From the IMG/VR virus record IMGVR_UViG_3300037502_000670, positions 1-58,760 of that record: 58,760 nt of DNA; one strand, 5' to 3'. The notes beneath the pieces are model-generated. The model was not told the origin of the DNA and did not search any database. It saw only the letters and a list, made by a program, of their open reading frames with translations. Both the position numbers and the translations under genes were made by a program. This DNA comes from a virus. Taxonomy: Duplodnaviria; Caudoviricetes. This document shows positions 1-58,760 of the stretch, one piece after another (the first letter of the stretch is position 1; every line of letters begins with the position of its first letter).

Positions 1-127
1 GGCGAAGCCCTTGATGCTGCCGAGAGCAAATTGCTCCGTGAAGCTGCCGGTATCACGGTCGCTGCCCGTAAGGAACTGTTCGACAAGATCGGCACTGTTA
101 CCGTGGACAAGGCGGGACGCGCCACTG
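1..127. repeat. Terminal direct repeat, identical to 58634-58760 (circular assembly overlap)
   Basis: GGCGAAGCCC...CGCCACTG occurs at both ends. The length of 127 equals a common assembler k-mer, and the reading frame continues across the junction. Confidence 0.95.
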
Positions 128-3100
128 TCTATACTGCGGATGATGCGGCCAAGGCTCTTCTTGGTCCGGCGGCTGCCCGCGCTGCTGCGGGTGGTGCTAC
201 TCAGGCTCAGGTTGGTGGCGCTGCTCTTGCCACGGGTCTGCAGAACTACGCTACTGGCGTAGCCGATCTGTTTGGTGAGAGCGTCGAGGGTGGTCAGCCT
301 GACCGGTTGATGGCTGCCCTTGGTGCCGTGCCTTATGCTGCTGCCGAGACGATCCCTGAATATCTTGCTGCTCTTCGTCTGTTCAAGGGTCTGGGTCTAA
401 AGGCCGCCCAGACTGGTGCAAGGGGTGGTCGTGCTGGCACGATTGCCACGAATGTCGGCATCGGCGCAGGTGCCGGTGCGGTCCTTGAGGGTGCAACTGA
501 AACCTTCCAAGAAGCCCTTGGCCTTGGCATGAACGCCGCTGTCGATGTCGATAGCCCCGAAGGTATCTCGCGTCTGCTCAATGCGTTTGCTGCCGGTGCC
601 GCCATCGGCGGCTTCATCGGTGGCGCGTCCAGCCTCAACACGGGCAAGGCCACTGATCTTCTGTCCGGCGGCACCAAGCCTGCCGAGCAGGGTGGCCAGA
701 CGCTTACCGGTGAAGTGATCCCGCCCGGTGGCCCGCGTCCTGTACCTACACCTGATGGTTCTGTCCCGCGCCTTGCTGCACCCACTGCGGAAGCACTTCC
801 GCCGCCTGCAGTTGGCATACCCGGTGGTATGGCCCCCGAGACAGCAGTGTCTCCCACCGTACCTCCGACACAGCCCAGTATGTTGTCGGCTCCCAGTCTT
901 CAGCTTCCGGCCCCGCCTGCTCCTGCGCAGGCTGCGCCCGCTGCGGCTGCGCCTCCTGTCATCCCCATGGGCGGACCGGCCACTGGTTCTGCGCTCCAGC
1001 AAGCCGCAGAGGGCACGCTAACTGGCGGTATTCCGACCGGACCCCTTGCCAATCGTCTCCTGCAGCAGCAGGCTGCAGCCCGCGAACAGGCCCGTCAGGC
1101 CCAGCTTCAGGCAACCAGTGGTTCTGCACTGGCGCGTATCGGTCGTGGTGAGGCTGTCGGTATGACACCGCCCGCCGCTGCTCCGCAGCAGCTTGAACTG
1201 CCGCTACCCGCTGGCAGGCAGAGACTTACTCGTGGAAAGAGAGGAGAGCCCAGTGCCGCTCAAGTCAGGCAAGTCGCAGAAAGTGATCAGCAGCAATATC
1301 CGCAAGATCGTACGCGAGTGGGAGGGCGACGGGTCAATCGGGTCGTCCCGACCGAAGTCCAAGCGGAAGGCCGTCCAGCAGGCGGTCGCAATCGCCTTGT
1401 CCAAGGCGCGCCCCCGGCCCAAGTCCAAGAAGCCCAGCAGCAGCCGAGGGCAGAGGTAACTGTTACCAAGACGAAGCGCGATCTGAAGCGCGGCGTCACT
1501 GTCGTTACCCTGTCCGATGGCCGCGAGGTTTCCATCTCCAAGGAGAAGGGCGGCGGTTCGTTCTTTGAGGGATGGTATCTTGAGGGTGTCGGCGGTCGTC
1601 CGTCCGAGCAGATGTCGCGTGGGTATCTGGGCACTACCCTTGAGGAAGCCAAGGCTGAGATTGCCAAGCGCGCAAGCGAAGGGCGACTGGAACAGCCTGC
1701 TGCACAGGCCCCGGCTCCCGCACCGGAACCGGCGGCACCGCCGAAGAAAGAACGCCAGCGCATTCCGAAGCTAAGCCTCAAGCCGGAAGAACCGAGCCCA
1801 AAAGCCGCAGGGGTCGCAGCCGCCCCCGCGCAAAAGGCTGAACCCTCCACCGCCCTGACGGTGGTGTCTGAGAACGAGCACTTCATCGAGCCTGAGGTCG
1901 AGGCAAAGATGAAGCGTGAGCAGGCCGAGCTTGCCGAGACCGAACGTCTTGCTACGCAGGACGATGCTGGTGAAGTCAATGACCTGATCGTGGCGCTCAA
2001 CACGCTGGACCCGGCGGATGTTGACTATCGTGATGCACTGTCGGCTCTGCTTGGTTTTGCCAAGGATAGCTCTGTCAACAAGGACGTGCGCAAGCGAGCG
2101 CAGGATTACCTTGAGAACGAGGTAGAACCCGAGGCCGTTAAGCTGGCTGAACGCTCCACGATGGAGCCTGTCTCACAGGCGGAACTCGACCGCAGCACTA
2201 TCGTTACCGCCATGGAGCAGTTCAACAACGGTGAGATCACCCTCACCCAGAAGATCGTCGGCGTCCTCGTATCGGCGTGGAAGCGCATCAAGCCGCTGAA
2301 CCTGACCTATGGCGACCAACCGCTGGCTGACTTCATCAAGGGCGGACCGCAGTTCTTCAACATCGAGAAGGGCAAGGTCGTCCCCAAGGGGCAGGGCCGC
2401 TACTCCACGACCATGTGGGATGTGGCAGACAAGCCGATGAATGTCGGCGCGATCAAGCTCAAGATCGGGAAGTTTGTTTCTGGCTTTGCATCCAAGCCCC
2501 AAGTCTACGTGTTCCGCAATCAGGCTGACCTCAAGGCGTCTGCCCCCAAGCTCTATGCCCGTGCTGCCGCTGGTCGCCCCGGCGACTTCGATACGGTAAA
2601 CGCTGCGGGCTACTCGCTTGGCAACGAAGTCATCATCTTCTCCGACCGTATCGGCAGCGACCAGCATCTGGCTTTCGTGCTGGCTCACGAAACGCTGGGC
2701 CACTTCGGTCTGCGTGCTCTCATGGGCGGCAGCGACTTCGACCGGGTGATGACCAAGCTCTATGACACGGACCCCCGTCTCAAGGCAGCAGTCGATGCTG
2801 CTATGGCAGTTCGCGGTCTGGGCAAGGCCGAGGCCGTCGAGGAGTATCTTTCAGACTATGCTGCCCAGCTTCACACCTCGCTGGTGCGCCGCATCTGGAA
2901 GTCCCTCAAGGGTGTTCTCAACCGGGTCGGTATCCAGTTTGGCGACGAGGCCACTCGCTACCTGCTCAGTCAGGCCAAGCGTTACGTCAAGACCGGCGAG
3001 CGCACTGGCGCGTTCAACACGTCTTCCGTTCTGCACCGCATGTGGGGTGTCGAGACTGGGCAGGTTGGCCGCTTCTCCGTGGTTGATGTCGCCAATGAGA

Positions 3101-6100
3101 ACGAGCGGCTGGCGGACTTCATCCGCCACACGAATGCTGTACCGCGCGACCTCAAGTCGGCAGGCAAGGTGCTGGGTGACGCAGCAACATCTTGGGACAA
3201 GTTCAAGGAGAAGGTGTTCAGCCTCGCCAACTATCAGGCGCTGCGGAACCCCGGCCTCTATGCGTTCGAGAAGCTGCTGGACGAAACCCGCCAGCGCGAG
3301 CAGTACGTGTACAACAAGTACAACGCCAAGCTGGAAAGCCTGCTCTACAAGTCCGAGGACCACCGCAACCGTGTCAGCCGGATGCTTCTGGGCGCGCGCA
3401 CCGTGGCGGTGTACCGCCTGCTGGAAAAGCCGCTTACGCTGGCTGAGCGCAACAAGGCGCTGTTCTCTCTGGATAATGACGGCAACCTGATTGCCGATGT
3501 CCGCGCCGTCGATGAGTTCATCAATCGCGGTATGCTGACGTTCGAGGAGATGCGCGATGGTGTCGAGTACACCCGCGAGATCATGTCTCCCGATGGCACC
3601 ATGGAGCGCCGCACCGAGAAGTTCCCCGGCTTTGCCGACCTGACGCAGGAGCAGTATGACGATTACGTGCTGTCGCGCCGGACCGTTGGCGAGGTTGAGA
3701 TGGAGCTTCTGGAAGCCAAGTATGCCAACATGCTCCACACCGAGGGTGTGTCCAAGAAGGCGATCCGCAAGCTGGTCAAGAACGGCAAGCTGGATGGTGA
3801 TGCCGAGAAGCTCGTAGACAAGACGCTCAACAAGTACAAAGAAATCTACGTGTCCGGCTACACGGTCGATGCCCGTGGTAATATCGCTCCGGGCCGCGAA
3901 GAGATCGACCGCGCCGATGAGTTCCTTGCGATGGTTAATCGCGCGCTGATCAGCGCCGATGCCAAGAACGACCCGGATGTCCGCGCCTTCTTCGATAACC
4001 AGTCGGACGCCGATGACTTCATGGTCAGCCTTGAGGATTTCCGCAGCAAGCGGAAGGTGCCGGACGGCGAGTTGACCTTCCTGTTCCAGAACGAGATCAA
4101 GCGCATCATCCTCGATGACGTGAGCCTTGGTGTCGAAGAAGAACGCGCCAAGCGTACCATGGCTGGCGGCTACGTCCCGGTCATCCGCGACAAGGCTTTC
4201 GAGATGCGGCTGCAGGCTTATGACGAGAACGGCAATCCGGTCCGTCTGCATGAGAACCACCGGGCACTGCTGAACTACAGCCAGTTCGACAACGCCAGTC
4301 AGGCAAGCAACGCTGCCGACATCCTCAACGCCGAGCTTGACGGCCAGACCATGGACGTTCTGGTTCAGCAGGATGACGGCAGCTACAAGCAGCAGACCGT
4401 GACAGTCCGCGCCGAGTTCGGTGAGGCGCTTTCGCAGGTGTCGGCTGACCCGGCACTGAACCTTGATGAGTTCATGCACGGCCTGCGGCTGTTCAAGATC
4501 AATCTGACACCTGACAAGATGTCTCTCGTCATTCGTACCCTGACCGAGGCAGGCGATCAGCTTCGTAAGCGCATGGAGTTCAGCAATACTCCGGGCTACG
4601 ACAAGGACAGCGGCGTGTTCGCCATGGCACGACATATCCAAATGCGTGCTGCCACCATCGCCAAAACGATCACTCGCCCGCGTATGCGCGACCTCATGGA
4701 CCGCAACAACAGCGAGAGCATGGACCTGTGGACCGGCGACCTTGGCGGGGTATTCTCCACCTACAACCGCTGGAACGCTGCGACTACCCCCGAGGAGAAG
4801 CAGCACTATCGCCACCAGCTTGACCACAAGCTGTTCATGTTTGCTGAAACATATCCCGGCGCGAAAGGCTGGGATGGATCGAAGGCAGGCTACGACCGGC
4901 TCAAGGCCGAGGGCAAGCTGCAGGAGTACAACTACAACCGGTTCTACAACTCAGCCCAGAGCACGCTGGACTTCCTCGACAACAACCGCTTCGTCACCGA
5001 GAGCAACTTCGGTGTGGGTCGTGTCGCGTCCGGCCTGCGGGCAGCAACCAGTATCTTCCAGCTTGGTGGCTCCATCGCGCAGGGCGTGATGAACATGGTG
5101 TCGCCTTACACCAACTGGCTACCGTATATGGCGAGCTACAACTCCCGCAACGGTTTCGGCGGCGGCTTCGGTGTCGGTCAGGTGATGGCTGCCTATCAGG
5201 TGGCGCTGAACCAAGTGGGTCTGCCCGGTATCGCGGGCACCAAGTTCAATACCGCTGAGTATTACGAAGCCCTGCTGAACGACCCGGCGGCGCTTGCCAA
5301 ATCCAACCTCACCCAAGAGGAAGCGGCCTTCCTCGCACTGGAAATCCGCGAAGGTAAACTTATCCCTGCTCAGTCGAACGCCCTGCTGGGCACTGCTCGT
5401 ACTGGGATTACCAACCGCTGGCTGCTGCGCGGCGTCGATGCGTTCATGCTGCCGTTCAACCGGACGGAACAGGCGTCTCGCCGTGCTGCCGGTCTCGCGG
5501 CTTTCCGTCTGGCAATGAAGCGCAACGGCGGTGATGTTGCCGCTGCCCGTGACTTCGCCATCCAGTCGCTCGACCTGACGCTGGGTGAATACTCCGTGCT
5601 GAACCGTCCGCCCGTGTGGCGCGATGGCATCCAGTCGTTCCTCTACATGTACAAGGTATATCCGACGACGACCATCCAGCTTCTGCGCCGCCTCGACAAG
5701 AAGGGCCAGATCATCATGCTGGGCACCTTGTGGCTATTCGCTGGTGTGACCGGCTTCCCCTTCGCAGAAGATATTGAAGACTTGGTTGACACCATTGCGC
5801 AGGCACTTGGGTTGCAGATGGGCAGTGTCCGGGCTGAGTTCGTAAAGATACTGGAGGGCCTTGCACCGGGCGTTTCGCCCTACGTGCTGAAGGGTGCCGT
5901 GAACACTGCCCTTGGTATCCCGGCTGACGTGGCTTCGCGGTTCAGCCAAGGTGACTTTATCCCCGGCTCCGGTCTGCTGCTGGCTGGTTCCACCATCGGT
6001 GAGGAAGTGAAGGACATCCTTGGACCCATGCCAGCCATGGTTCTTGGCGCAGCGACCTTCACCCGCGATATCGCGGCGGCTCCGTTCTCCGAGGGCCAGA

Positions 6101-6588
6101 CGTTTGTGGATGCGCTGCGGGCTTCGCCCGTTACGCTGGGCCGCATGTTTGGTGACACTTATGCCTACATGGCAACTGGTGCCATCGTTGACCGCCGTGG
6201 CTACGTGGTATCACCTGACATGACCATCGGCACGCTTGCCGCCCGTCTCATGGGCTTCTACCCCAAGGCAGCAGCCGAGCAGTATGACGCCATTCGTATC
6301 GCCAAGCGAGTGAACAACTACCAGAAAGAAATTGTGGCGGGCTACCGCACCGCTTGGGTACAGGCCATGCTCACTGGCAACCGGGCCTATGCCCGCCAGA
6401 TCGAACAGTCAGTGATCGAGTGGAACCGCGCAGCCAAGGGCACGCAGCTTGAGATTTCCAACTTCGTGAAGAATTCCCAGCGGGCTCTGAAGGAAGCACG
6501 GCGCAGCGCGGTCGAGCGTACGCTCAAGTCCACGAGTAAAGCAGGACGCGAGGAAGCGTCCCGCCTCATGGATCAGATGATCGAGTAG
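1..6588 (+). CDS. Giant internal virion/ejection (polyvalent-type) protein, C-terminal part; full gene join(57824..58633,1..6588), ~2465 aa
   Basis: Frame is open from base 1 and continuous with the ORF starting at 57824. It has a Gly/Ala-rich N-terminal region, a Pro/Ala linker and a zincin-like LAHETLGHFGL motif. It is the last gene of the ejection-protein block. Confidence 0.8.
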   Translation, partial: GEALDAAESKLLREAAGITVAARKELFDKIGTVTVDKAGRATVYTADDAAKALLGPAAARAAAGGATQAQVGGAALATGLQNYATGVADLFGESVEGGQPDRLMAALGAVPYAAAETIPEYLAALRLFKGLGLKAAQTGARGGRAGTIATNVGIGAGAGAVLEGATETFQEALGLGMNAAVDVDSPEGISRLLNAFAAGAAIGGFIGGASSLNTGKATDLLSGGTKPAEQGGQTLTGEVIPPGGPRPVPTPDGSVPRLAAPTAEALPPPAVGIPGGMAPETAVSPTVPPTQPSMLSAPSLQLPAPPAPAQAAPAAAAPPVIPMGGPATGSALQQAAEGTLTGGIPTGPLANRLLQQQAAAREQARQAQLQATSGSALARIGRGEAVGMTPPAAAPQQLELPLPAGRQRLTRGKRGEPSAAQVRQVAESDQQQYPQDRTRVGGRRVNRVVPTEVQAEGRPAGGRNRLVQGAPPAQVQEAQQQPRAEVTVTKTKRDLKRGVTVVTLSDGREVSISKEKGGGSFFEGWYLEGVGGRPSEQMSRGYLGTTLEEAKAEIAKRASEGRLEQPAAQAPAPAPEPAAPPKKERQRIPKLSLKPEEPSPKAAGVAAAPAQKAEPSTALTVVSENEHFIEPEVEAKMKREQAELAETERLATQDDAGEVNDLIVALNTLDPADVDYRDALSALLGFAKDSSVNKDVRKRAQDYLENEVEPEAVKLAERSTMEPVSQAELDRSTIVTAMEQFNNGEITLTQKIVGVLVSAWKRIKPLNLTYGDQPLADFIKGGPQFFNIEKGKVVPKGQGRYSTTMWDVADKPMNVGAIKLKIGKFVSGFASKPQVYVFRNQADLKASAPKLYARAAAGRPGDFDTVNAAGYSLGNEVIIFSDRIGSDQHLAFVLAHETLGHFGLRALMGGSDFDRVMTKLYDTDPRLKAAVDAAMAVRGLGKAEAVEEYLSDYAAQLHTSLVRRIWKSLKGVLNRVGIQFGDEATRYLLSQAKRYVKTGERTGAFNTSSVLHRMWGVETGQVGRFSVVDVANENERLADFIRHTNAVPRDLKSAGKVLGDAATSWDKFKEKVFSLANYQALRNPGLYAFEKLLDETRQREQYVYNKYNAKLESLLYKSEDHRNRVSRMLLGARTVAVYRLLEKPLTLAERNKALFSLDNDGNLIADVRAVDEFINRGMLTFEEMRDGVEYTREIMSPDGTMERRTEKFPGFADLTQEQYDDYVLSRRTVGEVEMELLEAKYANMLHTEGVSKKAIRKLVKNGKLDGDAEKLVDKTLNKYKEIYVSGYTVDARGNIAPGREEIDRADEFLAMVNRALISADAKNDPDVRAFFDNQSDADDFMVSLEDFRSKRKVPDGELTFLFQNEIKRIILDDVSLGVEEERAKRTMAGGYVPVIRDKAFEMRLQAYDENGNPVRLHENHRALLNYSQFDNASQASNAADILNAELDGQTMDVLVQQDDGSYKQQTVTVRAEFGEALSQVSADPALNLDEFMHGLRLFKINLTPDKMSLVIRTLTEAGDQLRKRMEFSNTPGYDKDSGVFAMARHIQMRAATIAKTITRPRMRDLMDRNNSESMDLWTGDLGGVFSTYNRWNAATTPEEKQHYRHQLDHKLFMFAETYPGAKGWDGSKAGYDRLKAEGKLQEYNYNRFYNSAQSTLDFLDNNRFVTESNFGVGRVASGLRAATSIFQLGGSIAQGVMNMVSPYTNWLPYMASYNSRNGFGGGFGVGQVMAAYQVALNQVGLPGIAGTKFNTAEYYEALLNDPAALAKSNLTQEEAAFLALEIREGKLIPAQSNALLGTARTGITNRWLLRGVDAFMLPFNRTEQASRRAAGLAAFRLAMKRNGGDVAAARDFAIQSLDLTLGEYSVLNRPPVWRDGIQSFLYMYKVYPTTTIQLLRRLDKKGQIIMLGTLWLFAGVTGFPFAEDIEDLVDTIAQALGLQMGSVRAEFVKILEGLAPGVSPYVLKGAVNTALGIPADVASRFSQGDFIPGSGLLLAGSTIGEEVKDILGPMPAMVLGAATFTRDIAAAPFSEGQTFVDALRASPVTLGRMFGDTYAYMATGAIVDRRGYVVSPDMTIGTLAARLMGFYPKAAAEQYDAIRIAKRVNNYQKEIVAGYRTAWVQAMLTGNRAYARQIEQSVIEWNRAAKGTQLEISNFVKNSQRALKEARRSAVERTLKSTSKAGREEASRLMDQMIE
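1253..1459 (+). CDS. Overprinted small basic protein (68 aa, MPLKSGKSQKVISSNIRK...KAVQQAVAIALSKAR) nested in an alternative frame of the giant gene
   Basis: GAGGAG SD at 1241-1246 lies 6 nt before GTG 1253. The product resembles the widespread phage MPLKxGKSxKxISxNI...QAVAIALS small-protein family. Confidence 0.7.
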   Translation: MPLKSGKSQKVISSNIRKIVREWEGDGSIGSSRPKSKRKAVQQAVAIALSKARPRPKSKKPSSSRGQR

Positions 6589-9429
6589 TCAGACCACGAC
6601 CTGTAACTGGCCGAATGCCATGTTGTCCACGTTGTCATCGGCATCGTTGAGGATGCCCTGCAAGCGGTCGTGGATCAGCGACACGCCGAACACATAGGTC
6701 TGGCCGATCTTCACAGGCGTATCTTTACCCATGCTGTACTTGCCTGACTTCGGTGTAGCGTCCACGCCTTCCTTCTCAAAGTCCTTAGTGATCTGGTTGT
6801 AGTCACCACGGTTGGCTGTGACCCACTGCTTGAAATGTATCTTGTCCACCATGATGGTGCCGTGGGTAAAGTTACCACCGGATGTATTGCGATACACGTC
6901 GATCCTGATACGGATGCCGCTGCGCGGTAGCCGGGTGTAATCGAATGTCGGCTTCTGCCCCGTGGTGTGCATGACCGTCAGCGAGGCTGCGGCATTGTCG
7001 TTCATGTAAGCGGACAGTACGTCGAAGCAGTCCATCTTCACGGTCGTCATGGACGAGCGGATAGCACCAAGCTGGTTCAGTACGTAGAGCGTACCCTTGG
7101 TATAGTCATACTGGATCAGCCCCAGTTCATACGCCAGCTTGTTGGCGAAGTCGGCAAGGATAATGGCGTTCTCCCAGAAGCGTTCCTGTCCGGAGAAGTC
7201 GGCGTTGTACTTCTTCTTGAACTCCACGATGTGCTCCGCGATCATGGCCCGCAGACCAGTCTCGCCTATTGACACAAGATGTTTCAGGAAGACCTCACCC
7301 ACTGCACCGTGGTGCTCCATGGCGAAGTTGTAGATCATGCGCCCCGCATCGGTCGAACGGGTGAACAGCGGATGGGGGTGCATGTTGATCTCAAGGATAC
7401 GCGCCATCTGCGCGTCAGTATCCATACCGGATGTGAACAGCTTCGATGCCAGTGAGCGGTTGGCGCTGGTGGTGCAGGGCGTAGCCCACGTCCGGGCTTC
7501 CTTCTCCTCAGATGTCTTGGTGAGGCGGGCCTTGTCGCGGCCCTGAGAAACCCAGTAACAGAAGTCACCGACCTCCTTGTCCGGCATCATGGTGGCTTCA
7601 TCAATCGTCACCGGCAAGTTATTGTACAGACCGAAACGAGAGAACACCGCGTTCTGTGTGAACTTGGCTGAGAAATGCAGCTTGGCTGGGTCACCATAGA
7701 TCGACTGCTGCAGCACCTGTGCCAGCGTCTTGCCAGCGCCTGTCGGCCCGCAGAGATTGATCACCAGACCCTTGAGCCCGGTGAACTGGTAGAGCGGTGC
7801 GGAGAAGCCGACACCCAGCACAAACATATGGACAGGCATGTTAGCCTTCTGCAGTAGCGATGTGAACTGCGCCCACTCATCCACGGTGCCCTTCGTGCTG
7901 TACAGGTTCTCAGTCACGCGCTGTGACTGGGATGCCATCGTGATGTGCTCAGTCTGGACTACCCCATTGGTATCCGTCTTGAGTATCTTGTCGCCCAGTA
8001 CGAACGAGGTATTGTTTTCCTTCCACCCCATGGTGGAGTACAGGTTCGTGACAGAACGTATCTGCCGTAGGCTGTCCATATATGAGCGTAGCATCTGCTG
8101 GAATGCCCCTGTCTGGTTCTTGTTTATGAGGACGATACCTCTGTCGCCCATCGCTGTCGGAAACTCGCGGCTGCCATCTGCGAGATAGGCTTGGCGGAAT
8201 GCCAACTCTGTCCAGCCCACATGCGGGCGCTTCCAGTGGTAGCGAACTGTCTCGTAGCCAAGCGTCTCATCGTAGCCATAGCCAACGGGGTATATGTCGA
8301 ACTTGCACACGTCGATGTCGGTGCCGTCCACTGTGTACTTGATGCCATCTGCCGTGCGCTTGTAGGGCTTGGGTATCGGAACCGTGAACGCTTCCTGATC
8401 CGGCGCGTCTTCCGCTACCTGCACTTCCTCGTACTGAAGCCCAAGCCTAGCGGGGCTGCCGATCTTTCCGTGGAACCTGCACTTCTTGCAGCCGTCCGGT
8501 CTCTCGCTCTCAAACTTACTGCACGTTGTCGGACCCGTGGCTGACGATCTCCAGTGGTTAAGCTTCTTCAGTGTCGCCGCTTCGTCGTAGCCGGGGTGCC
8601 CCTTGCTCCACTCGACTGCTACTTCTTCCGGCTTGTCGCAGAACGCTGCGATACCAATGAGCCCGTACCAGAACGGCTCTGTCACATCGGCTTGGTTGTT
8701 CACGCCCCACGAAATCTGCTGGCACTTCGCAACCAGTGTCGTTGCATTCGCCGGGGGATATTCTTGTTTGACTGCGAGGTTGTCGAGCAGTGTGGTCGTG
8801 CGCTTGGGTGCGGTAACTGTAACTGCAGCAGGAACATATCTATGAAGGATTGCCGACAGGTCTGCAGGAGCAACTTGGTCTGCGTTGAGCAGCACCTTTA
8901 CTTCGTTACCACCCTTGTGGTTAATCGTACCGGGTGCTCTGAGAACACGAGCACTATCCGTCACCACGGTCGGATCGACCTTGAACCCGTGTGTACGTGC
9001 TGCTTCCTTGAGCCCAGCGGCCAGTGGCTTCCATGCCACGGGGGCAAGCTCTTCGGTCAATACCCAGTACACATGCAGACCATTGCCGCTATGCACGATC
9101 ATCGGCTTCGGCAACTGCGTCTCGGAAATGAATGCGCCTAGCGCCTTGAGCCCCTGTTTCCAGTCGAGGTATGGCTTGTCTGGGCCGCAGTCCACGTCGA
9201 GATAGATTGCTTTGGTAAGCACCACGCTATCTTGTGTGCGTGTGTTCCCGCCGAACGATGACACGGCATAGTACGTGTTGTGCCCCTGCCCGCTCATCTG
9301 CTGCAGATAGCCAGCCAGCCCGTCGATATCATTGAAGAAACGCTGACGCGGATACTCGCCCATCATCGTGAAACAACAATACATTCCACTGGACGGTAGT
9401 ACATGCCGTAAGAAGTCCGGCGTATTCAT
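6589..9429 (-). CDS. Primase-helicase: AEP-type primase, Cys cluster and C-terminal DUF927 P-loop helicase
   Basis: YLDVDCG, HSGNGLHVYW and RVLRAPGT motifs; CSKF..C..C cluster; Walker A GPTGAGKT and Walker B VTIDE. Confidence 0.85.
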   Translation of the reverse strand: MNTPDFLRHVLPSSGMYCCFTMMGEYPRQRFFNDIDGLAGYLQQMSGQGHNTYYAVSSFGGNTRTQDSVVLTKAIYLDVDCGPDKPYLDWKQGLKALGAFISETQLPKPMIVHSGNGLHVYWVLTEELAPVAWKPLAAGLKEAARTHGFKVDPTVVTDSARVLRAPGTINHKGGNEVKVLLNADQVAPADLSAILHRYVPAAVTVTAPKRTTTLLDNLAVKQEYPPANATTLVAKCQQISWGVNNQADVTEPFWYGLIGIAAFCDKPEEVAVEWSKGHPGYDEAATLKKLNHWRSSATGPTTCSKFESERPDGCKKCRFHGKIGSPARLGLQYEEVQVAEDAPDQEAFTVPIPKPYKRTADGIKYTVDGTDIDVCKFDIYPVGYGYDETLGYETVRYHWKRPHVGWTELAFRQAYLADGSREFPTAMGDRGIVLINKNQTGAFQQMLRSYMDSLRQIRSVTNLYSTMGWKENNTSFVLGDKILKTDTNGVVQTEHITMASQSQRVTENLYSTKGTVDEWAQFTSLLQKANMPVHMFVLGVGFSAPLYQFTGLKGLVINLCGPTGAGKTLAQVLQQSIYGDPAKLHFSAKFTQNAVFSRFGLYNNLPVTIDEATMMPDKEVGDFCYWVSQGRDKARLTKTSEEKEARTWATPCTTSANRSLASKLFTSGMDTDAQMARILEINMHPHPLFTRSTDAGRMIYNFAMEHHGAVGEVFLKHLVSIGETGLRAMIAEHIVEFKKKYNADFSGQERFWENAIILADFANKLAYELGLIQYDYTKGTLYVLNQLGAIRSSMTTVKMDCFDVLSAYMNDNAAASLTVMHTTGQKPTFDYTRLPRSGIRIRIDVYRNTSGGNFTHGTIMVDKIHFKQWVTANRGDYNQITKDFEKEGVDATPKSGKYSMGKDTPVKIGQTYVFGVSLIHDRLQGILNDADDNVDNMAFGQLQVVV

Positions 9430-9456
9430 AGGGTCGTCTCCCGTTGGTGCTATCGG

Positions 9457-9485
9457 AACGAAAGGGGGAGCCGCGACACTCCCCC
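9457..9485 (-). terminator. GC hairpin with short U-rich tail upstream of the primase (terminator/attenuator or processing site)
   Basis: Minus strand reads GGGGGAG-TGTCGCGG-CTCCCCC-TTTCGTT. Confidence 0.5.
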
Positions 9486-9497
9486 AACCGTGTGATG

Positions 9498-9806
9498 CTA
9501 CTGCTCCTGACTGAGCAATTCAATAAGTCGCTGCACTCGATCCGGTTGTTCCATCTCCAGTACGTCTGGAGTGGGCCACCCCTGCTCTGTCAGCAATGCC
9601 AGCATCTGTTTTAACTTCAGCTTTACACGGGCCATGTTGGACATACGGGGCTGCTTGCCCCGTACCCATGCGTAATACGTAACCCGTGAAACGCCAAGCA
9701 CCCTCGCCATGTCGGACACTGACAGCAACATATGTCTGCGCAGTACCTCAACCTTGGCGAAGTCTACAGGCTTCGGTGCGTTACTCGTCGTCAGCATTGG
9801 TTTCAC
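9498..9806 (-). CDS. XRE/Cro-like HTH DNA-binding protein
   Basis: LSVSDMARVLGVSRVTYYAWVRG HTH pattern. The start may instead be ATG 9797. Confidence 0.8.
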   Translation of the reverse strand: MKPMLTTSNAPKPVDFAKVEVLRRHMLLSVSDMARVLGVSRVTYYAWVRGKQPRMSNMARVKLKLKQMLALLTEQGWPTPDVLEMEQPDRVQRLIELLSQEQ

Positions 9807-10755
9807 CGATCAGAGCCGCGATCTCGTCAGCGATGTTGCTGGTGGGTGCAGCCACCTTGGGAGCAGCCTTCGGCTTGGGAGCCGGGGCCGGAGCCGCTTC
9901 AGCGGCGGGAGCAGCCGCAGCAAACCCACGCTTCTTGGCAGCAGGGGCAGGAGCCGGGGCTTCCTCTTCCTCCTCCACGACGGGAGCCGGGGCGGGAGCC
10001 GCCTTCACAAGCTGGGGCTTGGGTGCAGCGATTGCAACGGGAGCGGGCGCAGCAACTTCTTCCCCTGTGATGGCCTTGACTTCGGACGAGCCGAACAGGC
10101 TATCGACCGCTTCCATGGTGGGCTCATCGAGGAAGCCACCGAAACCGAACAGCAGCTTGGGGAAGGACGCATCGGTATCGAACGAGATACGGGTCTTGAC
10201 GATTTCCGGTGCGATACCACGCATCGACAGTTCCTTCTGGTACTGGTTCAGCCCCTTCAGCGCAGCGGGCGTTACCTGCAGCAGGTAGATCGGGCCGGAC
10301 GGATCATCGGCAGCCACCACAGCGAGGCGCTTCTGGTCGGCGCAAGCCTTGATCTTCTGGCCCATCGGCGTGACCTTGGAGCCCCACGCATTGTGCGGGC
10401 AGGTGGCGCAGAGATCATTCTGCGGGTCAGTGCTGTCGGCGCTGGGGCGCACACCATCCAGCGAAAAGCAATCCGGCGCAGCCGGTTCAGCATCCGGCGT
10501 CCACTGCTTGGCATACCAAGTCTTGGACAGGCGGGGATTGGCACCGACGATCACCACGTCGAGGTGGGTATTCGGCAGTACGGTCTCAGCATCGCCGTCC
10601 TTGATACGGAAGCGGGCACCCTTCAGCGAGATACGCGGAATGGCTTCGCCACCACCGATACCACCGGCCATGGACTGTGCCAGTGCGGAGGGCTGGCCGA
10701 CACGCTTGGCGAGGTGAGCCGGAACCTGAATGTTGGTCGGGATAAGATTGCTCAT
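9781..10755 (-). CDS. Putative ssDNA-binding/replication accessory protein
   Basis: PRISLKGARFRI N-terminus, Cys motifs, Ala/Pro linker and acidic C-terminal tail. It lies in the replication module and has an AGGAG RBS. Confidence 0.6.
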   Translation of the reverse strand: MSNLIPTNIQVPAHLAKRVGQPSALAQSMAGGIGGGEAIPRISLKGARFRIKDGDAETVLPNTHLDVVIVGANPRLSKTWYAKQWTPDAEPAAPDCFSLDGVRPSADSTDPQNDLCATCPHNAWGSKVTPMGQKIKACADQKRLAVVAADDPSGPIYLLQVTPAALKGLNQYQKELSMRGIAPEIVKTRISFDTDASFPKLLFGFGGFLDEPTMEAVDSLFGSSEVKAITGEEVAAPAPVAIAAPKPQLVKAAPAPAPVVEEEEEAPAPAPAAKKRGFAAAAPAAEAAPAPAPKPKAAPKVAAPTSNIADEIAALIGETNADDE

Positions 10756-10776
10756 GTTGTTCTCCTGTAATGAGCG

Positions 10777-11067
10777 TTAGTACTTGTTGGTCTTCACAGT
10801 GTAGTCAGTGCCAGCGATCTTGCTGAAGGCACGGTGGGCAACGATCTTCTCAGCCATGTCCCTCTCGTCGGTGCAATAGATCAACCGGACACCGCTGCCG
10901 AGGGTCAAAGAATTGGACTGTCGCCCTGACACACGCAGCAGATACCCGTTGTCGATGCGGTAGGCGACCAGTGCCATCTCCGAACCTTCAAGAACATCAT
11001 GCGCCATGGGGCGCGGTGCTTCTGGGTCAAGGTCAATACCCAGCCACTTGCGTATTGCTCGTTTCAT
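10777..11067 (-). CDS. Hypothetical protein
   Basis: 96-aa ORF with GGAGGAG RBS, abutting the upstream gene. Confidence 0.7.
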   Translation of the reverse strand: MKRAIRKWLGIDLDPEAPRPMAHDVLEGSEMALVAYRIDNGYLLRVSGRQSNSLTLGSGVRLIYCTDERDMAEKIVAHRAFSKIAGTDYTVKTNKY

Positions 11068-11466
11068 TTACTCCTCCTTTGCTGTTGGCTTACGCACGTT
11101 CACTTCAATGCGGGTGCCGTAGTTCACACCCGGTGGCACTGATTTCATCTGGTCGATATATCCACGCACGGCAGTCTTGCTGACGCGCTTCTCGAACATA
11201 TCGAAAGCATCGTTCTGCTTCACGAAGTTGAGCATCGCATCCCAATCCGCCACTGAAGCAAAGTCCACCGTGGTAAGAAACGCTGTGCCGTGCTTTGTCT
11301 TGAACGAGGTGACGCCATTGGCATCAGCCTGTTCCTTGATCCAGCTTTCTAGCTTGTCCATCTTGGCAGTGATCTCACCAGCCTTGGCTTCCGCTTCGGC
11401 TTTGATCTGCCCCTTCTTCTCACGCAGCTTCACATATGCTGCGATAGCATCATCTATGGTAACCAT
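11068..11466 (-). CDS. Conserved phage coiled-coil protein of the SSB/helicase cluster
   Basis: Coiled-coil N-half with GVTSFKTKHGT and DWDA..PPGV motifs. CCAACAGGAGAAGG RBS precedes ATG 11466. Confidence 0.7.
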   Translation of the reverse strand: MVTIDDAIAAYVKLREKKGQIKAEAEAKAGEITAKMDKLESWIKEQADANGVTSFKTKHGTAFLTTVDFASVADWDAMLNFVKQNDAFDMFEKRVSKTAVRGYIDQMKSVPPGVNYGTRIEVNVRKPTAKEE

Positions 11467-11489
11467 AGTTCCTTCTCCTGTTGGCAAAC

Positions 11490-13046
11490 TTATTTATTCA
11501 TTTCTTGCTGGATCAGATCGAGCAGGAGACCCTGCATCTTCTGCTTACCAGCAAGTCTATCGAACACCTTCTTTTCTAGCAGGGTGCTTTGAATGTGGAC
11601 CACGTTTGATACGTGGCGCTTCCCGATACGCTCCACACGTCCATTGGCCTGTGTGTACTGCTCATTGCTTGCAATGGGTCCATACCAAATGACGGTGGAT
11701 GCTGCAGTAAGCGTGAGGCCGTGAGCCATTGTAGCAGGGTGAGCGATGAGTACTTTAGGATCAGCGGCGTGCTGGAAGTTATAGAATATCTGGTCACGAG
11801 CTGATGACGATACCGCGCCATTGACCGTAGCCACAGTCCATTGTTTCGACAGTTCGCGTTCGAGCATTTTGAGCGTGCCCGTGAGCGGCACAAACACGAT
11901 GACTTTACCCCCAGCTTCCTCAATGACTTCTTTAACTGCTGCCACGCGGGGTCCACAGTCGAGTTCAATGTGATTACCGTCTTCGCCATAGGCTACTCCG
12001 CAAGCGATCTGGATCAGCTTCATCATCTTCACGGCTTCGTTGACCGCCGTGATGGTGCCATCGGCACCGCCTGTCTCCGTGATGAGATGCTTCAGCATCT
12101 GCTTGTAATGATGCTCTTGGTCCTTGGTCAGTGGTACCTCACGGGTCTGCAGCACGGTATCAGGCAGATCGAAACACTCATCGCGGGTGAACCTGACTGA
12201 CGGCTGCAGGATATGCTTGACGATCTCTGGTGCATCAGGACGAGCAATGTATTTATACATGCTGATCTTCATCATGACCTGATCTCTGAACGCAGTGTAT
12301 GTCTTCGTGCAGAACGGACTGTCGATCAGCTTCGCCAGAGCCCACGCATCGGTGGGTTCATTCGGTGTCGGCGTGCCTGTCATCAGCCACAGGCGCATCT
12401 TGGGTTCCTTCTCCAGCCACTTGCGGAACGACTTGAACCGCTTGGTCGTGGGGTTCCGCAGCACCGCCGCTTCATCCACGATGATGAGGTCGAACATGCC
12501 ATGCGCTTCCGGCGCGATGATGGGGAAGCCATCATGGTTGATGACGTAGAAGTCTGCGTTCTGGCGCAGCAGTTTCTTTCTGCGCTCGGCTGTGCCGTGC
12601 AGCACCACTGCCCTGCGATGGGTCAGGTTCATGTAGACAGCGTCACCCCAGACGCGCTCCAGTGTGGAGAGCGGCGACATGATGAGCACCTTGCTCACGG
12701 CACCTGTCTCGATCAGGTAGTCTGCCGCCCACAGGGCGCTCTGGGTTTTGCCAGTGCCGATCTCGTTGAGTACCAGTCCCTTGCGGTTGACCGTGAGGAA
12801 GGCAGCCGTGTCCTGTTGGTGCTGGTATGGCTTGAACCGACCCGGCCAGTCGTAGTGGTAGAGGATGGGCGAGGGTGCGCCGATACCCAGATTGTTAAGG
12901 GCCTCGACTTCCTCGACCTTGTGGGGTGTGACCACCACCTCCTGCCCACGTATGTTTACACGCTGCGCCGTGGGGATGCTGGCAAGCACCCGCTCCGGGT
13001 TGTTAAGTTTGAGAGCCAGCGCCTTGGCGGATGGAAGCACCAGCAT
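11490..13046 (-). CDS. SNF2-family (SF2) helicase
   Basis: EIGTGKT, IIVDEA, MTGTP, HGLTL and QANGRVERIG motifs. Confidence 0.9.
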   Translation of the reverse strand: MLVLPSAKALALKLNNPERVLASIPTAQRVNIRGQEVVVTPHKVEEVEALNNLGIGAPSPILYHYDWPGRFKPYQHQQDTAAFLTVNRKGLVLNEIGTGKTQSALWAADYLIETGAVSKVLIMSPLSTLERVWGDAVYMNLTHRRAVVLHGTAERRKKLLRQNADFYVINHDGFPIIAPEAHGMFDLIIVDEAAVLRNPTTKRFKSFRKWLEKEPKMRLWLMTGTPTPNEPTDAWALAKLIDSPFCTKTYTAFRDQVMMKISMYKYIARPDAPEIVKHILQPSVRFTRDECFDLPDTVLQTREVPLTKDQEHHYKQMLKHLITETGGADGTITAVNEAVKMMKLIQIACGVAYGEDGNHIELDCGPRVAAVKEVIEEAGGKVIVFVPLTGTLKMLERELSKQWTVATVNGAVSSSARDQIFYNFQHAADPKVLIAHPATMAHGLTLTAASTVIWYGPIASNEQYTQANGRVERIGKRHVSNVVHIQSTLLEKKVFDRLAGKQKMQGLLLDLIQQEMNK

Positions 13047-13351
13047 CAGGCCACCATTACCTTGAGTGCGTTACGCAGGACGGACAGGCTCTCCTCGCTG
13101 TCCACCACAAAGCAGGACGCGCCAGCGGCCATCATCTCCTTCATGGTCTTCTCCTGTAAAGCGGTGACGCCGCGCTTGGCACCCGGCGCTTTCACTTCGA
13201 TACCAACCATGCGCCCGTCCACACAGGCGATCCGATCAGGGATACCAGACCGGCCATAGATGCCCGACTGAGGGGCAAAGAACCACACACCTGCTTCCTT
13301 CAGCACCGCGTCCACCTTTTTCTTCATCTTTGCTTCGGGGGTACTCACCAT
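13046..13351 (-). CDS. VRR-NUC domain nuclease (putative resolvase)
   Basis: TPEAKMK, GIPDRI and IEVKAPG...TALQ motifs. Confidence 0.85.
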   Translation of the reverse strand: MVSTPEAKMKKKVDAVLKEAGVWFFAPQSGIYGRSGIPDRIACVDGRMVGIEVKAPGAKRGVTALQEKTMKEMMAAGASCFVVDSEESLSVLRNALKVMVA

Positions 13352-13376
13352 AGCATATCCTTTACAGTTCTGTCAA
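13347..13376 (-). promoter_or_regulatory. Putative sigma70-type promoter with a TGTAAA box in the spacer
   Basis: Minus strand reads TTGACA-gaacTGTAAAggatatgc-TATGGT (18-nt spacer). Confidence 0.4.
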
Positions 13377-14047
13377 GTAGCAAAGTCGCACAGGTGCCGC
13401 GCCGGGCAAAATTTACACAGGCCGCTGGGTTTGGCGGGCCAGTCGTCGCTATGTAAACTTCTTTCTATGCGACTGACCTTGTTTAACAGGTTGCTCCACA
13501 GTTCACCGACATTGTTCCGGTTGTAGGTATTCCGGTCGATGGCTTGGTCCTTCAGCCAGATGAACCCACTGCTCACCTCGTCCACGTCCTTGTGGTGAGC
13601 GAAGACCTGTAAAGCGAACAGTTCCAACTGGTCGAAGTCCGGGCGGCGCTTGCCTGTCTTCCAGTCCAGCACGATAGCCCGCTTGCCCTTGAGCACCAGC
13701 ACGTCCAGCTTCGACCGCATCCACGCATCATCCGCCCACCAGCCAGTGGGCTTCAGCTTGCGGTTCAGCGTCATCTCCTGCTCGACCATGAGCGTACCGC
13801 TGCCAGCGGAACGCAGGACAGCATCGACCAGTGGGGCGTAGGTCGCCGCCTCGGGCGGCAAGTCCTTGTCGTCACGCAGCCGCTCCTCCAGCATCTTGTG
13901 CAGCCGCTCCCCATAGAGGGTAGCCTCGCCGCCGGGATCAGTGACCTGCTTGGCGATGCGCTGGTGGTAATATCTTTTAGGGCAATTGTCGTACATCTTG
14001 ATCGAAGAGTACGAGTGCGTCAGCACAACCTCTTTGGTGTCAGTCAC
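13373..14047 (-). CDS. PD-(D/E)XK / Cas4-like exonuclease
   Basis: SYSS..CPKRY, KLD, DWKTGK and QLELFAL motifs, with C-terminal CKFC...C. Confidence 0.85.
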   Translation of the reverse strand: MTDTKEVVLTHSYSSIKMYDNCPKRYYHQRIAKQVTDPGGEATLYGERLHKMLEERLRDDKDLPPEAATYAPLVDAVLRSAGSGTLMVEQEMTLNRKLKPTGWWADDAWMRSKLDVLVLKGKRAIVLDWKTGKRRPDFDQLELFALQVFAHHKDVDEVSSGFIWLKDQAIDRNTYNRNNVGELWSNLLNKVSRIERSLHSDDWPAKPSGLCKFCPARHLCDFAT

Positions 14048-14166
14048 TTCTCACCTCTCAGTGCGCGGACCAGATTGACCATGCGTTCCCACTCCTCGCT
14101 CTCGCGGAGAGCATCCAACTTGGCGGCTTTGCCCCATTCCTTCAGCATAAGTTTCAGCTTCTTCAT
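14044..14166 (-). CDS. Small hypothetical protein (40 aa)
   Basis: MKKLKLMLKEWGK...; stop/start overlaps with both neighbours. Confidence 0.5.
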   Translation of the reverse strand: MKKLKLMLKEWGKAAKLDALRESEEWERMVNLVRALRGEK

Positions 14167-14468
14167 TTGCAGCGATACCTCTTGTTTCCATTCTTCGTAT
14201 ACCACACGGGGGTCTTGGAGCCGCAGCGGTGCGATACTTTCTTTGTCGGTTTCTTATACGGGTTCTTCTGCTTCGCCTCGGCTTCCATCAACTTGTCCAC
14301 AGTCGGTGGCACCCTCGCCTGTTCCTTTGACATGGGCGGCAGCTTGTGCGGATCGAACGGACACTTGTAGACAACTGTCTCCTGCACATCAGGACGATGA
14401 TCCATCTCGCTGACACATGGCTGCGACATGAGGATGCTGATCACATAGCTTGCTGATAGAAACGACAT
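14163..14468 (-). CDS. Hypothetical protein with basic C-terminus
   Basis: Start overlaps the dCMP deaminase stop (TGATG); MSFLSASYVIS...KRYRCK. Confidence 0.55.
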   Translation of the reverse strand: MSFLSASYVISILMSQPCVSEMDHRPDVQETVVYKCPFDPHKLPPMSKEQARVPPTVDKLMEAEAKQKNPYKKPTKKVSHRCGSKTPVWYTKNGNKRYRCK

Positions 14469-14908
14469 CACGCATCCTCCATCGCTACGAGTGCCAGCAC
14501 ACCGGCTTCGCGGAACATCTGCTTGGCAACAGTGAACTCCTCCTCTGGCATACTGGTCGTGCCGTTGCCGACATAGACCGTGACGATACCAGCTTGGATC
14601 AACGTCCTTGCACAGCGGGCACACGGCATGTGTGTGACATAGGCAGTGCCACCTCTGAGGCGGGCACCGACCCGTGCTGCTTGGGCAACCGCGTTCTCCT
14701 CGGCATGGCTTGTCCAAAGATATTTGGCTGGGCGTTCCATCCGCTCGGGCAGATCATCCACACCGGACGGGATACCGTTGTAGCCCGTGGATACCACGAC
14801 CTTATCCTCGCTGACGATGACGCACCCCACCTTGGTGCTCGGGTCTTTCGACCGTGATGCCACGACCACGGCCATCTCCATGAAGTAATCCTGCCATGAC
14901 TTTCTCAT
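14468..14908 (-). CDS. dCMP deaminase
   Basis: SKDPSTKVG, GYNG, HAEENA and PCARC zinc-deaminase motifs. Confidence 0.92.
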   Translation of the reverse strand: MRKSWQDYFMEMAVVVASRSKDPSTKVGCVIVSEDKVVVSTGYNGIPSGVDDLPERMERPAKYLWTSHAEENAVAQAARVGARLRGGTAYVTHMPCARCARTLIQAGIVTVYVGNGTTSMPEEEFTVAKQMFREAGVLALVAMEDA

Positions 14909-15051
14909 TTGCTTTGGTCTTCCTCATCGGTGTGCCACTCGGCATGTGTCGATCTACACTGTAGGCACTTGTATGTTGTCGATGTACGCTTCGGTCCCTT
15001 GCGAAAGCGTATGACCTTCAGTTCGCCACCACACTTGTCGCACTTGGTCAT
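14905..15051 (-). CDS. Small zinc-ribbon protein (48 aa)
   Basis: MTKCDKCGG...YKCLQC; ATGA overlap with the deaminase gene. Confidence 0.55.
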   Translation of the reverse strand: MTKCDKCGGELKVIRFRKGPKRTSTTYKCLQCRSTHAEWHTDEEDQSK

Positions 15052-15204
15052 GTGTCGTGGTCCTTCTCATCTGTAAGGCAGAGTTCACGCAGCACTTCCA
15101 CCATCCGCGACGGGGGCCACGACACCTCGTCAGTCACCGGATCACGCTTGATGTGATGAGCATCCGCCATGCGCTGTGCGTCAGGCGGTGGTCCCTTGGT
15201 ATCG

Positions 15205-17076
15205 CTATTTACAATCCGCATAGTTCACTCCCATGTTGGCTTCACAATTCACAGGTAAGTCCGGTGCCCACACCGGAGGCGTACGCATCACGTCCTCCAC
15301 GAATGCCTTGGCTTCCTCTGCCTCGGCTTCATCCACCATGCACACCACCTCGTCGTGTACCTGCAACACGACCTTGTAACGCTGACCAATGCGAACCATC
15401 TGGTCGCACACGACGATACGAGCGAGAGCTTGGACGATGTTCTCCGTCATCTTGCCCCCGTAGATATATGTCCAGCCGTCGAACTCCTCGCCTGTCAGCT
15501 TGGCCTTGGTTGCGGCCAGCATGGCGCGGCTATCACCGACGAACTTGAACCCCTCCAACGTACGGTTCAGCAACGGGTAATGCAGTCGTAGACCATTAGG
15601 CAGACCAACATGGTCCTGCCCGAACGTGACACCCGGCCTGATCTCACCGCTCTCACCCATGACCATGCGCCCCAGTGCCCAGCCACATCGGTCCCATAGC
15701 GCCTGTATCATGGGATACTTGCTGCGGTAGACACCAACGATGGACTTGGCTTCTTCCTCGGTGAGATCGACCTTCATGCCGCCAGCGCCTAGTGACAGTG
15801 TAGTCTGGAACTTGATCCACCCCATGCCATAACCAAGCCCAAGCACAGCGGTCTTGCCAACGTGACGCTCCAGCTTCTCGGCCTTGGTAATCTTGCGACC
15901 ATACACATCAGTGGCAAACTCACAGTATACATCGCGTCCCTCGCGGAACGAATGCAACAGGCTTGCCTGTCCTGCCAGCCACGCCACGATGCGGGCTTCG
16001 ATCTGAGCACTGTCACATGCCAGAAGAAGTTTCCCTGCGGGAGCACACAGCGCACGGCGAAGCGTGCCGCCACGAGGCAGGTTCTGAAGGTTCATCTTGT
16101 CGCCACCAGAGAAGCGCCCGGTGTGAGCACCGTAGTAGTTGAGCATGATTGGCAGAGGCCCGCGCTCTGCCACCCCCATAAGCGCAGCGGTTCGCGTTTC
16201 CTCCAATGTGGATTTCACGCCAAGGCGGGCACCGACTATCGCTTGCACTCGGGTATCAGGATGTTCCAGTAACTTGGTAAACGCTGCGTCTGTCTTGCTA
16301 AAGGCAAAGGTTGAATTGCCAGTAGTCTTGCTGGTCTTCTTGGGTGGCTCGACACCCAGTGCGCTCAGTACATTTGCCAGCTTGTCGTTGCTCATCAGCT
16401 TGGACTTGATCTCTTCCTCGGTATCGCCAAGCCACGACAGTTCTTCCATGAGCAAGGACTTCTTGTTAACCACGTCAGTGTGGTGCTGAAGCAGCAACAT
16501 CTTGTCGAGCGTGATGGTCGGCTCTGTGTACATCCTGATAGTCTGGTCGATCAGCAGCAACTCGTTGGTGGGAAACTTGCCCTTGAGCTTCTGGAAAAGC
16601 TGGTAGGTCAGGTCCACATCGTTCAAACAGTACGCACCGTAGCGGTTCATCTCGTCGGCTGTGAAGTCAGCACGCCGCTTGCCAAGAGCATGGATCACTT
16701 CCTCGCCCTTCTCACCCAGCTTGTAGTAGCTGGCGAGTTTCTTCAGCGAACCGCCCACAGTTATGTTGTGCCATGGGCGTGCCATCGACAGCGTGTCGAG
16801 CCATAGCCTCGGCTTGATACCGAAATGCCACGACAGGATAGCGCCATCGAACACGGTGTTATGGCAGAGGATAGCCCGCTTGCTGTAGTCCAGCGACTTG
16901 AGAAACCGTCCGGGGTCACTGCCACTGTACCAGTCAGCAGGCTGGTCGTTCACCTTCACGCCCACACCGATCACTTCAAAGCGAGGATCACGGATATAGG
17001 CTTCGGTCGTCATCTTCGACAGGGAGAACTCCTTGTCGTAATAAGTTTCTAGGTCTATCGTTACAATGTCCATCAT
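15205..17076 (-). CDS. polA: Family A DNA polymerase with 3'-5' exonuclease, Leu762 type
   Basis: Exo I IDLETY, HTGRFSG, motif A DSAQIEAR, motif B KTAVLGLGYG and motif C VHDE. Likely start ATG 17076. Confidence 0.93.
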   Translation of the reverse strand: MMDIVTIDLETYYDKEFSLSKMTTEAYIRDPRFEVIGVGVKVNDQPADWYSGSDPGRFLKSLDYSKRAILCHNTVFDGAILSWHFGIKPRLWLDTLSMARPWHNITVGGSLKKLASYYKLGEKGEEVIHALGKRRADFTADEMNRYGAYCLNDVDLTYQLFQKLKGKFPTNELLLIDQTIRMYTEPTITLDKMLLLQHHTDVVNKKSLLMEELSWLGDTEEEIKSKLMSNDKLANVLSALGVEPPKKTSKTTGNSTFAFSKTDAAFTKLLEHPDTRVQAIVGARLGVKSTLEETRTAALMGVAERGPLPIMLNYYGAHTGRFSGGDKMNLQNLPRGGTLRRALCAPAGKLLLACDSAQIEARIVAWLAGQASLLHSFREGRDVYCEFATDVYGRKITKAEKLERHVGKTAVLGLGYGMGWIKFQTTLSLGAGGMKVDLTEEEAKSIVGVYRSKYPMIQALWDRCGWALGRMVMGESGEIRPGVTFGQDHVGLPNGLRLHYPLLNRTLEGFKFVGDSRAMLAATKAKLTGEEFDGWTYIYGGKMTENIVQALARIVVCDQMVRIGQRYKVVLQVHDEVVCMVDEAEAEEAKAFVEDVMRTPPVWAPDLPVNCEANMGVNYADCK

Positions 17077-17186
17077 AGAAACACCCACATTGCAAATGCG
17101 CCAATCCCCATGCCAAGCAGCAGAAACGTGCCAGCAAAGAACAGGCACAACCAGAACAACTCTTTGTCAGATAATGATGGTACCAT
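17073..17186 (-). CDS. Small membrane protein (37 aa)
   Basis: LFWLCLFFAGTFLLLGMGIGAFAMWVFL hydrophobic stretch; ACAGGAGAG RBS; coupled to polA. Confidence 0.55.
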   Translation of the reverse strand: MVPSLSDKELFWLCLFFAGTFLLLGMGIGAFAMWVFL

Positions 17187-17347
17187 CAGGGTTTCTCTCC
17201 TGTAATAATGCGATACCTGTGCCGCAGCATTTGATAATCCATTCTAACGTCGGACAGTTTCCAAGACATAACCACATAGACAACGCCACCAGCCGTCCAA
17301 CCGGCAGATATGCAGTACCAGAGTACTTCCCAGATTGAGAACGTCAT
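17186..17347 (-). CDS. Small membrane protein (53 aa)
   Basis: MTFSIWEVLWYCISAGWTAGGVVYVVMSW; overlapping start/stop codons. Confidence 0.5.
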   Translation of the reverse strand: MTFSIWEVLWYCISAGWTAGGVVYVVMSWKLSDVRMDYQMLRHRYRIITGEKP

Positions 17348-17451
17348 GTATCCTCATCCCGATCTTTGCCAAGGTGTGGCAGTGGAACAATAGTTAAACA
17401 GATCACAAGCCACAGAAATATACTTACGAGCAGTGCAATATCTTCACTCAT
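17344..17451 (-). CDS. Small membrane protein (35 aa)
   Basis: IALLVSIFLWLVICLTIVPL; GGAGG RBS; ATGA overlaps. Confidence 0.55.
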   Translation of the reverse strand: MSEDIALLVSIFLWLVICLTIVPLPHLGKDRDEDT

Positions 17452-17654
17452 GCGTCCTCCCGCATTGCACGTTTCAGATCAGCCAGCAGCCATGTCGGCC
17501 AGAAGCTACTCCGTGGTGAGACAGAGGCGGTGATGGACGCAGTGCGTCCACCCCGCTCGACTGTGATGTGAAAGTGTTTGGCCTGTGTTACATCGAGAAC
17601 CTTGTAGCCCGCATCTTCACAGACTTTAAGGACTTGTCGTCTGGTTATTGCCAC
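17448..17654 (-). CDS. Small protein with HicA-like pattern
   Basis: TRRQVLKVCEDAGYKVLDVTQAKHFHI. GTG start inferred. Confidence 0.45.
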   Translation of the reverse strand: MAITRRQVLKVCEDAGYKVLDVTQAKHFHITVERGGRTASITASVSPRSSFWPTWLLADLKRAMREDA

Positions 17655-17895
17655 GACCAACCCCCATACGTTTCTGTGCGGCATACGCCACGTCGAATTG
17701 TTCAAGCAAAGCAGGATGATTAACCTGTAGAAAGGTTCGCATCGCCGCGTACTCTGCCTGAAGCTTAATAAGATCAGCAACGCTCTGCGCTTGGGGACTA
17801 CCCTTCAACGCATTTGACAAAGGTTCATAGTAAGCAGGGTCTGCTGTCCACCCCGGACTGATCCCAGTGGTATTGGCGTAGATGTTAGGTGCCAT
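17626..17895 (-). CDS. Hypothetical protein
   Basis: MAPNIYANTTG... ORF filling the operon; start inferred. Confidence 0.5.
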   Translation of the reverse strand: MAPNIYANTTGISPGWTADPAYYEPLSNALKGSPQAQSVADLIKLQAEYAAMRTFLQVNHPALLEQFDVAYAAQKRMGVGRGNNQTTSP

Positions 17896-18370
17896 AGGGT
17901 CTGTCATCCTTGCCAGTGGAGCGACCATAGTACTCAAGCAGGAACAGGATGCAGCACCCGGCATGGGCCAGATGAGACAGGCCCGTCTCAGGATCACGAT
18001 CCTCACCACGCCACCATGCCCACATGTGGCGCATCAAGGCAGAGAAGGGACGCGACCATGCCATGCCCTTCTCCCAGTTGCGGTCGCCATACTTGGCAGC
18101 ACCGAACTCAAGGACCAGCACGATCTGCCTTAACGCATCCGGCGGCAGCAGATGCCACGGTGCCTTGTCAGTATCATCCTTGCGTCCCTCCATGGGAGGA
18201 AACAACAGCGGCGACTTGTTACGCTTGCCAATAAGTTTCTTGGCGATGTACTGTGTCACGCCTGTGTTCTTGGCTACGTTGTATGCTGAAGCTTCTGGAA
18301 AGGTTGCGATATAATCTTCGGCAACCTTAATTCGTGACGTATCACGCTCCCATGCAGTTGTACGTTTCAT
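17885..18370 (-). CDS. dATP/dGTP diphosphohydrolase-like (DUF5664-type) domain fused to an N-terminal HTH-like segment
   Basis: GRKDDTDK..WHLLP..FGAAKYGDRNWEKG..ALMRH..DPETGLSHLAHA signature; N-terminal SAYNVAKNTGVTQYIA. Confidence 0.8.
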   Translation of the reverse strand: MKRTTAWERDTSRIKVAEDYIATFPEASAYNVAKNTGVTQYIAKKLIGKRNKSPLLFPPMEGRKDDTDKAPWHLLPPDALRQIVLVLEFGAAKYGDRNWEKGMAWSRPFSALMRHMWAWWRGEDRDPETGLSHLAHAGCCILFLLEYYGRSTGKDDRPYGT

Positions 18371-18585
18371 TTCTTCCTCGCTGAGATGGGTTGCTCCAAC
18401 AGGTGAGGCATGGGCTCGTGGTACACCACACGATGGCCCTGCACTTCCCATGGATTGTACTGGCCCTGCTTCTGCCGTCGCTTGTAGTGGTCGACCCCCA
18501 TGCGGACCATGAGTGCGAGACAACCACCGACAATGGCCGACAGGCCCATGAGTGTGTAGATATAAAGCTGAACGTCACTGCTCAT
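18367..18585 (-). CDS. Small membrane-anchored protein
   Basis: N-terminal hydrophobic helix; GAGGAGG RBS. Confidence 0.6.
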   Translation of the reverse strand: MSSDVQLYIYTLMGLSAIVGGCLALMVRMGVDHYKRRQKQGQYNPWEVQGHRVVYHEPMPHLLEQPISARKK

Positions 18586-18817
18586 CGAAAACCTCCTCGT
18601 TCTTCACGGGCACCTCCGGTGCGGCATAACCGACAGTGGCACCGATCATAGTCTCCAGTGCGCGGCGACGAGCGTTGAACTCCTCGGTGATCTGCGCCTT
18701 GCGCTCGTTAATGCGGGCAATGTCTTCATCAAGACGTGCCAAGATATTGGCAAGGCACTGGTCGGACATGCTGATCTCATGCTCGACACCATTCACGATG
18801 GACAATAGGCTAGTCAT
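18575..18817 (-). CDS. Coiled-coil hypothetical protein
   Basis: MTSLLSIVNG...; AAGGAG RBS; ATGA overlap. Confidence 0.55.
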   Translation of the reverse strand: MTSLLSIVNGVEHEISMSDQCLANILARLDEDIARINERKAQITEEFNARRRALETMIGATVGYAAPEVPVKNEEVFDEQ

Positions 18818-19059
18818 TCGTCTTTCTCCTTCACTGTTAGCTTGTAACCAAGTGCATTTATAACGGCTTCTAATTCCATAATGCGGGGGGAGCGAACTCC
18901 CACCCGCCACTTGCGCATGGCACTGGACGAGACACCCGAACGCTTGGCAACATCCTCCTGCGAGGCGAGTTGCTTGTTCATCTGTTTCCACATCCAGCGC
19001 ACCAGAGGGTGTACTGCCATCCCCTTACGGGGCTCTTTCTGCTTCTGATAATTCCTCAT
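18814..19059 (-). CDS. XRE-family HTH regulator
   Basis: SQEDVAKRSGVSSSAMRKWRVG...ALGYKL. Confidence 0.8.
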   Translation of the reverse strand: MRNYQKQKEPRKGMAVHPLVRWMWKQMNKQLASQEDVAKRSGVSSSAMRKWRVGVRSPRIMELEAVINALGYKLTVKEKDE

Positions 19060-19095
19060 GACAGGGACGAGCGTACCTGAGATGAATGTCCCTGT

Positions 19096-19911
19096 CTAGT
19101 CCTTGATGGTGATGACACCAGCGTTGAGCCGCAGCTTGCGGCTGTTGGACTTGACCGTGTTCTCGAACACAGCAACCACGGCTTCGCCATAGGACGAGTA
19201 CTTCTGCACCGTCCATCGACTGGTGCAATGCGTCAGCAAGCGGGCTGTCTCGACCGACACCTCGCCGGACATGATAGCCTCGGTCAGTTCCTTCAGGTCG
19301 TCATCGCTGAAGTAGGTGTGGTAGCGCGGCTCGTCGTTCCTGTAGGCGTCAAGCGCACCGACACGGGCCATAGCCCGCAGCCTGAGCCGGAAGGATTTCA
19401 ATCCAGCCAGCCATTGCTTGCGTCTATCCTCGTTGACCTTGGGTGTCATGTCCTTGGGGTTGATAATCTCACCCGTCTTGAGGTTCAGGATCAGCCCTTG
19501 GAAATACTCCTGCGCTTCCTTACGCATCGCAAGGTACGCCTTGTAGCGGGCATCATACTCTGCGGTGGTGTACCCACCGTAGCTAGGTAACTTAGTCCAC
19601 GCGCTTTCATGTACGACTTTGTACCTGCCGGTATCGAAGTTCTGGAAATCTACTGGCAAGAGCTTAATCATGTTCATCGCAAGCGAATTGCCAGCAGCCC
19701 ACACCTGTCTGGTCGTAGCAACAAACTCCAGTGTGTCGTCCGGGTGCAGCTTCGCCAGCTTGAGGCTGTGACAATTGATTTCGATATGGTCATCCCGCAG
19801 GAACAGCCGGAAGGCTGACGTGTACTTGCGTCCACTGAGGTGGGGGCTTCTGCCCCCACTGACGAAATCGTACATCTCAGCATAGCTTTTGAACGGATGC
19901 TTCCAACCCAT
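19096..19911 (-). CDS. Hypothetical protein
   Basis: 271-aa ORF with AAGGAGGA RBS. Confidence 0.75.
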   Translation of the reverse strand: MGWKHPFKSYAEMYDFVSGGRSPHLSGRKYTSAFRLFLRDDHIEINCHSLKLAKLHPDDTLEFVATTRQVWAAGNSLAMNMIKLLPVDFQNFDTGRYKVVHESAWTKLPSYGGYTTAEYDARYKAYLAMRKEAQEYFQGLILNLKTGEIINPKDMTPKVNEDRRKQWLAGLKSFRLRLRAMARVGALDAYRNDEPRYHTYFSDDDLKELTEAIMSGEVSVETARLLTHCTSRWTVQKYSSYGEAVVAVFENTVKSNSRKLRLNAGVITIKD

Positions 19912-19921
19912 GGTGTCCTCC

Positions 19922-20560
19922 TTATCGGGTGATCTTGGCGATGGTGACGGCAGCAGTCAGGGACGTAAGGTCCACATCCAGTTCCGCCGCAGCAGCGGGC
20001 TTGGCACGCTCCACCACCTTGCGGTGGCGTTCACGAAACGTCTCAGGCACCAAGTCCCACAGCGGAGGCCATGCCTTGAGAGCAGGGGCCAGTGTCGAGT
20101 GTGCTTCGACCACGGCTTTCACACCGGATACGAACTCATCGCGCTGTTTCTCGAACGCCTTGATGTTCTGGTGCCATGCGATGATCTGGTCGATATACTG
20201 CTGGTACTTGGTACCCTCGCTCGGCAGCTTGATCGTGATGCCATACATGCTGTCGAGAAGCACACCGTCATCCAGCTTGATGCGGCTTTCCACCTTGGGG
20301 TACGGTGTCCTGCTCTCATAGGTCGCTTCGATATACCCACCGACACAGGGTGCCTTGATCTCCACGCGGGTGGTCCACCGGAAGAAATCTCTCGGCAACA
20401 TGTTTACGGATGGCATGAACTGGGCATAGGCCAGATCACACACCTCCTCTGCTATAGGCGGCAACGCCTTGAACGCATCTTGGATGCGCTTGCTGAACAA
20501 CGCCTTGGCATTGTCAGTTATGGCGTTTTTGAGTTCATCTGAGAAACGTACGACAGCCAT
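19922..20560 (-). CDS. Nmad5-like (nucleotide-modification associated domain 5) protein
   Basis: N-terminal RFSDELKNAI and C-terminal TLAPALKAWPPLWDLVP pattern recalled for Nmad5. Confidence 0.55.
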   Translation of the reverse strand: MAVVRFSDELKNAITDNAKALFSKRIQDAFKALPPIAEEVCDLAYAQFMPSVNMLPRDFFRWTTRVEIKAPCVGGYIEATYESRTPYPKVESRIKLDDGVLLDSMYGITIKLPSEGTKYQQYIDQIIAWHQNIKAFEKQRDEFVSGVKAVVEAHSTLAPALKAWPPLWDLVPETFRERHRKVVERAKPAAAAELDVDLTSLTAAVTIAKITR

Positions 20561-20564
20561 AAAC

Positions 20565-20753
20565 TTATACTCCTGTGTTGGTCTGGATTGTAAATCTGTT
20601 ATTCTTGAAGCTCACACTGGCCTTGCCCAGTGCGATGTTCTGCAGAGCCACCGTCATGCAATGCACATCACGATCACGCTTTCGCAGTTTCAGTTCCAAG
20701 GCTATTGCCCACAGGCATAGCCCTGTGATAATCGCGTATTCCATGGGGAGCAT
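20565..20753 (-). CDS. Small membrane-anchored protein
   Basis: YAIITGLCLWAIAL; CCAACAGGAGAGG RBS. Confidence 0.55.
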   Translation of the reverse strand: MLPMEYAIITGLCLWAIALELKLRKRDRDVHCMTVALQNIALGKASVSFKNNRFTIQTNTGV

Positions 20754-20808
20754 TCGCAGCCTCTCCTGTTGGTGCTGGGCGGGGGTCTGACTACCCCCGC
20801 CCGTTTTG

Positions 20809-21960
20809 TTACATGCGGACAACTTCACCCCACGGGGCCTTGTCCGCACCATTGGTCACCCACAGCACAGGATGCTCCGGTGCAGGACCAAAGTCATCGC
20901 AGTACAGGTCGGTGAGGAACACGGTCGCCACCGGGTTGATGTTATGTTCCGTCATGTAGCGGAACACCGGGCTGAACGCCGTACCACCGCCGCCATGGGG
21001 AGCAATGGTTGCATCATCGCCACGCTCAAACTTATCGTAGTGACACACGGTGCTGTCGAAGTAGATCACATGAGCCTTGACCGGACACATGTCCTCCCAG
21101 ATTGCACGGAACTCGGCAGCGAACTCGTTCAACTCCTTCTCGCCCACTGAACCGGAGCAGTCGATGGCAACAGCCACCTCACCCAGCACCTCACCGCTGA
21201 TGGATGGCAGGTACATTCCCATGGCAGCCATACGCCTGTTGGGCTTGGCCCATGACCGGGTGTCGTTCTTCTGGCGCTGCACGAACTTACGCAGCACTTC
21301 ACGCCAGTCCACCTTGGGCTGGAGCGTTTGCGACACAAGCCGTTCCATGCCAGCGGAGAGCTTGCCCATCATCTTGGCAGCTTGCGCTGCCTGAGCCACC
21401 CGAACGCGCATCTCGGCCTGTTCCTGCGCTACTTCAGCGGGTGAACCCTCGGCTTCCACCACGTCATCGCCCGTACCGGGAATGGGGTTACCACCGGACT
21501 GACCACCGCCTTGACCGCCACTACCATTGCCTTCCGGAGGTTCCGGCAAGATGTCATAGATACCATCCGTGGTGCCCTTGCCAGCGTCGTATGTCGCCTT
21601 GTTGAGCAAGCCACCGGGAATAAATTTCCCGATCTTCTCGTCGGTGAGAAGCTGGTTGATGACGTAATCGCCAGCCATGTTCCACTTCTTGTGGTTGCGA
21701 CCCTTCACGCGGTAGTTGTGCTCGAACATGGGATGGAACACCTCATGCGCCATGAGAAACTTAAGCTGCTCGTCGTCCAGTTCCTCGCAGAACTTGGGGT
21801 TGAACTCGATCCACTTGCCATTGGTGGCAGCGGTGGGAAAGCGTTCGCTCACCCGCAATTCGAGGTTCAGTGCCAGCGTGCCGATAAACGGCTGTTCAAG
21901 GACCAGTGCGGTCCTTGCCTTGGCAAGGCGCTTTTCGAGGGGCATTGTGTTGTGTTTCAT
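20809..21960 (-). CDS. DUF2201-type metallopeptidase-vWA protein
   Basis: TAATNG, HEVFH (HExxH), Gly-rich linker, MIDAS DCSGS, GGGGT and FLTD motifs. Confidence 0.88.
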   Translation of the reverse strand: MKHNTMPLEKRLAKARTALVLEQPFIGTLALNLELRVSERFPTAATNGKWIEFNPKFCEELDDEQLKFLMAHEVFHPMFEHNYRVKGRNHKKWNMAGDYVINQLLTDEKIGKFIPGGLLNKATYDAGKGTTDGIYDILPEPPEGNGSGGQGGGQSGGNPIPGTGDDVVEAEGSPAEVAQEQAEMRVRVAQAAQAAKMMGKLSAGMERLVSQTLQPKVDWREVLRKFVQRQKNDTRSWAKPNRRMAAMGMYLPSISGEVLGEVAVAIDCSGSVGEKELNEFAAEFRAIWEDMCPVKAHVIYFDSTVCHYDKFERGDDATIAPHGGGGTAFSPVFRYMTEHNINPVATVFLTDLYCDDFGPAPEHPVLWVTNGADKAPWGEVVRM

Positions 21961-22181
21961 TTCGTTTTCCTCGCGTTGATTAGAGTATTCACGTCGTACT
22001 GAAACTGCTGCCAGTTTGCTTTCTGTTCGCGTACTTCCATGTCGGAATAGGATTTCCACCGCATGGCAAGCACTTGCCCATTAGAAGCGTGTCCTCCATC
22101 CACCCAATAACCTAACTCAGGCAAACCCATTACTCGCAACTGAGCGAGTAGCGTTGTCACATTCTCCTTTCTGTACCTCAT
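21957..22181 (-). CDS. Small hypothetical protein (LAQLRVxG paralogue)
   Basis: ATGA-coupled; shares a motif with the adjacent gene. Confidence 0.6.
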   Translation of the reverse strand: MRYRKENVTTLLAQLRVMGLPELGYWVDGGHASNGQVLAMRWKSYSDMEVREQKANWQQFQYDVNTLINARKTK

Positions 22182-22387
22182 TCGTTAGTTCCTCCATTGT
22201 GGTCTATGTAGTCGGCAAGCGCAGGCCACCAGTAACGTAACTCACTTGGTGGCAATGTCCAAAACGGTGTCGCTTCATTGCTGCCCCCTGCGTAGAACAG
22301 CGGGAACTCAACACCCAGCACCCGTAACTGTGCCAAGATGAGCCTAGCTTTCTTCAGGCCGGGGTATTGTCGTGGGATATCCATCAC
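22178..22387 (-). CDS. Small hypothetical protein (LAQLRVxG paralogue)
   Basis: Coupled starts/stops; shared motif. Confidence 0.6.
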   Translation of the reverse strand: MMDIPRQYPGLKKARLILAQLRVLGVEFPLFYAGGSNEATPFWTLPPSELRYWWPALADYIDHNGGTNE

Positions 22388-23235
22388 TGCCCCATGAACA
22401 CAGCCATGCGGTCCATGATTTCCTTGGCCTTGGCAGCGGTGTCACGCCGCAGGTCAGGGTCATTACGCAGTGCATCGGGGTGATACGAGATCAGCTTGCT
22501 CTCCACCTCACGGCGCATCTGCTCCAGTGTCGGATCATCAGCGAAGTTAAGCCGGGGAAGCAACTCACAGAGTTCACGGGCGTTCTCCAGCATTGTGTCA
22601 CGGAACACCGCGCTGGGATTGGCAAGACGCTCCTCAATATGTTTCACCTTGTCGTAGAGACGCTGCCATACGTCCTTCATTGCGGAAGCACTTGCTTCCT
22701 GCACCCGGCGCTCCACGTCCTGTTGGATACGCGATAGCTCCTCACTGGCAATGCTGACACGGAAGTCATTGGACGGAACCGGGAACACCGCGAGGTCCAT
22801 CTTGAACTTGCGGTCGATATTGTCAGGGTGCGGATAGTCGTTGGCGTCGAACAACGGGCCAAGGGTGCGCTTGGCATCGTTAATGTAGCTTTCGTAGTTC
22901 ATGGTGAACTGTGTCACCAGCCATTGCCATTCGGACTTCTTCTTGCGGAAGCTGGTCATAAACTCGAGATAGTTGGACGTGGGCAGCAACTGCGTGCCTT
23001 CGATGCCCCACGGCAACGTGTTGTCGTAGAACTCACCACGGATTTGATTGGCCTTGCGGTGGACCAGATCAAGCTGGTCATTCATGGGCAGCAAGGACTT
23101 GTTATACCGACCGACAATGGCATCCACGCCATTGCTGTCAGCCACCTCCTTGGTGGCCCGCTTGTCGAACTTACGGGCTGTCCACTGGCTGATGTTCAAC
23201 TGCACCAGCAATGCTCTGTCGTTGAGGTTCATCAC
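22384..23235 (-). CDS. DUF3150-like protein associated with MoxR/vWA modules
   Basis: LNISQWTARK, TLPW and DYP motifs, helical C-half, located between the AAA+ and vWA genes. Confidence 0.6.
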   Translation of the reverse strand: MMNLNDRALLVQLNISQWTARKFDKRATKEVADSNGVDAIVGRYNKSLLPMNDQLDLVHRKANQIRGEFYDNTLPWGIEGTQLLPTSNYLEFMTSFRKKKSEWQWLVTQFTMNYESYINDAKRTLGPLFDANDYPHPDNIDRKFKMDLAVFPVPSNDFRVSIASEELSRIQQDVERRVQEASASAMKDVWQRLYDKVKHIEERLANPSAVFRDTMLENARELCELLPRLNFADDPTLEQMRREVESKLISYHPDALRNDPDLRRDTAAKAKEIMDRMAVFMGQ

Positions 23236-23426
23236 TTCTCTCCTGTGGTTATACGTTGGTATGCACGATATGCGGTAAACAACTCCTCACCCACCCCCTC
23301 ACGGAGAATGGTTGTCAGGTCTTTGTAGGGCCACTCTGCGGCATGGGCGAACATCGCCCGCTGTATCATTTCGCGCTTGTCCCGATGAAAGCGCATCAGC
23401 CACTCGTAGAATGATGGACGGATCAC
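23232..23426 (-). CDS. Small hypothetical protein
   Basis: GTG start after AGGAG; coupled to neighbours. Confidence 0.55.
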   Translation of the reverse strand: MIRPSFYEWLMRFHRDKREMIQRAMFAHAAEWPYKDLTTILREGVGEELFTAYRAYQRITTGEK

Positions 23427-23608
23427 TTGCGGCGCTCCTGTAACGTAGCGGCCTTGTAGGCCAGCCACTTGAACCAAAGACCGGGTTCTTCCTTCTGAAT
23501 GCGCGTTACAATTTTTGTGTTCACCTTTGTTGGTGACTTGCGCGTTATACCCTGCTCACGCAGGAACTTGGCAAACAACACCGCCTCACCGAACTCCATC
23601 ATATCCAC
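23423..23608 (-). CDS. Small hypothetical protein
   Basis: 61-aa ORF overlapping both neighbours. Confidence 0.55.
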   Translation of the reverse strand: MDMMEFGEAVLFAKFLREQGITRKSPTKVNTKIVTRIQKEEPGLWFKWLAYKAATLQERRK

Positions 23609-23805
23609 CCCTGTAACCGGGCATAAGCCCTCGCTATTTTGAACACGGCAGGATAGTGGCGCTGCACGAAATGCTGGAAGGATATGTGCATACTGGTGTT
23701 ATCGTGGAGGTGCGCTTCGTATTCGGTGTAGATAATATCAAGCAAGGCACCACCCTGCGTTGCCCTTATGGCCCGCCCCACTGCAAAATAGTGTTTCTTG
23801 TCCAT
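23599..23805 (-). CDS. Small hypothetical protein
   Basis: 68-aa ORF with AGGAG RBS. Confidence 0.6.
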   Translation of the reverse strand: MDKKHYFAVGRAIRATQGGALLDIIYTEYEAHLHDNTSMHISFQHFVQRHYPAVFKIARAYARLQGWI

Positions 23806-23808
23806 CGC

Positions 23809-23893
23809 CCACTCCTATCGGCAATGCTGCGATGCAGCACTATCGGCAGGAGTGGTGGGGCTATAGCCCCACCACGTTAGCCCTACGGGCTAA
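23809..23893 (-). promoter_or_regulatory. Structured intercistronic region with three hairpins, one sequestering an RBS
   Basis: TTAGCCC/GGGCTAA stem; perfect palindrome GTGGTGGGGCTATAGCCCCACCAC; CCACTCCT...AGGAGTGG stem covering the SD. Confidence 0.55.
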
Positions 23894-24945
23894 AAGAGAA
23901 CATCCTGATGTGCCACAGCCCACTTGGAAAACGCCGCACTGGATGCCAGTGACGGATCACGCCGCGTTGCAAGGCTGATAGCAAGCACACTGAACTCAGG
24001 CGGCATACGCTCCACATAGGTGCAAACCCGGTCGAAGTTGCCAGTGGTTGCCTTGCTGGCGAGAGCACCGGACAGCGCATAGAGGGTGGAGGGTTCCGTG
24101 GGCACCTCGGAACCAGTGGGGTTGAGCAGGATTGCATCGGGGTTAGGCAGCTTGCGCCAGATACGCAGGAAGCCCGTGAACTCAGCCGCAGGGCCTTCAC
24201 CCACGGCACCGCTGAACGTCTCGTACTCGGCCTCTGGCGGCACGTTACCGACCATGGCACCGACACCCTCCACCCATGACCGGGGAGTGGGGTTCTTGTC
24301 ACGCTGGGGGTCGAAATCGTGCAGCATGGCGGGCTTGAACCGGATGAAGCTGATAAGCTCCGGCTGGACGTTATGGTCAATCGCCCACTTGGTCCAGTCA
24401 TCAAGGTGCGTCTCGTACTCGTATGTCGTCTCGCGGTCGCTGAGATGGCTCAGCACCTTGTTGGCACCAGCCCGGTCCTTCTGGCGATTGCCGGTGGATA
24501 CGACCATCCAGCCTTCCTTCATCCGCACACCGTGGAGGTTACGTGCCTGCTGGACGTTGGCGAGGACTTTCTGCAACTCTGCACCGCACTGGTTGCGGTC
24601 ATCGAAGCAGATGAACCCCCGTTCCGGCAGGTCATCCCTGTACTCGGCAGGGAACCAGTCCGGCACCTTGTACCCAAACGTATTGCTCTCCGTGTTCAGC
24701 ATGTCAGGGATGCCGAAATCCTCCACCACCATGGTGGGCATGTGCTTCTCGACATAGCCGAACTCGTTATCCCCGAACACCTGACAGGAGCCGACATAGT
24801 GGTATGCCGTGGTCCCAGCCAGATCAGCCGCCGTATCGCGGACGAGGCTCGTTTTACCGCCACCGGGCGCACCTTCGATGATGACACTACGCTTGTTGCT
24901 GTTGTAGATGGCCTTGAGCGTAGCCTTGAGCAGTTCTGGACGCAT
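23890..24945 (-). CDS. MoxR-like AAA+ ATPase
   Basis: Walker A GAPGGGKT, Walker B FICFDD, STGNR sensor, LSDR and PTPRSW motifs. Confidence 0.88.
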   Translation of the reverse strand: MRPELLKATLKAIYNSNKRSVIIEGAPGGGKTSLVRDTAADLAGTTAYHYVGSCQVFGDNEFGYVEKHMPTMVVEDFGIPDMLNTESNTFGYKVPDWFPAEYRDDLPERGFICFDDRNQCGAELQKVLANVQQARNLHGVRMKEGWMVVSTGNRQKDRAGANKVLSHLSDRETTYEYETHLDDWTKWAIDHNVQPELISFIRFKPAMLHDFDPQRDKNPTPRSWVEGVGAMVGNVPPEAEYETFSGAVGEGPAAEFTGFLRIWRKLPNPDAILLNPTGSEVPTEPSTLYALSGALASKATTGNFDRVCTYVERMPPEFSVLAISLATRRDPSLASSAAFSKWAVAHQDVLF

Positions 24946-24971
24946 TCTATGTGTTTCCTGTTGGTTGTTGT

Positions 24972-25023
24972 GGTCTCATCAGGCGGTGCATGACACCGCG
25001 ACCGCCGCTAGGCGGTTTCGACC
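24972..25023 (-). ncRNA. Type II hammerhead ribozyme
   Basis: GGUC-GAAA-CCGCC(UAGC)GGCGG-UC^GCGGUG(UCAUG)CACCGC-CUGAUGA-GACC. All core nucleotides, three perfect stems and a GUC triplet are present, in an intergenic position. Confidence 0.9.
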
Positions 25024-25032
25024 TTATGTTTG

Positions 25033-25311
25033 CTACACCGGAGCCACTGGTGTGTCGTCATCCTCATCGCTGTCAGCCCAGTCATCCTCGCTGAAATCAA
25101 AGTCACCGGGATATGCCAGCACTGGTTGCTCCAGTGCCGCCTTGAGGCGATCCACCGTGGTGGTGAGCGATCCGATATCCTCCCCAGTGAGGAAGGGTTC
25201 GCCATGGGCGTAGGGCTTGCCTTGCTTGTTGTAGAACACCTCCACCAGTGACAGGGTGAGTTCGAGCGTTTCATCATCCACAGTGCGGATAACTCGGTGG
25301 TTCCAGTACAT
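25033..25311 (-). CDS. Conserved small phage early protein
   Basis: MYWNHRVI...LVEVFYN...ALEQPVL pattern; GAGG RBS. Confidence 0.7.
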   Translation of the reverse strand: MYWNHRVIRTVDDETLELTLSLVEVFYNKQGKPYAHGEPFLTGEDIGSLTTTVDRLKAALEQPVLAYPGDFDFSEDDWADSDEDDDTPVAPV

Positions 25312-25366
25312 GTTAGCCTCGTTTGACTAGTTATGAGTGGGATATGTCAGACACATACAAACATCT

Positions 25367-25732
25367 TTATGCAGCGATCTCGTTCCCTGCCAAGCGCCAT
25401 ACTACCAACTGCTCGTAGCCAACGGCAACGAGGGTCTTCATCGCTGTGCATGACAGCTTGGTGGGTATGATGTGGAAGGGATGTGCCTTGCTGTAGTGCT
25501 TGGATGTCGTGGTGCCGTACTTGTCCTCGTTGGCGAACCAGCGGTGAGTGGTGGGCTCATAGACGAACAGTGGCCAGTGCTGGCCATAGCTAAACACGGC
25601 GTAGACGCCGCTATCGCACCAGTAACCGAACAGTTGCTTGTTGCTCGTATGGAAGGGAACCCTACGCTCCACGAAGGTGCGGCAGGACTGGACAGTGGTC
25701 TCATGGGCGGTTACGCCGTTAATCTTACCCAT
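25367..25732 (-). CDS. Conserved phage early protein
   Basis: YAVFSYGQHWPLF...KYGTTTSKH motif; GGAGG RBS. Confidence 0.7.
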   Translation of the reverse strand: MGKINGVTAHETTVQSCRTFVERRVPFHTSNKQLFGYWCDSGVYAVFSYGQHWPLFVYEPTTHRWFANEDKYGTTTSKHYSKAHPFHIIPTKLSCTAMKTLVAVGYEQLVVWRLAGNEIAA

Positions 25733-25892
25733 TGTTGACTTCCTCCATATCATCCAGATGTTGTTCGATCAGCTTGATAACCGTATCAAGCACCATGATC
25801 CTGTTAAGACCATCCATGTTGTCCACCTCACGGATGGTACGAACCAGCAGCTTAAGCATAGCCCGGTCAGCGGGCACTTCTGTCCTAACCAT
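25725..25892 (-). CDS. Small hypothetical protein (55 aa)
   Basis: MVRTEVPADRAMLKLL...; TAATG coupling with the upstream gene. Confidence 0.5.
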   Translation of the reverse strand: MVRTEVPADRAMLKLLVRTIREVDNMDGLNRIMVLDTVIKLIEQHLDDMEEVNNG

Positions 25893-26092
25893 TACTTTAC
25901 ATTGCCTCCTTTGTTGTTAATGCCAAGAAGCTCTTGGCGGCTGGTGATGACTGTATAGTTGCTCTTGTGCATAGGCACTACGGTAAACTTAACACCCTTA
26001 GCGTGATGAGCACCACAGGTGATACACGTATCGGAGATACGCGCTCTTGCTATGGGCAGTATAGGAAGTTTACAAACCTTACAGTTTAGCAT
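25892..26092 (-). CDS. DksA/TraR-type C4 zinc-finger-like protein
   Basis: CKVCKLPILPIARARISDTCITC; TAAGGA RBS; first gene after the promoter at 26131-26160. Confidence 0.6.
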   Translation of the reverse strand: MLNCKVCKLPILPIARARISDTCITCGAHHAKGVKFTVVPMHKSNYTVITSRQELLGINNKGGNVK

Positions 26093-26130
26093 GTATAGTT
26101 CCTTATGGACGTAGTTTGGGCCGGGCCTCC

Positions 26131-26160
26131 ATTGTGCCACGGGGCGGGGCGGCTTGTCAA
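26131..26160 (-). promoter_or_regulatory. Early sigma70-type promoter
   Basis: TTGACA-N18-CACAAT with a TG extension. Confidence 0.6.
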
Positions 26161-26169
26161 AGCGGCGGC

Positions 26170-26700
26170 CTTAAGATGTGTAAGGTTTGTATAGTTTGAT
26201 AGTGGTGAAGGTGTAAGGTTTGTAAAGTTGTTAAGGCAAGGCGTGTAAAGTAGCAAAAATGATTTGTAAAGTAGCAAAAAATGGAGGCGGGTATCTGAGT
26301 ATTAGAGATAGTGAATATAGGAACAAAACCAATGGGTTAGTGTGTAAAGAAAGGCAGGTATCTAAACTATCTAAGTTTTTGGAGGTAATGTGGTGCTAAA
26401 AAATTTTTTGGACGAATGTCCCAGTTAAGTTGTAAAGCAGTGTCGTTCTACATTTGTTCCAAGAATTATTTTGCGGTGTCGTGTAACCCAAAAACCCTTA
26501 TTATTTAGATTTTCTGTCTAATATAATATATATATATAGGAGCCAACCCCTTGGTTTTACTGCGTTTCCTTGGTGTAAAGTGTAAACTTCTAGGAATAAT
26601 GTCGGTTAAGTTTCGTTTTGCTAGTTTACATTGTCTAGATACTTAACAAGTTTACACAGCTAGATGCCCAAGTTTACAGTGTTAAGTCGTGTTAACGCGC
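26170..26700. other. AT-rich non-coding region, putative replication origin/regulatory hub
   Basis: No credible ORF. Many TGTAAA/TTTACA and TATCTA/TAGAT repeats, direct repeat TGTAAAGTAGCAAAAA, and a (TA)n tract at 26519-26538. Confidence 0.6.
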
Positions 26701-26817
26701 GCATAATGCGACCTATAGGCCCCCGACGTATGGTCGAGCGATAGCGAGACCGAACCGCGCAGCAACTAGAGGCTTCGACGTTTAGAGGCGGTCAGTGCCC
26801 GCTGGTTCGCAGACAAC

Positions 26818-26848
26818 AAAAAAGGGTGGGGGCTCACGCCCTCCACCC
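26818..26848 (-). terminator. Rho-independent terminator
   Basis: GGGTGGAGGGC-GTGA-GCCCCCACCC-TTTTTT. Confidence 0.8.
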
Positions 26849-26902
26849 GTAGATGATAACCAGTCCGATAGCGACGAAGAGTAGATAGAATGCAAGTGTC
26901 AT
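26834..26902 (-). CDS. 22-aa hydrophobic peptide
   Basis: MTLAFYLLFVAIGLVIIYGWRA, preceded by CAACAGGAG RBS. Confidence 0.55.
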   Translation of the reverse strand: MTLAFYLLFVAIGLVIIYGWRA

Positions 26903-26950
26903 GTGTTCCACTCCTGTTGAGGTAGAGGGGCGGTTTCCCGCCCCTCCCGT

Positions 26951-27124
26951 TTAGCCCTTGATCTCGTGGATGATCCGCCCGAGTTCGTCCTTTATAACGA
27001 TGGGGAACGGCGGCTTCGCTTGCCTCGCGGCGAGCGTGCTTGCCTTATCCAAGGCCCGTGTCCACGAGTGGACTAGGGCAGAGGTTTCCCGACCATTGGC
27101 GGCATAATAGGTCACGAAGTACAT
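26951..27124 (-). CDS. Small early protein (57 aa)
   Basis: MYFVTYYAANG..., preceded by CCAACAGGAGA RBS. Confidence 0.6.
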   Translation of the reverse strand: MYFVTYYAANGRETSALVHSWTRALDKASTLAARQAKPPFPIVIKDELGRIIHEIKG

Positions 27125-27183
27125 AGGCAATTCTCCTGTTGGGTTGATTGTGGGAGGGGTCCGGAGACCCCTCCCGTTCCTGC

Positions 27184-27453
27184 TTACTTCAGCTTGAACA
27201 CGTTCTTGGCTGCAGCCTTGGGCTTTTCTGCGGGGACCGCCGCGACACTCAACCTACCAAAGCGGTAGCCGAATGCGAGGGTATGTCCCTCAGGGATCAT
27301 CGAGGATGCCTGCTTGCGCACGCCTTCCTCAAAGGCTTCCCTGATCTTAGCCGTCTTGCTCTGCGCGTCCTTGAGGGTGGCATAGAGCTTCTGGTTTTCA
27401 GCAGAGAGGTCCGAAACTTCGATCTGCATCCAAGCGAGCTTGTCGTTAGACAT
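27184..27453 (-). CDS. Small early protein
   Basis: MSNDKLAW...AFGYRFGRLSVA; first gene after the promoter at 27538-27566. Confidence 0.7.
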   Translation of the reverse strand: MSNDKLAWMQIEVSDLSAENQKLYATLKDAQSKTAKIREAFEEGVRKQASSMIPEGHTLAFGYRFGRLSVAAVPAEKPKAAAKNVFKLK

Positions 27454-27537
27454 GGTGTTCACACTTTCAATCAGCAGGGGCCTTGGTAGACCCGGCCCCC
27501 TTAGGGGTCATCTAGGCGTCACCGCTTCGACACCTTC

Positions 27538-27566
27538 AATATGGCAGGAACGTCCCAGAATGTCAA
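27538..27566 (-). promoter_or_regulatory. Leftward sigma70-type promoter
   Basis: TTGACA-N17-CATATT. Confidence 0.7.
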
Positions 27567-27757
27567 AAAGCCCGGTTTTCGCGGGCGTTTGCGCCGCGCG
27601 CCCTCGGGCATTGCGCGTGCATCCGCGCCGCATGGGGGGAGGGGTAGGGGGGCCACATGGATTGGCTTGCGATAGGCCCCGTCCATTTGTAGGCAAACGC
27701 TCAATCCAAGACCCCAAAAACCAATACTTTACATAATTGTATAGTTTACTCGCCCCG

Positions 27758-27786
27758 TTGACACCTAGCCCGACCGCAGACATAAT
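27758..27786 (+). promoter_or_regulatory. Rightward sigma70-type promoter, probably giving a leaderless terS mRNA
   Basis: TTGACA-N17-CATAAT; ATG 27795 is 8 nt downstream and has no SD. Confidence 0.7.
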
Positions 27787-27794
27787 CCCACGAC

Positions 27795-28286
27795 ATGGAC
27801 CTGAGCCCATTCAACTATACCAAGTGGTCGGACCGTCTGGCATTCGACATGGCCCTGCTTCTGGAGGGCAGTGGCGAGGAGATGAGCGAGATGCTGAGCC
27901 GTCACCGGATCAGCACGGACGAGATTGCCGCCTTCAGCAAAGACCCGGTTTTCCTCAAGAAAGTGGAGCATTACCGGGAAGAAGTGCGTGAGAAGGGGCT
28001 TACTTTCCGGATGAAGGCCCGAGCACAGGCAGAAGAACTTCTTGTCACGTCTTGGACCCTTATTCACTCCCCCGATGTCTCAGCCGCAGTCAAAGCCGAC
28101 CTGATAAAGCAGACGGTCAAGTGGGGCGGGCTGGAGCCCAAGAACGACATCGACGCATCTGCCTCTGGTGGCGGCGTGCGGATCACCATCAACCTCAATC
28201 AGCCCGTGGAAACCGAGACCTACGAGTACGACCAGAACGTGATCGAGCACGATGGCGATGAGGTCCAAGACGATGAACTTGCCTGA
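27795..28286 (+). CDS. terS: Putative terminase small subunit
   Basis: Helical 163-aa protein upstream of terL, with C-terminal GVRITINL beta-strand and acidic tail. Confidence 0.6.
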   Translation: MDLSPFNYTKWSDRLAFDMALLLEGSGEEMSEMLSRHRISTDEIAAFSKDPVFLKKVEHYREEVREKGLTFRMKARAQAEELLVTSWTLIHSPDVSAAVKADLIKQTVKWGGLEPKNDIDASASGGGVRITINLNQPVETETYEYDQNVIEHDGDEVQDDELA

Positions 28287-28479
28287 TACCGTACTCGACG
28301 CCTTTGGCGAAGACCCTGAGACGGGCCGATACTCGGCACGGATATATTCAGCGACTGCCGCCCGCGAGATCGAGCGCACCCTTGCCGAGGCAGGGATCAG
28401 CTACCAGACCCGGATCGTCCGTTCCCGCAAGCGCGGGATTTACTACCAGATCATTCTGCTGGAGGGTACAGATGCCTAA
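28273..28479 (+). CDS. Hypothetical protein
   Basis: GAGG RBS; overlaps both neighbours. Confidence 0.55.
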   Translation: MNLPDTVLDAFGEDPETGRYSARIYSATAAREIERTLAEAGISYQTRIVRSRKRGIYYQIILLEGTDA

Positions 28480-28663
28480 GCGCCCGATCCCGGTCTATCA
28501 CATTGCACCCAAGGACGACCTGTACCTCCATGTGTTCGACGCGACTGGCTCCTGCTGGTGCGACCCGGAGGTGGAGATCGACTGCGACGACGACAAGATT
28601 ATCACCCATCACGCTTACGACCAGCGTGAGGATTACGAGGACGGGCTGCGCAAGCCCCACTGA
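28472..28663 (+). CDS. Small His/Cys-rich conserved phage protein
   Basis: HIAPKDDLYLH..CWCDP..HHAYD; GGAGG RBS. Confidence 0.65.
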   Translation: MPKRPIPVYHIAPKDDLYLHVFDATGSCWCDPEVEIDCDDDKIITHHAYDQREDYEDGLRKPH

Positions 28664-28666
28664 TAC

Positions 28667-30058
28667 ATGGCACTTGAGATAGACTATACGCCTCCGAAGA
28701 CGGGCAAGCTGTTCATGGAGTGCGATGCAAGGATGCGCGTGCTCATGGGCCCGGTGGGCTCCGGCAAGTCGGTCACCTGCTCGTTCGAGATCATCCGCCG
28801 GGCGTCCATGCAAAAGCCAGACGCATCTGGCCGCAGGCGCAGCCGCTGGGCCATCGTGCGTGAAACCGCACGGCAGTTGCAGGATACGACGATAAAGACG
28901 TTCCTCGACTGGTTCCCGCCGGGGCCGTGCGGGCAGTTCATGCGCACGACGAAGACCTACTTTTTCAAGGTCGGGGATGTCGAGGCAGAGATCATGTTCC
29001 GCGCATTGGATGACGCGGATGACGTGGCGAACCTGAACTCGCTGGAGTTGACAGGCGCGTGGTTCAACGAGTGCCGGGATATTGACCCGGCGATTGTCGA
29101 TGCGATGTCAAAGCGTATCGGTCGTTTTCCCAGTGCCAAGGATGGCGGGCCGTCGTGGTTTGGGATGTGGGGGGATACCAACCCGCCGACCATGGATACG
29201 TGGTGGTACTACCAGCTTGAGCATCTGGACCCCACGGACGGGGTGAGCCTCAACGACAATGGCTGGGAAGTGTTCAAGCAGCCGTCTGGTCGCAGTATTT
29301 ACGCCGAGAATATCGAGAACCTGCCGGAAGGGTACTATGACACACAGGGCCGATCCGAAGAATATATCCGTGTGTACATTGACGGCGAATATGGCCTTAG
29401 CCTCGCTGGTATGCCTGTCTACAAGTATTTCCGGCCTGACTACCATATGGCTGGCGAACGTCTCAGGGCTTTCACTGGCGGTACTCGGCCTGTCGTCGTC
29501 GGTATGGACTTGGGGCTTACCCCCGCAGCAGTCATCGGACAGCAGGACCCGCGCGGACGCGCGCTGATAATGGCCGAGTGCGTCAGCTACGACATGGGTA
29601 TCCAGCGATTTGTCCGGACGATGCTCAAGCCGTTGCTGTATGAGCGGTTTTCGGGATGCCCCGTGCTCGTAGTGGTTGACCCGGCAGGTACGGCGAGGGC
29701 GCAGACGGACGAGCGCAGCGCGGTTGACATCGTGAAAGCCGAGGGGTTGCGGGTCATTCCGGCGCGGACGAACGCCATCAGTGCGCGTATCTCGGCAGTG
29801 GATGACTACCTCATGCGGCAGGTCGATGGCGACCCGGCATTCATCGTGGACCCGTCATGCACACACCTCAAGGCGGCGATGATGGGTGGGTACCGGTACA
29901 AGCCAACAGGTGACAACGCCATCGACAAGAACAAGCACTCGCACGTTGCTGAAGCCCTGCAATATCTTTGTCTGCATTTGAGCAATGCCAGCGGCGATTT
30001 CATGTACCAGACGCTCAAGCGCGACATTCGCCCGGTTGTCTCTGCAGGATGGACTTGA
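28667..30058 (+). CDS. terL: Terminase large subunit
   Basis: GPVGSGKS, WFNE, DTNPP, GMDLG and SHVAEALQY motifs. Confidence 0.93.
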   Translation: MALEIDYTPPKTGKLFMECDARMRVLMGPVGSGKSVTCSFEIIRRASMQKPDASGRRRSRWAIVRETARQLQDTTIKTFLDWFPPGPCGQFMRTTKTYFFKVGDVEAEIMFRALDDADDVANLNSLELTGAWFNECRDIDPAIVDAMSKRIGRFPSAKDGGPSWFGMWGDTNPPTMDTWWYYQLEHLDPTDGVSLNDNGWEVFKQPSGRSIYAENIENLPEGYYDTQGRSEEYIRVYIDGEYGLSLAGMPVYKYFRPDYHMAGERLRAFTGGTRPVVVGMDLGLTPAAVIGQQDPRGRALIMAECVSYDMGIQRFVRTMLKPLLYERFSGCPVLVVVDPAGTARAQTDERSAVDIVKAEGLRVIPARTNAISARISAVDDYLMRQVDGDPAFIVDPSCTHLKAAMMGGYRYKPTGDNAIDKNKHSHVAEALQYLCLHLSNASGDFMYQTLKRDIRPVVSAGWT

Positions 30059-30088
30059 CTTGCGGCGGGCGGTGTAGCATTCTCGTCC

Positions 30089-30176
30089 TGCCGGGGGGTT
30101 ATGTCCACCCATCCCTCGGCACACACCTCCTCCCCTGTTGGAACTTGCCCCGGTAGCCGCCGCTACCGGGGTTTTT
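30089..30176 (+). ncRNA. Putative small regulatory RNA (5' hairpin, anti-SD seed, terminator)
   Basis: TTGACT-N17-CATTCT at 30055-30083; 11-bp hairpin 30089-30121; single-stranded CCTCCTCCCCTGTTGG; terminator 30148-30176. Confidence 0.65.
30148..30176 (+). terminator. Rho-independent terminator
   Basis: CCCCGGTAGC-CGCC-GCTACCGGGG-TTTTT. Confidence 0.85.
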
Positions 30177-30246
30177 ATGCTGTTGCATAGCGCGCGCAGT
30201 TGGTGTACCGTGGGGCAGACTGACCATAACCACAAGGGTTTAGCCG

Positions 30247-30600
30247 ATGGCGACCGTCTCTCCTGCATTCAGTTTTGTTCAGGCGCAGTCTGCCAAGGTG
30301 CCTCGGACCGTGTGGAGCGGTATCGTCACGGGCGATACGATTGAGCCGTTCATCGTCGTGGCGCAGGCGGCTGTGGCCGGGTGTGTGCAGATCGGCGGTA
30401 CGTTCGGTGGTGCCACGGTTGGCTTGCAAGCGTCGAACGACGGCGTGACTTACTTCGACATCAAGGATTTGGGCGGTACGGTCGTCAGTGCCTCGTCGGC
30501 GGCGCTGTTCGAGTTCACGACGGCTGCGGTCTATCTGCGACCGATTGTGACGGGTGGTTCGGCCAATGCCATTACCGTGACCTTGGTGATGCGAGGCTGA
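30247..30600 (+). CDS. Beta-rich virion-associated protein
   Basis: GTFGGATVGLQASNDGVTY pattern common in phage structural proteins. Confidence 0.6.
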   Translation: MATVSPAFSFVQAQSAKVPRTVWSGIVTGDTIEPFIVVAQAAVAGCVQIGGTFGGATVGLQASNDGVTYFDIKDLGGTVVSASSAALFEFTTAAVYLRPIVTGGSANAITVTLVMRG

Positions 30601-30601
30601 C

Positions 30602-30727
30602 GTGCTGAACATCGTCCTGATCATGCGGCGGGTACGGAGGCAGACATCGGCTCTGCTGAACAACCTGCTGTCTGAGGACGGTGACGACCTGCTGCAAGAA
30701 GACGGCACGTATATCCTGCTGGAGTAG
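30602..30727 (+). CDS. 41-aa protein with LLxEDG repeats
   Basis: LLSEDGDDLLQEDGTYILLE; fills the gap between genes. Confidence 0.55.
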   Translation: MLNIVLIMRRVRRQTSALLNNLLSEDGDDLLQEDGTYILLE

Positions 30728-30729
30728 CG

Positions 30730-31503
30730 ATGGGTGTTCTGCTTAAAAATAACACCTCTAGCCTGCTGGTCGGTTCGGTCAGTGCGGGTACTACGTCCGT
30801 CGTGGTGACGACTGGCGCTGGCGCTGGCTTTCCTGCCGTTGGCGTGGGTGATTATTTCTATGCAACGCTTGTCAGTCCCACGGGGCTTTACGAGATTGTT
30901 AAGTGTACGGCACGGGTCAATGACGTGCTGACCATCGTGCGGGCGCAGGAAGGCACTGTTGCCATTCCGTTCCCAGACGGCAGCCGGATCGACCTGCGGG
31001 TCACTGCCCAGTCCGTGATTGACGCCATTGCCGACCGTGTGGCACTAAAAGATCAGGCATCCGAGATCAGCTTCGCCCCCACTGGCACCATCAGCGCGAC
31101 CAACGTGCAGGACGCCATTGTCGAGATTTCCTCAGCTTCCGAGATCAGTTTTACACCTACGGGGTCAATATCCTCCACCAACGTGCAGAACGCCATTGTC
31201 GAGGTGGCGAATGAGCACGACGACGCTGCCGAGATCAGCATCGCTGATGCAGGAGGGTATTATACCGGGACGAACGTTGAGGCTGCGCTGCAGGAACTTC
31301 GCGCGGTCAGTCTGAATACTTTTACCGGTAACGGCTCCACGGTGAACTTTACCATATCTGCAACTTATGGATTGGAAAACCTTACAAGCGTGCATATCAA
31401 TGGTGTGTATCAGCATAAGGCGACATACTCGCTGTCCGGCACGACCCTGACGTTTTCTGAAGCACCGCCTGTCAACTCGATCATCGAAGTCCTTGTGAGG
31501 TAA
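30730..31503 (+). CDS. Tail fibre-related protein with shared N-terminal anchor domain
   Basis: N-terminal domain paralogous to 33926 and 36122; TNVQxAIVE repeats. Confidence 0.7.
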   Translation: MGVLLKNNTSSLLVGSVSAGTTSVVVTTGAGAGFPAVGVGDYFYATLVSPTGLYEIVKCTARVNDVLTIVRAQEGTVAIPFPDGSRIDLRVTAQSVIDAIADRVALKDQASEISFAPTGTISATNVQDAIVEISSASEISFTPTGSISSTNVQNAIVEVANEHDDAAEISIADAGGYYTGTNVEAALQELRAVSLNTFTGNGSTVNFTISATYGLENLTSVHINGVYQHKATYSLSGTTLTFSEAPPVNSIIEVLVR

Positions 31504-31504
31504 C

Positions 31505-31684
31505 ATGAAGGGCAAGAACTGGATTGCTGGTGCCATCAAGAAGCCGGGGGCTCTGCGCTCCCAGCTCGGCACGCCCAAGGGCAAGAACATCCCGGCCAAG
31601 ACACTGGCTGCGGCAGCCAAGAAGCCCGGCAAGATGGGCCAGCGGGCCCGCCTCGCACAGACCCTGAAGGGCTTTAACAAGTGA
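31505..31684 (+). CDS. Small basic protein (59 aa)
   Basis: WIAGAIKKPGALRSQLG...RARLAQTLK, a common phage family; below the ORF-track cutoff. Confidence 0.75.
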   Translation: MKGKNWIAGAIKKPGALRSQLGTPKGKNIPAKTLAAAAKKPGKMGQRARLAQTLKGFNK

Positions 31685-31914
31685 AAAACCCGCAGCAATC
31701 GCTCAAGGACTGGACGGCGCAGAAATGGCGCACGCGGTCCGGCAAGCCGTCAGCCAAGACGGGTGAGCGATATCTGCCGGAGGCGGCTATCAAGGCACTG
31801 TCTCCGGCTGAGTATGCAGCTACAACTCGGGCCAAGCGTTCCGGCAAGGCCAAGGGCAAGCAATTCGTGCCTCAACCGGCGTCCATCGCCAAGAAAACCT
31901 CGAAATATCGCTAG
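31681..31914 (+). CDS. Small basic protein (DUF5872-like)
   Basis: QSLKDWTAQKWRT..TGERYLP..GKQFVPQP. Confidence 0.75.
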   Translation: MKNPQQSLKDWTAQKWRTRSGKPSAKTGERYLPEAAIKALSPAEYAATTRAKRSGKAKGKQFVPQPASIAKKTSKYR

Positions 31915-31922
31915 GAGCCATC

Positions 31923-32669
31923 ATGGCTGATAATATCACAAGACTGCCAAACAAGAGCCCGGCTAGGTCCACCACGATGGTTTCTAAGGGGCGCACGAAC
32001 ATTATTCCTGAGCCTAAAGCCGGGCAGTTGTATCGGCTGCCTACACAGACCACGCCTGCAAACAAGAACGTGCCGCGCGTTACGCGCGAAAATGCTATTC
32101 GTGCGAAGTACCCCCAGACGAACAAGATAAATTCTGGCAAAGCTGCCTATGGGCCGAAGCCCTCTGCCGGGCCTTCGATGGGCTCGCGGATTGCTGGTAC
32201 TGTTGCACGCGGTATGCTGCGGGCTGCCGGTCCGGTCGGCGCTATGGCTGGTATGATAGGCTCTGCTGGGCCCGGTTCTGACAAACCGCCAAAATATGGA
32301 ATGTCTCTTCGGGAACGATCTGCCAAAAATAGCGCCACGAAGGTAAGCGGCGGTAAAATGTCCGTGATCGGTGGTCGCGGCGTTACCGCTTTTGGTGGTT
32401 CGCCAAAGCCGCCGAAATCAACTGGCGGTAAGATGGCCGTGCCCGGTGGACGCGGCGTCACTGCAATTACATTCGGCGGTTCGTCCAAGGACCAGTCGCG
32501 TGTACCGACTTCTCGCAGCGGTGGCTTCATGGGCCCCAGCAAGACTACTAGCAAAACAACCAGCAAGCCTTCCGGCGGTATGAGGTCGGGTCCGGGCGCA
32601 ACTGGCGGCTCCAAGACAGCCGGACGGTCTACCTCTTCAAAGTCCAACCTCGGAACTAGCCGCTTCTAA
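31923..32669 (+). CDS. Basic, low-complexity protein
   Basis: AGGAG RBS; K/R/G/S-rich with internal repeat GGKMxVxGGRGVTA. Confidence 0.65.
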   Translation: MADNITRLPNKSPARSTTMVSKGRTNIIPEPKAGQLYRLPTQTTPANKNVPRVTRENAIRAKYPQTNKINSGKAAYGPKPSAGPSMGSRIAGTVARGMLRAAGPVGAMAGMIGSAGPGSDKPPKYGMSLRERSAKNSATKVSGGKMSVIGGRGVTAFGGSPKPPKSTGGKMAVPGGRGVTAITFGGSSKDQSRVPTSRSGGFMGPSKTTSKTTSKPSGGMRSGPGATGGSKTAGRSTSSKSNLGTSRF

Positions 32670-32683
32670 GAAAGGAACATATC

Positions 32684-32785
32684 ATGGCCAAGAAGCCGAT
32701 GCCGAAGTTTACCCCCTGCTCCAAGTGCCCGTCTCCGGCCCGATGTAAGGCCATGGGCAAGTGTCTGGCGAAGGGCAAGAAGTAA
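32684..32785 (+). CDS. 33-aa basic Cys4 peptide
   Basis: MAKKPMPKFTPCSKCPSPARCKAMGKCLAKGKK; AAAGGA RBS. Confidence 0.7.
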   Translation: MAKKPMPKFTPCSKCPSPARCKAMGKCLAKGKK

Positions 32786-32786
32786 C

Positions 32787-33596
32787 ATGCCCCCCGGCGG
32801 CACAACCGGTAAGTCTTCTTCCAAGACGGGAGCCCGTGGTCCCACGGGTCCGAAGGGAGAGGCACGCACATCCCCCGCTGGTTCTGGCGGGGGCAAGCCC
32901 GGTTCTGTGTCGCGGACTAGCTCAGGTGCCCGTGGGCCTACGGGTCCGAAGGGACAGGCGCGTACATCTCCCGCTGGTGGTAAGGCCGGGTCTACATCCC
33001 GCGCTCCGACACGGGAGAAGTCGTCGTTCGAGCGGTTTCAGGAACGCTATCCCGGCGGGCTGAGAAGTATGCCTGTCGTGAGCATTCCGCCTCCTACACC
33101 CGGTGGTTTTGGCCCTGCTGGTAGTGCTATCAGCGGTGCTGTGACACGTGTGAGGGATGTTGCTGGCAGGCTTCTGGGTGCTGAAAGGCGGGCTGCAGAG
33201 GCGCTGAAGCAGCGTGAAGCAATTGAGCGGATGGCACCCATGCTTGAGCGGATGAAGCAGTCTGAGGCTATTCGCCTTGGCAAGCCGTCCATTCCGGGTA
33301 AGCTGCCTGACACGATGCCGTCTCCGTCGTTTCGCCAGATGGCAGAGGCCAGCAAGCCCGTTCGAGGGGCCAGCACGTGGAGAGCTATTAACAGGCGCAT
33401 CAATGACGTGACCGACAGCTTCGGCTACGGCACGGGCAAGATGGCCAGAGCCAAGACAGCGGCTACCATCGGCGGGCTTCAGGAAAGCAGCAGGGCTGCT
33501 GCAGAACGTGCCCTTTTCGGTGATCAAAAAAGCATGTATAAGAACGGTGGGCTCGTGACCAAAAAGGGTCGCGTTCCCCCGAAAGGTTGCAAGTAA
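32787..33596 (+). CDS. Basic, low-complexity protein
   Basis: Duplicated GARGPTGPKGxARTSPAG; C-terminal YKNGGLV. Confidence 0.65.
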   Translation: MPPGGTTGKSSSKTGARGPTGPKGEARTSPAGSGGGKPGSVSRTSSGARGPTGPKGQARTSPAGGKAGSTSRAPTREKSSFERFQERYPGGLRSMPVVSIPPPTPGGFGPAGSAISGAVTRVRDVAGRLLGAERRAAEALKQREAIERMAPMLERMKQSEAIRLGKPSIPGKLPDTMPSPSFRQMAEASKPVRGASTWRAINRRINDVTDSFGYGTGKMARAKTAATIGGLQESSRAAAERALFGDQKSMYKNGGLVTKKGRVPPKGCK

Positions 33597-33925
33597 TGGC
33601 CAAGACCCCGGCATGGCAGCGCAAGGAAGGCAAGAACCCCAAGGGCGGGCTGAACGCCAAGGGACGTGCATCAGCTAGGGCGCAGGGTATGAACCTCAAG
33701 GCACCCGTCAAGGGCACGCCTGCGGGGCCTGAGCAGATGCGGCGCAAGGGGTCGTTCCTGACCCGCATGGGTAATTCGCCGGGCCCTGAGCGTGATGCTA
33801 AGGGTAATCCGACACGACTGCTCTTGAGCTTGCAGGCATGGGGTGCTTCGTCCAAGGCAGATGCCAAGAGCAAAGGGCGGGCGCTGCTCGACCGTTACGC
33901 CGCCAAGAAGCAGGGCTCAAAATAA
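33596..33925 (+). CDS. Small basic protein (DUF6321-like)
   Basis: MAKTPAWQRKEGKNPKGGLNAKGRAS...SFLTRM...LQAW; TAATG coupling. Confidence 0.75.
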   Translation: MAKTPAWQRKEGKNPKGGLNAKGRASARAQGMNLKAPVKGTPAGPEQMRRKGSFLTRMGNSPGPERDAKGNPTRLLLSLQAWGASSKADAKSKGRALLDRYAAKKQGSK

Positions 33926-36118
33926 ATGACCGTATTGCTGACCAATAATGTCTCGACCACACTGGCAGCGTCCATCGCTGCCGGTGATGCTACGTTCAAT
34001 GTGGTTGACGGCAACCGGTTCCCCAGCCCGACGACTGGTCAGTACGCTTATGCCACGATCATCGCGCCCAACGGCGCGGTTGAGATTGTCAAGATCACGT
34101 CCCGCATCGGCAACGCGCTCGGTGTCGTGCGCGGTCAGGACGGCACATCGGCTCAAGTCTTCCCGGCAGGCTCCCGTGTGGAGCTTCGCGTCACGGCTGG
34201 GTCCATTCTTGATGCTGTCGCGGACGGCGTAGCCGAGTTTGATGCTGATATCGCCGCTCTCGACCTGCGGCTCGATACGGCAGAGGCTGAACTCATCTCG
34301 CTCGACGGTCGTCTCGACACGGCTGAGAGTGATATCACGGCCCTTGAGGGCCGCATGACCACGGCAGAGGGCGATATTACGTCCCTTGAAGGCCGCATGA
34401 CCACGGCAGAGGGCGACATCGTTGCCCTTGAAAATTTTGACACAGCACTGGCTACCTCGACGGGCTCAACTTCGGTAGGTTTTTTGCAGGCTGGCACGAG
34501 CGCCACGTTGCGTACGGTACAGTCCAAGCTCCGTGATTTTGTCAGTGTGAAGGATTTCGGTGCAGTTGGTGACAACAGTGCTGATGACACGACCAAAATT
34601 CAGGCTGCTCTTACGTACGCTCTATCCTCCGGAAAAAGCCTGTATATCCCTTCCGGTACGTATATTGTAAGTTCTTTATCTGGCGCTGGTGCCCTTAACA
34701 TTACCGCTGGTATCCAGATTTTTGGTGATGGGAACAGCTCCGTCCTAAAACTCAAAGCTGGTTCCACCGGGGTCGTGGTTTATGCCTATAATGCTAGTGC
34801 ATATTCCGGTTTGCATTTGCGTGATTTTGTTGTCGATGGGAACAGTGTTACGACAGCACAGCTTGATGCAGGCCTTATTCAGATTTTGAATGCGTCTGAC
34901 TTTGTTGTCGATAATGTAACAGTGAAGAATGGTACGCGCGCCAGCGGTTCGGCAGGTATTAATGGTATTGCGGTAGCAGATACGGCGAGTAATGCTACAA
35001 ATGGCATTATCCAGAACTGCCTTGTTGAGAACTGCTCTAAAGCACTTATTAACTGGACTACCAATGCACGTAATGGGCTTATTCAAAATTGTGTACTACG
35101 TAGTGCATCTGGCAATGGGCTTGCTCCCGGCTTGCAAATTAATGGCGGGCAAAATGTAAAGGTTATTGCCAACCATATTTATGGTAATCAGGGTAGCGGA
35201 GTTCTGATTGCGACAGATGGTGCCGGTGTAGCACCGCAGTTTCCTATTATTATTGGCAATCATATTTATGGAAACGGTATCGGCACATCAGAAGGTGCCG
35301 GTATTAAATTGGCTCGTGCCTTTGGTTCTGCATTTGGCCGTGTCATTATAGCTAATAATCATATCTATGAAAATGGCGTTAATGTAAACGATAGCGGTAT
35401 TGTGTTAGTCGATGACGCAAACGTGATTATTCAGGGTAATTACGTATATAAAAATAAACTAGCAGCTATCGCAATTGGCGGAACAACTAGTTCGTTTCGT
35501 GATGTGTTCATAAGCGGAAATGTGTTTGAAGATAACAATCAAGCAAACATATCGTCTGTTGGTGCCATTTATTCCGTGGGCACAATCTCCAATGTCGTAA
35601 TTAAAAATAATCGTTTCGTCGATACGCAAACGCCTTCCACGACCCATTATCCGATTTACACTGCATCTGGTACATTTACTAACTGGCGGGTATCTGGCAA
35701 CACATTCATTAATTACCGCAATCCGCAGATCGTATTTTTTGATACGACAACACCGGCTGTTTGGTCAGCGTCTGCATTTACGATTACCGGTACTTTACAG
35801 ACTACTACTGCATCAGCTATCTATGTTGCGATTGTGCCAGTCGCTGATAACACTGCGTGTGTTTTACGTATTAGTTCTTTGGCGGTCCAGAGCGGTGGAA
35901 GTAATCGCGCATACTATGACAAAGAAAACGCTATGTATCGCGCTGGCGGTGCACTTACTGCACTTGGCGCGGTTGTGACTTATTACGAGCAAGAAAGTGA
36001 CGCGACTTGGGGCGGCGCTGGTCCAACGCAGACATCTAATTTTGCGTTGGCAAGTATTGCTGGGAAAGCCGCAACAACCATCGACTGGTCTTACACGTAT
36101 CGTATGGAATGGAAATAA
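33926..36118 (+). CDS. Tailspike/depolymerase 1 (anchor, coiled coil, pectate-lyase-like beta-helix)
   Basis: VSVKDFGAVGD..DDT and IxxNxIYGN parallel beta-helix repeats. Confidence 0.85.
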   Translation: MTVLLTNNVSTTLAASIAAGDATFNVVDGNRFPSPTTGQYAYATIIAPNGAVEIVKITSRIGNALGVVRGQDGTSAQVFPAGSRVELRVTAGSILDAVADGVAEFDADIAALDLRLDTAEAELISLDGRLDTAESDITALEGRMTTAEGDITSLEGRMTTAEGDIVALENFDTALATSTGSTSVGFLQAGTSATLRTVQSKLRDFVSVKDFGAVGDNSADDTTKIQAALTYALSSGKSLYIPSGTYIVSSLSGAGALNITAGIQIFGDGNSSVLKLKAGSTGVVVYAYNASAYSGLHLRDFVVDGNSVTTAQLDAGLIQILNASDFVVDNVTVKNGTRASGSAGINGIAVADTASNATNGIIQNCLVENCSKALINWTTNARNGLIQNCVLRSASGNGLAPGLQINGGQNVKVIANHIYGNQGSGVLIATDGAGVAPQFPIIIGNHIYGNGIGTSEGAGIKLARAFGSAFGRVIIANNHIYENGVNVNDSGIVLVDDANVIIQGNYVYKNKLAAIAIGGTTSSFRDVFISGNVFEDNNQANISSVGAIYSVGTISNVVIKNNRFVDTQTPSTTHYPIYTASGTFTNWRVSGNTFINYRNPQIVFFDTTTPAVWSASAFTITGTLQTTTASAIYVAIVPVADNTACVLRISSLAVQSGGSNRAYYDKENAMYRAGGALTALGAVVTYYEQESDATWGGAGPTQTSNFALASIAGKAATTIDWSYTYRMEWK

Positions 36119-36121
36119 CCA

Positions 36122-37939
36122 GTGACCGTACTTCTCGCCAATAACGTCTCGTCCGCTCTGGCAGCTCCGATCACGGCGTCTGCGACGAGCATGACCGTTA
36201 CCAACGGCAGCCGGTTCCCCGTGCTGACGCCCGGCCAGTACTTCTACGCGACCATCATCGCTACCAACGGCATTGTCGAAATCGTTAAGGTCAACACCCG
36301 CAACGGCAATGCGATGTCCATCACCCGTGCGCAGGATGGTACGAACGCTCAAGCGTTCGCGTCAGGGGCCCGCGTCGAGATGCGGATCAACGCGGCAAGC
36401 GTGAGAGACACGGCTACCGATACTGTAGCCCCCATAGATGCTCGTCTGACAACCGCCGAGGGTGACATTACGGCCCTTGAGGGCCGTATGACGACTGCCG
36501 AGGGTGATATTACGGCTCTTGAAAACTTTGATACGGCGCTGGCCACCTCGACGGGTTCGGCTTCGGTAGGCTTCTTGCAGGCAGGTTCTGGTGCTTCGTT
36601 GCGCACGGTGCAGTCGAAACTGCGCGATGTGGTCAGTGTCAAAGATTTTGGCGCGGCAGGTAACGGCATATCTGACGACACCGCCGCTTTTGCCGCCGCT
36701 TTGGCGACAGGTAAAGGCGTTTACATTCCGCCCGGTACCTACCTTATTACATCGTCTTTGACCGTCTCAACGTCTGGGCAAAGTATTTTTGGCTGCGGGT
36801 TTGGACAATCAATTGTTCAGCGCGGTAACGATAATTCTTTCATTATGTTTAATGTGACCGCGCCTTGGGGCGTCGAGTTCCTAAACTTTAAAATTCAAGA
36901 GGCAGGTTTAAGCAGCACAAATACAGGTAGCTACATACAGTGTTCTGTAGGCGGCGGTACCGACGTTCTAATTCAAGGAATGTGGTTTTGGTACGGTTGG
37001 CAGCATGTGCGCTGTATGCAAGGTACCAGCAACATCACGTTTAGCAATTCGGTATTTGAAGCCGCGCGTAAAGGCGCCATCTATTCAATTTCTTCCGTAC
37101 GTAACAAAATTATCGGTTGCACGTTTTGGAAGAATAGTGCTGACAGCAGTAATCCGTCTGACCGCGGATACGCTATTAACTTTACCAAAGACGGCGCGTA
37201 TAGTTTTGGGTCTGATAACTGGAACATTGTCGGCAATTATTTTGCAGAAAATGTTTACGGCCCATTTTTGCTTGCCGATACATCTGAAGGTTTGCAGATC
37301 ACAGGAAATTTTTTTGAAATTGCGTCGCAAGTCGATAACGGACAAAAGTCTGATATTGAGTTGTCTAACTGCACGTTAATTTCCATCACGGGCAACACTT
37401 CAAACAGCATTGTCAATAGCTATTTGCCGGGCGGCCGGGGTAGCAAGTATGTCGTGGATCTTTCTGGCGGCGGCAACACCGAAATTGTAATTGGGTCTAA
37501 CGAGTTTGAAGCTGGCGTTTCCGGTACGGTGAATGACCCGTCCCGTGTTGCCGACCCAATTGGAAGCTATTCCATATCTTGGTCTATGCCTGTTCAGGTA
37601 AACAGTTCTGGCACAGGCGTAGTTATGAGTTCGCAGTTGGGCCAGGTAACACGCGTTGGTAAGACAATTCACTTGTCGGCTCAGACTGTTCTTACGAACA
37701 AAGGTGCCAGCGTCGGCGCAGTTCGGCTGGGGCCTTTGCCATACACGCCTTCGGCAACAGGTCTATCGTTTGGTAGCGGGTATCTGACAAATACATCGGG
37801 CATCACCACTCCGATATATTTCTTCTTCAATTCTGATGGTTACGTTTATCCGCTGCACGCAGTGGCAACAAACGTTTTAAACACAAACATCGCAAACAAC
37901 ACTGCCGTTTATTTTTCCGGCACATACCAAATCGCGTGA
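36122..37939 (+). CDS. Tailspike/depolymerase 2
   Basis: Same anchor and linker as tailspike 1; VSVKDFGAAGNG..DDT; different beta-helix. Confidence 0.85.
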   Translation: MTVLLANNVSSALAAPITASATSMTVTNGSRFPVLTPGQYFYATIIATNGIVEIVKVNTRNGNAMSITRAQDGTNAQAFASGARVEMRINAASVRDTATDTVAPIDARLTTAEGDITALEGRMTTAEGDITALENFDTALATSTGSASVGFLQAGSGASLRTVQSKLRDVVSVKDFGAAGNGISDDTAAFAAALATGKGVYIPPGTYLITSSLTVSTSGQSIFGCGFGQSIVQRGNDNSFIMFNVTAPWGVEFLNFKIQEAGLSSTNTGSYIQCSVGGGTDVLIQGMWFWYGWQHVRCMQGTSNITFSNSVFEAARKGAIYSISSVRNKIIGCTFWKNSADSSNPSDRGYAINFTKDGAYSFGSDNWNIVGNYFAENVYGPFLLADTSEGLQITGNFFEIASQVDNGQKSDIELSNCTLISITGNTSNSIVNSYLPGGRGSKYVVDLSGGGNTEIVIGSNEFEAGVSGTVNDPSRVADPIGSYSISWSMPVQVNSSGTGVVMSSQLGQVTRVGKTIHLSAQTVLTNKGASVGAVRLGPLPYTPSATGLSFGSGYLTNTSGITTPIYFFFNSDGYVYPLHAVATNVLNTNIANNTAVYFSGTYQIA

Positions 37940-37949
37940 GGATTGAACC

Positions 37950-38915
37950 ATGGCAGACAAAAAAATATCCGCTTTATCTTCCGCTACGACGCCGCTTGCG
38001 GGGTCGGAAGTTTTGCCGATTGTTCAGTCTGGGACTACCGTAAAGGTATCTGTTGACAACCTTACGGCTGGTAAAGACACCAGCATGAAAAACTTGACCT
38101 ACACCGGAACGCTGACCGGATCGACCGGCATTGCAAACATCGGTTCAGGGCAAGTCTATAAAGACGCCAACGGCAATGTCATGCTGGGCAATACGGCCCA
38201 GATTGCGTCTAGCAAATTTTTGGTGCTTAACAACGAGACGACAGCCAATCACGTTATTCTGGCGTCTACGCGTGCGTATACAGACTTGCCATTTGCACGC
38301 GTTCAGTTCGCACACAAGTACGATACCGGCGGCACTTACGTGCAGTTCGCCACCGTTCAGGGCGGCAAAGAAAACGCTAACAACGCCGACACCGCTGGAT
38401 ATTTGTCTTTCAGCACGTTCCAGAACGGCGGTTCTTTAGCTGAACGGATGCGGATTAGTTCGACCGGAAACATAACCGCCAGTACCGGCAACCTTGTTAT
38501 GGGCACCGCCGACAAGGGTATCGACTTCTCGGCTAACAGCAGCGCCGCAGGCATGACCAGCGAGTTGCTGAACGACTACGAGGAAGGCACGTGGACCCCG
38601 GTAGCTACTGCGCGTAGCGGGTCTATTACGTCTTATACTTCTTCCGGCACCTACACCAAAATTGGCGACCGCGTTTTTTACTCCCTTCAGATAACGCTTA
38701 CCGATAACGGAACAGGCACAGTTCTAATAGATGTGTCTCTGCCGTTTGTCGTCGGCGCGGTTAGCGGAGGCGCGGGCCAAAATGTAAATACCGCTTTTGG
38801 GCTGTCTGGAAGTTCTGGTGTTGGCTTGGCTAATTTGGCGTTAAGCCGTTCAGATGGCGCGTACCCCGGCGTAACCGGCAACACATTGCGTGTATTTGGT
38901 AACTTTAGAGTTTAA
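37950..38915 (+). CDS. Tail fibre-like protein
   Basis: MADKKISAL N-terminus, ERMRISSTGN and LNDYEEGTWTP..YTKIG motifs. Confidence 0.75.
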   Translation: MADKKISALSSATTPLAGSEVLPIVQSGTTVKVSVDNLTAGKDTSMKNLTYTGTLTGSTGIANIGSGQVYKDANGNVMLGNTAQIASSKFLVLNNETTANHVILASTRAYTDLPFARVQFAHKYDTGGTYVQFATVQGGKENANNADTAGYLSFSTFQNGGSLAERMRISSTGNITASTGNLVMGTADKGIDFSANSSAAGMTSELLNDYEEGTWTPVATARSGSITSYTSSGTYTKIGDRVFYSLQITLTDNGTGTVLIDVSLPFVVGAVSGGAGQNVNTAFGLSGSSGVGLANLALSRSDGAYPGVTGNTLRVFGNFRV

Positions 38916-38926
38916 GGACAGCAACA

Positions 38927-40372
38927 ATGGCTTTGACCAAAGTTACATACTCCCTGATTGACGGCGCCCCAATCAATGTGCGCGATTTGGGCGCGGTAGG
39001 GGACGGCGTAGCTGATGATACGGCGGCCATTCAAGCAGCCCTGACTTTGGCTCAAACTACGGCTACGCCTATCTACGTTCCAACAGGAACCTACCGCATT
39101 ACGTCCGGCCTTGTGTACAGCGATACAGCCTATGGAAAAGGGTTGCAGTTGTACGGTGACGGTATGTATGAGTCCATCATAAAGGTAGATGCCAATAACC
39201 AAGTTATATTCACCATTAACCGTACAGGCGGCGGTGGCGGTGAAAACTACACCTCGCACGGAAACATATCAAATATTGGATTAGCGCAGTTTGCCGGACG
39301 TACTGGCGTTACGGGTATGCGTATCTCAAACTGTTGGTACTATACGTTTGAAAATATCAACGCCTCCAACTTGTCTAATGAAGGTTTTGAAACATACGCG
39401 ACTGTACCCGGCGGCGATACGGATATTGTTGCACTTTGCCTTTTCAAAGGGTTGCGGGGCAAATCAAACGGTAATAACGGCTTTAAGGTAAACGCTGCGT
39501 CTGCTTCTGTTGGCCTGTCTCAGTCTAGATTTGAGTTCTGCGACTTTTCCGGGAACGCCGCTAACGGAATGCTGTTGCAAAACTTTGACGGCGTTGAACT
39601 GTTCAAGTGCCTTATGACGGTAAACGGTACGGGCGTAACCGGCGATGGCATTTCAGTGCAGTATAACGGCATCACTAACCGTAACCTAGTGCTGCGCGGC
39701 TGTGAAATTGGTAACGGCAATAAGCGTGCGGGGCTTCGTTTAGATACTATTGTCGGCGTCTTGAGCGAACAGAACCGCTGGATACAGAATGACGGCGAAG
39801 CGGGTTTGTACGCTATTGAATTTGCGTCAACCAGCCTGTTTGTTCGCAATTTCACAGATAAAAATTCGTATATCCTTGTAGGCCTCGCAATTACCGGCGT
39901 GACAGCCTATTATGGCGGTAGCGTTCCCCTTCAAAATGTCCGTATTGAAAATCCGTACTGGGCCGCTTTTACCACACCAGCTAACACTAAATATTCGTTT
40001 GCCAGCCCGCAAAATTTGGTAATTGTTGAGAATGAGGTTAGCAAGGGCGCGGCGCTTGGGTACATTCGCGTAGAAGACCAAGCAACATACGCGCCTGATG
40101 CGTTTGACTATAAACACCACGTCATCATTCTCCGGACTATCTCGTCTATGACGGTCAGCGCGCCGTTAAATCCGTCTGCCGGTCGCGAAATTGACGTTGT
40201 TATTTGGAACGTGTCCGGCGGCGCTATAACCGTAACTTTTAACGCGGTTTTTAAGGTTGGCGGGTATAGCAACCCGGCATCCGGCTTTAGATCGACCGCA
40301 CGTTTCGTTTACGATGAACTAAGTTCTGTATGGGTACAGGTTGGCGCTTGGGCGACCAACGTCCCAACTTAA
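38927..40372 (+). CDS. Tailspike/depolymerase 3
   Basis: INVRDLGAVGDGVADDTAAIQAAL..PTGTY; beta-helix. Confidence 0.85.
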   Translation: MALTKVTYSLIDGAPINVRDLGAVGDGVADDTAAIQAALTLAQTTATPIYVPTGTYRITSGLVYSDTAYGKGLQLYGDGMYESIIKVDANNQVIFTINRTGGGGGENYTSHGNISNIGLAQFAGRTGVTGMRISNCWYYTFENINASNLSNEGFETYATVPGGDTDIVALCLFKGLRGKSNGNNGFKVNAASASVGLSQSRFEFCDFSGNAANGMLLQNFDGVELFKCLMTVNGTGVTGDGISVQYNGITNRNLVLRGCEIGNGNKRAGLRLDTIVGVLSEQNRWIQNDGEAGLYAIEFASTSLFVRNFTDKNSYILVGLAITGVTAYYGGSVPLQNVRIENPYWAAFTTPANTKYSFASPQNLVIVENEVSKGAALGYIRVEDQATYAPDAFDYKHHVIILRTISSMTVSAPLNPSAGREIDVVIWNVSGGAITVTFNAVFKVGGYSNPASGFRSTARFVYDELSSVWVQVGAWATNVPT

Positions 40373-40396
40373 TTTTTGCCTACTCAGGAGATCAAA

Positions 40397-40642
40397 ATGG
40401 CACTCGAAAAAGTAACGGTCGTGGACTTGATCGAAGTCACGGAAAACGGCTGCGTGCAGGTCCGTACCAAGACGGCGATCATGGAAGACGGCCAGCAGAT
40501 CAGCGGCACGTATCATCGCCACGTCATTGCGCCGGGCGACGACTACGCCAGCGAAGACCCGCGTGTGCAGGCTATCTGTGCTGCTACGCATACACCTGAA
40601 GTGATTGCTGCCTATCAGGCGTCTCTCCAGCCGCCTGCCTGA
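40397..40642 (+). CDS. Tail-fibre associated small protein
   Basis: MALEKVTVVDLIEV..HRHVIAPG..VQAIC..HTPEVIAAY family, found beside fibre genes; AGGAG RBS. Confidence 0.65.
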   Translation: MALEKVTVVDLIEVTENGCVQVRTKTAIMEDGQQISGTYHRHVIAPGDDYASEDPRVQAICAATHTPEVIAAYQASLQPPA

Positions 40643-40675
40643 CGTAACTGTTGTGCCTTTGTGAGGGTTGAAATC

Positions 40676-40945
40676 GTGGCTGAAGAAGCATGGCATCTCG
40701 ACAAGAAGGTCCCGGTTGGCATCATTGCTGCACTGGGACTGCAGACACTTGGGTTTATCTACGTCGGTACCGCATGGAAGACCGAAGTGGATTTCAGGAT
40801 CAACAGCCTTGAGCGTCTGAACGAGGAGCGCAAGTCTCAGGAAGGCCGGATCATCACGATGGAACAACAGCTTAGGTATATCACCGACTCCTTGAAGCGG
40901 ATCGAAGCCAAGCTGGAAGGCACAGCAAGCAATGGCCAGAACTAA
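40676..40945 (+). CDS. Single-TM plus coiled-coil protein of the lysis region
   Basis: WHLDKKVP, TM segment, then coiled coil; overlaps the endolysin start. Confidence 0.55.
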   Translation: MAEEAWHLDKKVPVGIIAALGLQTLGFIYVGTAWKTEVDFRINSLERLNEERKSQEGRIITMEQQLRYITDSLKRIEAKLEGTASNGQN

Positions 40946-41366
40946 GACCAACTGGATTGTGTTGCATTGTAGCGCCACTCGTGGCTCGCAGAACTTCACG
41001 GCTGCCGATATCCGGCGCTGGCATCTCGACAAGGGATGGAAGGATATCGGCTATCACTTCGTGATCCGCCGTGACGGCACAGTCGAGACTGGCCGGGATG
41101 TCAACGCCATCGGCTCCCACGTTCAGGGGCATAATGCCGACAGCATCGGCGTCTGCTTGGTCGGCGGCATTGACGACAAGACGTGGAAGCCTGCCGATAA
41201 CTTTACCACTGCCCAGTGGCGCTCCTTGAGAACGCTTGTCGAACGCTTGGTAAAGACGTATCCTAAGGCCAAAGTGCTTGGGCACAGAGATTTTCCGGGG
41301 GTCAACAAGGCGTGTCCTTGTTTCTCGGCAAAAGTCTGGGCGAAGAAAAACAAGTTCCCAGTGTAA
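40932..41366 (+). CDS. Endolysin, N-acetylmuramoyl-L-alanine amidase (T7 lysozyme-like)
   Basis: LHCSAT, GWKDIGYHF, GHRD and KACP motifs. Confidence 0.92.
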   Translation: MARTKTNWIVLHCSATRGSQNFTAADIRRWHLDKGWKDIGYHFVIRRDGTVETGRDVNAIGSHVQGHNADSIGVCLVGGIDDKTWKPADNFTTAQWRSLRTLVERLVKTYPKAKVLGHRDFPGVNKACPCFSAKVWAKKNKFPV

Positions 41367-41381
41367 CGAAAGGACAACCTT

Positions 41382-41555
41382 ATGTTTACCAGTATTGACA
41401 AGGCACTGACCGCCGCCGTCATGGGCATTCTGTTCATCATCCAGACCTACACGGGCGTCAGCCTCGGCTGGCTTACGCCTGACACCGTGGCGACGATCAT
41501 CGGTTTGCTGACCCCCGTTCTGGTCTGGGCCATTCCGAACAAGAAGCCTGCCTGA
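41382..41555 (+). CDS. Putative holin (57 aa, 2 TM)
   Basis: KALTAAVMGILFII...IIGLLTPVLVWAIPNKK; AAGGA RBS; follows the endolysin. Confidence 0.65.
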   Translation: MFTSIDKALTAAVMGILFIIQTYTGVSLGWLTPDTVATIIGLLTPVLVWAIPNKKPA

Positions 41556-41800
41556 TGACGTGGCAGGAAACTGTTGCAACCGTAGTGATACTCCTCGGCC
41601 TCGGTGCCGGGGCGTATCTGGTTGCGCAGCGGCCTGCCTTCTGGATGGAATTTGGATCACGTCTGTTTGCAAATTTATGGCCAGCAGTATGGAAATATGT
41701 TTCCAGACGTATGTCACCAGAAAATGAACAACGGATGCGTGACTGTTACAGGCGCGGCGGCGAGTGGGATAACTTTCGCAAGAAATGCAGGTATAAATAA
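41555..41800 (+). CDS. Membrane-anchored protein of the lysis cassette
   Basis: N-terminal TM; C-terminal C...GGEW...C. Confidence 0.55.
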   Translation: MTWQETVATVVILLGLGAGAYLVAQRPAFWMEFGSRLFANLWPAVWKYVSRRMSPENEQRMRDCYRRGGEWDNFRKKCRYK

Positions 41801-43858
41801 ATGGCCGGACTTACACTTCTCCGCGTTGTGAGCGGCGACGAACTTGCAAGGCAGGAACGTGCCCAGCTTCAGGCCGAGATGGAAGCGCGCCAGCAGAACC
41901 CGGTTATTTTGGGTCTGGCTGCGCATCTGCGCACCTGCTGGGACGCCGCCCGCATGGCGAAAGACCCCATCAACGACATCATGCTCAAGGCCCTGCGCCA
42001 GCGAAACGGCGAGTATGAGCCTGAGAAGCTGAACGCCATCCGCGCGCAGGGTGGCTCAGAAGTTTACATGATGCTCACCGAGATCAAGTGCCGCGCGGCT
42101 GAAAGCTGGCTGCGTGATATCCTGATGGATAACGGCACGCCCCCGTGGGACATGCAGCCTACTCCCGAGCCAGACCTGTCGCCTGTCCAGATGGATGAGT
42201 TGAAGCAGGCATTTGCCGAACAGGTGATGATCACCATCCAGCAGACCGGACAGGCTCCGACACGTACCCAGATGCTGGAACTGAAAGAAGTCGTCGCCCA
42301 GCAGTTCCGGTTCAAGGTGTTGCAGGCGGCGCAGAACCGCGCTGACAAGATGAAAATTCGCATCGAGGACCAGCTTGCGCAGGGCGGTTGGGCGGACGCG
42401 TTCAACGAGTTTCTGACCGATCTGGTGACATTCCCCTGCGCTTTCCTCAAGGGCCCGATTGTCCGCCGCCAGCGGTTTTTGAAGTGGACAACCACTCCCA
42501 ATGGCCGCACCTCCGTGGAGCAGGGCGAGCGTATCGCGCCCGAGTTCGAGCGTGTCAGCCCGTTCAATATCTACCCCGAGCCGGGCATTACCCGGATCAA
42601 CGATGGCTATTTGTTCGAGCACCACGAGCTTCCCCGGCAGGCGCTGGCCGATCTGATCGGCGTTCCGGGCTATGATGACCAAGCTATCCGTCAGGCACTG
42701 GAGAATGGTCCCGAAGCATCGTTCGTGTTCGAGCCGACCGAGTACGCGCGTGAGGAGGAAGAACGCAAGTTCTACACTGAAATGCGCCCGACCGATGTGT
42801 TCGATGCGCTTGAGTTCTGGGGTAAGGTGTCCGGCAAGATGCTCCGCGAGTGGGGTATGACGGAAGCCGAAGTGCCTGACGATGCCAAGGAGTATGACGC
42901 GAACGTCTGGATGGTCGGCACGCTGGTGATCAAGGCCGTGCTGAACTATGACCCGCTGGGCGAGAAGCCCTACGCCAAGACTTCATTCATCAAGACGCCC
43001 GGTTCGTTCTGGGGTCGCGCCATTCCGGAGATCATCGAAGACCTGCAGAATATCTGCAACGCGGCTGCCCGCGCACTGGTTAACAACATGGGCATCGCGT
43101 CTGGTCCGCAGGTCGAGGTGAACCTCGAACGCATCCCGCCGAACGAAGACATCACCCAGATGCACCCGTGGAAAATCTGGCAGGTTCTCAATGACCCGCT
43201 GGGTAGTTCCGCACCCGCTGTCCGGTTCAACCAGCCGAACGACAACTCGGCAACCCTGATGGCCGTCTATGAGCGGTTCAGCCGTCTGGCTGATGATCAC
43301 TCGGGTATTCCCTCGTACATCTATGGAGACACTGATGTTCAGGGCGCTGGCCGTACCGCGTCCGGTCTGTCCATGTTGATGGGCTCCGCTGGCAAGGGTA
43401 TCCGTCAGGTCGTCATGCACATCGACCATGATGTCGTGAAGCCGATTATCCAGCGTCAGTTTGTTTACAACATGCGCTACGACGAGGATGAGAGCATCAA
43501 GGGTGACGCGCAGGTGGTGCCGCGCGGTGCTGTCAATCTTGCCGTTAAGGAAACTACAAACGTCCGCCGCGTCGAGTTCCTGAACGCTACTGCCAATGAG
43601 ATTGACATGGGGATCATGGGTCCGGATGGCCGCGCTGCCATCCTCCGCGAGATTGCCAAGGGGCTGCAGATGCCGGTCGATGAAATCGTGCCTTCGCGCG
43701 AAAACTTGGCAACCAAGAAGCGGGCCATGGAGCAGCAGGCTGCGATTACCATGCAGGCCCAGCCTCCGGGTCAGCCCCCGGCGGCGCAGAATATGGACGT
43801 GGGCGGCACGCCAGCGGGCGGGCTTAATGTGGTCGCTAACCAGCAGACAGGTCGCTAA
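41801..43858 (+). CDS. Portal protein
   Basis: 685 aa; VSPFNIYP, SFWG, RTASGLSML and Gln-rich tail; precedes scaffold and capsid. Confidence 0.88.
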   Translation: MAGLTLLRVVSGDELARQERAQLQAEMEARQQNPVILGLAAHLRTCWDAARMAKDPINDIMLKALRQRNGEYEPEKLNAIRAQGGSEVYMMLTEIKCRAAESWLRDILMDNGTPPWDMQPTPEPDLSPVQMDELKQAFAEQVMITIQQTGQAPTRTQMLELKEVVAQQFRFKVLQAAQNRADKMKIRIEDQLAQGGWADAFNEFLTDLVTFPCAFLKGPIVRRQRFLKWTTTPNGRTSVEQGERIAPEFERVSPFNIYPEPGITRINDGYLFEHHELPRQALADLIGVPGYDDQAIRQALENGPEASFVFEPTEYAREEEERKFYTEMRPTDVFDALEFWGKVSGKMLREWGMTEAEVPDDAKEYDANVWMVGTLVIKAVLNYDPLGEKPYAKTSFIKTPGSFWGRAIPEIIEDLQNICNAAARALVNNMGIASGPQVEVNLERIPPNEDITQMHPWKIWQVLNDPLGSSAPAVRFNQPNDNSATLMAVYERFSRLADDHSGIPSYIYGDTDVQGAGRTASGLSMLMGSAGKGIRQVVMHIDHDVVKPIIQRQFVYNMRYDEDESIKGDAQVVPRGAVNLAVKETTNVRRVEFLNATANEIDMGIMGPDGRAAILREIAKGLQMPVDEIVPSRENLATKKRAMEQQAAITMQAQPPGQPPAAQNMDVGGTPAGGLNVVANQQTGR

Positions 43859-44085
43859 TGATCCGTCCGGACCCAGATATCGTCGCACGCTTCGCTCATA
43901 TTGCAACGCACAATCGAGAGGTTGTGCAGTGGCTGAATGACTGGAGACAACATGAACTGGAGCAGTTACCGAACATAGCACCAAATGTTGTAGCTGTCGC
44001 ACAAGGCAGATGCCAAGTATTGACAGAGTTGTGTAAACTTGTTAATAATTCCCGTGATTTCGTCGCACAATCGAATAAACGATAG
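43858..44085 (+). CDS. Small conserved protein between portal and scaffold
   Basis: AQGRCQVL motif and typical position. Confidence 0.65.
   Translation: MIRPDPDIVARFAHIATHNREVVQWLNDWRQHELEQLPNIAPNVVAVAQGRCQVLTELCKLVNNSRDFVAQSNKR
44020..44049 (+). promoter_or_regulatory. Putative promoter for scaffold/capsid with a TGTAAA box in the spacer
   Basis: TTGACA-gagttgTGTAAActtgt-TAATAAT. Confidence 0.5.
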
Positions 44086-44124
44086 CGACCAACACTAGCA
44101 CGCATACCGAGAGGAGCGTTTGTA

Positions 44125-45126
44125 ATGGCCCTACCCGAGCAGATCAGAAAGCAGACCGAGGCTATCAGTAAGTTGTACGCCGAGATGCACGCCGACGAAC
44201 AGCCGCCTGCCGACCAGCAGGAAGGCGCGGGCGCGCCTGACGCCACGACTGAAGAAGCCAACGGTGCCAATAAGACTGCACCTGAAGCCGCGTCTAACGA
44301 GCAAGGACGACCGGCTACCACCGCAGACGACACTGCTGAACAGCGTTATCGCACCCTTCAGGGTATGTATAATGCCGACACTGCCCGGCTTCGGGCGGAT
44401 AAGCAGGAACTCACCGCACGGGTTGAACAGCTTGAAAAGCTGCTTTCGTCCCTTTCGACACAATCTGCACAGGCAGCGCCTGTCCAGTCTAAGCTAATCA
44501 CCGACAAAGATATTGAGGAGTATGGAGACTCTATTGAGGTCATGCGCCGCGTGACCAAGGAAGAGACATCATACTACCAGCAGAAGATCAACGAACTGGA
44601 GAATACGATCCGTAATCTCCAGACGAGCGTTGTTCCTCGTGTCGAGCAGGTCGCGCAGCGACAGGCTCAGTCGGTCGAGCAGGCATTCTGGGCTGATCTG
44701 TCAGCGGTTGTTCCGGATTGGCGCGAAATCAACCAGAGCAAGGACTTTCACTCTTGGCTCCTTGAGGTCGATCCGCTGACGGGTGTTACCCGCCAGTCTC
44801 ACCTTGAGAACGCCCAGCGTAGTCTGGATGCTCGTCGTGTTGCTGCGTTCTTTTCTGCATGGCAGGGGAATACGGGCCACCGCATTGCTCAAGAACCTCG
44901 GGACGTTGCAAAGTCTCAGCTAGAGAAACAAGTCGCCCCCGGACGTAGCCGCAATGCTGCTGCACCCGTTGGTGATAAGCCCAAAACGTATTCGCCTTCG
45001 GAGATTTCAAAGTTCTTCGATGACGTACGCAAGGGTGTTTACAAAGGCCGTGAGACCGAGCGCGACCGTATTGAACGCGATATCTTCGCCGCACAGCGCG
45101 AAAATCGCATTGTCGCTAATGGTTAA
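44125..45126 (+). CDS. Scaffolding protein
   Basis: Acidic disordered N-terminus, YRTLQGMY, coiled coils and PDW; directly upstream of the capsid gene. Confidence 0.78.
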   Translation: MALPEQIRKQTEAISKLYAEMHADEQPPADQQEGAGAPDATTEEANGANKTAPEAASNEQGRPATTADDTAEQRYRTLQGMYNADTARLRADKQELTARVEQLEKLLSSLSTQSAQAAPVQSKLITDKDIEEYGDSIEVMRRVTKEETSYYQQKINELENTIRNLQTSVVPRVEQVAQRQAQSVEQAFWADLSAVVPDWREINQSKDFHSWLLEVDPLTGVTRQSHLENAQRSLDARRVAAFFSAWQGNTGHRIAQEPRDVAKSQLEKQVAPGRSRNAAAPVGDKPKTYSPSEISKFFDDVRKGVYKGRETERDRIERDIFAAQRENRIVANG

Positions 45127-45139
45127 ACGGAGCACATAA

Positions 45140-46063
45140 ATGGCGTTTCCTGTCGCACCCGGACGCCCGAATTATTCCGGCAACTTCATTCCGGAAATCT
45201 GGTCGGGCAAGCTCATCGAGAACTTCTACGATGCCACTGTTCTCGCGGCTATTTCTAACACGGACTACGAAGGCGAAATCAAGGGTCAGGGCGATACGGT
45301 CAACATCCGTACGCAGCCCAACATCACGATCCGCGATTACGTCAAGGGTCAGAACCTTGTCGTGGAGAACCCCGACAAGCCGAAGCTGCAGCTTCTCATC
45401 GACAAGGGCGAGTACTTCGCTTGCGTCGAAGACGACATTGATAAGGTGCAGTCGGACATCAACCTCATGGACATGTGGTCCAAGGATGCGTCCGAGCAGA
45501 TGAAGATCAAGATCGACCAGCGCGTTCTGACTGACATCCTGCCCGACATCTCTGCCCAGAACAAGGGTGCGACCGCCGGTCGTATCTCTGCCGCGTTCAA
45601 CCTCGGCACCTCCGTGTCTCCTCTCACTGTCACCAAGGATGGTGCTGGTGCGACGACCCCGGTGACCGATCTGATCGTTGACATCGGCACTGTGCTCGAT
45701 GAGAGCAACTGCCCTGAGAGCGGTCGCTTCCTCGTGATCCCGGCTCGTATGGCCGGTCTCATCAAGAAGTCCGAACTCAAGGACGCTTCGCTGGCTGGTG
45801 ACAACCAGTCCATCATGCGTAATGGCCGTCTCGGCATGATCGACCGTTTCACGGTCTATGTCAGCCATAACCTCAACGTGTCTTCCGGCAAGTTCAGCAT
45901 CATCGCTGGCACCAAGATGGGCCTCACCTTCGCATCGCAGATGACGGAGATGGAGAGCATCCGTGCGGAAAGCACCTTCGGTGACATCATTCGCGGTCTT
46001 CAGGTTTACGGCTATAAGGTCGTCAAGCCGGAAGCTCTTGCGATGGCTGTCGTGCAGTTCTAA
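45140..46063 (+). CDS. Major capsid protein
   Basis: FIPEIWSGKL, YEGEIKGQGDTVNI and RGLQVYGYKVVKPEAL motifs; strong codon bias. Confidence 0.9.
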   Translation: MAFPVAPGRPNYSGNFIPEIWSGKLIENFYDATVLAAISNTDYEGEIKGQGDTVNIRTQPNITIRDYVKGQNLVVENPDKPKLQLLIDKGEYFACVEDDIDKVQSDINLMDMWSKDASEQMKIKIDQRVLTDILPDISAQNKGATAGRISAAFNLGTSVSPLTVTKDGAGATTPVTDLIVDIGTVLDESNCPESGRFLVIPARMAGLIKKSELKDASLAGDNQSIMRNGRLGMIDRFTVYVSHNLNVSSGKFSIIAGTKMGLTFASQMTEMESIRAESTFGDIIRGLQVYGYKVVKPEALAMAVVQF

Positions 46064-46076
46064 GGAGACCTGATCA

Positions 46077-46547
46077 ATGGTTGCATATACTGACAGCCTC
46101 GGCATTAATAAGGGTTCTGTCGCCCTTGCCTCCTCGTACACCAACCACTTCAATGTGATGGAGTACACCATCGACTTCGCAAGGATTGCTGCCGCTCGTA
46201 CGGCTGCTGGCGCTACCGCGCTGGCTGCTACCGATACGCTCGTGCTGGCCACTCTTCCGAAGGGCACCCACATCGTCGGCGGCATGGTTAAGCTGCTGAA
46301 GGCGGAAGGTGCCGCTGCCACCATCGACCTCGGTATCACGGGCTCGCTCACGCTGTTCGCCAATGACTTTGACTGCAACACCACGGTGGGCACCATTGTC
46401 GCTGGTACGACGGCTGCGGCTCTGACCGCTGATACTGCAGTGGTTATGACTGTCAACTCGAACAGCATGGACGTGGCCAAGGTGCTTCTGTCCATCATCG
46501 TGATTGATGTCATGGCCAACCCCGGTTCGATCCCCAACGTAACGTAA
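46077..46547 (+). CDS. Putative capsid decoration/cement protein
   Basis: Beta-rich protein directly after the capsid gene; TAAGGAG RBS. Confidence 0.6.
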   Translation: MVAYTDSLGINKGSVALASSYTNHFNVMEYTIDFARIAAARTAAGATALAATDTLVLATLPKGTHIVGGMVKLLKAEGAAATIDLGITGSLTLFANDFDCNTTVGTIVAGTTAAALTADTAVVMTVNSNSMDVAKVLLSIIVIDVMANPGSIPNVT

Positions 46548-46548
46548 T

Positions 46549-46574
46549 GGCGGGGGCGTAAGCCCCCTCCTTTC
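46549..46574 (+). terminator. Putative terminator
   Basis: GGGGGC-GTAA-GCCCCC followed by TCCTTTC. Confidence 0.55.
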
Positions 46575-46588
46575 ATAGGAGAGAACTC

Positions 46589-47155
46589 ATGGGTGTTTAC
46601 ACCGGTATTGCACAAGACAACCCTACTCTTAATGGGGGTACGGCTTACAGCCTGAACCTCGTTACGCCGTCCATCGGTGGTGTTGCTCTTGCTGCCACGG
46701 CTGCTGAAATCAATGCTGCTGCCGATACGTCGGCTCGGCTTGTATCGGCTGCCGACGCCACTCTGGCTGTTACGGTTGCGGCGCACGATCAGAAGATCGT
46801 CGTTCTGAACCGTGCTGCTGGTGTTACGGTTACGCTTCCGGCTGCTACTGGAACTGGCGCAGTTTTCCGATTTACCACGGGTACGACTGTCACGTCGAAT
46901 AATAACATCATCAAGGTGGCCGATAACACCGACGTGATGTCTGGTTCGATTTATGTGACTGATCAGGCTGCTGGTACGGGTACTGAGTTTAGCACGGTTG
47001 CGGCTAGCGATACGATCACGATGAATGGCACCACTTCTGGCGGCATCGCTGGTGGTATCCTAACCCTGATCGACGTTGCGGCCAACCTGTATGCGGTGCA
47101 TGGTAACATCATCGGTACGGGTGTTGAAGTTACACCGTTCAGCGCGACTGTCTAA
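46589..47155 (+). CDS. Virion structural protein (head fibre/decoration-like)
   Basis: ATAAEIN and TVTLPAATGTG motifs. Confidence 0.6.
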   Translation: MGVYTGIAQDNPTLNGGTAYSLNLVTPSIGGVALAATAAEINAAADTSARLVSAADATLAVTVAAHDQKIVVLNRAAGVTVTLPAATGTGAVFRFTTGTTVTSNNNIIKVADNTDVMSGSIYVTDQAAGTGTEFSTVAASDTITMNGTTSGGIAGGILTLIDVAANLYAVHGNIIGTGVEVTPFSATV

Positions 47156-47157
47156 TA

Positions 47158-47185
47158 GTAGGGGGCCCCGGCCCCCTACCTTCTT
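47158..47185 (+). terminator. Putative terminator
   Basis: GTAGGGGGC-CCCG-GCCCCCTAC-CTTCTT. Confidence 0.55.
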
Positions 47186-47200
47186 ATTCAAGAGGGACAT

Positions 47201-48256
47201 ATGCCGACATCACTTACAGGCTCCAAGGTACGCGATACGTACGGGCAGCTTCTGCATCTTGATGGCGGTGTAGCCGCTAGCGAAAAGCCGGTCAGGACTG
47301 GCGACGGCGTTGCCACTGCGCTGAACGTCGGCAATGCGTCCGTCTCTGTTGGCAATGTCCGGCTTACCGGCAACTCCATTTCTCCTGTCGTGCCTGCCAG
47401 CGGGCTGGCTATTTCGTCTCCGACGATCACGGGTGGCAGCATTACCGGCATTACCGATCTTGCTGTTGCAGACGGTGGAACCGGTTCATCGACTGCCGTT
47501 GGTGCGCGGACCAATCTCGGCCTTTCCATCGGTACGGATGTTCAGGCGTTCGATGCTACGCTTCAATCCTTGTCGGCTCTCGGCACGGCTGCCGACCGTT
47601 ATGCTTATACGACTGGTGTCGATACGTGGGCTGAAGGAACGATTACCGCTGCTGGTCGCGCTATTCTCGATGACGCTGATGCTGCAGCGCAGCGTACGAC
47701 CCTTGGCCTCGGAACCATTGCCACGCAGGCAGCAAACAACGTAGCCATCACTGGCGGCACCATGTCATTTGGTGTTCTGTCTGGCCGCGCGTTTGGTATG
47801 TTCTCGGATGTCACGGATCAGACCGGCAATGTCAGCACGCCAACTGCTGTTAAGTTTGGTACTGACGAGATCACGGGCAACGGTATTTCTATCGTCACAG
47901 ACGGTACGAACCTGACCCGGATTACTTTTGCTGCCGCCGGTACATATATGGTTGCGCCAAACTTGCAACTTTATAACTCTGATAACTCTGACCACGATGT
48001 TACTATTTGGCTTCGTAAGAACGGAACCGACGTTGTGCGGTCTGCTACGCGGGTTACAGTGCCTAAATCTACCGATGGTGGTAGCACATTCTTCCAGATC
48101 GTGTTTTATGATACGGTCACTGCTGGCCAGTACATCGAGGTGATGTGGCTCCCTGAAAACGTAGCGGTTACGATTGACCACACGGCTGCCGCCGCTGGTC
48201 CGCCTGCAGTGCCTGCCATTCCGTCCGCCATCGTGGTGGCCGAGAGAATTGCATAA
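47201..48256 (+). CDS. Fibre protein with C1q/TNF-like C-terminal head
   Basis: DLAVADGGTG..ARTNLGL, QRTTLGLGTIATQ, AGTY..WLRKNG..GQYIEV. Confidence 0.65.
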   Translation: MPTSLTGSKVRDTYGQLLHLDGGVAASEKPVRTGDGVATALNVGNASVSVGNVRLTGNSISPVVPASGLAISSPTITGGSITGITDLAVADGGTGSSTAVGARTNLGLSIGTDVQAFDATLQSLSALGTAADRYAYTTGVDTWAEGTITAAGRAILDDADAAAQRTTLGLGTIATQAANNVAITGGTMSFGVLSGRAFGMFSDVTDQTGNVSTPTAVKFGTDEITGNGISIVTDGTNLTRITFAAAGTYMVAPNLQLYNSDNSDHDVTIWLRKNGTDVVRSATRVTVPKSTDGGSTFFQIVFYDTVTAGQYIEVMWLPENVAVTIDHTAAAAGPPAVPAIPSAIVVAERIA

Positions 48257-48279
48257 CAAGCCATTATAGGAGAGACATC

Positions 48280-48906
48280 ATGGCTAGTATTACTAATAAA
48301 ACTGGTAAGGGCGACCTCCAGATGAGCGAGCAGAAAAAGAACCGCTTGTCTGGTGGTTTTGACTACGGCACCATTAGATACAGCAAGCCGATTGGTCCTG
48401 TTAACCAGCCCAAAAAGACCGCAGAGATCGACATCCGTGGTTACCTCGGTGATGAGCGTACCGGTATTCGCAAGACTGGCGTTGGTATGCGCAAGTCAGT
48501 TGCTCAGCGCATGGAAGAGTATAGCCAGAAGCAGTTGGCTAAAATTAAGTCCAAGGCTCCTGCCGCTGCCAAGCCGAAGGCTCCCGCCCGTAAGCCTACC
48601 CAGATCAATGTTCCCGGTGGCGGTCTCCGCACCGCTAAGTCTTCTGGTGGCGTGATGTCTGCCTCGCAGGCTCGTTCCATGGCACCGGGCAACTACAGCA
48701 AGGGCAAGGTCTCGATGGGTGGCAAGACCTACACGGGCTTTACCGTGTCGTCGCGTACCGACAGCAAGGGCCGCACTACCAAAAGCGTCGGCAACTGGAC
48801 CTCTACGCCTAACGCCGGTCGTTCGTTTGGTAAGAACGATGTGGCTGGCCCGACTAAAAATGCCGCTGGTAAGAATGCTTCGTCCATGACGGGTAAGAAG
48901 AAATGA
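48280..48906 (+). CDS. Basic low-complexity protein
   Basis: K/G/S-rich; AGGAG RBS. Confidence 0.65.
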   Translation: MASITNKTGKGDLQMSEQKKNRLSGGFDYGTIRYSKPIGPVNQPKKTAEIDIRGYLGDERTGIRKTGVGMRKSVAQRMEEYSQKQLAKIKSKAPAAAKPKAPARKPTQINVPGGGLRTAKSSGGVMSASQARSMAPGNYSKGKVSMGGKTYTGFTVSSRTDSKGRTTKSVGNWTSTPNAGRSFGKNDVAGPTKNAAGKNASSMTGKKK

Positions 48907-49178
48907 AGATTTGGCTCCAGCACGTTGAGGACGGATCGCTATACGACTGGCATGAACTCCTCGCCAAACATCCAAAGCTCCGTGTAGTCTCGGACGAAGA
49001 ACTGTTCCCTGAGAAGTATGCCCCGCCGCAGATCATCGCCAAGATGGAAGAGATCAAGGCCAAGCATACGGAACAGCTTGGGCTTTTCACGGATATGATC
49101 CCTGAAGAGCCTGCCCCCGTGGCTAACGAAGAACTGAACACTGAAGTTACCGTCCGCACGAGGAAGCGTCACAAGTGA
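48903..49178 (+). CDS. Hypothetical protein
   Basis: Coupled 91-aa ORF. Confidence 0.65.
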   Translation: MKIWLQHVEDGSLYDWHELLAKHPKLRVVSDEELFPEKYAPPQIIAKMEEIKAKHTEQLGLFTDMIPEEPAPVANEELNTEVTVRTRKRHK

Positions 49179-49840
49179 CACCTTCTGATATCATAGTCGA
49201 GTGCCGTCGATTGCTGAATGACACGCTTGTACCGTATCGTTACAGCGATACGATGCTACTCGGCTATGTTAATCAGACGCTCAAGCGCACGGCAGTTCTT
49301 CGTCCTGACCTGTTTGGTGAAACTGGCGACATTACCGTAGTTGCCAACAATGCCCTGCAGTCTCTCCCTGCAGATGCACATCGCCTGATCGACATCTTTC
49401 AGGTCAAGAACGGTGATACGGTAACGGAAGTTGATCGGGAAACCATGTCGCGTAACCATCCTTCGTGGATGTCTGATGCCGCTGGTACTCCGGTCAACTT
49501 CATGCGCCATGTGCGTAATCCCACCAAGTTCTTTCTGTACCCAAGGCCGTCCGCAAACGTCACCCTTGTCGGTGAGTATGCCAAGACGCCTATCGACTAT
49601 ACGATCAACCAGACCATTGACCAGCCGCCGACAAGTTTCTTCGGAGCCTTGGTTGATGGGGTGCTGTTCCTCGCATCGTCGGTCGATGACGAGCATGTGA
49701 ACTCTGGCCGCGCCAAGTTGTTCCTCGATAGCTTTACCCAGCAGCTTGGTGTTTCCCTGCAGAACCGCGCGCTCAATGACAGCAAGATGGCTGGGCTCAC
49801 TGCAGCCCCGCCTGTCGCGCAGCTTGGTGAGGTGTACTGA
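49175..49840 (+). CDS. Putative head-tail adaptor protein
   Basis: LLND..YSD..LL.Y.N...RPD and FFLYPRP pattern; position before the nozzle gene. Confidence 0.65.
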   Translation: MTPSDIIVECRRLLNDTLVPYRYSDTMLLGYVNQTLKRTAVLRPDLFGETGDITVVANNALQSLPADAHRLIDIFQVKNGDTVTEVDRETMSRNHPSWMSDAAGTPVNFMRHVRNPTKFFLYPRPSANVTLVGEYAKTPIDYTINQTIDQPPTSFFGALVDGVLFLASSVDDEHVNSGRAKLFLDSFTQQLGVSLQNRALNDSKMAGLTAAPPVAQLGEVY

Positions 49841-50610
49841 TGTCTACCCGCCTGTTCACGTCTCTGCTGCCCAAGATCATGCCGTCCGTACCGGGCGCGC
49901 CGCAGCCGCTTATCCTGCAGTATATTCGTGACGTGGCTATCCGGGCCTGCGAGACTTCCCTTGCATGGCGTTACGTGCAGCCTACGTTCGATATCCAGCC
50001 GGGGTCATACATCAACTACTTCAACAAGCCGCAGGACACCGAAGTCCATGTCTTGTTCCGGGCTACGTGCAACGGCAATATCCTTCGTCGCGCCACGCTG
50101 GAAGACGCCATCGACATGTATCCGGAGTGGGCTGACCAGTTCAACGGGCTGAGTGCCGATGAGATTTGGGCCCTGACGCCGACGACGAGTATCAACGAAG
50201 ACGAATACAATGACGTGCAGTTCAACGGTACGAACACCGTAACCCTGCCGACCGAAGCCACTGAGAATGGCGGTGAACCCCGCGTCATTACCCAGATCAG
50301 CCCAGACCAATATGTTGTCCTGCCTATGCCGGGCACCGATAGTATTTATACGATCCGGATGTTTTATGCCCTGAAGCCGACCCGCACTGCTGCAGGCATG
50401 GACGACGTGGTGATGAACGAACTTGAGGATGTCATCGTCCATGGTGCGCTGCAGCAGCTTCTGGTAATGCCGAAGGTCGTGTGGAACGACAACACGCTGG
50501 CTTCCTACCATGCCCGACAGTATCTGGCCCGCATCAACGAACGCCGTGCCCGGTTCAATCTCAATAACAGCCGCAGCAGCATGACTGCACGCGGCCACGG
50601 GTTTGCATAA
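49840..50610 (+). CDS. Second adaptor/tail protein
   Basis: VPGAP..CE..AW, ALKPT and GAL..L..MP...W pattern. Confidence 0.6.
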   Translation: MSTRLFTSLLPKIMPSVPGAPQPLILQYIRDVAIRACETSLAWRYVQPTFDIQPGSYINYFNKPQDTEVHVLFRATCNGNILRRATLEDAIDMYPEWADQFNGLSADEIWALTPTTSINEDEYNDVQFNGTNTVTLPTEATENGGEPRVITQISPDQYVVLPMPGTDSIYTIRMFYALKPTRTAAGMDDVVMNELEDVIVHGALQQLLVMPKVVWNDNTLASYHARQYLARINERRARFNLNNSRSSMTARGHGFA

Positions 50611-50613
50611 CGA

Positions 50614-53265
50614 ATGGTCGCTATCAAGATCACCCGGTTCATCGGTACTGCTCCTCGCAACAGCCCGGAGCTTTTGGCCGATACGGCAGCGCAGATTGCC
50701 CGCAACGGGAAACTGTACTCGGGTGATCTCATTCCGTATCCGGAGCCTGTATCGGTAGCCAACAGCAATCGCACCGGCACGGTGCGAACCATTTATGGTC
50801 TGCGTGATAGCACTGCTGGTACCGGCTCACCGATCAAGTGGCTGTCGTTCAGTTCGTTTGTCTCCATCGCCACGCCGTCTACCGACGAGCTTGAAGAACG
50901 CCGGTTCTACTACACGGGCGATGGCAAGCCTAAGGTTAGCAACTACTCTCTGGCTACCAGCGGCAGCCCGTCCGGCCCCTACCCCGTGGATTATTACGAC
51001 CTCGGGCTTCCGCTTCCGACGACCAAGCCTACCATCACACTGGTTCCGTTCTCACCGGCTACGGTCGTCAGCTACGCGCGTGACAGCGCCAATACTGTAA
51101 CGCTCAAGACAGTCACGCCGCATGGCCTGAAGACCGGTGCTGTCGCTTCGATCAGCGGCTTTTCCAACCGCGATGGTACGTACACCCGGTCGGGCACGAC
51201 GATTACTGTCACGATCTCGAACCACGGCCTTACGACCGGTGCCAGTATCTTTCTGGAGTTTTCGTCCGGCAACGCTACGACTAACACCTATACGGTAAAT
51301 GTAACCGGCGTAAATACATTTACCTGTACCGACACGGCATCGGGCGCAACCAGTGGTGCGGTCAAGTGGGACATCCGCGACCTTAACACAATTGCGTCTG
51401 TTTCGGTTATCGACAGCACGACGATTTCGTACTTCTCGTTTGGTCCTGCGATTGCCACGACGACTGTTATTCGCGCTGGTACCTACACACAGGTCGCCAG
51501 TGCTACGGCTACCATCACACTGAGTTCGCATGGTCTGGCCTCCGGTGAGTTCGTCTATCTTGAGTTTACATCCGGCACGGCTACGTCCGGTACTTACAGC
51601 GTTACGGTCACTGGTACCAATACGTTTACGGTTATTCTGCCTGTTTCAGCCACTACGAGCGGCAGCGTGAATGTGTACCTTGTCATTGGCAAGGTTGATC
51701 TTGGTGATCAGGTTCAGGGCCGGTCATATCTTTATACGTGGTACACGCCATGGCGTGAGGAGAGCATCGGCTCAGAGCCGACCGATCCCGTGTACATGCG
51801 CGAAGGCCAGACGACCACGATTACCAATCTGCCAACGGCAGCACCCGCTGGTAAGAACAATGTCCGTGGTATCAGGCTCTATCGTACGCTGACCTCGACG
51901 GCTGGCAGCGGGTTCTTCCTGCTGAAGACCCTGTGGTTCCCTGCGGCGATGACGCAGATCAGCCGGACCAGCAACGTCGTTCGTGTAACTATGAGCGATT
52001 ACCATAACCTCATCGTGGGCGACCGGCTCAAGGTAGTGTGCAATACCATTCCGGCACTGAGCCTTACGGGTGCCATCGTAACGCGCATCGTCAGTGGCAA
52101 GGTCTTTGAGTACGCATTGGCTGGTGGCAACGTGGCCACGACAAGCGTGACCGGTACGGTCTATTACGATATTGCCGAGCGCAAGACCGATCCCGCTCGC
52201 TACTGGGGTGATGGCGGTGTCTACACATTTACTGATGACTACAGCTATCTGAGCCTGACGAGTGCGCTGACCTCCACGGAATACGAAGCCCCGCCTGAGG
52301 GAATGCAGGGTATTACTGCACTGCACAACGAGATGATGGCTGGCTTCGTCGGCAACGACCTGTATTTCTGTGAGCCGGGTCAGTACCATGCTTGGCCCAG
52401 CCAATATCGCATCTCGTTCGAGTACGACATCGTGGCGCTGTCCTCCATCGGCGGCATCCTGCTGGTGCTTACGAGAGGGTACCCCTACATCGTTGAGGGT
52501 AACTATCCGGCGACAATGGTCGCACAGAAACTTGCTGTCATGTACCCATGCGTCAGCGCGCCGTCTGTCGTCGCTACCGGTTTCGGTATCGTGTGGGCTA
52601 CGCACGATGGTCTCGCCGTTTACGGTGCTGGCGGCAGCCAGCTTCTGACCAAGGTCGTCCACTCCAGCGATACGTGGAATGCCGACGTTAACCCAGAAGA
52701 GATCGTCGGCGCGGTCTACAAGGAAAACTATATCGGCTCGACGGCAACGGCGGCACTTACCCTAGAGTCAATTGAGGCCGAAGGTGGTGCGGGCCTATCG
52801 TTCGTTGACCTTGATTTCCAGTACAGCGCCTCGTGGTACGACAACGAGACCAACTCTCTTTACACGGCTGTCGGCACGACCGGCGACATCTACCAGTGGG
52901 ATAACCCCAGCCCGCAGACCATGACGATGCGCTGGAAGTCCAAGGTGTTTACCACGGATGCGCCGATGAACCTTGGCGCTGCCCGCATTATTGCTGATTA
53001 TGACCCGTCCGGTGTCAGCCCGATCTGGGAAACTATCGACACGAACTGGGAAAACTATAACCAGCAGTGGGATGCCGGGCGGGCCATTACGTTCAATCTC
53101 TACATTAACAAGCAGCTTATCTTTACAACGACCCGCAACGACAGCAGCATCTTCCGCCTGCCTGTGGGTTACAAGAGCGATACGTTTGAGGTAGAAATTT
53201 ACAGTGCTGTACGCGTTCGCGCACTTCACATTGCAGAAACACCAACCGGATTGGCGACCGTATAA
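50614..53265 (+). CDS. Tail nozzle/tubular protein with inserted repeated beta domains
   Basis: 883 aa; LYFCEP..HAWP beta-propeller-like region, WKSK C-terminus and HGL..G repeats. Confidence 0.72.
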   Translation: MVAIKITRFIGTAPRNSPELLADTAAQIARNGKLYSGDLIPYPEPVSVANSNRTGTVRTIYGLRDSTAGTGSPIKWLSFSSFVSIATPSTDELEERRFYYTGDGKPKVSNYSLATSGSPSGPYPVDYYDLGLPLPTTKPTITLVPFSPATVVSYARDSANTVTLKTVTPHGLKTGAVASISGFSNRDGTYTRSGTTITVTISNHGLTTGASIFLEFSSGNATTNTYTVNVTGVNTFTCTDTASGATSGAVKWDIRDLNTIASVSVIDSTTISYFSFGPAIATTTVIRAGTYTQVASATATITLSSHGLASGEFVYLEFTSGTATSGTYSVTVTGTNTFTVILPVSATTSGSVNVYLVIGKVDLGDQVQGRSYLYTWYTPWREESIGSEPTDPVYMREGQTTTITNLPTAAPAGKNNVRGIRLYRTLTSTAGSGFFLLKTLWFPAAMTQISRTSNVVRVTMSDYHNLIVGDRLKVVCNTIPALSLTGAIVTRIVSGKVFEYALAGGNVATTSVTGTVYYDIAERKTDPARYWGDGGVYTFTDDYSYLSLTSALTSTEYEAPPEGMQGITALHNEMMAGFVGNDLYFCEPGQYHAWPSQYRISFEYDIVALSSIGGILLVLTRGYPYIVEGNYPATMVAQKLAVMYPCVSAPSVVATGFGIVWATHDGLAVYGAGGSQLLTKVVHSSDTWNADVNPEEIVGAVYKENYIGSTATAALTLESIEAEGGAGLSFVDLDFQYSASWYDNETNSLYTAVGTTGDIYQWDNPSPQTMTMRWKSKVFTTDAPMNLGAARIIADYDPSGVSPIWETIDTNWENYNQQWDAGRAITFNLYINKQLIFTTTRNDSSIFRLPVGYKSDTFEVEIYSAVRVRALHIAETPTGLATV

Positions 53266-53612
53266 TGGCTAGGTTTTCAGGTATTCCAGCAGTCCCTGCC
53301 GGTGATGTTGAACCGCAGGTTGCTCGTGTTCTTTACGCGCTGAAAGAAAATGTCGAGCTTCTGACAAACCAGCGGGGCGAGCCCGATGGTGCCAGCGTAG
53401 CACTTCTGTCTGGGTCGATTACCACGACACAGGCGGCGACCACGTTCTCCGGACTGACTGCCAGAGGGGTGGGCGCAACTGTCAGCGGAGTGGATGTTCC
53501 ACTCCTGTCCGACTACGTAAAGGCGTTGCAAGATATACAGACACTAGCGTATGATGTTGCTGTGTTGCGATCTACAGTTAATACCCTCATTGCTCAGTTG
53601 AGGACCCGCTGA
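53265..53612 (+). CDS. Small tail-associated protein
   Basis: ALKENVELLT..RG; coupled to the nozzle gene. Confidence 0.6.
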   Translation: MARFSGIPAVPAGDVEPQVARVLYALKENVELLTNQRGEPDGASVALLSGSITTTQAATTFSGLTARGVGATVSGVDVPLLSDYVKALQDIQTLAYDVAVLRSTVNTLIAQLRTR

Positions 53613-54448
53613 TGAATAGTTACGTACCTCCTGCGCTGACCGGCTTGCTCAACATGAGCACAATGATGACGCCGACGACCAACATGTCGGCTACCATGTC
53701 GTCTGACCAGCTTCCCTCATATCAGGCCGGTGGCATGATTGGCCCCGGTGGAGAGCCTGTTCGTCCGAATATCCCCGGCCTGCCCGGCCTTTCTGGTCCC
53801 TCGCAGGGCGGTCTTGGTCCGCAGCAGATGGAATTGGAGGCACGCCGCTTTGTCCAGCAGAACCCCCAGCAGGTCGCTGAAATCCGCACCGCCGTCGAAG
53901 AGGCGCTTGCGGAAGGGGACATTACAATGGATCAGGTCCAACTCCTTACCAATATGGCGAAAGTGGCTCTCCAAAACCCGGAGATGTATCCGGCCCTGAA
54001 GCAGTCAATTGTCTCCCGTGGTATCCTTGAGGACGACGAACTGCCGCCTGAGTTCGATCAGGGCACGATGTTCATCCTGCTACTTATCGGCCAGATCATG
54101 CAAGCCCCGGCGACTGCGCCGGGTGTAGCTACCGGGGGCGGGGCTGGTGCCGCCGCCCCGTCCGGCTCTGCTCCCGGTAGCGCCCAGCCCATGATGTCCA
54201 TGAAGAAAGGTGGTCCGATCCCCATGAAGGAGGAGATGGACGACGACATGGAGGAAGAAGATGATGACATGGAAGAAGGCGGCAGTATGGGGGGTAAGCA
54301 TCGTATGGGTCGTAAAATGGGCAACGATGGCGGCGTTGTGATTTTGGCCCACGAAGGTGAGTACGTAATCCCCGCTGATATTGTCCGTGCCAAGGGCACT
54401 GAGTTCTTCGACAAGCTCATTCAGAGCTACAAGAAGACTGAAAAGTAA
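53612..54448 (+). CDS. Putative internal virion protein
   Basis: YQAGGMI, MKKGGPI and HEGEYVIPADIV motifs. Confidence 0.65.
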   Translation: MNSYVPPALTGLLNMSTMMTPTTNMSATMSSDQLPSYQAGGMIGPGGEPVRPNIPGLPGLSGPSQGGLGPQQMELEARRFVQQNPQQVAEIRTAVEEALAEGDITMDQVQLLTNMAKVALQNPEMYPALKQSIVSRGILEDDELPPEFDQGTMFILLLIGQIMQAPATAPGVATGGGAGAAAPSGSAPGSAQPMMSMKKGGPIPMKEEMDDDMEEEDDDMEEGGSMGGKHRMGRKMGNDGGVVILAHEGEYVIPADIVRAKGTEFFDKLIQSYKKTEK

Positions 54449-54462
54449 GGTAGGATACCGCC

Positions 54463-55497
54463 ATGGGTCTCTGGAAATCAATCAAGCGCGCAGCCCGTAG
54501 CGTAGGCAAGTTCGTTAAAAAGAACTGGAAAGCCATCGTCGGTGTGGCCGCTGCCGTTGCTATTCCGTTCGTGGCACCGATCATCGGTGGTGCTCTTGCG
54601 GGTAGCGCCTTCCTGTCCAGTGTGGCCCCAAGTGTAGCAGGGTTTCTAGGTACAGCGGGCGGTAGTGCCCTTATCGGTGCTGGTCTCGGCGCTGGCGCTG
54701 CCGGTATCACCGGGCAGAACCCCCTTCTCGGCGCAGCCCTTGGCGGTCTCGGCGGCTATGCTGGCGCTGGTGGTCTGAGCGGTATGTTTGGCGGTATCGG
54801 TGGCGGCGCTGCCGCTCCCACGGCTCCTCTCGGCGCTGGTGCATTTGCTCCCGCAACCGGCGGCATTATCGACATCGGTGCTGCTACCGGTATCAATGCA
54901 GCCACTGGTCTGGCTGCTCCCGCCGCTGCTGCCGCCACGGGCGGTTTGTCCGGCACGCTCAGTTCCATCGCTGGCAAACTGGCGACTGATCCGAAGGCTA
55001 TCGGCGCTCTTGGCCAGCTTGCCATGACCATGTTCAACAAGGACATGGGTGAACTTACTGACGAAGAGCGGGCGCAGCTTGAGGAAGTCGCGGCACAGGC
55101 CGGTACGAACCGGGCTCTGTTCGAGCAGCAGGTCATGGAAGCCCGCCGCCTTATCAATATGGGCACGCCTAATCCCGAACAGGCATATGCCAACGCCCGC
55201 TTCGCCGTTGACCAACAGCTTCAGGAAGCTCGTCGCGGTATGCCAGCGGGGCTGCAGGAGGCAGCCGAACGCAAGGCGGCAATCGCCGGTACTCAGGTCG
55301 GTCTGCAAAACGTGGCTGCTGATTATGCACAGGCCGCGCAGACCCGCGCCGCTGGCCTTCAGGCGCTCCCGACCGAAGCGCCCACTGGTTATGCCCAGCT
55401 TGCCATGCCGACTTACAACTCTCTGTACGAACGCCGCAACGCTCTTGCTGAACAGCAGAACAAGGCTCTTGGAAACTTGTTTGGCGCTCTCGCCTAA
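54463..55497 (+). CDS. Putative ejection/DNA-pilot protein
   Basis: Basic amphipathic N-terminus, long Gly/Ala hydrophobic stretch and Gln/Ala helical C-terminus. Confidence 0.7.
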   Translation: MGLWKSIKRAARSVGKFVKKNWKAIVGVAAAVAIPFVAPIIGGALAGSAFLSSVAPSVAGFLGTAGGSALIGAGLGAGAAGITGQNPLLGAALGGLGGYAGAGGLSGMFGGIGGGAAAPTAPLGAGAFAPATGGIIDIGAATGINAATGLAAPAAAAATGGLSGTLSSIAGKLATDPKAIGALGQLAMTMFNKDMGELTDEERAQLEEVAAQAGTNRALFEQQVMEARRLINMGTPNPEQAYANARFAVDQQLQEARRGMPAGLQEAAERKAAIAGTQVGLQNVAADYAQAAQTRAAGLQALPTEAPTGYAQLAMPTYNSLYERRNALAEQQNKALGNLFGALA

Positions 55498-55507
55498 GGG
55501 GACTTAA

Positions 55508-57814
55508 ATGGCCGCACCGCAACAGTATTCCGGCAGGGGTTTTATCCTTGGCGGCGTGACCGACGAAACTCCAGACTGGCTAGGTTCATACACTGAAGGC
55601 GTCGAGGGCGCGCAGCGTATGCGCGAAAACGAACTGCGCCAGCAGGAAGCGCGCCAGCGCATGGCTGAGAACGCTGCTGCGGAGCAGCGCCGTGCGGCTA
55701 CATTTGCCAATGAGCAGGCTGACCGCGCTCGTCTTGAACAGGCATGGGCCGGACAGGGCGGTTTGCCCGGACTGCAGACCCCGGAAGGTCCAGCACTTGG
55801 TCCGATGGAGCCGATGAATATCCCGGCTCCGCGTGCGCCGTCTGCCCAGTATGCGGAAGAACTTGCCCCTGTTACGCCCCGTGGTGCGGGCGCGATCACG
55901 CGTGATGAGTACATTAAACTGTTGCCTGAGTGGGCCCGGCTTGAGCAGGCCGAGGGCCTGCCGAACAATTATCTTGAAGCGATCTCCATGCTGGAAAGCT
56001 CCGGTGGCGTAAACACCGGCACAGGCCAGTTCACGGGTATCTTCCAGATCGGACCTGAAGTCGCCAAGGACTTCGGTGTTACGCCCGAGCAGCTTCGTGA
56101 TCCGCGTGTCAATGCTCAGGTGGCAGCCAAGCTGGCTGGCCGTAATGCAAGACTACTTCGTGCGCGTTTGAACCGTGAGCCGCAGCCGTGGGAGCTCTAT
56201 CTGGCGCACCAGCAGGGCGCTGGCGGGGCTGCTTCGCTGTTGCAGAACCCCAACGGTAATGTGGTTGACGTGCTGGCTGGAGCTTATGGCGGCGACCGCG
56301 CGCGGGCGCAGCAGGCTGTGATCCAGAACGGCGGCGATCCCAATATGACCGCTGGCGAGTTCGCCCAGCTTTGGGCGCAGAAGTTCAGTGGTGCGTTGCC
56401 GCAGCCTTTCACTGGTGGTCCCGGCCTTCAGGTTGAGGGTGAAGCGCCTCCGTCCATGGTAGCGACACCGAGCCCCACGGCTAGCCCGCTGCGTAACGAC
56501 ATCAATGAGTTCCTTGCCAAGCGCAATCGCAGGGACGTTTATTTTGGTATCATTGACCAGTTGCGGGAAAGCCCGCTTCGGGGCGTGTATGATTACCTGT
56601 TCAGCGATCAGGCTACGGCTGAACGCAACGCGGCGCAGTCTGCCGTCCGTGCAGAGGCGCTTCAGTGGTATCAGTCTGATGCGGCTGGTGCGTTTTTCGA
56701 TGCTAATCCTGCGGCGCTTGTCGAAGCGCAGCGCGACCCGATTGCTTTCTATCAGCAAAACAGCGGTGCTGTAGCCGGTGCGGCTGCGGAACCTACGGGT
56801 AAGACTGATCTCCCCGCTGGTGTCATGGAGCCTGCGGCTCCTGCTCCGACCGTACCTACCGCACCTCTTCCTACTCCCGGCGTGCAGACCCAGCCTGTTA
56901 CGGATCAGCAGGCTCTTGCGGCTGCTCAGGGTATCGCGGCTGACATCGTGCCGTCCGTTACTGCCGAGGACTTTGCTGGTATTTCCGCGCCGGGTCAGGG
57001 CACCATGACCCAGCAGATCATGCGGACGCCGCGCGGTCAGGTTCCCGTGCTGCCCGATAGCGGGCTCTATATCGCTGAGCCTGCCAAGATCAACGCCGAC
57101 ATGAACGAACTTATGGTGGCGCGTCAGTCGCTGGAGCGTCGCTACAATGATGCTCTCCGGTTCCGTGACCGTGAGACGATGGCTGCCATTGAAGACAAGG
57201 TGGTGCAGATCGACGCTGGTATCCGGCTGATGCAGAACATGCAGTCGATTGCCGCCCTGCAGGGTGGTGACGTGACCCAGATTTCGCAGACGCTTTCTCG
57301 TCTTACCAACGGCCAGACCCGCATCCAGCCGCGTTCTGATGGCACGTTCAATATCTACCAGAATGGCCAGATGGCTTATGAGGCCGTGCCGCAGGAAGCA
57401 CTTATCGCTTCTCTGCGGTCGATGTTCGACACACAGTATCAGGCTCAGGTTGCAGCCCGCGCCACTGCCGCTGCCGAAATGGAGAAGGAAATCCTCAAGG
57501 GCGACATCGAGACGAGGCGCGAGGTCGTCAAGCGCCAAGCGGATATGTACAAGGAACTGGCGATCAAGAACGCCGAGCAGCAGTACAACTCCGACCCGGC
57601 CAATGCGGAATACTCTGCCACGACCCAGACCATGGCGGATGGCAATCCGGTTCTGATCCTGACGCCCAAGCGCGGCGGGCTCCCACCGCAAATCTGGATG
57701 CTTGAGCCTGACATTGGTGTCGATGGTCAGCCCATTATGGGGCCGGACGGCGCTCCTAAACTTAACTGGAAGCAGCAGTCTACCAGTGGTATTAGTGCCG
57801 TACCGGTACAATAA
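55508..57814 (+). CDS. Ejection protein with lytic transglycosylase-like domain
   Basis: LESSGG..GIFQ..LYLAHQQG motifs. Confidence 0.78.
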   Translation: MAAPQQYSGRGFILGGVTDETPDWLGSYTEGVEGAQRMRENELRQQEARQRMAENAAAEQRRAATFANEQADRARLEQAWAGQGGLPGLQTPEGPALGPMEPMNIPAPRAPSAQYAEELAPVTPRGAGAITRDEYIKLLPEWARLEQAEGLPNNYLEAISMLESSGGVNTGTGQFTGIFQIGPEVAKDFGVTPEQLRDPRVNAQVAAKLAGRNARLLRARLNREPQPWELYLAHQQGAGGAASLLQNPNGNVVDVLAGAYGGDRARAQQAVIQNGGDPNMTAGEFAQLWAQKFSGALPQPFTGGPGLQVEGEAPPSMVATPSPTASPLRNDINEFLAKRNRRDVYFGIIDQLRESPLRGVYDYLFSDQATAERNAAQSAVRAEALQWYQSDAAGAFFDANPAALVEAQRDPIAFYQQNSGAVAGAAAEPTGKTDLPAGVMEPAAPAPTVPTAPLPTPGVQTQPVTDQQALAAAQGIAADIVPSVTAEDFAGISAPGQGTMTQQIMRTPRGQVPVLPDSGLYIAEPAKINADMNELMVARQSLERRYNDALRFRDRETMAAIEDKVVQIDAGIRLMQNMQSIAALQGGDVTQISQTLSRLTNGQTRIQPRSDGTFNIYQNGQMAYEAVPQEALIASLRSMFDTQYQAQVAARATAAAEMEKEILKGDIETRREVVKRQADMYKELAIKNAEQQYNSDPANAEYSATTQTMADGNPVLILTPKRGGLPPQIWMLEPDIGVDGQPIMGPDGAPKLNWKQQSTSGISAVPVQ

Positions 57815-57823
57815 GAGGACGAC

Positions 57824-58760
57824 ATGGTTGGATTGAAGGAACTCGACCAGTTTGACTATGGCGTCCAGTACCAGCGCGGTCAGCCGAGCACTACACAGGT
57901 ATCAGGTCTTGCCGGGCTAGCTTCGCCTGCTTCTCTGAACATTGCTGGTGCTACGCAGAACACCCTCGCGGACATGCGCCGTCTTGGTGAGATGCCGGTG
58001 GTCAAGCCGCCCCCGCCTCCTTCTGAGCAGGCCAGTAAGCCTGTGCTGGCAATCAGTCGTTCGACCGGTAAAATCTGGGCCAATGGCAAGCTGTTTACGA
58101 CTGACGACGCACAGGGTGCGATTGAGAGCGAGCAGTTTGTTGGCGGTGCGCCTGTCCCTGCGCCTGCTGTTGAAGCCAGCGACTGGGAACCCCTGTCGAT
58201 GGAAGCCTACTCGCAGCATCTCGCCAAGATCAAGAACCCCAGCCTGACGACACTGGCTGCCAAGGGTTTCGGTACCGGTATCGACACATCACAGATGCTG
58301 GCAGGCTACGGCCTGCAGTTCCTTGGTGCCACGGAGACTGGTCAGGGTATCGTCCGTCAGCAGCTTGAGGACATTCGCAAGAACGCTCCGTATCAGCGTA
58401 GCCTTGAGGACATCCCCGAGCGCGGCGTGCTGGAGTGGTTCGTTTCCAACCTTGCTCAGCAGGGGCCTAACCTGATCGAAAGCGCAGTGACTGCTGCGAT
58501 TGGTGCTGGCGCTGGTGCGCTGGCCGGTGGTGGTGCTAACCCGTTCACGGCTGCTGGTGGTGCCATTACCTCTATGGTCGGCAAGCAGGCGTTCAAGCAG
58601 GCTGTTCTGGCTGCGGCCAAGAAGTATACCGCAGGCGAAGCCCTTGATGCTGCCGAGAGCAAATTGCTCCGTGAAGCTGCCGGTATCACGGTCGCTGCCC
58701 GTAAGGAACTGTTCGACAAGATCGGCACTGTTACCGTGGACAAGGCGGGACGCGCCACTG
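57824..58760 (+). CDS. N-terminal part of the giant ejection protein, continuing through the junction into 1..6588
   Basis: GAGGA RBS before ATG 57824; 270 stop-free codons to 58633, in frame with base 1. Confidence 0.85.
   Translation, partial: MVGLKELDQFDYGVQYQRGQPSTTQVSGLAGLASPASLNIAGATQNTLADMRRLGEMPVVKPPPPPSEQASKPVLAISRSTGKIWANGKLFTTDDAQGAIESEQFVGGAPVPAPAVEASDWEPLSMEAYSQHLAKIKNPSLTTLAAKGFGTGIDTSQMLAGYGLQFLGATETGQGIVRQQLEDIRKNAPYQRSLEDIPERGVLEWFVSNLAQQGPNLIESAVTAAIGAGAGALAGGGANPFTAAGGAITSMVGKQAFKQAVLAAAKKYTAGEALDAAESKLLREAAGITVAARKELFDKIGTVTVDKAGRAT
58634..58760. repeat. Terminal direct repeat, copy of 1-127
   Basis: Exact match to the window start. Confidence 0.95.

Follow-up and report, generated by a model that had tools for sequence, protein, structure and literature searches.

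Why should a viral genome carry a sequence with all the parts of a hammerhead ribozyme in the short gap ahead of an ATPase gene, and what would such an element do there? The question arises at minus-strand positions 25023 to 24972 of a 58.76-kb viral record with terminal repeats (the window, meaning the whole stretch of 58,760 nt that we analyzed). We favor the answer, at a probability of about 0.7, that the element is a functional type II hammerhead whose cleavage during transcription processes the message between cistrons and insulates the downstream moxR module. A prior sequence-only reading had seen a type II hammerhead immediately in front of a MoxR-like gene, on its coding strand, and both the sequence and the ORF positions bear out this placement.

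Read directly, the minus strand holds a complete hammerhead in the type II permutation (24972..25023). From 25023 to 24972 it runs 5′ to 3′ through GGUC, GAAA, CCGCC, UAGC, GGCGG, U, C|GCGGUG (the bar marks the predicted cut), UCAUG, CACCGC, CUGAUGA, and GACC, that is, in the type II order of a stem II strand, GAAA, the stem III hairpin, the cut site, the stem I hairpin, CUGAUGA, and the other stem II strand. By sequence and by predicted fold, loops close stems I and III and stem II is open, with lengths of 4 bp for stem II, 5 bp plus an A-U pair for stem III, and 6 bp for stem I. The 5′ strand of stem II (GGUC, numbered 11.4–11.1, 25020..25023, minus strand) belongs to a helix that has 4 bp in every clade member and covaries, occurring as GGUC/GACC, GACC/GGUC, GGCC/GGCC, and GGAC/GUCC; its 3′ partner (GACC, 10.1–10.4, 24972..24975, minus strand) is assigned from the sequence and the clade alignment. 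The stem is bracketed by two A residues that are invariant in the clade, at 25024 before the 5′ strand and at 24971 directly 3′ of GACC. On the 5′ side, the core residues G12, A13, and A14 together with A15.1 (GAAA, 25016..25019, minus strand) are invariant in 19/19 matches to R1, a model built from 10 clade sequences. On the 3′ side, the core C3 U4 G5 A6 U7 G8 A9 (CUGAUGA, 24976..24982, minus strand) is invariant in the clade except at N7, which is G in 2/19 matches.

The hairpins flanking the cut are equally well defined. Stem III (25001..25016, minus strand) comprises the A15.1-U16.1 pair and CCGCC/GGCGG closed by the loop UAGC, and stem I (24983..24999, minus strand) is GCGGUG-UCAUG-CACCGC; each has compensatory changes at 5/6 pairs and each appears in the predicted product folds. 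A15.1 (25016) pairs with U16.1 (25001), a position that is A-U in 15/15 distinct aligned rows, and GUC serves as the cleavage triplet, its C17 lying at 25000; one relative has UUA instead. From the position of GUC relative to stems III and I, the predicted scissile bond follows C17 (25000) and precedes G1.1 (24999; 24999..25000, minus strand). The core, the three stems, and the triplet of the sequence-only reading are thus all present on the minus strand, and its predicted cut at 25000/24999 agrees with where the triplet lies. Both core-adjacent pairs are Watson-Crick, G24975-C25020 (10.1-11.1) and G24999-C24983 (1.1-2.1).

A match to a short motif can arise by chance, and the count of the linear motif by itself means little: without pairing it occurs once in the window against 0.31 expected, and 28/100 shuffles have at least one. 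A pairing-aware descriptor that demands the three helices also finds one copy in the window, compared with none in 300 simulated windows (first-order Markov sequences with the window's dinucleotide make-up, both strands). The minimum-free-energy fold of the gap alone is a three-way junction (z = −2.8; 1/200 shuffles as good), and in fold prediction this junction persists within a 146-nt context.

The search with hammerhead models that the sequence-only reading had proposed gave a split outcome. The best Rfam family is Hammerhead_II (RF02276), at 25.2 bits against a gathering threshold of 37 (E = 0.0032 on 241 nt; E = 1.9e-4 at the same 25.2 bits on the whole genome), and at gathering level Rfam has no match anywhere in the window. 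The covariance model R2 recovers the element strongly. R2 consists of 13 hammerheads from 7 unrelated viral contigs, none of them from the window's clade, that were picked with R1; with filters off it scores 67.4 bits (E = 7e-15) at 24966-25025 on the minus strand, and the next best of the 13 listed matches reaches 11.7 bits. The 58.76-kb window holds no second ribozyme by this R2 search or by R1, which has one match there. In the Rfam model, stem II has 2 bp and leads into a pseudoknot tail, so that the real GACC strand is forced into an insert and the moxR leader is set against the model's pseudoknot tail. The Rfam shortfall therefore reflects the subclass of the element and not a defective core.

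Could the element be a catalytically inactive look-alike (a terminator, an RNase III site, or protein-binding hairpins) or a decayed relic? The subthreshold Rfam score and the lack of a pseudoknot (below) would fit this idea, but 15 distinct sequences with differing stems all retain every core position other than N7 and H17, the pairs next to the core are Watson-Crick, neither hairpin has a U-tract behind it, and the descriptor found nothing comparable in the simulated windows. We consider inactivity very improbable.

Comparison with relatives suggests that the fold is under selection. Scanning viral contigs with the ATPase yielded 37 loci whose proteins are 97–51% identical to it. A ribozyme lies directly upstream of moxR at 10/10 loci with a MoxR homolog at least 72% identical, and at none of the 27 loci with MoxR ≤65% identical, 2 of which have less than 50 nt of upstream sequence. 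Since these more distant relatives have no ribozyme at the junction, the element is not essential to moxR expression as such. One member of the ≤65% group, L014, carries one in front of the small ORF that precedes moxR, 243 nt upstream of the gene. Across the window and the 37 loci, R1 has 19 matches, all on the moxR strand, including three unrelated to its training rows (L014:2700, L005:1245, and L006:4053).

In an alignment of 15 distinct rows, 98.3% of cells in paired positions are paired, against 73.5% in shuffled alignments (0/500 reach the observed value) and 35–45% in slid controls, and 12/16 pairs show compensatory change with both sides altered; this alignment (A3) was fitted to the model, so that pair counts are somewhat inflated, although the margin is still large. 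The core varies only in that N7 is G (CUGAGGA) in 2 matches, L014 has A at H17 (UUA), and 2 matches carry an inserted U between A9 and stem II. These are positions at which hammerheads tolerate change. Conservation and covariation together therefore argue for selection on the ribozyme fold, and we conclude from this sequence comparison that the element is a hammerhead whose fold purifying selection maintains.

Several relatives carry additional copies around the same gene. Records G001 (94% complete) and G002 each have two matches, their sole ones, and these flank moxR; two more distant, nearly complete relatives have no ribozymes in their whole records. The extra hammerheads lie at L006:4053-4112, L007:4051-4114, L008:4129-4192, L009, L010, and L011:4092-4155, and L005:1245-1308, so that in L006–L011 moxR is flanked by two hammerheads, which are similar copies. 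In the printed sequences of these extra copies, the next start codon stands 2–6 nt behind stem II, and the Shine-Dalgarno sequence is formed by core A9 plus stem II (GAGG), or by GGAGG where N7 = G. Because core and stem II make up the Shine-Dalgarno, the ribosome binding site would be paired inside the uncleaved extra-copy ribozyme.

The element belongs to a subclass without the pseudoknot seen in most type II hammerheads. According to the passages of Perreault 2011 cited here (PMC3088659), in the majority of type II ribozymes, but not all, loop I pairs with the tail behind stem II in a pseudoknot of 4 bp or more, which was needed for fast cleavage at 0.5 mM Mg2+ in the type II example tested. 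In the window, loop I (UCAUG) and the tail ACAACAACC share no 4-bp complementarity, and across the clade loop I varies without matching changes in the tail; we therefore rejected a loop I/3′-tail pseudoknot for this element. What the clade holds invariant is a 6-bp stem I closed by a G-C pair, a U-NNN-G pattern of loop I on that closing pair, and, between A residues, a stem II exactly 4 bp long. The same pseudoknot-free pattern occurs in unrelated viral contigs (13 matches at 7 loci), beside classical pseudoknot types, and the Rfam Hammerhead_II threshold thus misses a recurrent subclass in viral contigs, one that may already stand in Dataset S1 of Perreault 2011. As a separate observation, the 125.7-kb viral contig L051 holds six pseudoknot-free hammerheads within 4.4 kb (minus strand, 7255-11603), one per gap between six consecutive ORFs, two of them with CUGACGA (N7 = C).

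With no pseudoknot here, high-speed activity would rest on a putative alternative tertiary contact. Type II tertiary contacts are usually Watson-Crick, and a “conserved reverse Hoogsteen pair” is mentioned for hammerheads, in the excerpted text of de la Peña 2017 (PMC6155905). From this pair and from crystal structures of types I and III, we infer by analogy that the loop I U and an A flanking stem II could make a contact between stem I and stem II. A different contact, in which the AUG of loop I would pair with an upstream CAU, had been proposed in the sequence-only reading and did not hold up: of the 8 distinct ribozymes upstream of moxR, only those of the window and L003 have both partners, the 5′ flanks of the relatives are otherwise unrelated in sequence, and AUG/CAU shows no covariation. 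We rejected this contact as not conserved.

The genomic setting is that of a co-directional gene junction. As first described, the ribozyme sits in an 87-nt gap (24946-25032), which the coordinates of ORF 25033..25311 and ORF 23890..24945 (both minus strand) confirm. It lies on the coding strand, 9 nt past the stop of the upstream 92-aa ORF (25033..25311, minus strand, from the ORF list) and 26 nt ahead of the moxR ATG. The first gene 3′ of the cut (23890..24945, minus strand) encodes a 351-aa MoxR-like AAA+ ATPase that matches phrog_1297, “ATPase”, at 1.8e-56. Its match to Pfam AAA_5 (18 bits, E = 0.003) lies under the cut-off, a Pfam scan gives no family above the cut-off, and a PDB sequence search with the protein gives no match. 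Protein matches in INPHARED phages are all below 60% identity (25–30% among the matches listed), and phage homologs at ~30% identity carry the annotation MoxR-like ATPase; when the 2.4 kb of DNA surrounding the site were searched against INPHARED at near identity, no deposited phage matched.

With no Pfam family above the cut-off and no PDB match, the name rests on the weak AAA_5 hit, the PHROG, the homolog annotations, and a DUF2201/VWA-like neighbor, and the protein is probably best called MoxR-like only loosely. The neighbor is a co-directional downstream gene (20809..22059, minus strand) with DUF2201_N and DUF2201 domains (metallopeptidase-like plus VWA-like; Pfam 3.9e-48 and 1e-23). DUF2201/VWA proteins partner with MoxR ATPases, and this protein is likely the partner of the ATPase in the moxR module.

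Location of the ribozyme inside a polycistronic message is plausible from the gene layout. In PHROG and Pfam scans, tightly packed minus-strand genes form a block from ~28 kb down to 6.6 kb, in the order small ORFs, ATPase, small ORFs, DUF2201 protein, DNA polymerase, exonuclease, helicase, and primase, with a plus-strand structural block beyond 28.3 kb. Sigma-70-like sites lie upstream of the ribozyme on the minus strand at ~26.1–27.8 kb, and we found no convincing terminator-like site between them and the ribozyme. The packed block, the upstream sites, and the lack of a convincing terminator between make a polycistron plausible; the “early” timing that the first description gave it is putative. 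Within the block of small minus-strand genes, ~670 nt (26278-26950) have no ORF of at least 50 aa on either strand; this stretch lies upstream of the sigma-70-like site at 26160-26131. At the left end of the window, a plus-strand ORF of 2185 aa (31-6588) matches, over its last ~500 residues, the C-terminal end of phrog_11358 (9.6e-37), a 3431-position PHROG of unknown function. This match, with the ~25–30% identity of the ATPase to proteins of N4-like phages, hints that the ORF may encode a giant N4-type virion protein.

Most ribozymes of this subclass lie near gene junctions. Among 16 clade ribozymes examined, 10 have −1 to 9 nt between the upstream stop and stem II, and 12, by the ORF rule used, have a start codon 2–38 nt behind stem II. 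For the 13 ribozymes of the same subclass in unrelated contigs, an upstream ORF ends 0–31 nt before the element in 12/13 and a start follows 5–62 nt after it in 11/13, again by the ORF rule used. The clade also reveals a mosaic slot immediately upstream. Between close relatives, homology is lost within the upstream gene and returns 1 nt ahead of the ribozyme, and the genes occupying the slot differ (breakpoints at 2919/2922 in L002/L003 and at 2916 in L007/L009/L011), and at least four different upstream genes stand ahead of near-identical ribozymes. One gene seen in the slot, in L004 and L007, encodes a Cys-rich “WWADNMAKC” protein.

Some upstream genes even read into the element. In L002 (2597-2938) and L004 (2715-2933), upstream ORFs encoding unrelated proteins run 19 nt into the ribozyme and stop at a UAA in loop III, both ending in VETGE, which is ribozyme-encoded; the L002 ORF is a homolog of the window's upstream 92-aa ORF. 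In other relatives, the stop of the upstream ORF extends onto stem II's first base (gap −1 or 0). Judged from these comparisons, the mosaic slot is what an insulator would allow.

The same breakpoints bear on a role at the DNA level, in which the ~55-bp element would serve as a fixed linker or recombination boundary for accessory-gene swaps and RNA cleavage would be secondary. Breakpoints coincide with the 5′ edge of the ribozyme in three comparisons, the slot has held at least four genes, and two similar copies flank moxR in L006–L011, all as such a boundary would have it. A linker would conserve sequence, however, and here the stems change in compensatory fashion while only positions of the catalytic core are fixed, which argues for selection on RNA. 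The breakpoints are equally explained by a ribozyme that tolerates any upstream context, and we judge a primarily DNA-level role to be quite unlikely.

Under the preferred reading of intercistronic processing and insulation, the ribozyme would be transcribed within a minus-strand message spanning the small upstream ORFs and continuing into the gene for the MoxR-like ATPase. Hammerheads cleave themselves at a specific site by an established chemistry that leaves a 2′,3′-cyclic phosphate and a 5′-OH. Stems III and I would form as local hairpins during transcription, the active site would close when GACC, the final four nucleotides, is transcribed and pairs with GGUC, and the RNA would then cut itself after C25000. 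The upstream fragment would retain its stop codon and would end in the stem III hairpin and a 2′,3′-cyclic phosphate; in the predicted fold of this 5′ product the hairpin lies one nt from the 3′ end. The downstream fragment would carry a 5′-OH, the stem I hairpin from its first nucleotide, a C/A-rich leader, AGGA, and the moxR start. Its predicted fold places the first nucleotide inside a 7-pair hairpin (including a U-G pair), with the Shine-Dalgarno and AUG region open in the centroid, so that the 5′-terminal hairpin expected from the sequence-only reading is confirmed at the level of prediction. The leader of the 3′ product is 54 nt long (24999-24946), a length claimed earlier and confirmed from the coordinates of the cut site and the moxR ATG.

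By this route the moxR module would receive a constant 5′ end and leader whatever the upstream gene, presumably with constant stability and translation, and would be uncoupled from the decay of upstream genes. By analogy with the RiboJ insulator (below), the moxR message may be more stable after cleavage; whether a 5′-OH stabilizes or destabilizes depends on the RNases of the host.

Assembled contigs from sequencing runs, the one form in which these data were compared, touch on the cut site. Eight runs hold parts of the stretch, and four of these were compared. Contigs from two RNA-library runs cross the cut (24890-25065 and 24923-25085), as uncleaved RNA or DNA carry-over could produce, and contigs cannot show ends; other compared contigs stop or diverge inside the ribozyme, again as assemblies in which DNA may be present. 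Run X1, record 4, a 769-nt contig from another sample, matches the window only at 24969-25002 (part of stem I and the core) and continues into a different stem III and flanks, that is, into another ribozyme copy in a different context.

The dependence on host RNases allows the opposite outcome, in which cleavage lowers expression by exposing a 5′-OH product to a host nuclease sensitive to that end (compare glmS mRNA and RNase J1), so that the moxR module would be expressed less or more briefly. All evidence for an active ribozyme (core, covariation, and R2) applies to this outcome as well, and in glmS cleavage is followed by degradation by cellular RNases (PMC6765202). Against it, the 3′ product would start paired in a hairpin of 6–7 bp and offer no single-stranded 5′ end to an exonuclease, conserved replication genes lie downstream on the same strand, and in relatives a start codon follows the ribozyme after 2–4 nt and the ribozyme even contributes the Shine-Dalgarno, which fits expression and not silencing. 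We regard a lowering of expression as unlikely.

The termini left by cleavage could also be joined again. RtcB-type ligases join 5′-OH and 2′,3′-cyclic phosphate ends, and such re-ligation might give circular or spliced RNAs, including a circular moxR RNA where two ribozymes flank the gene, as they do in L006–L011. The window has a single copy and hence no excised unit, and no ligase-like gene is found among 48 of its proteins scanned against PHROGs. The possibility is raised in the cited part of Perreault 2011 (PMC3088659), where such products were looked for and not detected. Of the outcomes considered here, we hold re-ligation to be exceedingly improbable.

A broader form of the insulation reading can be offered tentatively, as something that may be so but is doubtful. 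The element would be a natural “RiboJ” insulator that sets a fixed 5′ boundary of the moxR cassette, and accessory genes would recombine up to its 5′ strand or overlap it without altering moxR expression. In sister lineages the second ribozyme would excise moxR as its own message, with its core (GA plus GG, or GGAGG when N7 = G) doubling as the Shine-Dalgarno of the next gene, unmasked by cleavage and the loss of stem II. If this were true, phages would be using ribozymes to make genes modular in a plug-and-play manner and to gate translation by cleavage.

Known systems place the element as a further example of the message-cutting hammerheads of phages, not as something new in kind. Type II hammerheads occur in phage and prophage DNA, often several flanking genes; such clustered copies cleave in vitro and in E. 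coli, and processing into operon-length or gene-length mRNAs was proposed for them in 2011 (PMC3088659, in the parts cited). The element resembles the type II hammerheads described there (Perreault 2011, RF02276) in core, permutation, phage intergenic coding-strand setting, and proposed role, and differs from most of them, as described, in lacking the loop I/3′-tail pseudoknot and in having a 5-nt U-NNN-G loop I and a 4-bp stem II bracketed by A residues. Like the prophage clusters excerpted from the same source (the Agrobacterium tumefaciens ardA region, Clostridium scindens, and Azorhizobium caulinodans; PMC3088659), it lies at a gene junction of a presumed polycistron. The window has one copy and does not show the clustering, which appears in relatives L005–L011; relatives have two copies flanking moxR, and L051 has six between six consecutive ORFs. 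The associated gene is constant in this clade, a MoxR-like ATPase, whereas gene identities are not constant among the cases in the cited text of Perreault 2011 (PMC3088659).

Three other systems offer parallels. HHphage of haloviruses HF1/HF2 lies in front of an early polycistron, 13 nt from the start codon of its first gene, and a mapped transcript 5′ end falls within 3 nt of its cut site, as given in the passages cited (PMC3088659). The element likewise lies a few nt upstream of a replication-type module's first gene, in a putatively early region; by the same partial account, HHphage is a core variant in an archaeal virus, whereas the core here is canonical and the leader measures 54 nt counted from the cut, or 26 nt counted from stem II. 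RiboJ, the sTRSV hammerhead plus a hairpin, raised transcript ~2-fold and protein 2–10-fold in E. coli, possibly through its terminal hairpin, according to the excerpted report (PMC6206723). As with RiboJ, self-cleavage would strip variable upstream RNA and leave a hairpin-headed 5′ end before the ribosome binding site. RiboJ, as described in that excerpt, is an engineered type III element with an extra 23-nt hairpin placed after a promoter; the present element, unlike it, has its own stem I as terminal hairpin and lies between two genes. The glmS ribozyme is likewise a self-cleaving RNA (as predicted here) in a bacterial 5′ UTR that leaves a 5′-OH on the coding fragment; it differs in being metabolite-dependent and in destabilizing its message (PMC6765202), with no hint of a ligand here and an unrelated fold.

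The role of bacterial and phage hammerheads is still described as “largely elusive” in the cited portions of two reviews (PMC6765202; PMC6155905). The literature searched, in which the exact pairing was not the query, yielded no link between hammerheads and a MoxR-like gene, and we do not claim its absence. Our comparative set ties the ribozyme to one gene, with only one or two copies per genome, bordering moxR. It also offers near-identical ribozymes with different upstream genes, sister phages without a ribozyme, and overlaps with a stop codon or a ribosome binding site, so that a few reporter constructs could put the hypothesis of insulation and processing to a direct test.

The leader between stem II and moxR (24946..24971, minus strand) belongs to a wider pattern in this genome. 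It is C/A-rich, conserved in relatives, and unpaired in the centroid fold, and it contains CCAACAGG (24964-24957) and the Shine-Dalgarno AGGA (24959-24956), 10 nt before the ATG. The sequence-only reading had taken the CCAACAGG box as a special match to a candidate sRNA, and this was not borne out: the window holds 11 copies against 2.3 expected (0/100 shuffles reach 11), and 5/8 minus-strand copies lie just ahead of start codons, with AGGA or AGGAG. Given this recurrence and these positions, CCAACAGG is best understood as a shared motif of leaders and ribosome binding sites. The form CCAACAGG(A/G)G stands just ahead of start codons at 30141, 27142, 20772, and 11484 (minus strand), and the copies at 30141, 27142, and 20772 directly follow a G+C-rich inverted repeat. 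An example of such a repeat, GGGCGGGGGTAGTCAGACCCCCGCCC at ~20800, scores as a terminator on the plus strand. From sequence, this looks like a repeated cassette of hairpin, leader, and Shine-Dalgarno in which the ribozyme replaces the hairpin at moxR.

At the other end of moxR, between the gene and ORF 23599..23805, lies a second structured element (23810-23895, minus strand; −52.1 kcal/mol, z = −5.3, 0/200 shuffles). An Rfam E-value search of 23770-23920 for another ribozyme class returned 10 weak non-ribozyme chance matches. One hairpin of the element covers the moxR stop. The element also holds GTGGTGGGGCTATAGCCCCACCAC, a perfect 24-nt palindrome shared at 100% identity by the window and L002–L005, and a covarying second hairpin enclosed by CCACUCC...GGAGUGG. 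In the modeled structure, this enclosing helix would sequester the Shine-Dalgarno of the next gene, in competition with the 3′ arm of the palindrome. The element occupies the position of the second hammerhead in L006–L011.

Follow-up and report, generated by a model that had tools for sequence, protein, structure and literature searches.

What does the short structured stretch that follows the terminase large subunit gene (terL) of this uncultured freshwater phage encode? An original prediction had placed here a phage small RNA (sRNA) whose seed matches a ribosome-binding-site (RBS) box shared by early genes. The window examined, i.e. the whole stretch of 58,760 nucleotides that was analysed, was searched for features that bear on the identity of this locus, on its relatives and on its targets. 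The explanation that best accounts for the observations taken jointly is a phage-borne sRNA of ~88 nt, similar to SorX and SorY of Rhodobacter, that would act in trans on early leaders as well as on host mRNAs; a probability of about 45% is assigned to this reading as a whole. The narrower statement, that the plus-strand locus 30055-30177 is a phage-borne SorX/SorY-like sRNA, is probable.

Anatomy of the locus

From its proximal to its distal end, the locus comprises a promoter-like TTGACT-N17-CATTCT, an 11-bp hairpin, an unpaired stretch and an intrinsic terminator, all of which the original prediction had listed behind terL and all of which are present at 30055-30177 (Table 1). This arrangement supports the anatomy of a trans-acting sRNA, as far as it can be read from sequence and predicted folds. 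The distal stem-loop, at 30147-30172, is G+C-rich and is followed by a U-run on the transcribed strand, as an intrinsic terminator should be. The locus folds with an energy of -42.5 kcal/mol (z = -3.63) that none of 200 shuffles equalled, and an 89-nt transcript model exhibits the same fold behaviour (z = -3.72) with the seed free.

Table 1. Coordinates in the window of the features of the RNA locus and of the main early-gene boxes.
Feature	Position	Strand	Description
terL (terminase large subunit)	28667-30058	+	ORF; phrog_2 match, E 8.5e-28; gene immediately upstream of the candidate RNA
-35-like hexamer TTGACT	30055-30060	+	overlaps the terL stop codon TGA (30056-30058)
-10-like hexamer CATTCT	30078-30083	+	17-nt spacer after TTGACT; weak, 3/6 positions of TATAAT
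5' hairpin	30089-30121	+	10-11 pairs, 30089-30099 with 30111-30121; loop UAUGUCCACCC, C-rich and including UCCACCC
Candidate seed CACACCUCCUCCCCUGUUGGAACUU	30122-30146	+	~25 nt, unpaired in the centroid; core CCUCCUCCCCUGUUGG at 30126-30141; aligns to the SorX/SorY seed ACCUCCCUGUUGGA and to model R1
Intrinsic terminator and U-run	30147-30177	+	stem-loop 30147-30172 of 11 pairs (8 G-C) with a loop of 4, then UUUUUAU (TTTTTATG)
Box CCAACAGG(AGA)	27135-27142	-	upstream of the first early gene (57 aa; ATG at 27124, 10 nt away)
Box (U)CAACAGGAG	26911-26919	-	upstream of a small ORF (ATG at 26902, 10 nt away)
Box CCAACAGG	24957-24964	-	upstream of a 351-aa ATPase gene (ATG at 24945, 11 nt away; phrog_1297 ATPase, E 1.8e-56)
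Box CCAACAGGAGAGG, including CCAACAGG at 20765-20772	20760-20772	-	leader of a 62-aa ORF (start 20753) lying ahead of the DUF2201/VWA gene; 12/13 bases pair with the seed; duplex -24.5 (28-nt seed) or -21.1 kcal/mol (25-nt seed)
Box CCAACAGGAGA, including CCAACAGG at 11477-11484	11474-11484	-	upstream of a 132-aa gene (ATG at 11466, 10 nt away); duplex -21.6 kcal/mol
Box CCAACGGGAGA, including CCAACGGG at 9440-9447	9437-9447	-	upstream of a DUF927 primase/helicase gene (ATG at 9429, 10 nt away); seed pairing includes one G-U; duplex -21.1 kcal/mol

The RNA has a candidate promoter of its own. A stricter promoter consensus scan does not report TTGACT-N17-CATTCT, because the second hexamer agrees with TATAAT at only three of six positions. 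The geometry is conserved in 9/9 clade members, each of which has exactly one TTGNNN-N17-[TC]ANNNT in the 110 nt before the seed, with 0.05 expected; this conservation supports the earlier promoter guess, and yet the putative -10 is weak. A search of sequencing runs listed no RNA run that contains the phage. Contigs from three runs (X2, X3 and X8) span 29880-30911 with few differences; X8 is labelled RNA-Seq, was judged to be probably DNA and is silent on expression.

Two further products of the locus were considered. A second seed in the hairpin loop finds no echo in the abundance of its complement, since GGGTGGA is not enriched (10 found vs 7.7 expected, 30/100 shuffles reaching 10). A peptide was rejected: the 29-codon frame that opens at the ATG of the loop has no counterpart in the relative L147.

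The opposite strand carries, in succession, a hairpin, 6 nt, CCAACAGGGGAGGAGG, 13 nt and an ATG, an order much like that of the early leaders, and the open frame that follows extends into terL. Were this strand the functional one, the locus would add one to the early-leader cassettes (hairpin, spacer, CCAACAGG-GGAGG, start), its ORF running antisense to terL (ATG 30113 to 29855), and the plus-strand complementarity would be a by-product of duplication. Such a minus-strand gene is very improbable and was rejected: only in the plus-strand reading does a U-run come after the hairpin, bacterial sRNAs are matched by that strand as well (see below), and in G001, L147 and G002 no start codon stands at a usable distance after the box.

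A cis-acting role was weighed as well. When longer read-through contexts are folded, part of the seed is paired with 30061-30077 in the minimum-energy structure, a behaviour that would suit a 3' UTR element folding on the terL/terS mRNA, or on the G-rich segment 30061-30077, and tuning the stability or translation of its own transcript. This is hardly credible, however, as the terL start region offers no Shine-Dalgarno (SD) sequence to sequester, the duplex reaches only -15.6 kcal/mol, shuffles of the 192-nt context fold equally well (z = -0.47), and the G-rich partner is not conserved in relatives.

Resemblance to SorX, SorY and other bacterial sRNAs

Judged by its sequence, the unpaired stretch together with the terminator corresponds to the 3' module shared by SorX and SorY, two sRNAs of Rhodobacter. 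SorX (RF02784) is described as an Hfq-dependent sRNA of Rhodobacter sphaeroides that represses potA and that derives from the 3' UTR of the OmpR-type gene RSP_0847 through RNase E maturation (PMC9438474). SorY (RF02651) is described as an Hfq-dependent sRNA of the same species that represses takP: its nucleotides 39-75 pair with positions -44 to -7 of takP, immediately ahead of the start codon, and regulation is weakened by point mutations and depends on Hfq, which makes the SorY stretch a tested seed according to that report (PMC4615379).

SorX and the candidate RNA are built alike: after a 5' hairpin comes an unpaired seed of the ACCUCCCUGUUGGA type, then a brief linker whose last bases are CUU, and finally a G+C-rich terminator that runs into a U-tail. 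Both are located at the 3' end of a protein gene. Between hairpin and terminator the window reads ACCUCCUCCCCUGUUGGA, with extra bases in the C/U run (CCUCC-UCC-CCUGUUGG); the relative G001 (L110) carries the exact ACACCUCCCUGUUGGAACUU. The window RNA differs from SorX by these extra bases, by a longer and unrelated hairpin and by its linker (AACUU vs ACCUU). Whereas SorX is cut from the RSP_0847 3' UTR, the window RNA lies behind a phage terminase gene, follows a conserved promoter-like element and seems to have its own promoter. With SorY it shares the seed and the linker (CAUACCUCCCUGUUGGACUU) ahead of the terminator, the 5' domain being different.

At the gathering score, an Rfam search over the whole window returned zero matches. 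In a search of 351 nt around the locus, all matches lie below the gathering score, and the only two with E < 0.01 are ar14 (31.1 bits, E 3e-4; gathering 58.8) and SorX (22.2 bits, E 0.0036; gathering 46.6), both of them sRNAs with this module. SorY follows with 18.7 bits (E 0.15; gathering 111) and the Betaproteobacteria toxic small RNA (RF02278) with 15.9 bits (gathering 50). These scores leave the locus outside the SorX, SorY and ar14 families proper and give no sign that it belongs to RF02278. The alignment to ar14 (RF02344), a multi-hairpin alphaproteobacterial sRNA, is the top-scoring one and covers the CCUCCUCCC motif and the terminator, with long gaps; ar14 displays three hairpins with CCUCCUCCC in their loops, whereas the window RNA is made up of a single hairpin at its 5' end and a seed free of pairing. 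The relatives L157 and L141, in which CCUCCC is shown in a hairpin loop, resemble ar14 in this respect. Three other relatives (L002, L003 and L004) attain 24-25 bits against the SorX model, and true SorX sequences above the gathering score, with an identical seed, occur in the viral contigs L127, L142 and L151.

Short C/U-rich anti-SD stretches followed by a terminator also characterize RF02278 and anti-hemB (RF02837). Both families provide the best weak matches, of 27-30 bits and all below gathering (50), to the post-terL elements of other clades (L067, L053 and L009). Unlike the window RNA, these elements bear UGUCACCUCC-type seeds, which we take to resemble the 3' tail of 16S rRNA.

The wider distribution of the seed points to Rhodobacterales. 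The 17-mer CCTCCCTGTTGGAMCTT occurs 90 times in the genome collection, 52 times ahead of a strong hairpin and a T-run, and 41 of the 80 titled rows bear Rhodobacterales-type names, as read from their titles. R1, a model trained on 46 copies of the module from bacteria, matches the window at 30125-30178 (+) with 23.9 bits (E ~0.004), the one significant match across 58.7 kb on both strands (runner-up 9.5 bits, E 4.2). The 17-mer of the seed had served as bait in choosing the training set of R1. Since the terminators failed to align, the RNAalifold consensus contains just 2 base pairs; R1 is therefore close to a sequence profile and tests sequence more than structure. Five Rhodobacterales genomes contain 2-3 loci each with this seed, which suggests that it is a regulatory currency of the host. 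An exact 12-mer search for host targets in these five genomes gave 2-3 matches per genome, two pairs of them in tandem; they were rejected as targets, as they look like complements of the sRNA genes themselves. The link to alphaproteobacterial anti-SD sRNAs made by the original prediction is upheld for the seed, while Rfam and R1 assign it to the SorX/SorY module and not to cuckoo/CcsR or AbcR.

Conservation among phage relatives

At least 599 relatives are recorded in IMG/VR for this phage family, which lacks a close relative in culture. The cultured relatives Pseudomonas phage Rollin (TerL 42%) and the Rhizobium RHph_TM phages (40%) do not have such an element, since only 9-16 nt follow their terL. 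Among relatives with 80-90% TerL identity (L147, L159, L108, L110, L104, L157, L141 and L290), the seed and the terminator are kept and the flanks have diverged; seed, terminator and promoter geometry recur together in all nine clade members compared. The 5' hairpins of the window, L147 and L290 have different stems and the same loop motif. In the clade of G006 (L157 and L141), GUUGG pairs in cis with an upstream CCAAC or CCGAC, and hence only the CCUCCC part is presented in the loop. Another relative, L290 (G016:C246), is binned in a MAG and has no early region there.

A terminator stands at the same place behind terL in 62 of the 77 relatives with enough sequence. This recurrence, the position at the end of an operon, the sub-threshold Rfam scores and the weak promoter would all agree with a mere terminator of the terL operon preceded by a pyrimidine-rich spacer, yielding no separate RNA and exerting no trans function, its likeness to sRNAs being generic to C/U-rich stretches. 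Several observations render this improbable: 16-17 nt including the pre-terminator linker equal a bacterial sRNA seed and are kept while the flanks diverge; R1 picks only this one among the terminators of the window; the promoter geometry is found in 9/9 members; and a structured 5' hairpin with a conserved loop is inserted between promoter and seed.

A far broader scenario may also be drawn. Behind terL, this family of uncultured freshwater phages might hold an sRNA slot in which the seed is swapped between clades to copy host seeds, of the SorX/SorY type in the window clade (CCUCCCUGUUGG) and UGUCACCUCC in others. At least six early RBSs would have been rebuilt with a box 10-11 nt from the start, and one late RNA would both shut off early and replication genes and impose the photo-oxidative-stress sRNA programme of the host on host mRNAs. 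In this full form the scenario is doubtful.

Comparison with known phage sRNAs

Trans-acting sRNAs encoded by phages or prophages include DicF, StxS, AgvB and IsrK (PMC12197685), to which the PreS RNA of phage lambda can be added (10.1101/2024.10.31.621285). Like the candidate described here, they are phage-encoded, short, terminator-ended and base-pairing, often with Hfq (PMC12197685; 10.1101/2024.10.31.621285). Unlike it, they originate from temperate enterobacterial phages, and, as far as they are described in the review, none reproduces a seed used by an sRNA family of the host (AgvB mimics a target instead) or is directed against a box common to early leaders of the same phage (PMC12197685). 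Temperate phages of enterobacteria, few in number, are the source of the base-pairing RNAs known from phages. The 2025 review still regards the field as largely unexplored (PMC12197685).

A literature search on phage-encoded sRNAs, anti-SD sequences and SorX/SorY found no report of a phage-borne SorX/SorY-like RNA. The novelty would be threefold. First, a phage with a virulent-looking gene layout carries an apparent copy of a validated host sRNA seed; if true, it would provide a concrete example of a post-transcriptional host regulator borrowed by a virus. Second, early leaders of the phage itself contain a phased box to which this seed is complementary; this would offer a simple and testable RNA route to turning down early genes once late genes are on. 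Third, the element points to freshwater Rhodobacterales, such as Pseudorhodobacter, Tabrizicola, Cypionkella or Gemmobacter, as the likely host group of this phage family.

Proposed mode of action

In the preferred reading, the ~88-nt RNA would be encoded at about 30090-30177 (+), transcribed from its own weak sigma-70-type promoter overlapping the end of terL and stopped at the intrinsic terminator. It would be a relative or a mimic of the Hfq-dependent SorX/SorY group of Rhodobacterales, with a 5' hairpin, the free anti-SD seed CCUCCUCCCCUGUUGG and a U-tailed terminator; this tail and the predicted availability of the seed are compatible with Hfq-type action. The RNA would most likely act in trans, its seed pairing with ribosome-binding regions that read (C/U)CAAC(A/G)GGAG and thereby blocking 30S binding. 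Two sets of targets can be envisaged. The first consists of six phage early and replication leaders with a box 10-11 nt before the start; as the RNA sits in the late-gene block, early genes would be damped late in infection. The second consists of the host mRNAs controlled by the host's own SorX/SorY-type RNAs. The early-to-late RNA switch put forward in the original prediction is, on the sequence evidence, plausible but unproven.

Boxes in the early leaders

All the minus-strand boxes to which the seed had been said to be complementary were retrieved at their coordinates, including the one at 20760-20772 with its 12/13 pairing, as were the weaker ACAGGAG boxes near 10762, 17197, 20570 and 23240 (all minus strand). 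The six main boxes lie 10-11 nt ahead of a start codon, and the duplexes predicted for the six leaders range from -14.5 to -21.6 kcal/mol. The box of the ATPase gene directly follows a hammerhead-like element, itself sub-threshold, and is the sole box to abut one. A circuit joining the sRNA with ribozyme and hairpin modules, which had also been suggested, is conjecture.

The complementarity to early leaders is real, phased and enriched. CCAACAGG was found 11 times against 2.30 ± 1.41 in 100 shuffles (maximum 6). ACAGGAG was found 14 times against 6.86 ± 2.37, a count reached by 2/100 shuffles, and 13 of the 14 copies are on the minus strand. At least 8 contiguous complementary bases occur in 5/35 early start regions vs 0/38 late ones, in agreement with the earlier claim that late-gene RBSs have no such box. 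The mean duplex energy is -14.8 kcal/mol for early and -11.6 kcal/mol for late regions (Mann-Whitney p = 0.004). When only the 13-nt tail is shuffled, 6/300 sequences reach five early start regions with at least 8 complementary bases, and 10/300 attain the observed mean early energy. A bare anti-SD 8-mer likewise favours early start regions (-6.8 vs -5.1 kcal/mol), part of the early/late difference being due to the stronger SD sequences of early genes.

Whether early leaders rank above background depends on the set considered. Among 73 start regions ordered by duplex energy the top 7 are all early; in an unrestricted scan of both strands with the 28-nt seed, the leaders are not outstanding, the best of them standing ~30th (-24.5 kcal/mol) behind G-rich coding sites. 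On these sequence comparisons, the link between the seed and the early genes is real, if modest.

The relatives give a divided answer on whether seed and boxes go together. G001 keeps boxes ahead of the ATPase gene, the first early gene and the small ORF before the VWA gene, amid hairpins and spacers that differ; since it is a close relative of the window, the boxes common to both are not independent events. G002-G005, whose element does not contain CUGUUGG, have no strand-biased CCAACAGG excess like that of G001. Despite its identical seed, G006 (TerL 80%) has neither CCAACAGG nor ACAGGAG in ~17 kb of early region, which indicates that the seed does not need the boxes. In a noisy count across 13 genomes, made with a crude gene caller, at least 9 complementary bases were found in 12 start regions for 13 cognate pairs vs 69 for 156 non-cognate pairs; regex counts of box types across genomes were too noisy to decide.

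These observations bear on a closely related explanation, in which the RNA is real and SorX/SorY-like and only copies the host sRNA programme, acting on transporter or other mRNAs, the match to early leaders being secondary. The leaders might then have evolved to be read by the host's own sRNAs, or might share a favoured RBS context. Consistent with this are a seed nearly identical to the bacterial one across clades, its retention in G006 without any box, the sequestration of GUUGG in cis in L157 and L141, whose loop shows only CCUCCC, and the 2-3 seed loci in each of the five Rhodobacterales genomes. It is still the less likely explanation: the box is enriched and phased only in the clade with a free seed, it is conserved in G001 against diverged flanks and present in 0/38 late start regions, and the chance is small that an 8-mer independently enriched in leaders should equal part of the seed.

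Matches between an element and early leaders are also seen with other seeds. In G002 and G003, early start regions match the element of the same phage, with GGAGTGAAC before three starts and one region combining two blocks, of 11 and 9 nt. The variant seed of G009, CACCCUCC, has a counterpart in the start region GAGGGTGACA. These matches are suggestive only, because each contains the SD core.

Genome organization and relatives

The record is rated 100% complete in IMG/VR and carries direct terminal repeats at its ends. Its giant leftmost frame, for which no Pfam-A match was found, runs off the record start and therefore continues across the terminal repeat. The minus-strand and plus-strand gene blocks are labelled early and late, respectively, as inferred from gene content. 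The closest cultured TerL proteins are those of Pseudomonas phage Rollin (42% identity) and of the Rhizobium RHph_TM phages (40%); judged by sequence, the phage is without a close cultured relative. IMG/VR holds at least 599 relatives detected by TerL, the best 80 of which were taken for comparison.

Features of the window, of relatives and of seed-bearing contigs
Feature	Position	Strand	Remark
Giant open frame	1-6588	+	at least 2195 aa; runs off record start
Early gene block	6589-27142	-	DUF927 primase/helicase, SNF2 helicase, family A DNA polymerase, DUF2201/VWA protein, ATPase
Structural block	from ~27148	+	terL plus tail-fibre genes
terL	28667-30058	+	within structural block
-35-like TTGACT	30055-30060	+	overlaps terL stop codon
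-10-like CATTCT	17 nt after TTGACT	+	
11-bp hairpin	30089-30121	+	
Unpaired stretch, ~25 bases	between hairpin and terminator	+	
Terminator	30147-30177	+	11 pairs and U-run
Further CCAACAGG copies inside early coding regions	12812-12819, 21235-21242, 22719-22726	-	
G+C-rich hairpins without following U-run	~20778-20802, 27151-27175, 26924-26947, 9466-9487	-	
Type II hammerhead-like element	24959-25023	-	directly upstream of ATPase gene leader
Hammerhead_II matches, early region of G006 (relative with identical seed)	L157 2230-2304, 3366-3439, 3773-3839	-	
SorX above gathering score	L127 1859-1935; L142 4569-4642; L151 1808-1894		IMG/VR 'viral' contigs unrelated to the window phage

The sRNA-like locus downstream of terL

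The original prediction described a candidate sRNA behind terL, composed of a promoter-like pair, a hairpin, an open seed and a terminator, with complementary boxes in minus-strand early leaders. All of these elements, including the boxes, are found at the positions it quoted. The locus folds better than 200 of 200 shuffled sequences (z = -3.6) and the seed is unpaired in its centroid structure. The transcript expected from the candidate promoter likewise out-folds its shuffles and leaves the seed open. The candidate promoter is weak, and a standard scan made no call for TTGACT-N17-CATTCT.

The seed, linker and terminator are kept in eight more sequences of the wider clade (L147, L159, L108, L110, L104, L157, L141 and L290; TerL identity 80-90%), among which the stretch separating terL from the seed has strongly diverged. 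A plain terminator is considered improbable. Within 110 nt 5' of the seed, exactly one TTGNNN-N17-[TC]ANNNT element occurs in nine of nine clade members (counting the window), in five sequence variants, for a background of 0.05 per sequence. This shared geometry is the best argument for the candidate sRNA having a promoter of its own; a cis-acting 3' UTR element is given very little credence. The 5' hairpins of the window, L147 and L290 differ in their stems and have the loop motif UCCACCC in common. Fold predictions for L157 and L141 have GUUGG, part of the seed, paired in cis to a CCAAC or CCGAC located upstream of it; this would place CCUCCC in a loop, an arrangement resembling ar14-type RNAs. 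L290 (G016:C246, 31.8 kb), whose TerL is 88% identical to that of the window and which carries the same sRNA-like element, is binned in a MAG labelled Armatimonadia; it is probably a mis-binned phage contig.

Of 77 relatives for which 150 nt or more downstream of terL were available, 62 exhibit a pyrimidine motif of anti-SD-like type with a stable hairpin and a T-run behind it (40 distinct sequences), and in nine the next gene follows terL directly and the element is absent. Unlike that of the window, the seed type in most of these elements is UGUCACCUCC or UUCACUCCC. The betaproteobacterial 'toxic small RNA' gave weak sub-threshold matches at three of ten post-terL loci searched. Other clades (L006-L081; G002-G005, G009-G014) display seeds such as UGUCACCUCCCC, UGUCACCCUCC and UUCACUCCC, often with a second hairpin bearing the loop UCUCCUUC on co-varying stems, and most have a -10-like TAnnnT overlapping or directly following the terL stop codon.

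Resemblance to SorX and SorY

A pattern search of viral contigs with the seed retrieved the same 16-17 bases between a hairpin and a terminator in many unrelated contigs, three of which carry SorX above the Rfam gathering score and may be prophages or host flanks. The consensus of SorX and of SorY contains ACCUCCCUGUUGGA together with a short linker and then a terminator; the window element is built likewise, with a few extra pyrimidines, and the exact ACCUCCCUGUUGGA module is present in G001, a close phage relative. In a focused Rfam search the window element stayed below threshold for ar14 (31.1 bits, gathering score 58.8), SorX (22.2, 46.6) and SorY (18.7, 111).

A collection of species-representative genomes has 90 occurrences of the seed 17-mer, 52 of which have a strong hairpin and T-run downstream. 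Rhodobacterales-type names, as read by the author, account for 41 of the 80 titled rows, among them Pseudorhodobacter, Tabrizicola, Cypionkella and Gemmobacter, and five genomes so named contain two to three seed loci each. In two Rhodobacterales genomes the seed complement lies in pairs 120-140 nt apart (G021:C6, 3218 and 3359; G019:C1, 142667 and 142787), a spacing that points to sibling sRNA genes in tandem. A model derived from 46 bacterial modules, almost structure-free and trained on a set fished with the seed itself, has a sole significant match in the window, at 30125-30178 (+) (23.9 bits, E ~0.004; runner-up 9.5 bits).

In SorY, the corresponding region is a tested seed: it pairs with positions -44 to -7 of the takP leader, control is weakened by point mutations, and Hfq is required for the effect (PMC4615379). 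SorX is an Hfq-dependent repressor of potA derived from a 3' UTR (PMC9438474). The window RNA has the seed module common to both and, by analogy, may share their mode of action, but it falls outside Rfam membership and its genetic context is different.

Match between the seed and early leaders

Each of the six main boxes ends 10-11 nt 5' of a start codon, and their last bases are therefore the Shine-Dalgarno sequence. The motif CCAACAGG occurs 11 times in the window for 2.3 expected. Of the seven minus-strand copies within the early block, four stand at start regions; the three inside coding regions may be internal target sites or chance matches, and one of these, at 21235-21242, has an ATG 4 nt downstream. 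An alternative, that the locus is a minus-strand copy of an early leader, fails because the U-run stands on the plus strand and, in the relatives G001, L147 and G002, no start codon follows the box at a usable distance; it is judged very unlikely.

The start regions compared (73, from rough gene calls with some starts hand-corrected) differ in predicted seed duplex energy, at -14.8 kcal/mol for early versus -11.6 for late (p = 0.004), part of the contrast being accounted for by stronger Shine-Dalgarno sequences in early genes. At least eight contiguous complementary bases are found in 5 of 35 early regions, four being CCAACAGG boxes and one AGGAGGTG, a match to the anti-SD portion of the seed, and in 0 of 38 late ones. 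When the 13-nt tail was shuffled and the anti-SD head kept, five such early regions were reached in 6 of 300 shuffles and the observed mean early energy in 10 of 300. With the 25-nt seed the top seven of the 73 regions are all early, the six named leaders taking places 3, 4, 5, 11, 15 and 19. In an unrestricted duplex scan of both strands the leaders were not distinguishable from G-rich coding sites.

G001 keeps the box in three leaders, namely those of the ATPase gene, of the first early gene and of the small ORF preceding the VWA gene, amid hairpins and spacers that differ from those of the window; it has seven reverse-strand CCAACAGG copies and one forward-strand copy, versus none of a control word. 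The two phages being closely related, their boxes are not independent. G002-G005, whose element is without CUGUUGG, contain one to four copies each without such strand bias. G006 has the seed of the window and no box in ~17 kb of early region, for which the predicted cis pairing of GUUGG in its clade may, we infer, be the reason. A count of cognate versus non-cognate matches over 13 genomes was noisy and did not discriminate. A role on host mRNAs only is judged unlikely, though worth considering. In G002 (minus-strand position 17293) and G003 (position 5522), an early start region reads CCTCGATCAGA-N8-GGAGTGAAC-ATG; its 11-nt and 9-nt blocks are each complementary to the post-terL element of the same genome.

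Proposed mechanism

The central claims on the sRNA are predictions. A promoter within the late block would produce an RNA of ~88 nt, with terL read-through as a possible second source. This RNA would resemble the host SorX/SorY regulators and, like them, use Hfq. Its free seed would pair across the box and Shine-Dalgarno sequence of six early leaders (first early gene, small ORF, ATPase, ORF before the VWA gene, 132-aa gene and primase/helicase), blocking translation initiation; host mRNAs controlled by the host's own SorX/SorY-type RNAs would be further targets. This combined reading is put at a little under one half (about 0.45).

Base-pairing RNAs encoded by phages are a known kind (PMC12197685), and lambda PreS is reported as a further example. 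What appears new here is that a phage would copy the seed of a host sRNA and, with that seed, also match a phased box in its own early-gene leaders; a literature search found no report of this.

Hammerhead-like elements and hairpins in the early region

The hammerhead-like element upstream of the ATPase leader (GAAAC ... GUC ... CUGAUGAG) extends its 3' tail into the CCAACAGG box and scores 25.2 bits for a gathering score of 37 (E 0.28, 21-kb search). Of the three Hammerhead_II matches in G006, two exceed the gathering score, at 46.4 and 41.0 bits, and the third falls short of it at 33.8. As such matches also occur in this relative's early region, intergenic hammerheads seem to be a trait of the phage family. 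The G+C-rich hairpins lie 4-25 nt 5' of boxed ribosome-binding sites of early genes, the one near 20778, read on the opposite strand, having GUUUUGUU after it; they might serve as processing sites, stabilisers or terminators of antisense transcripts.
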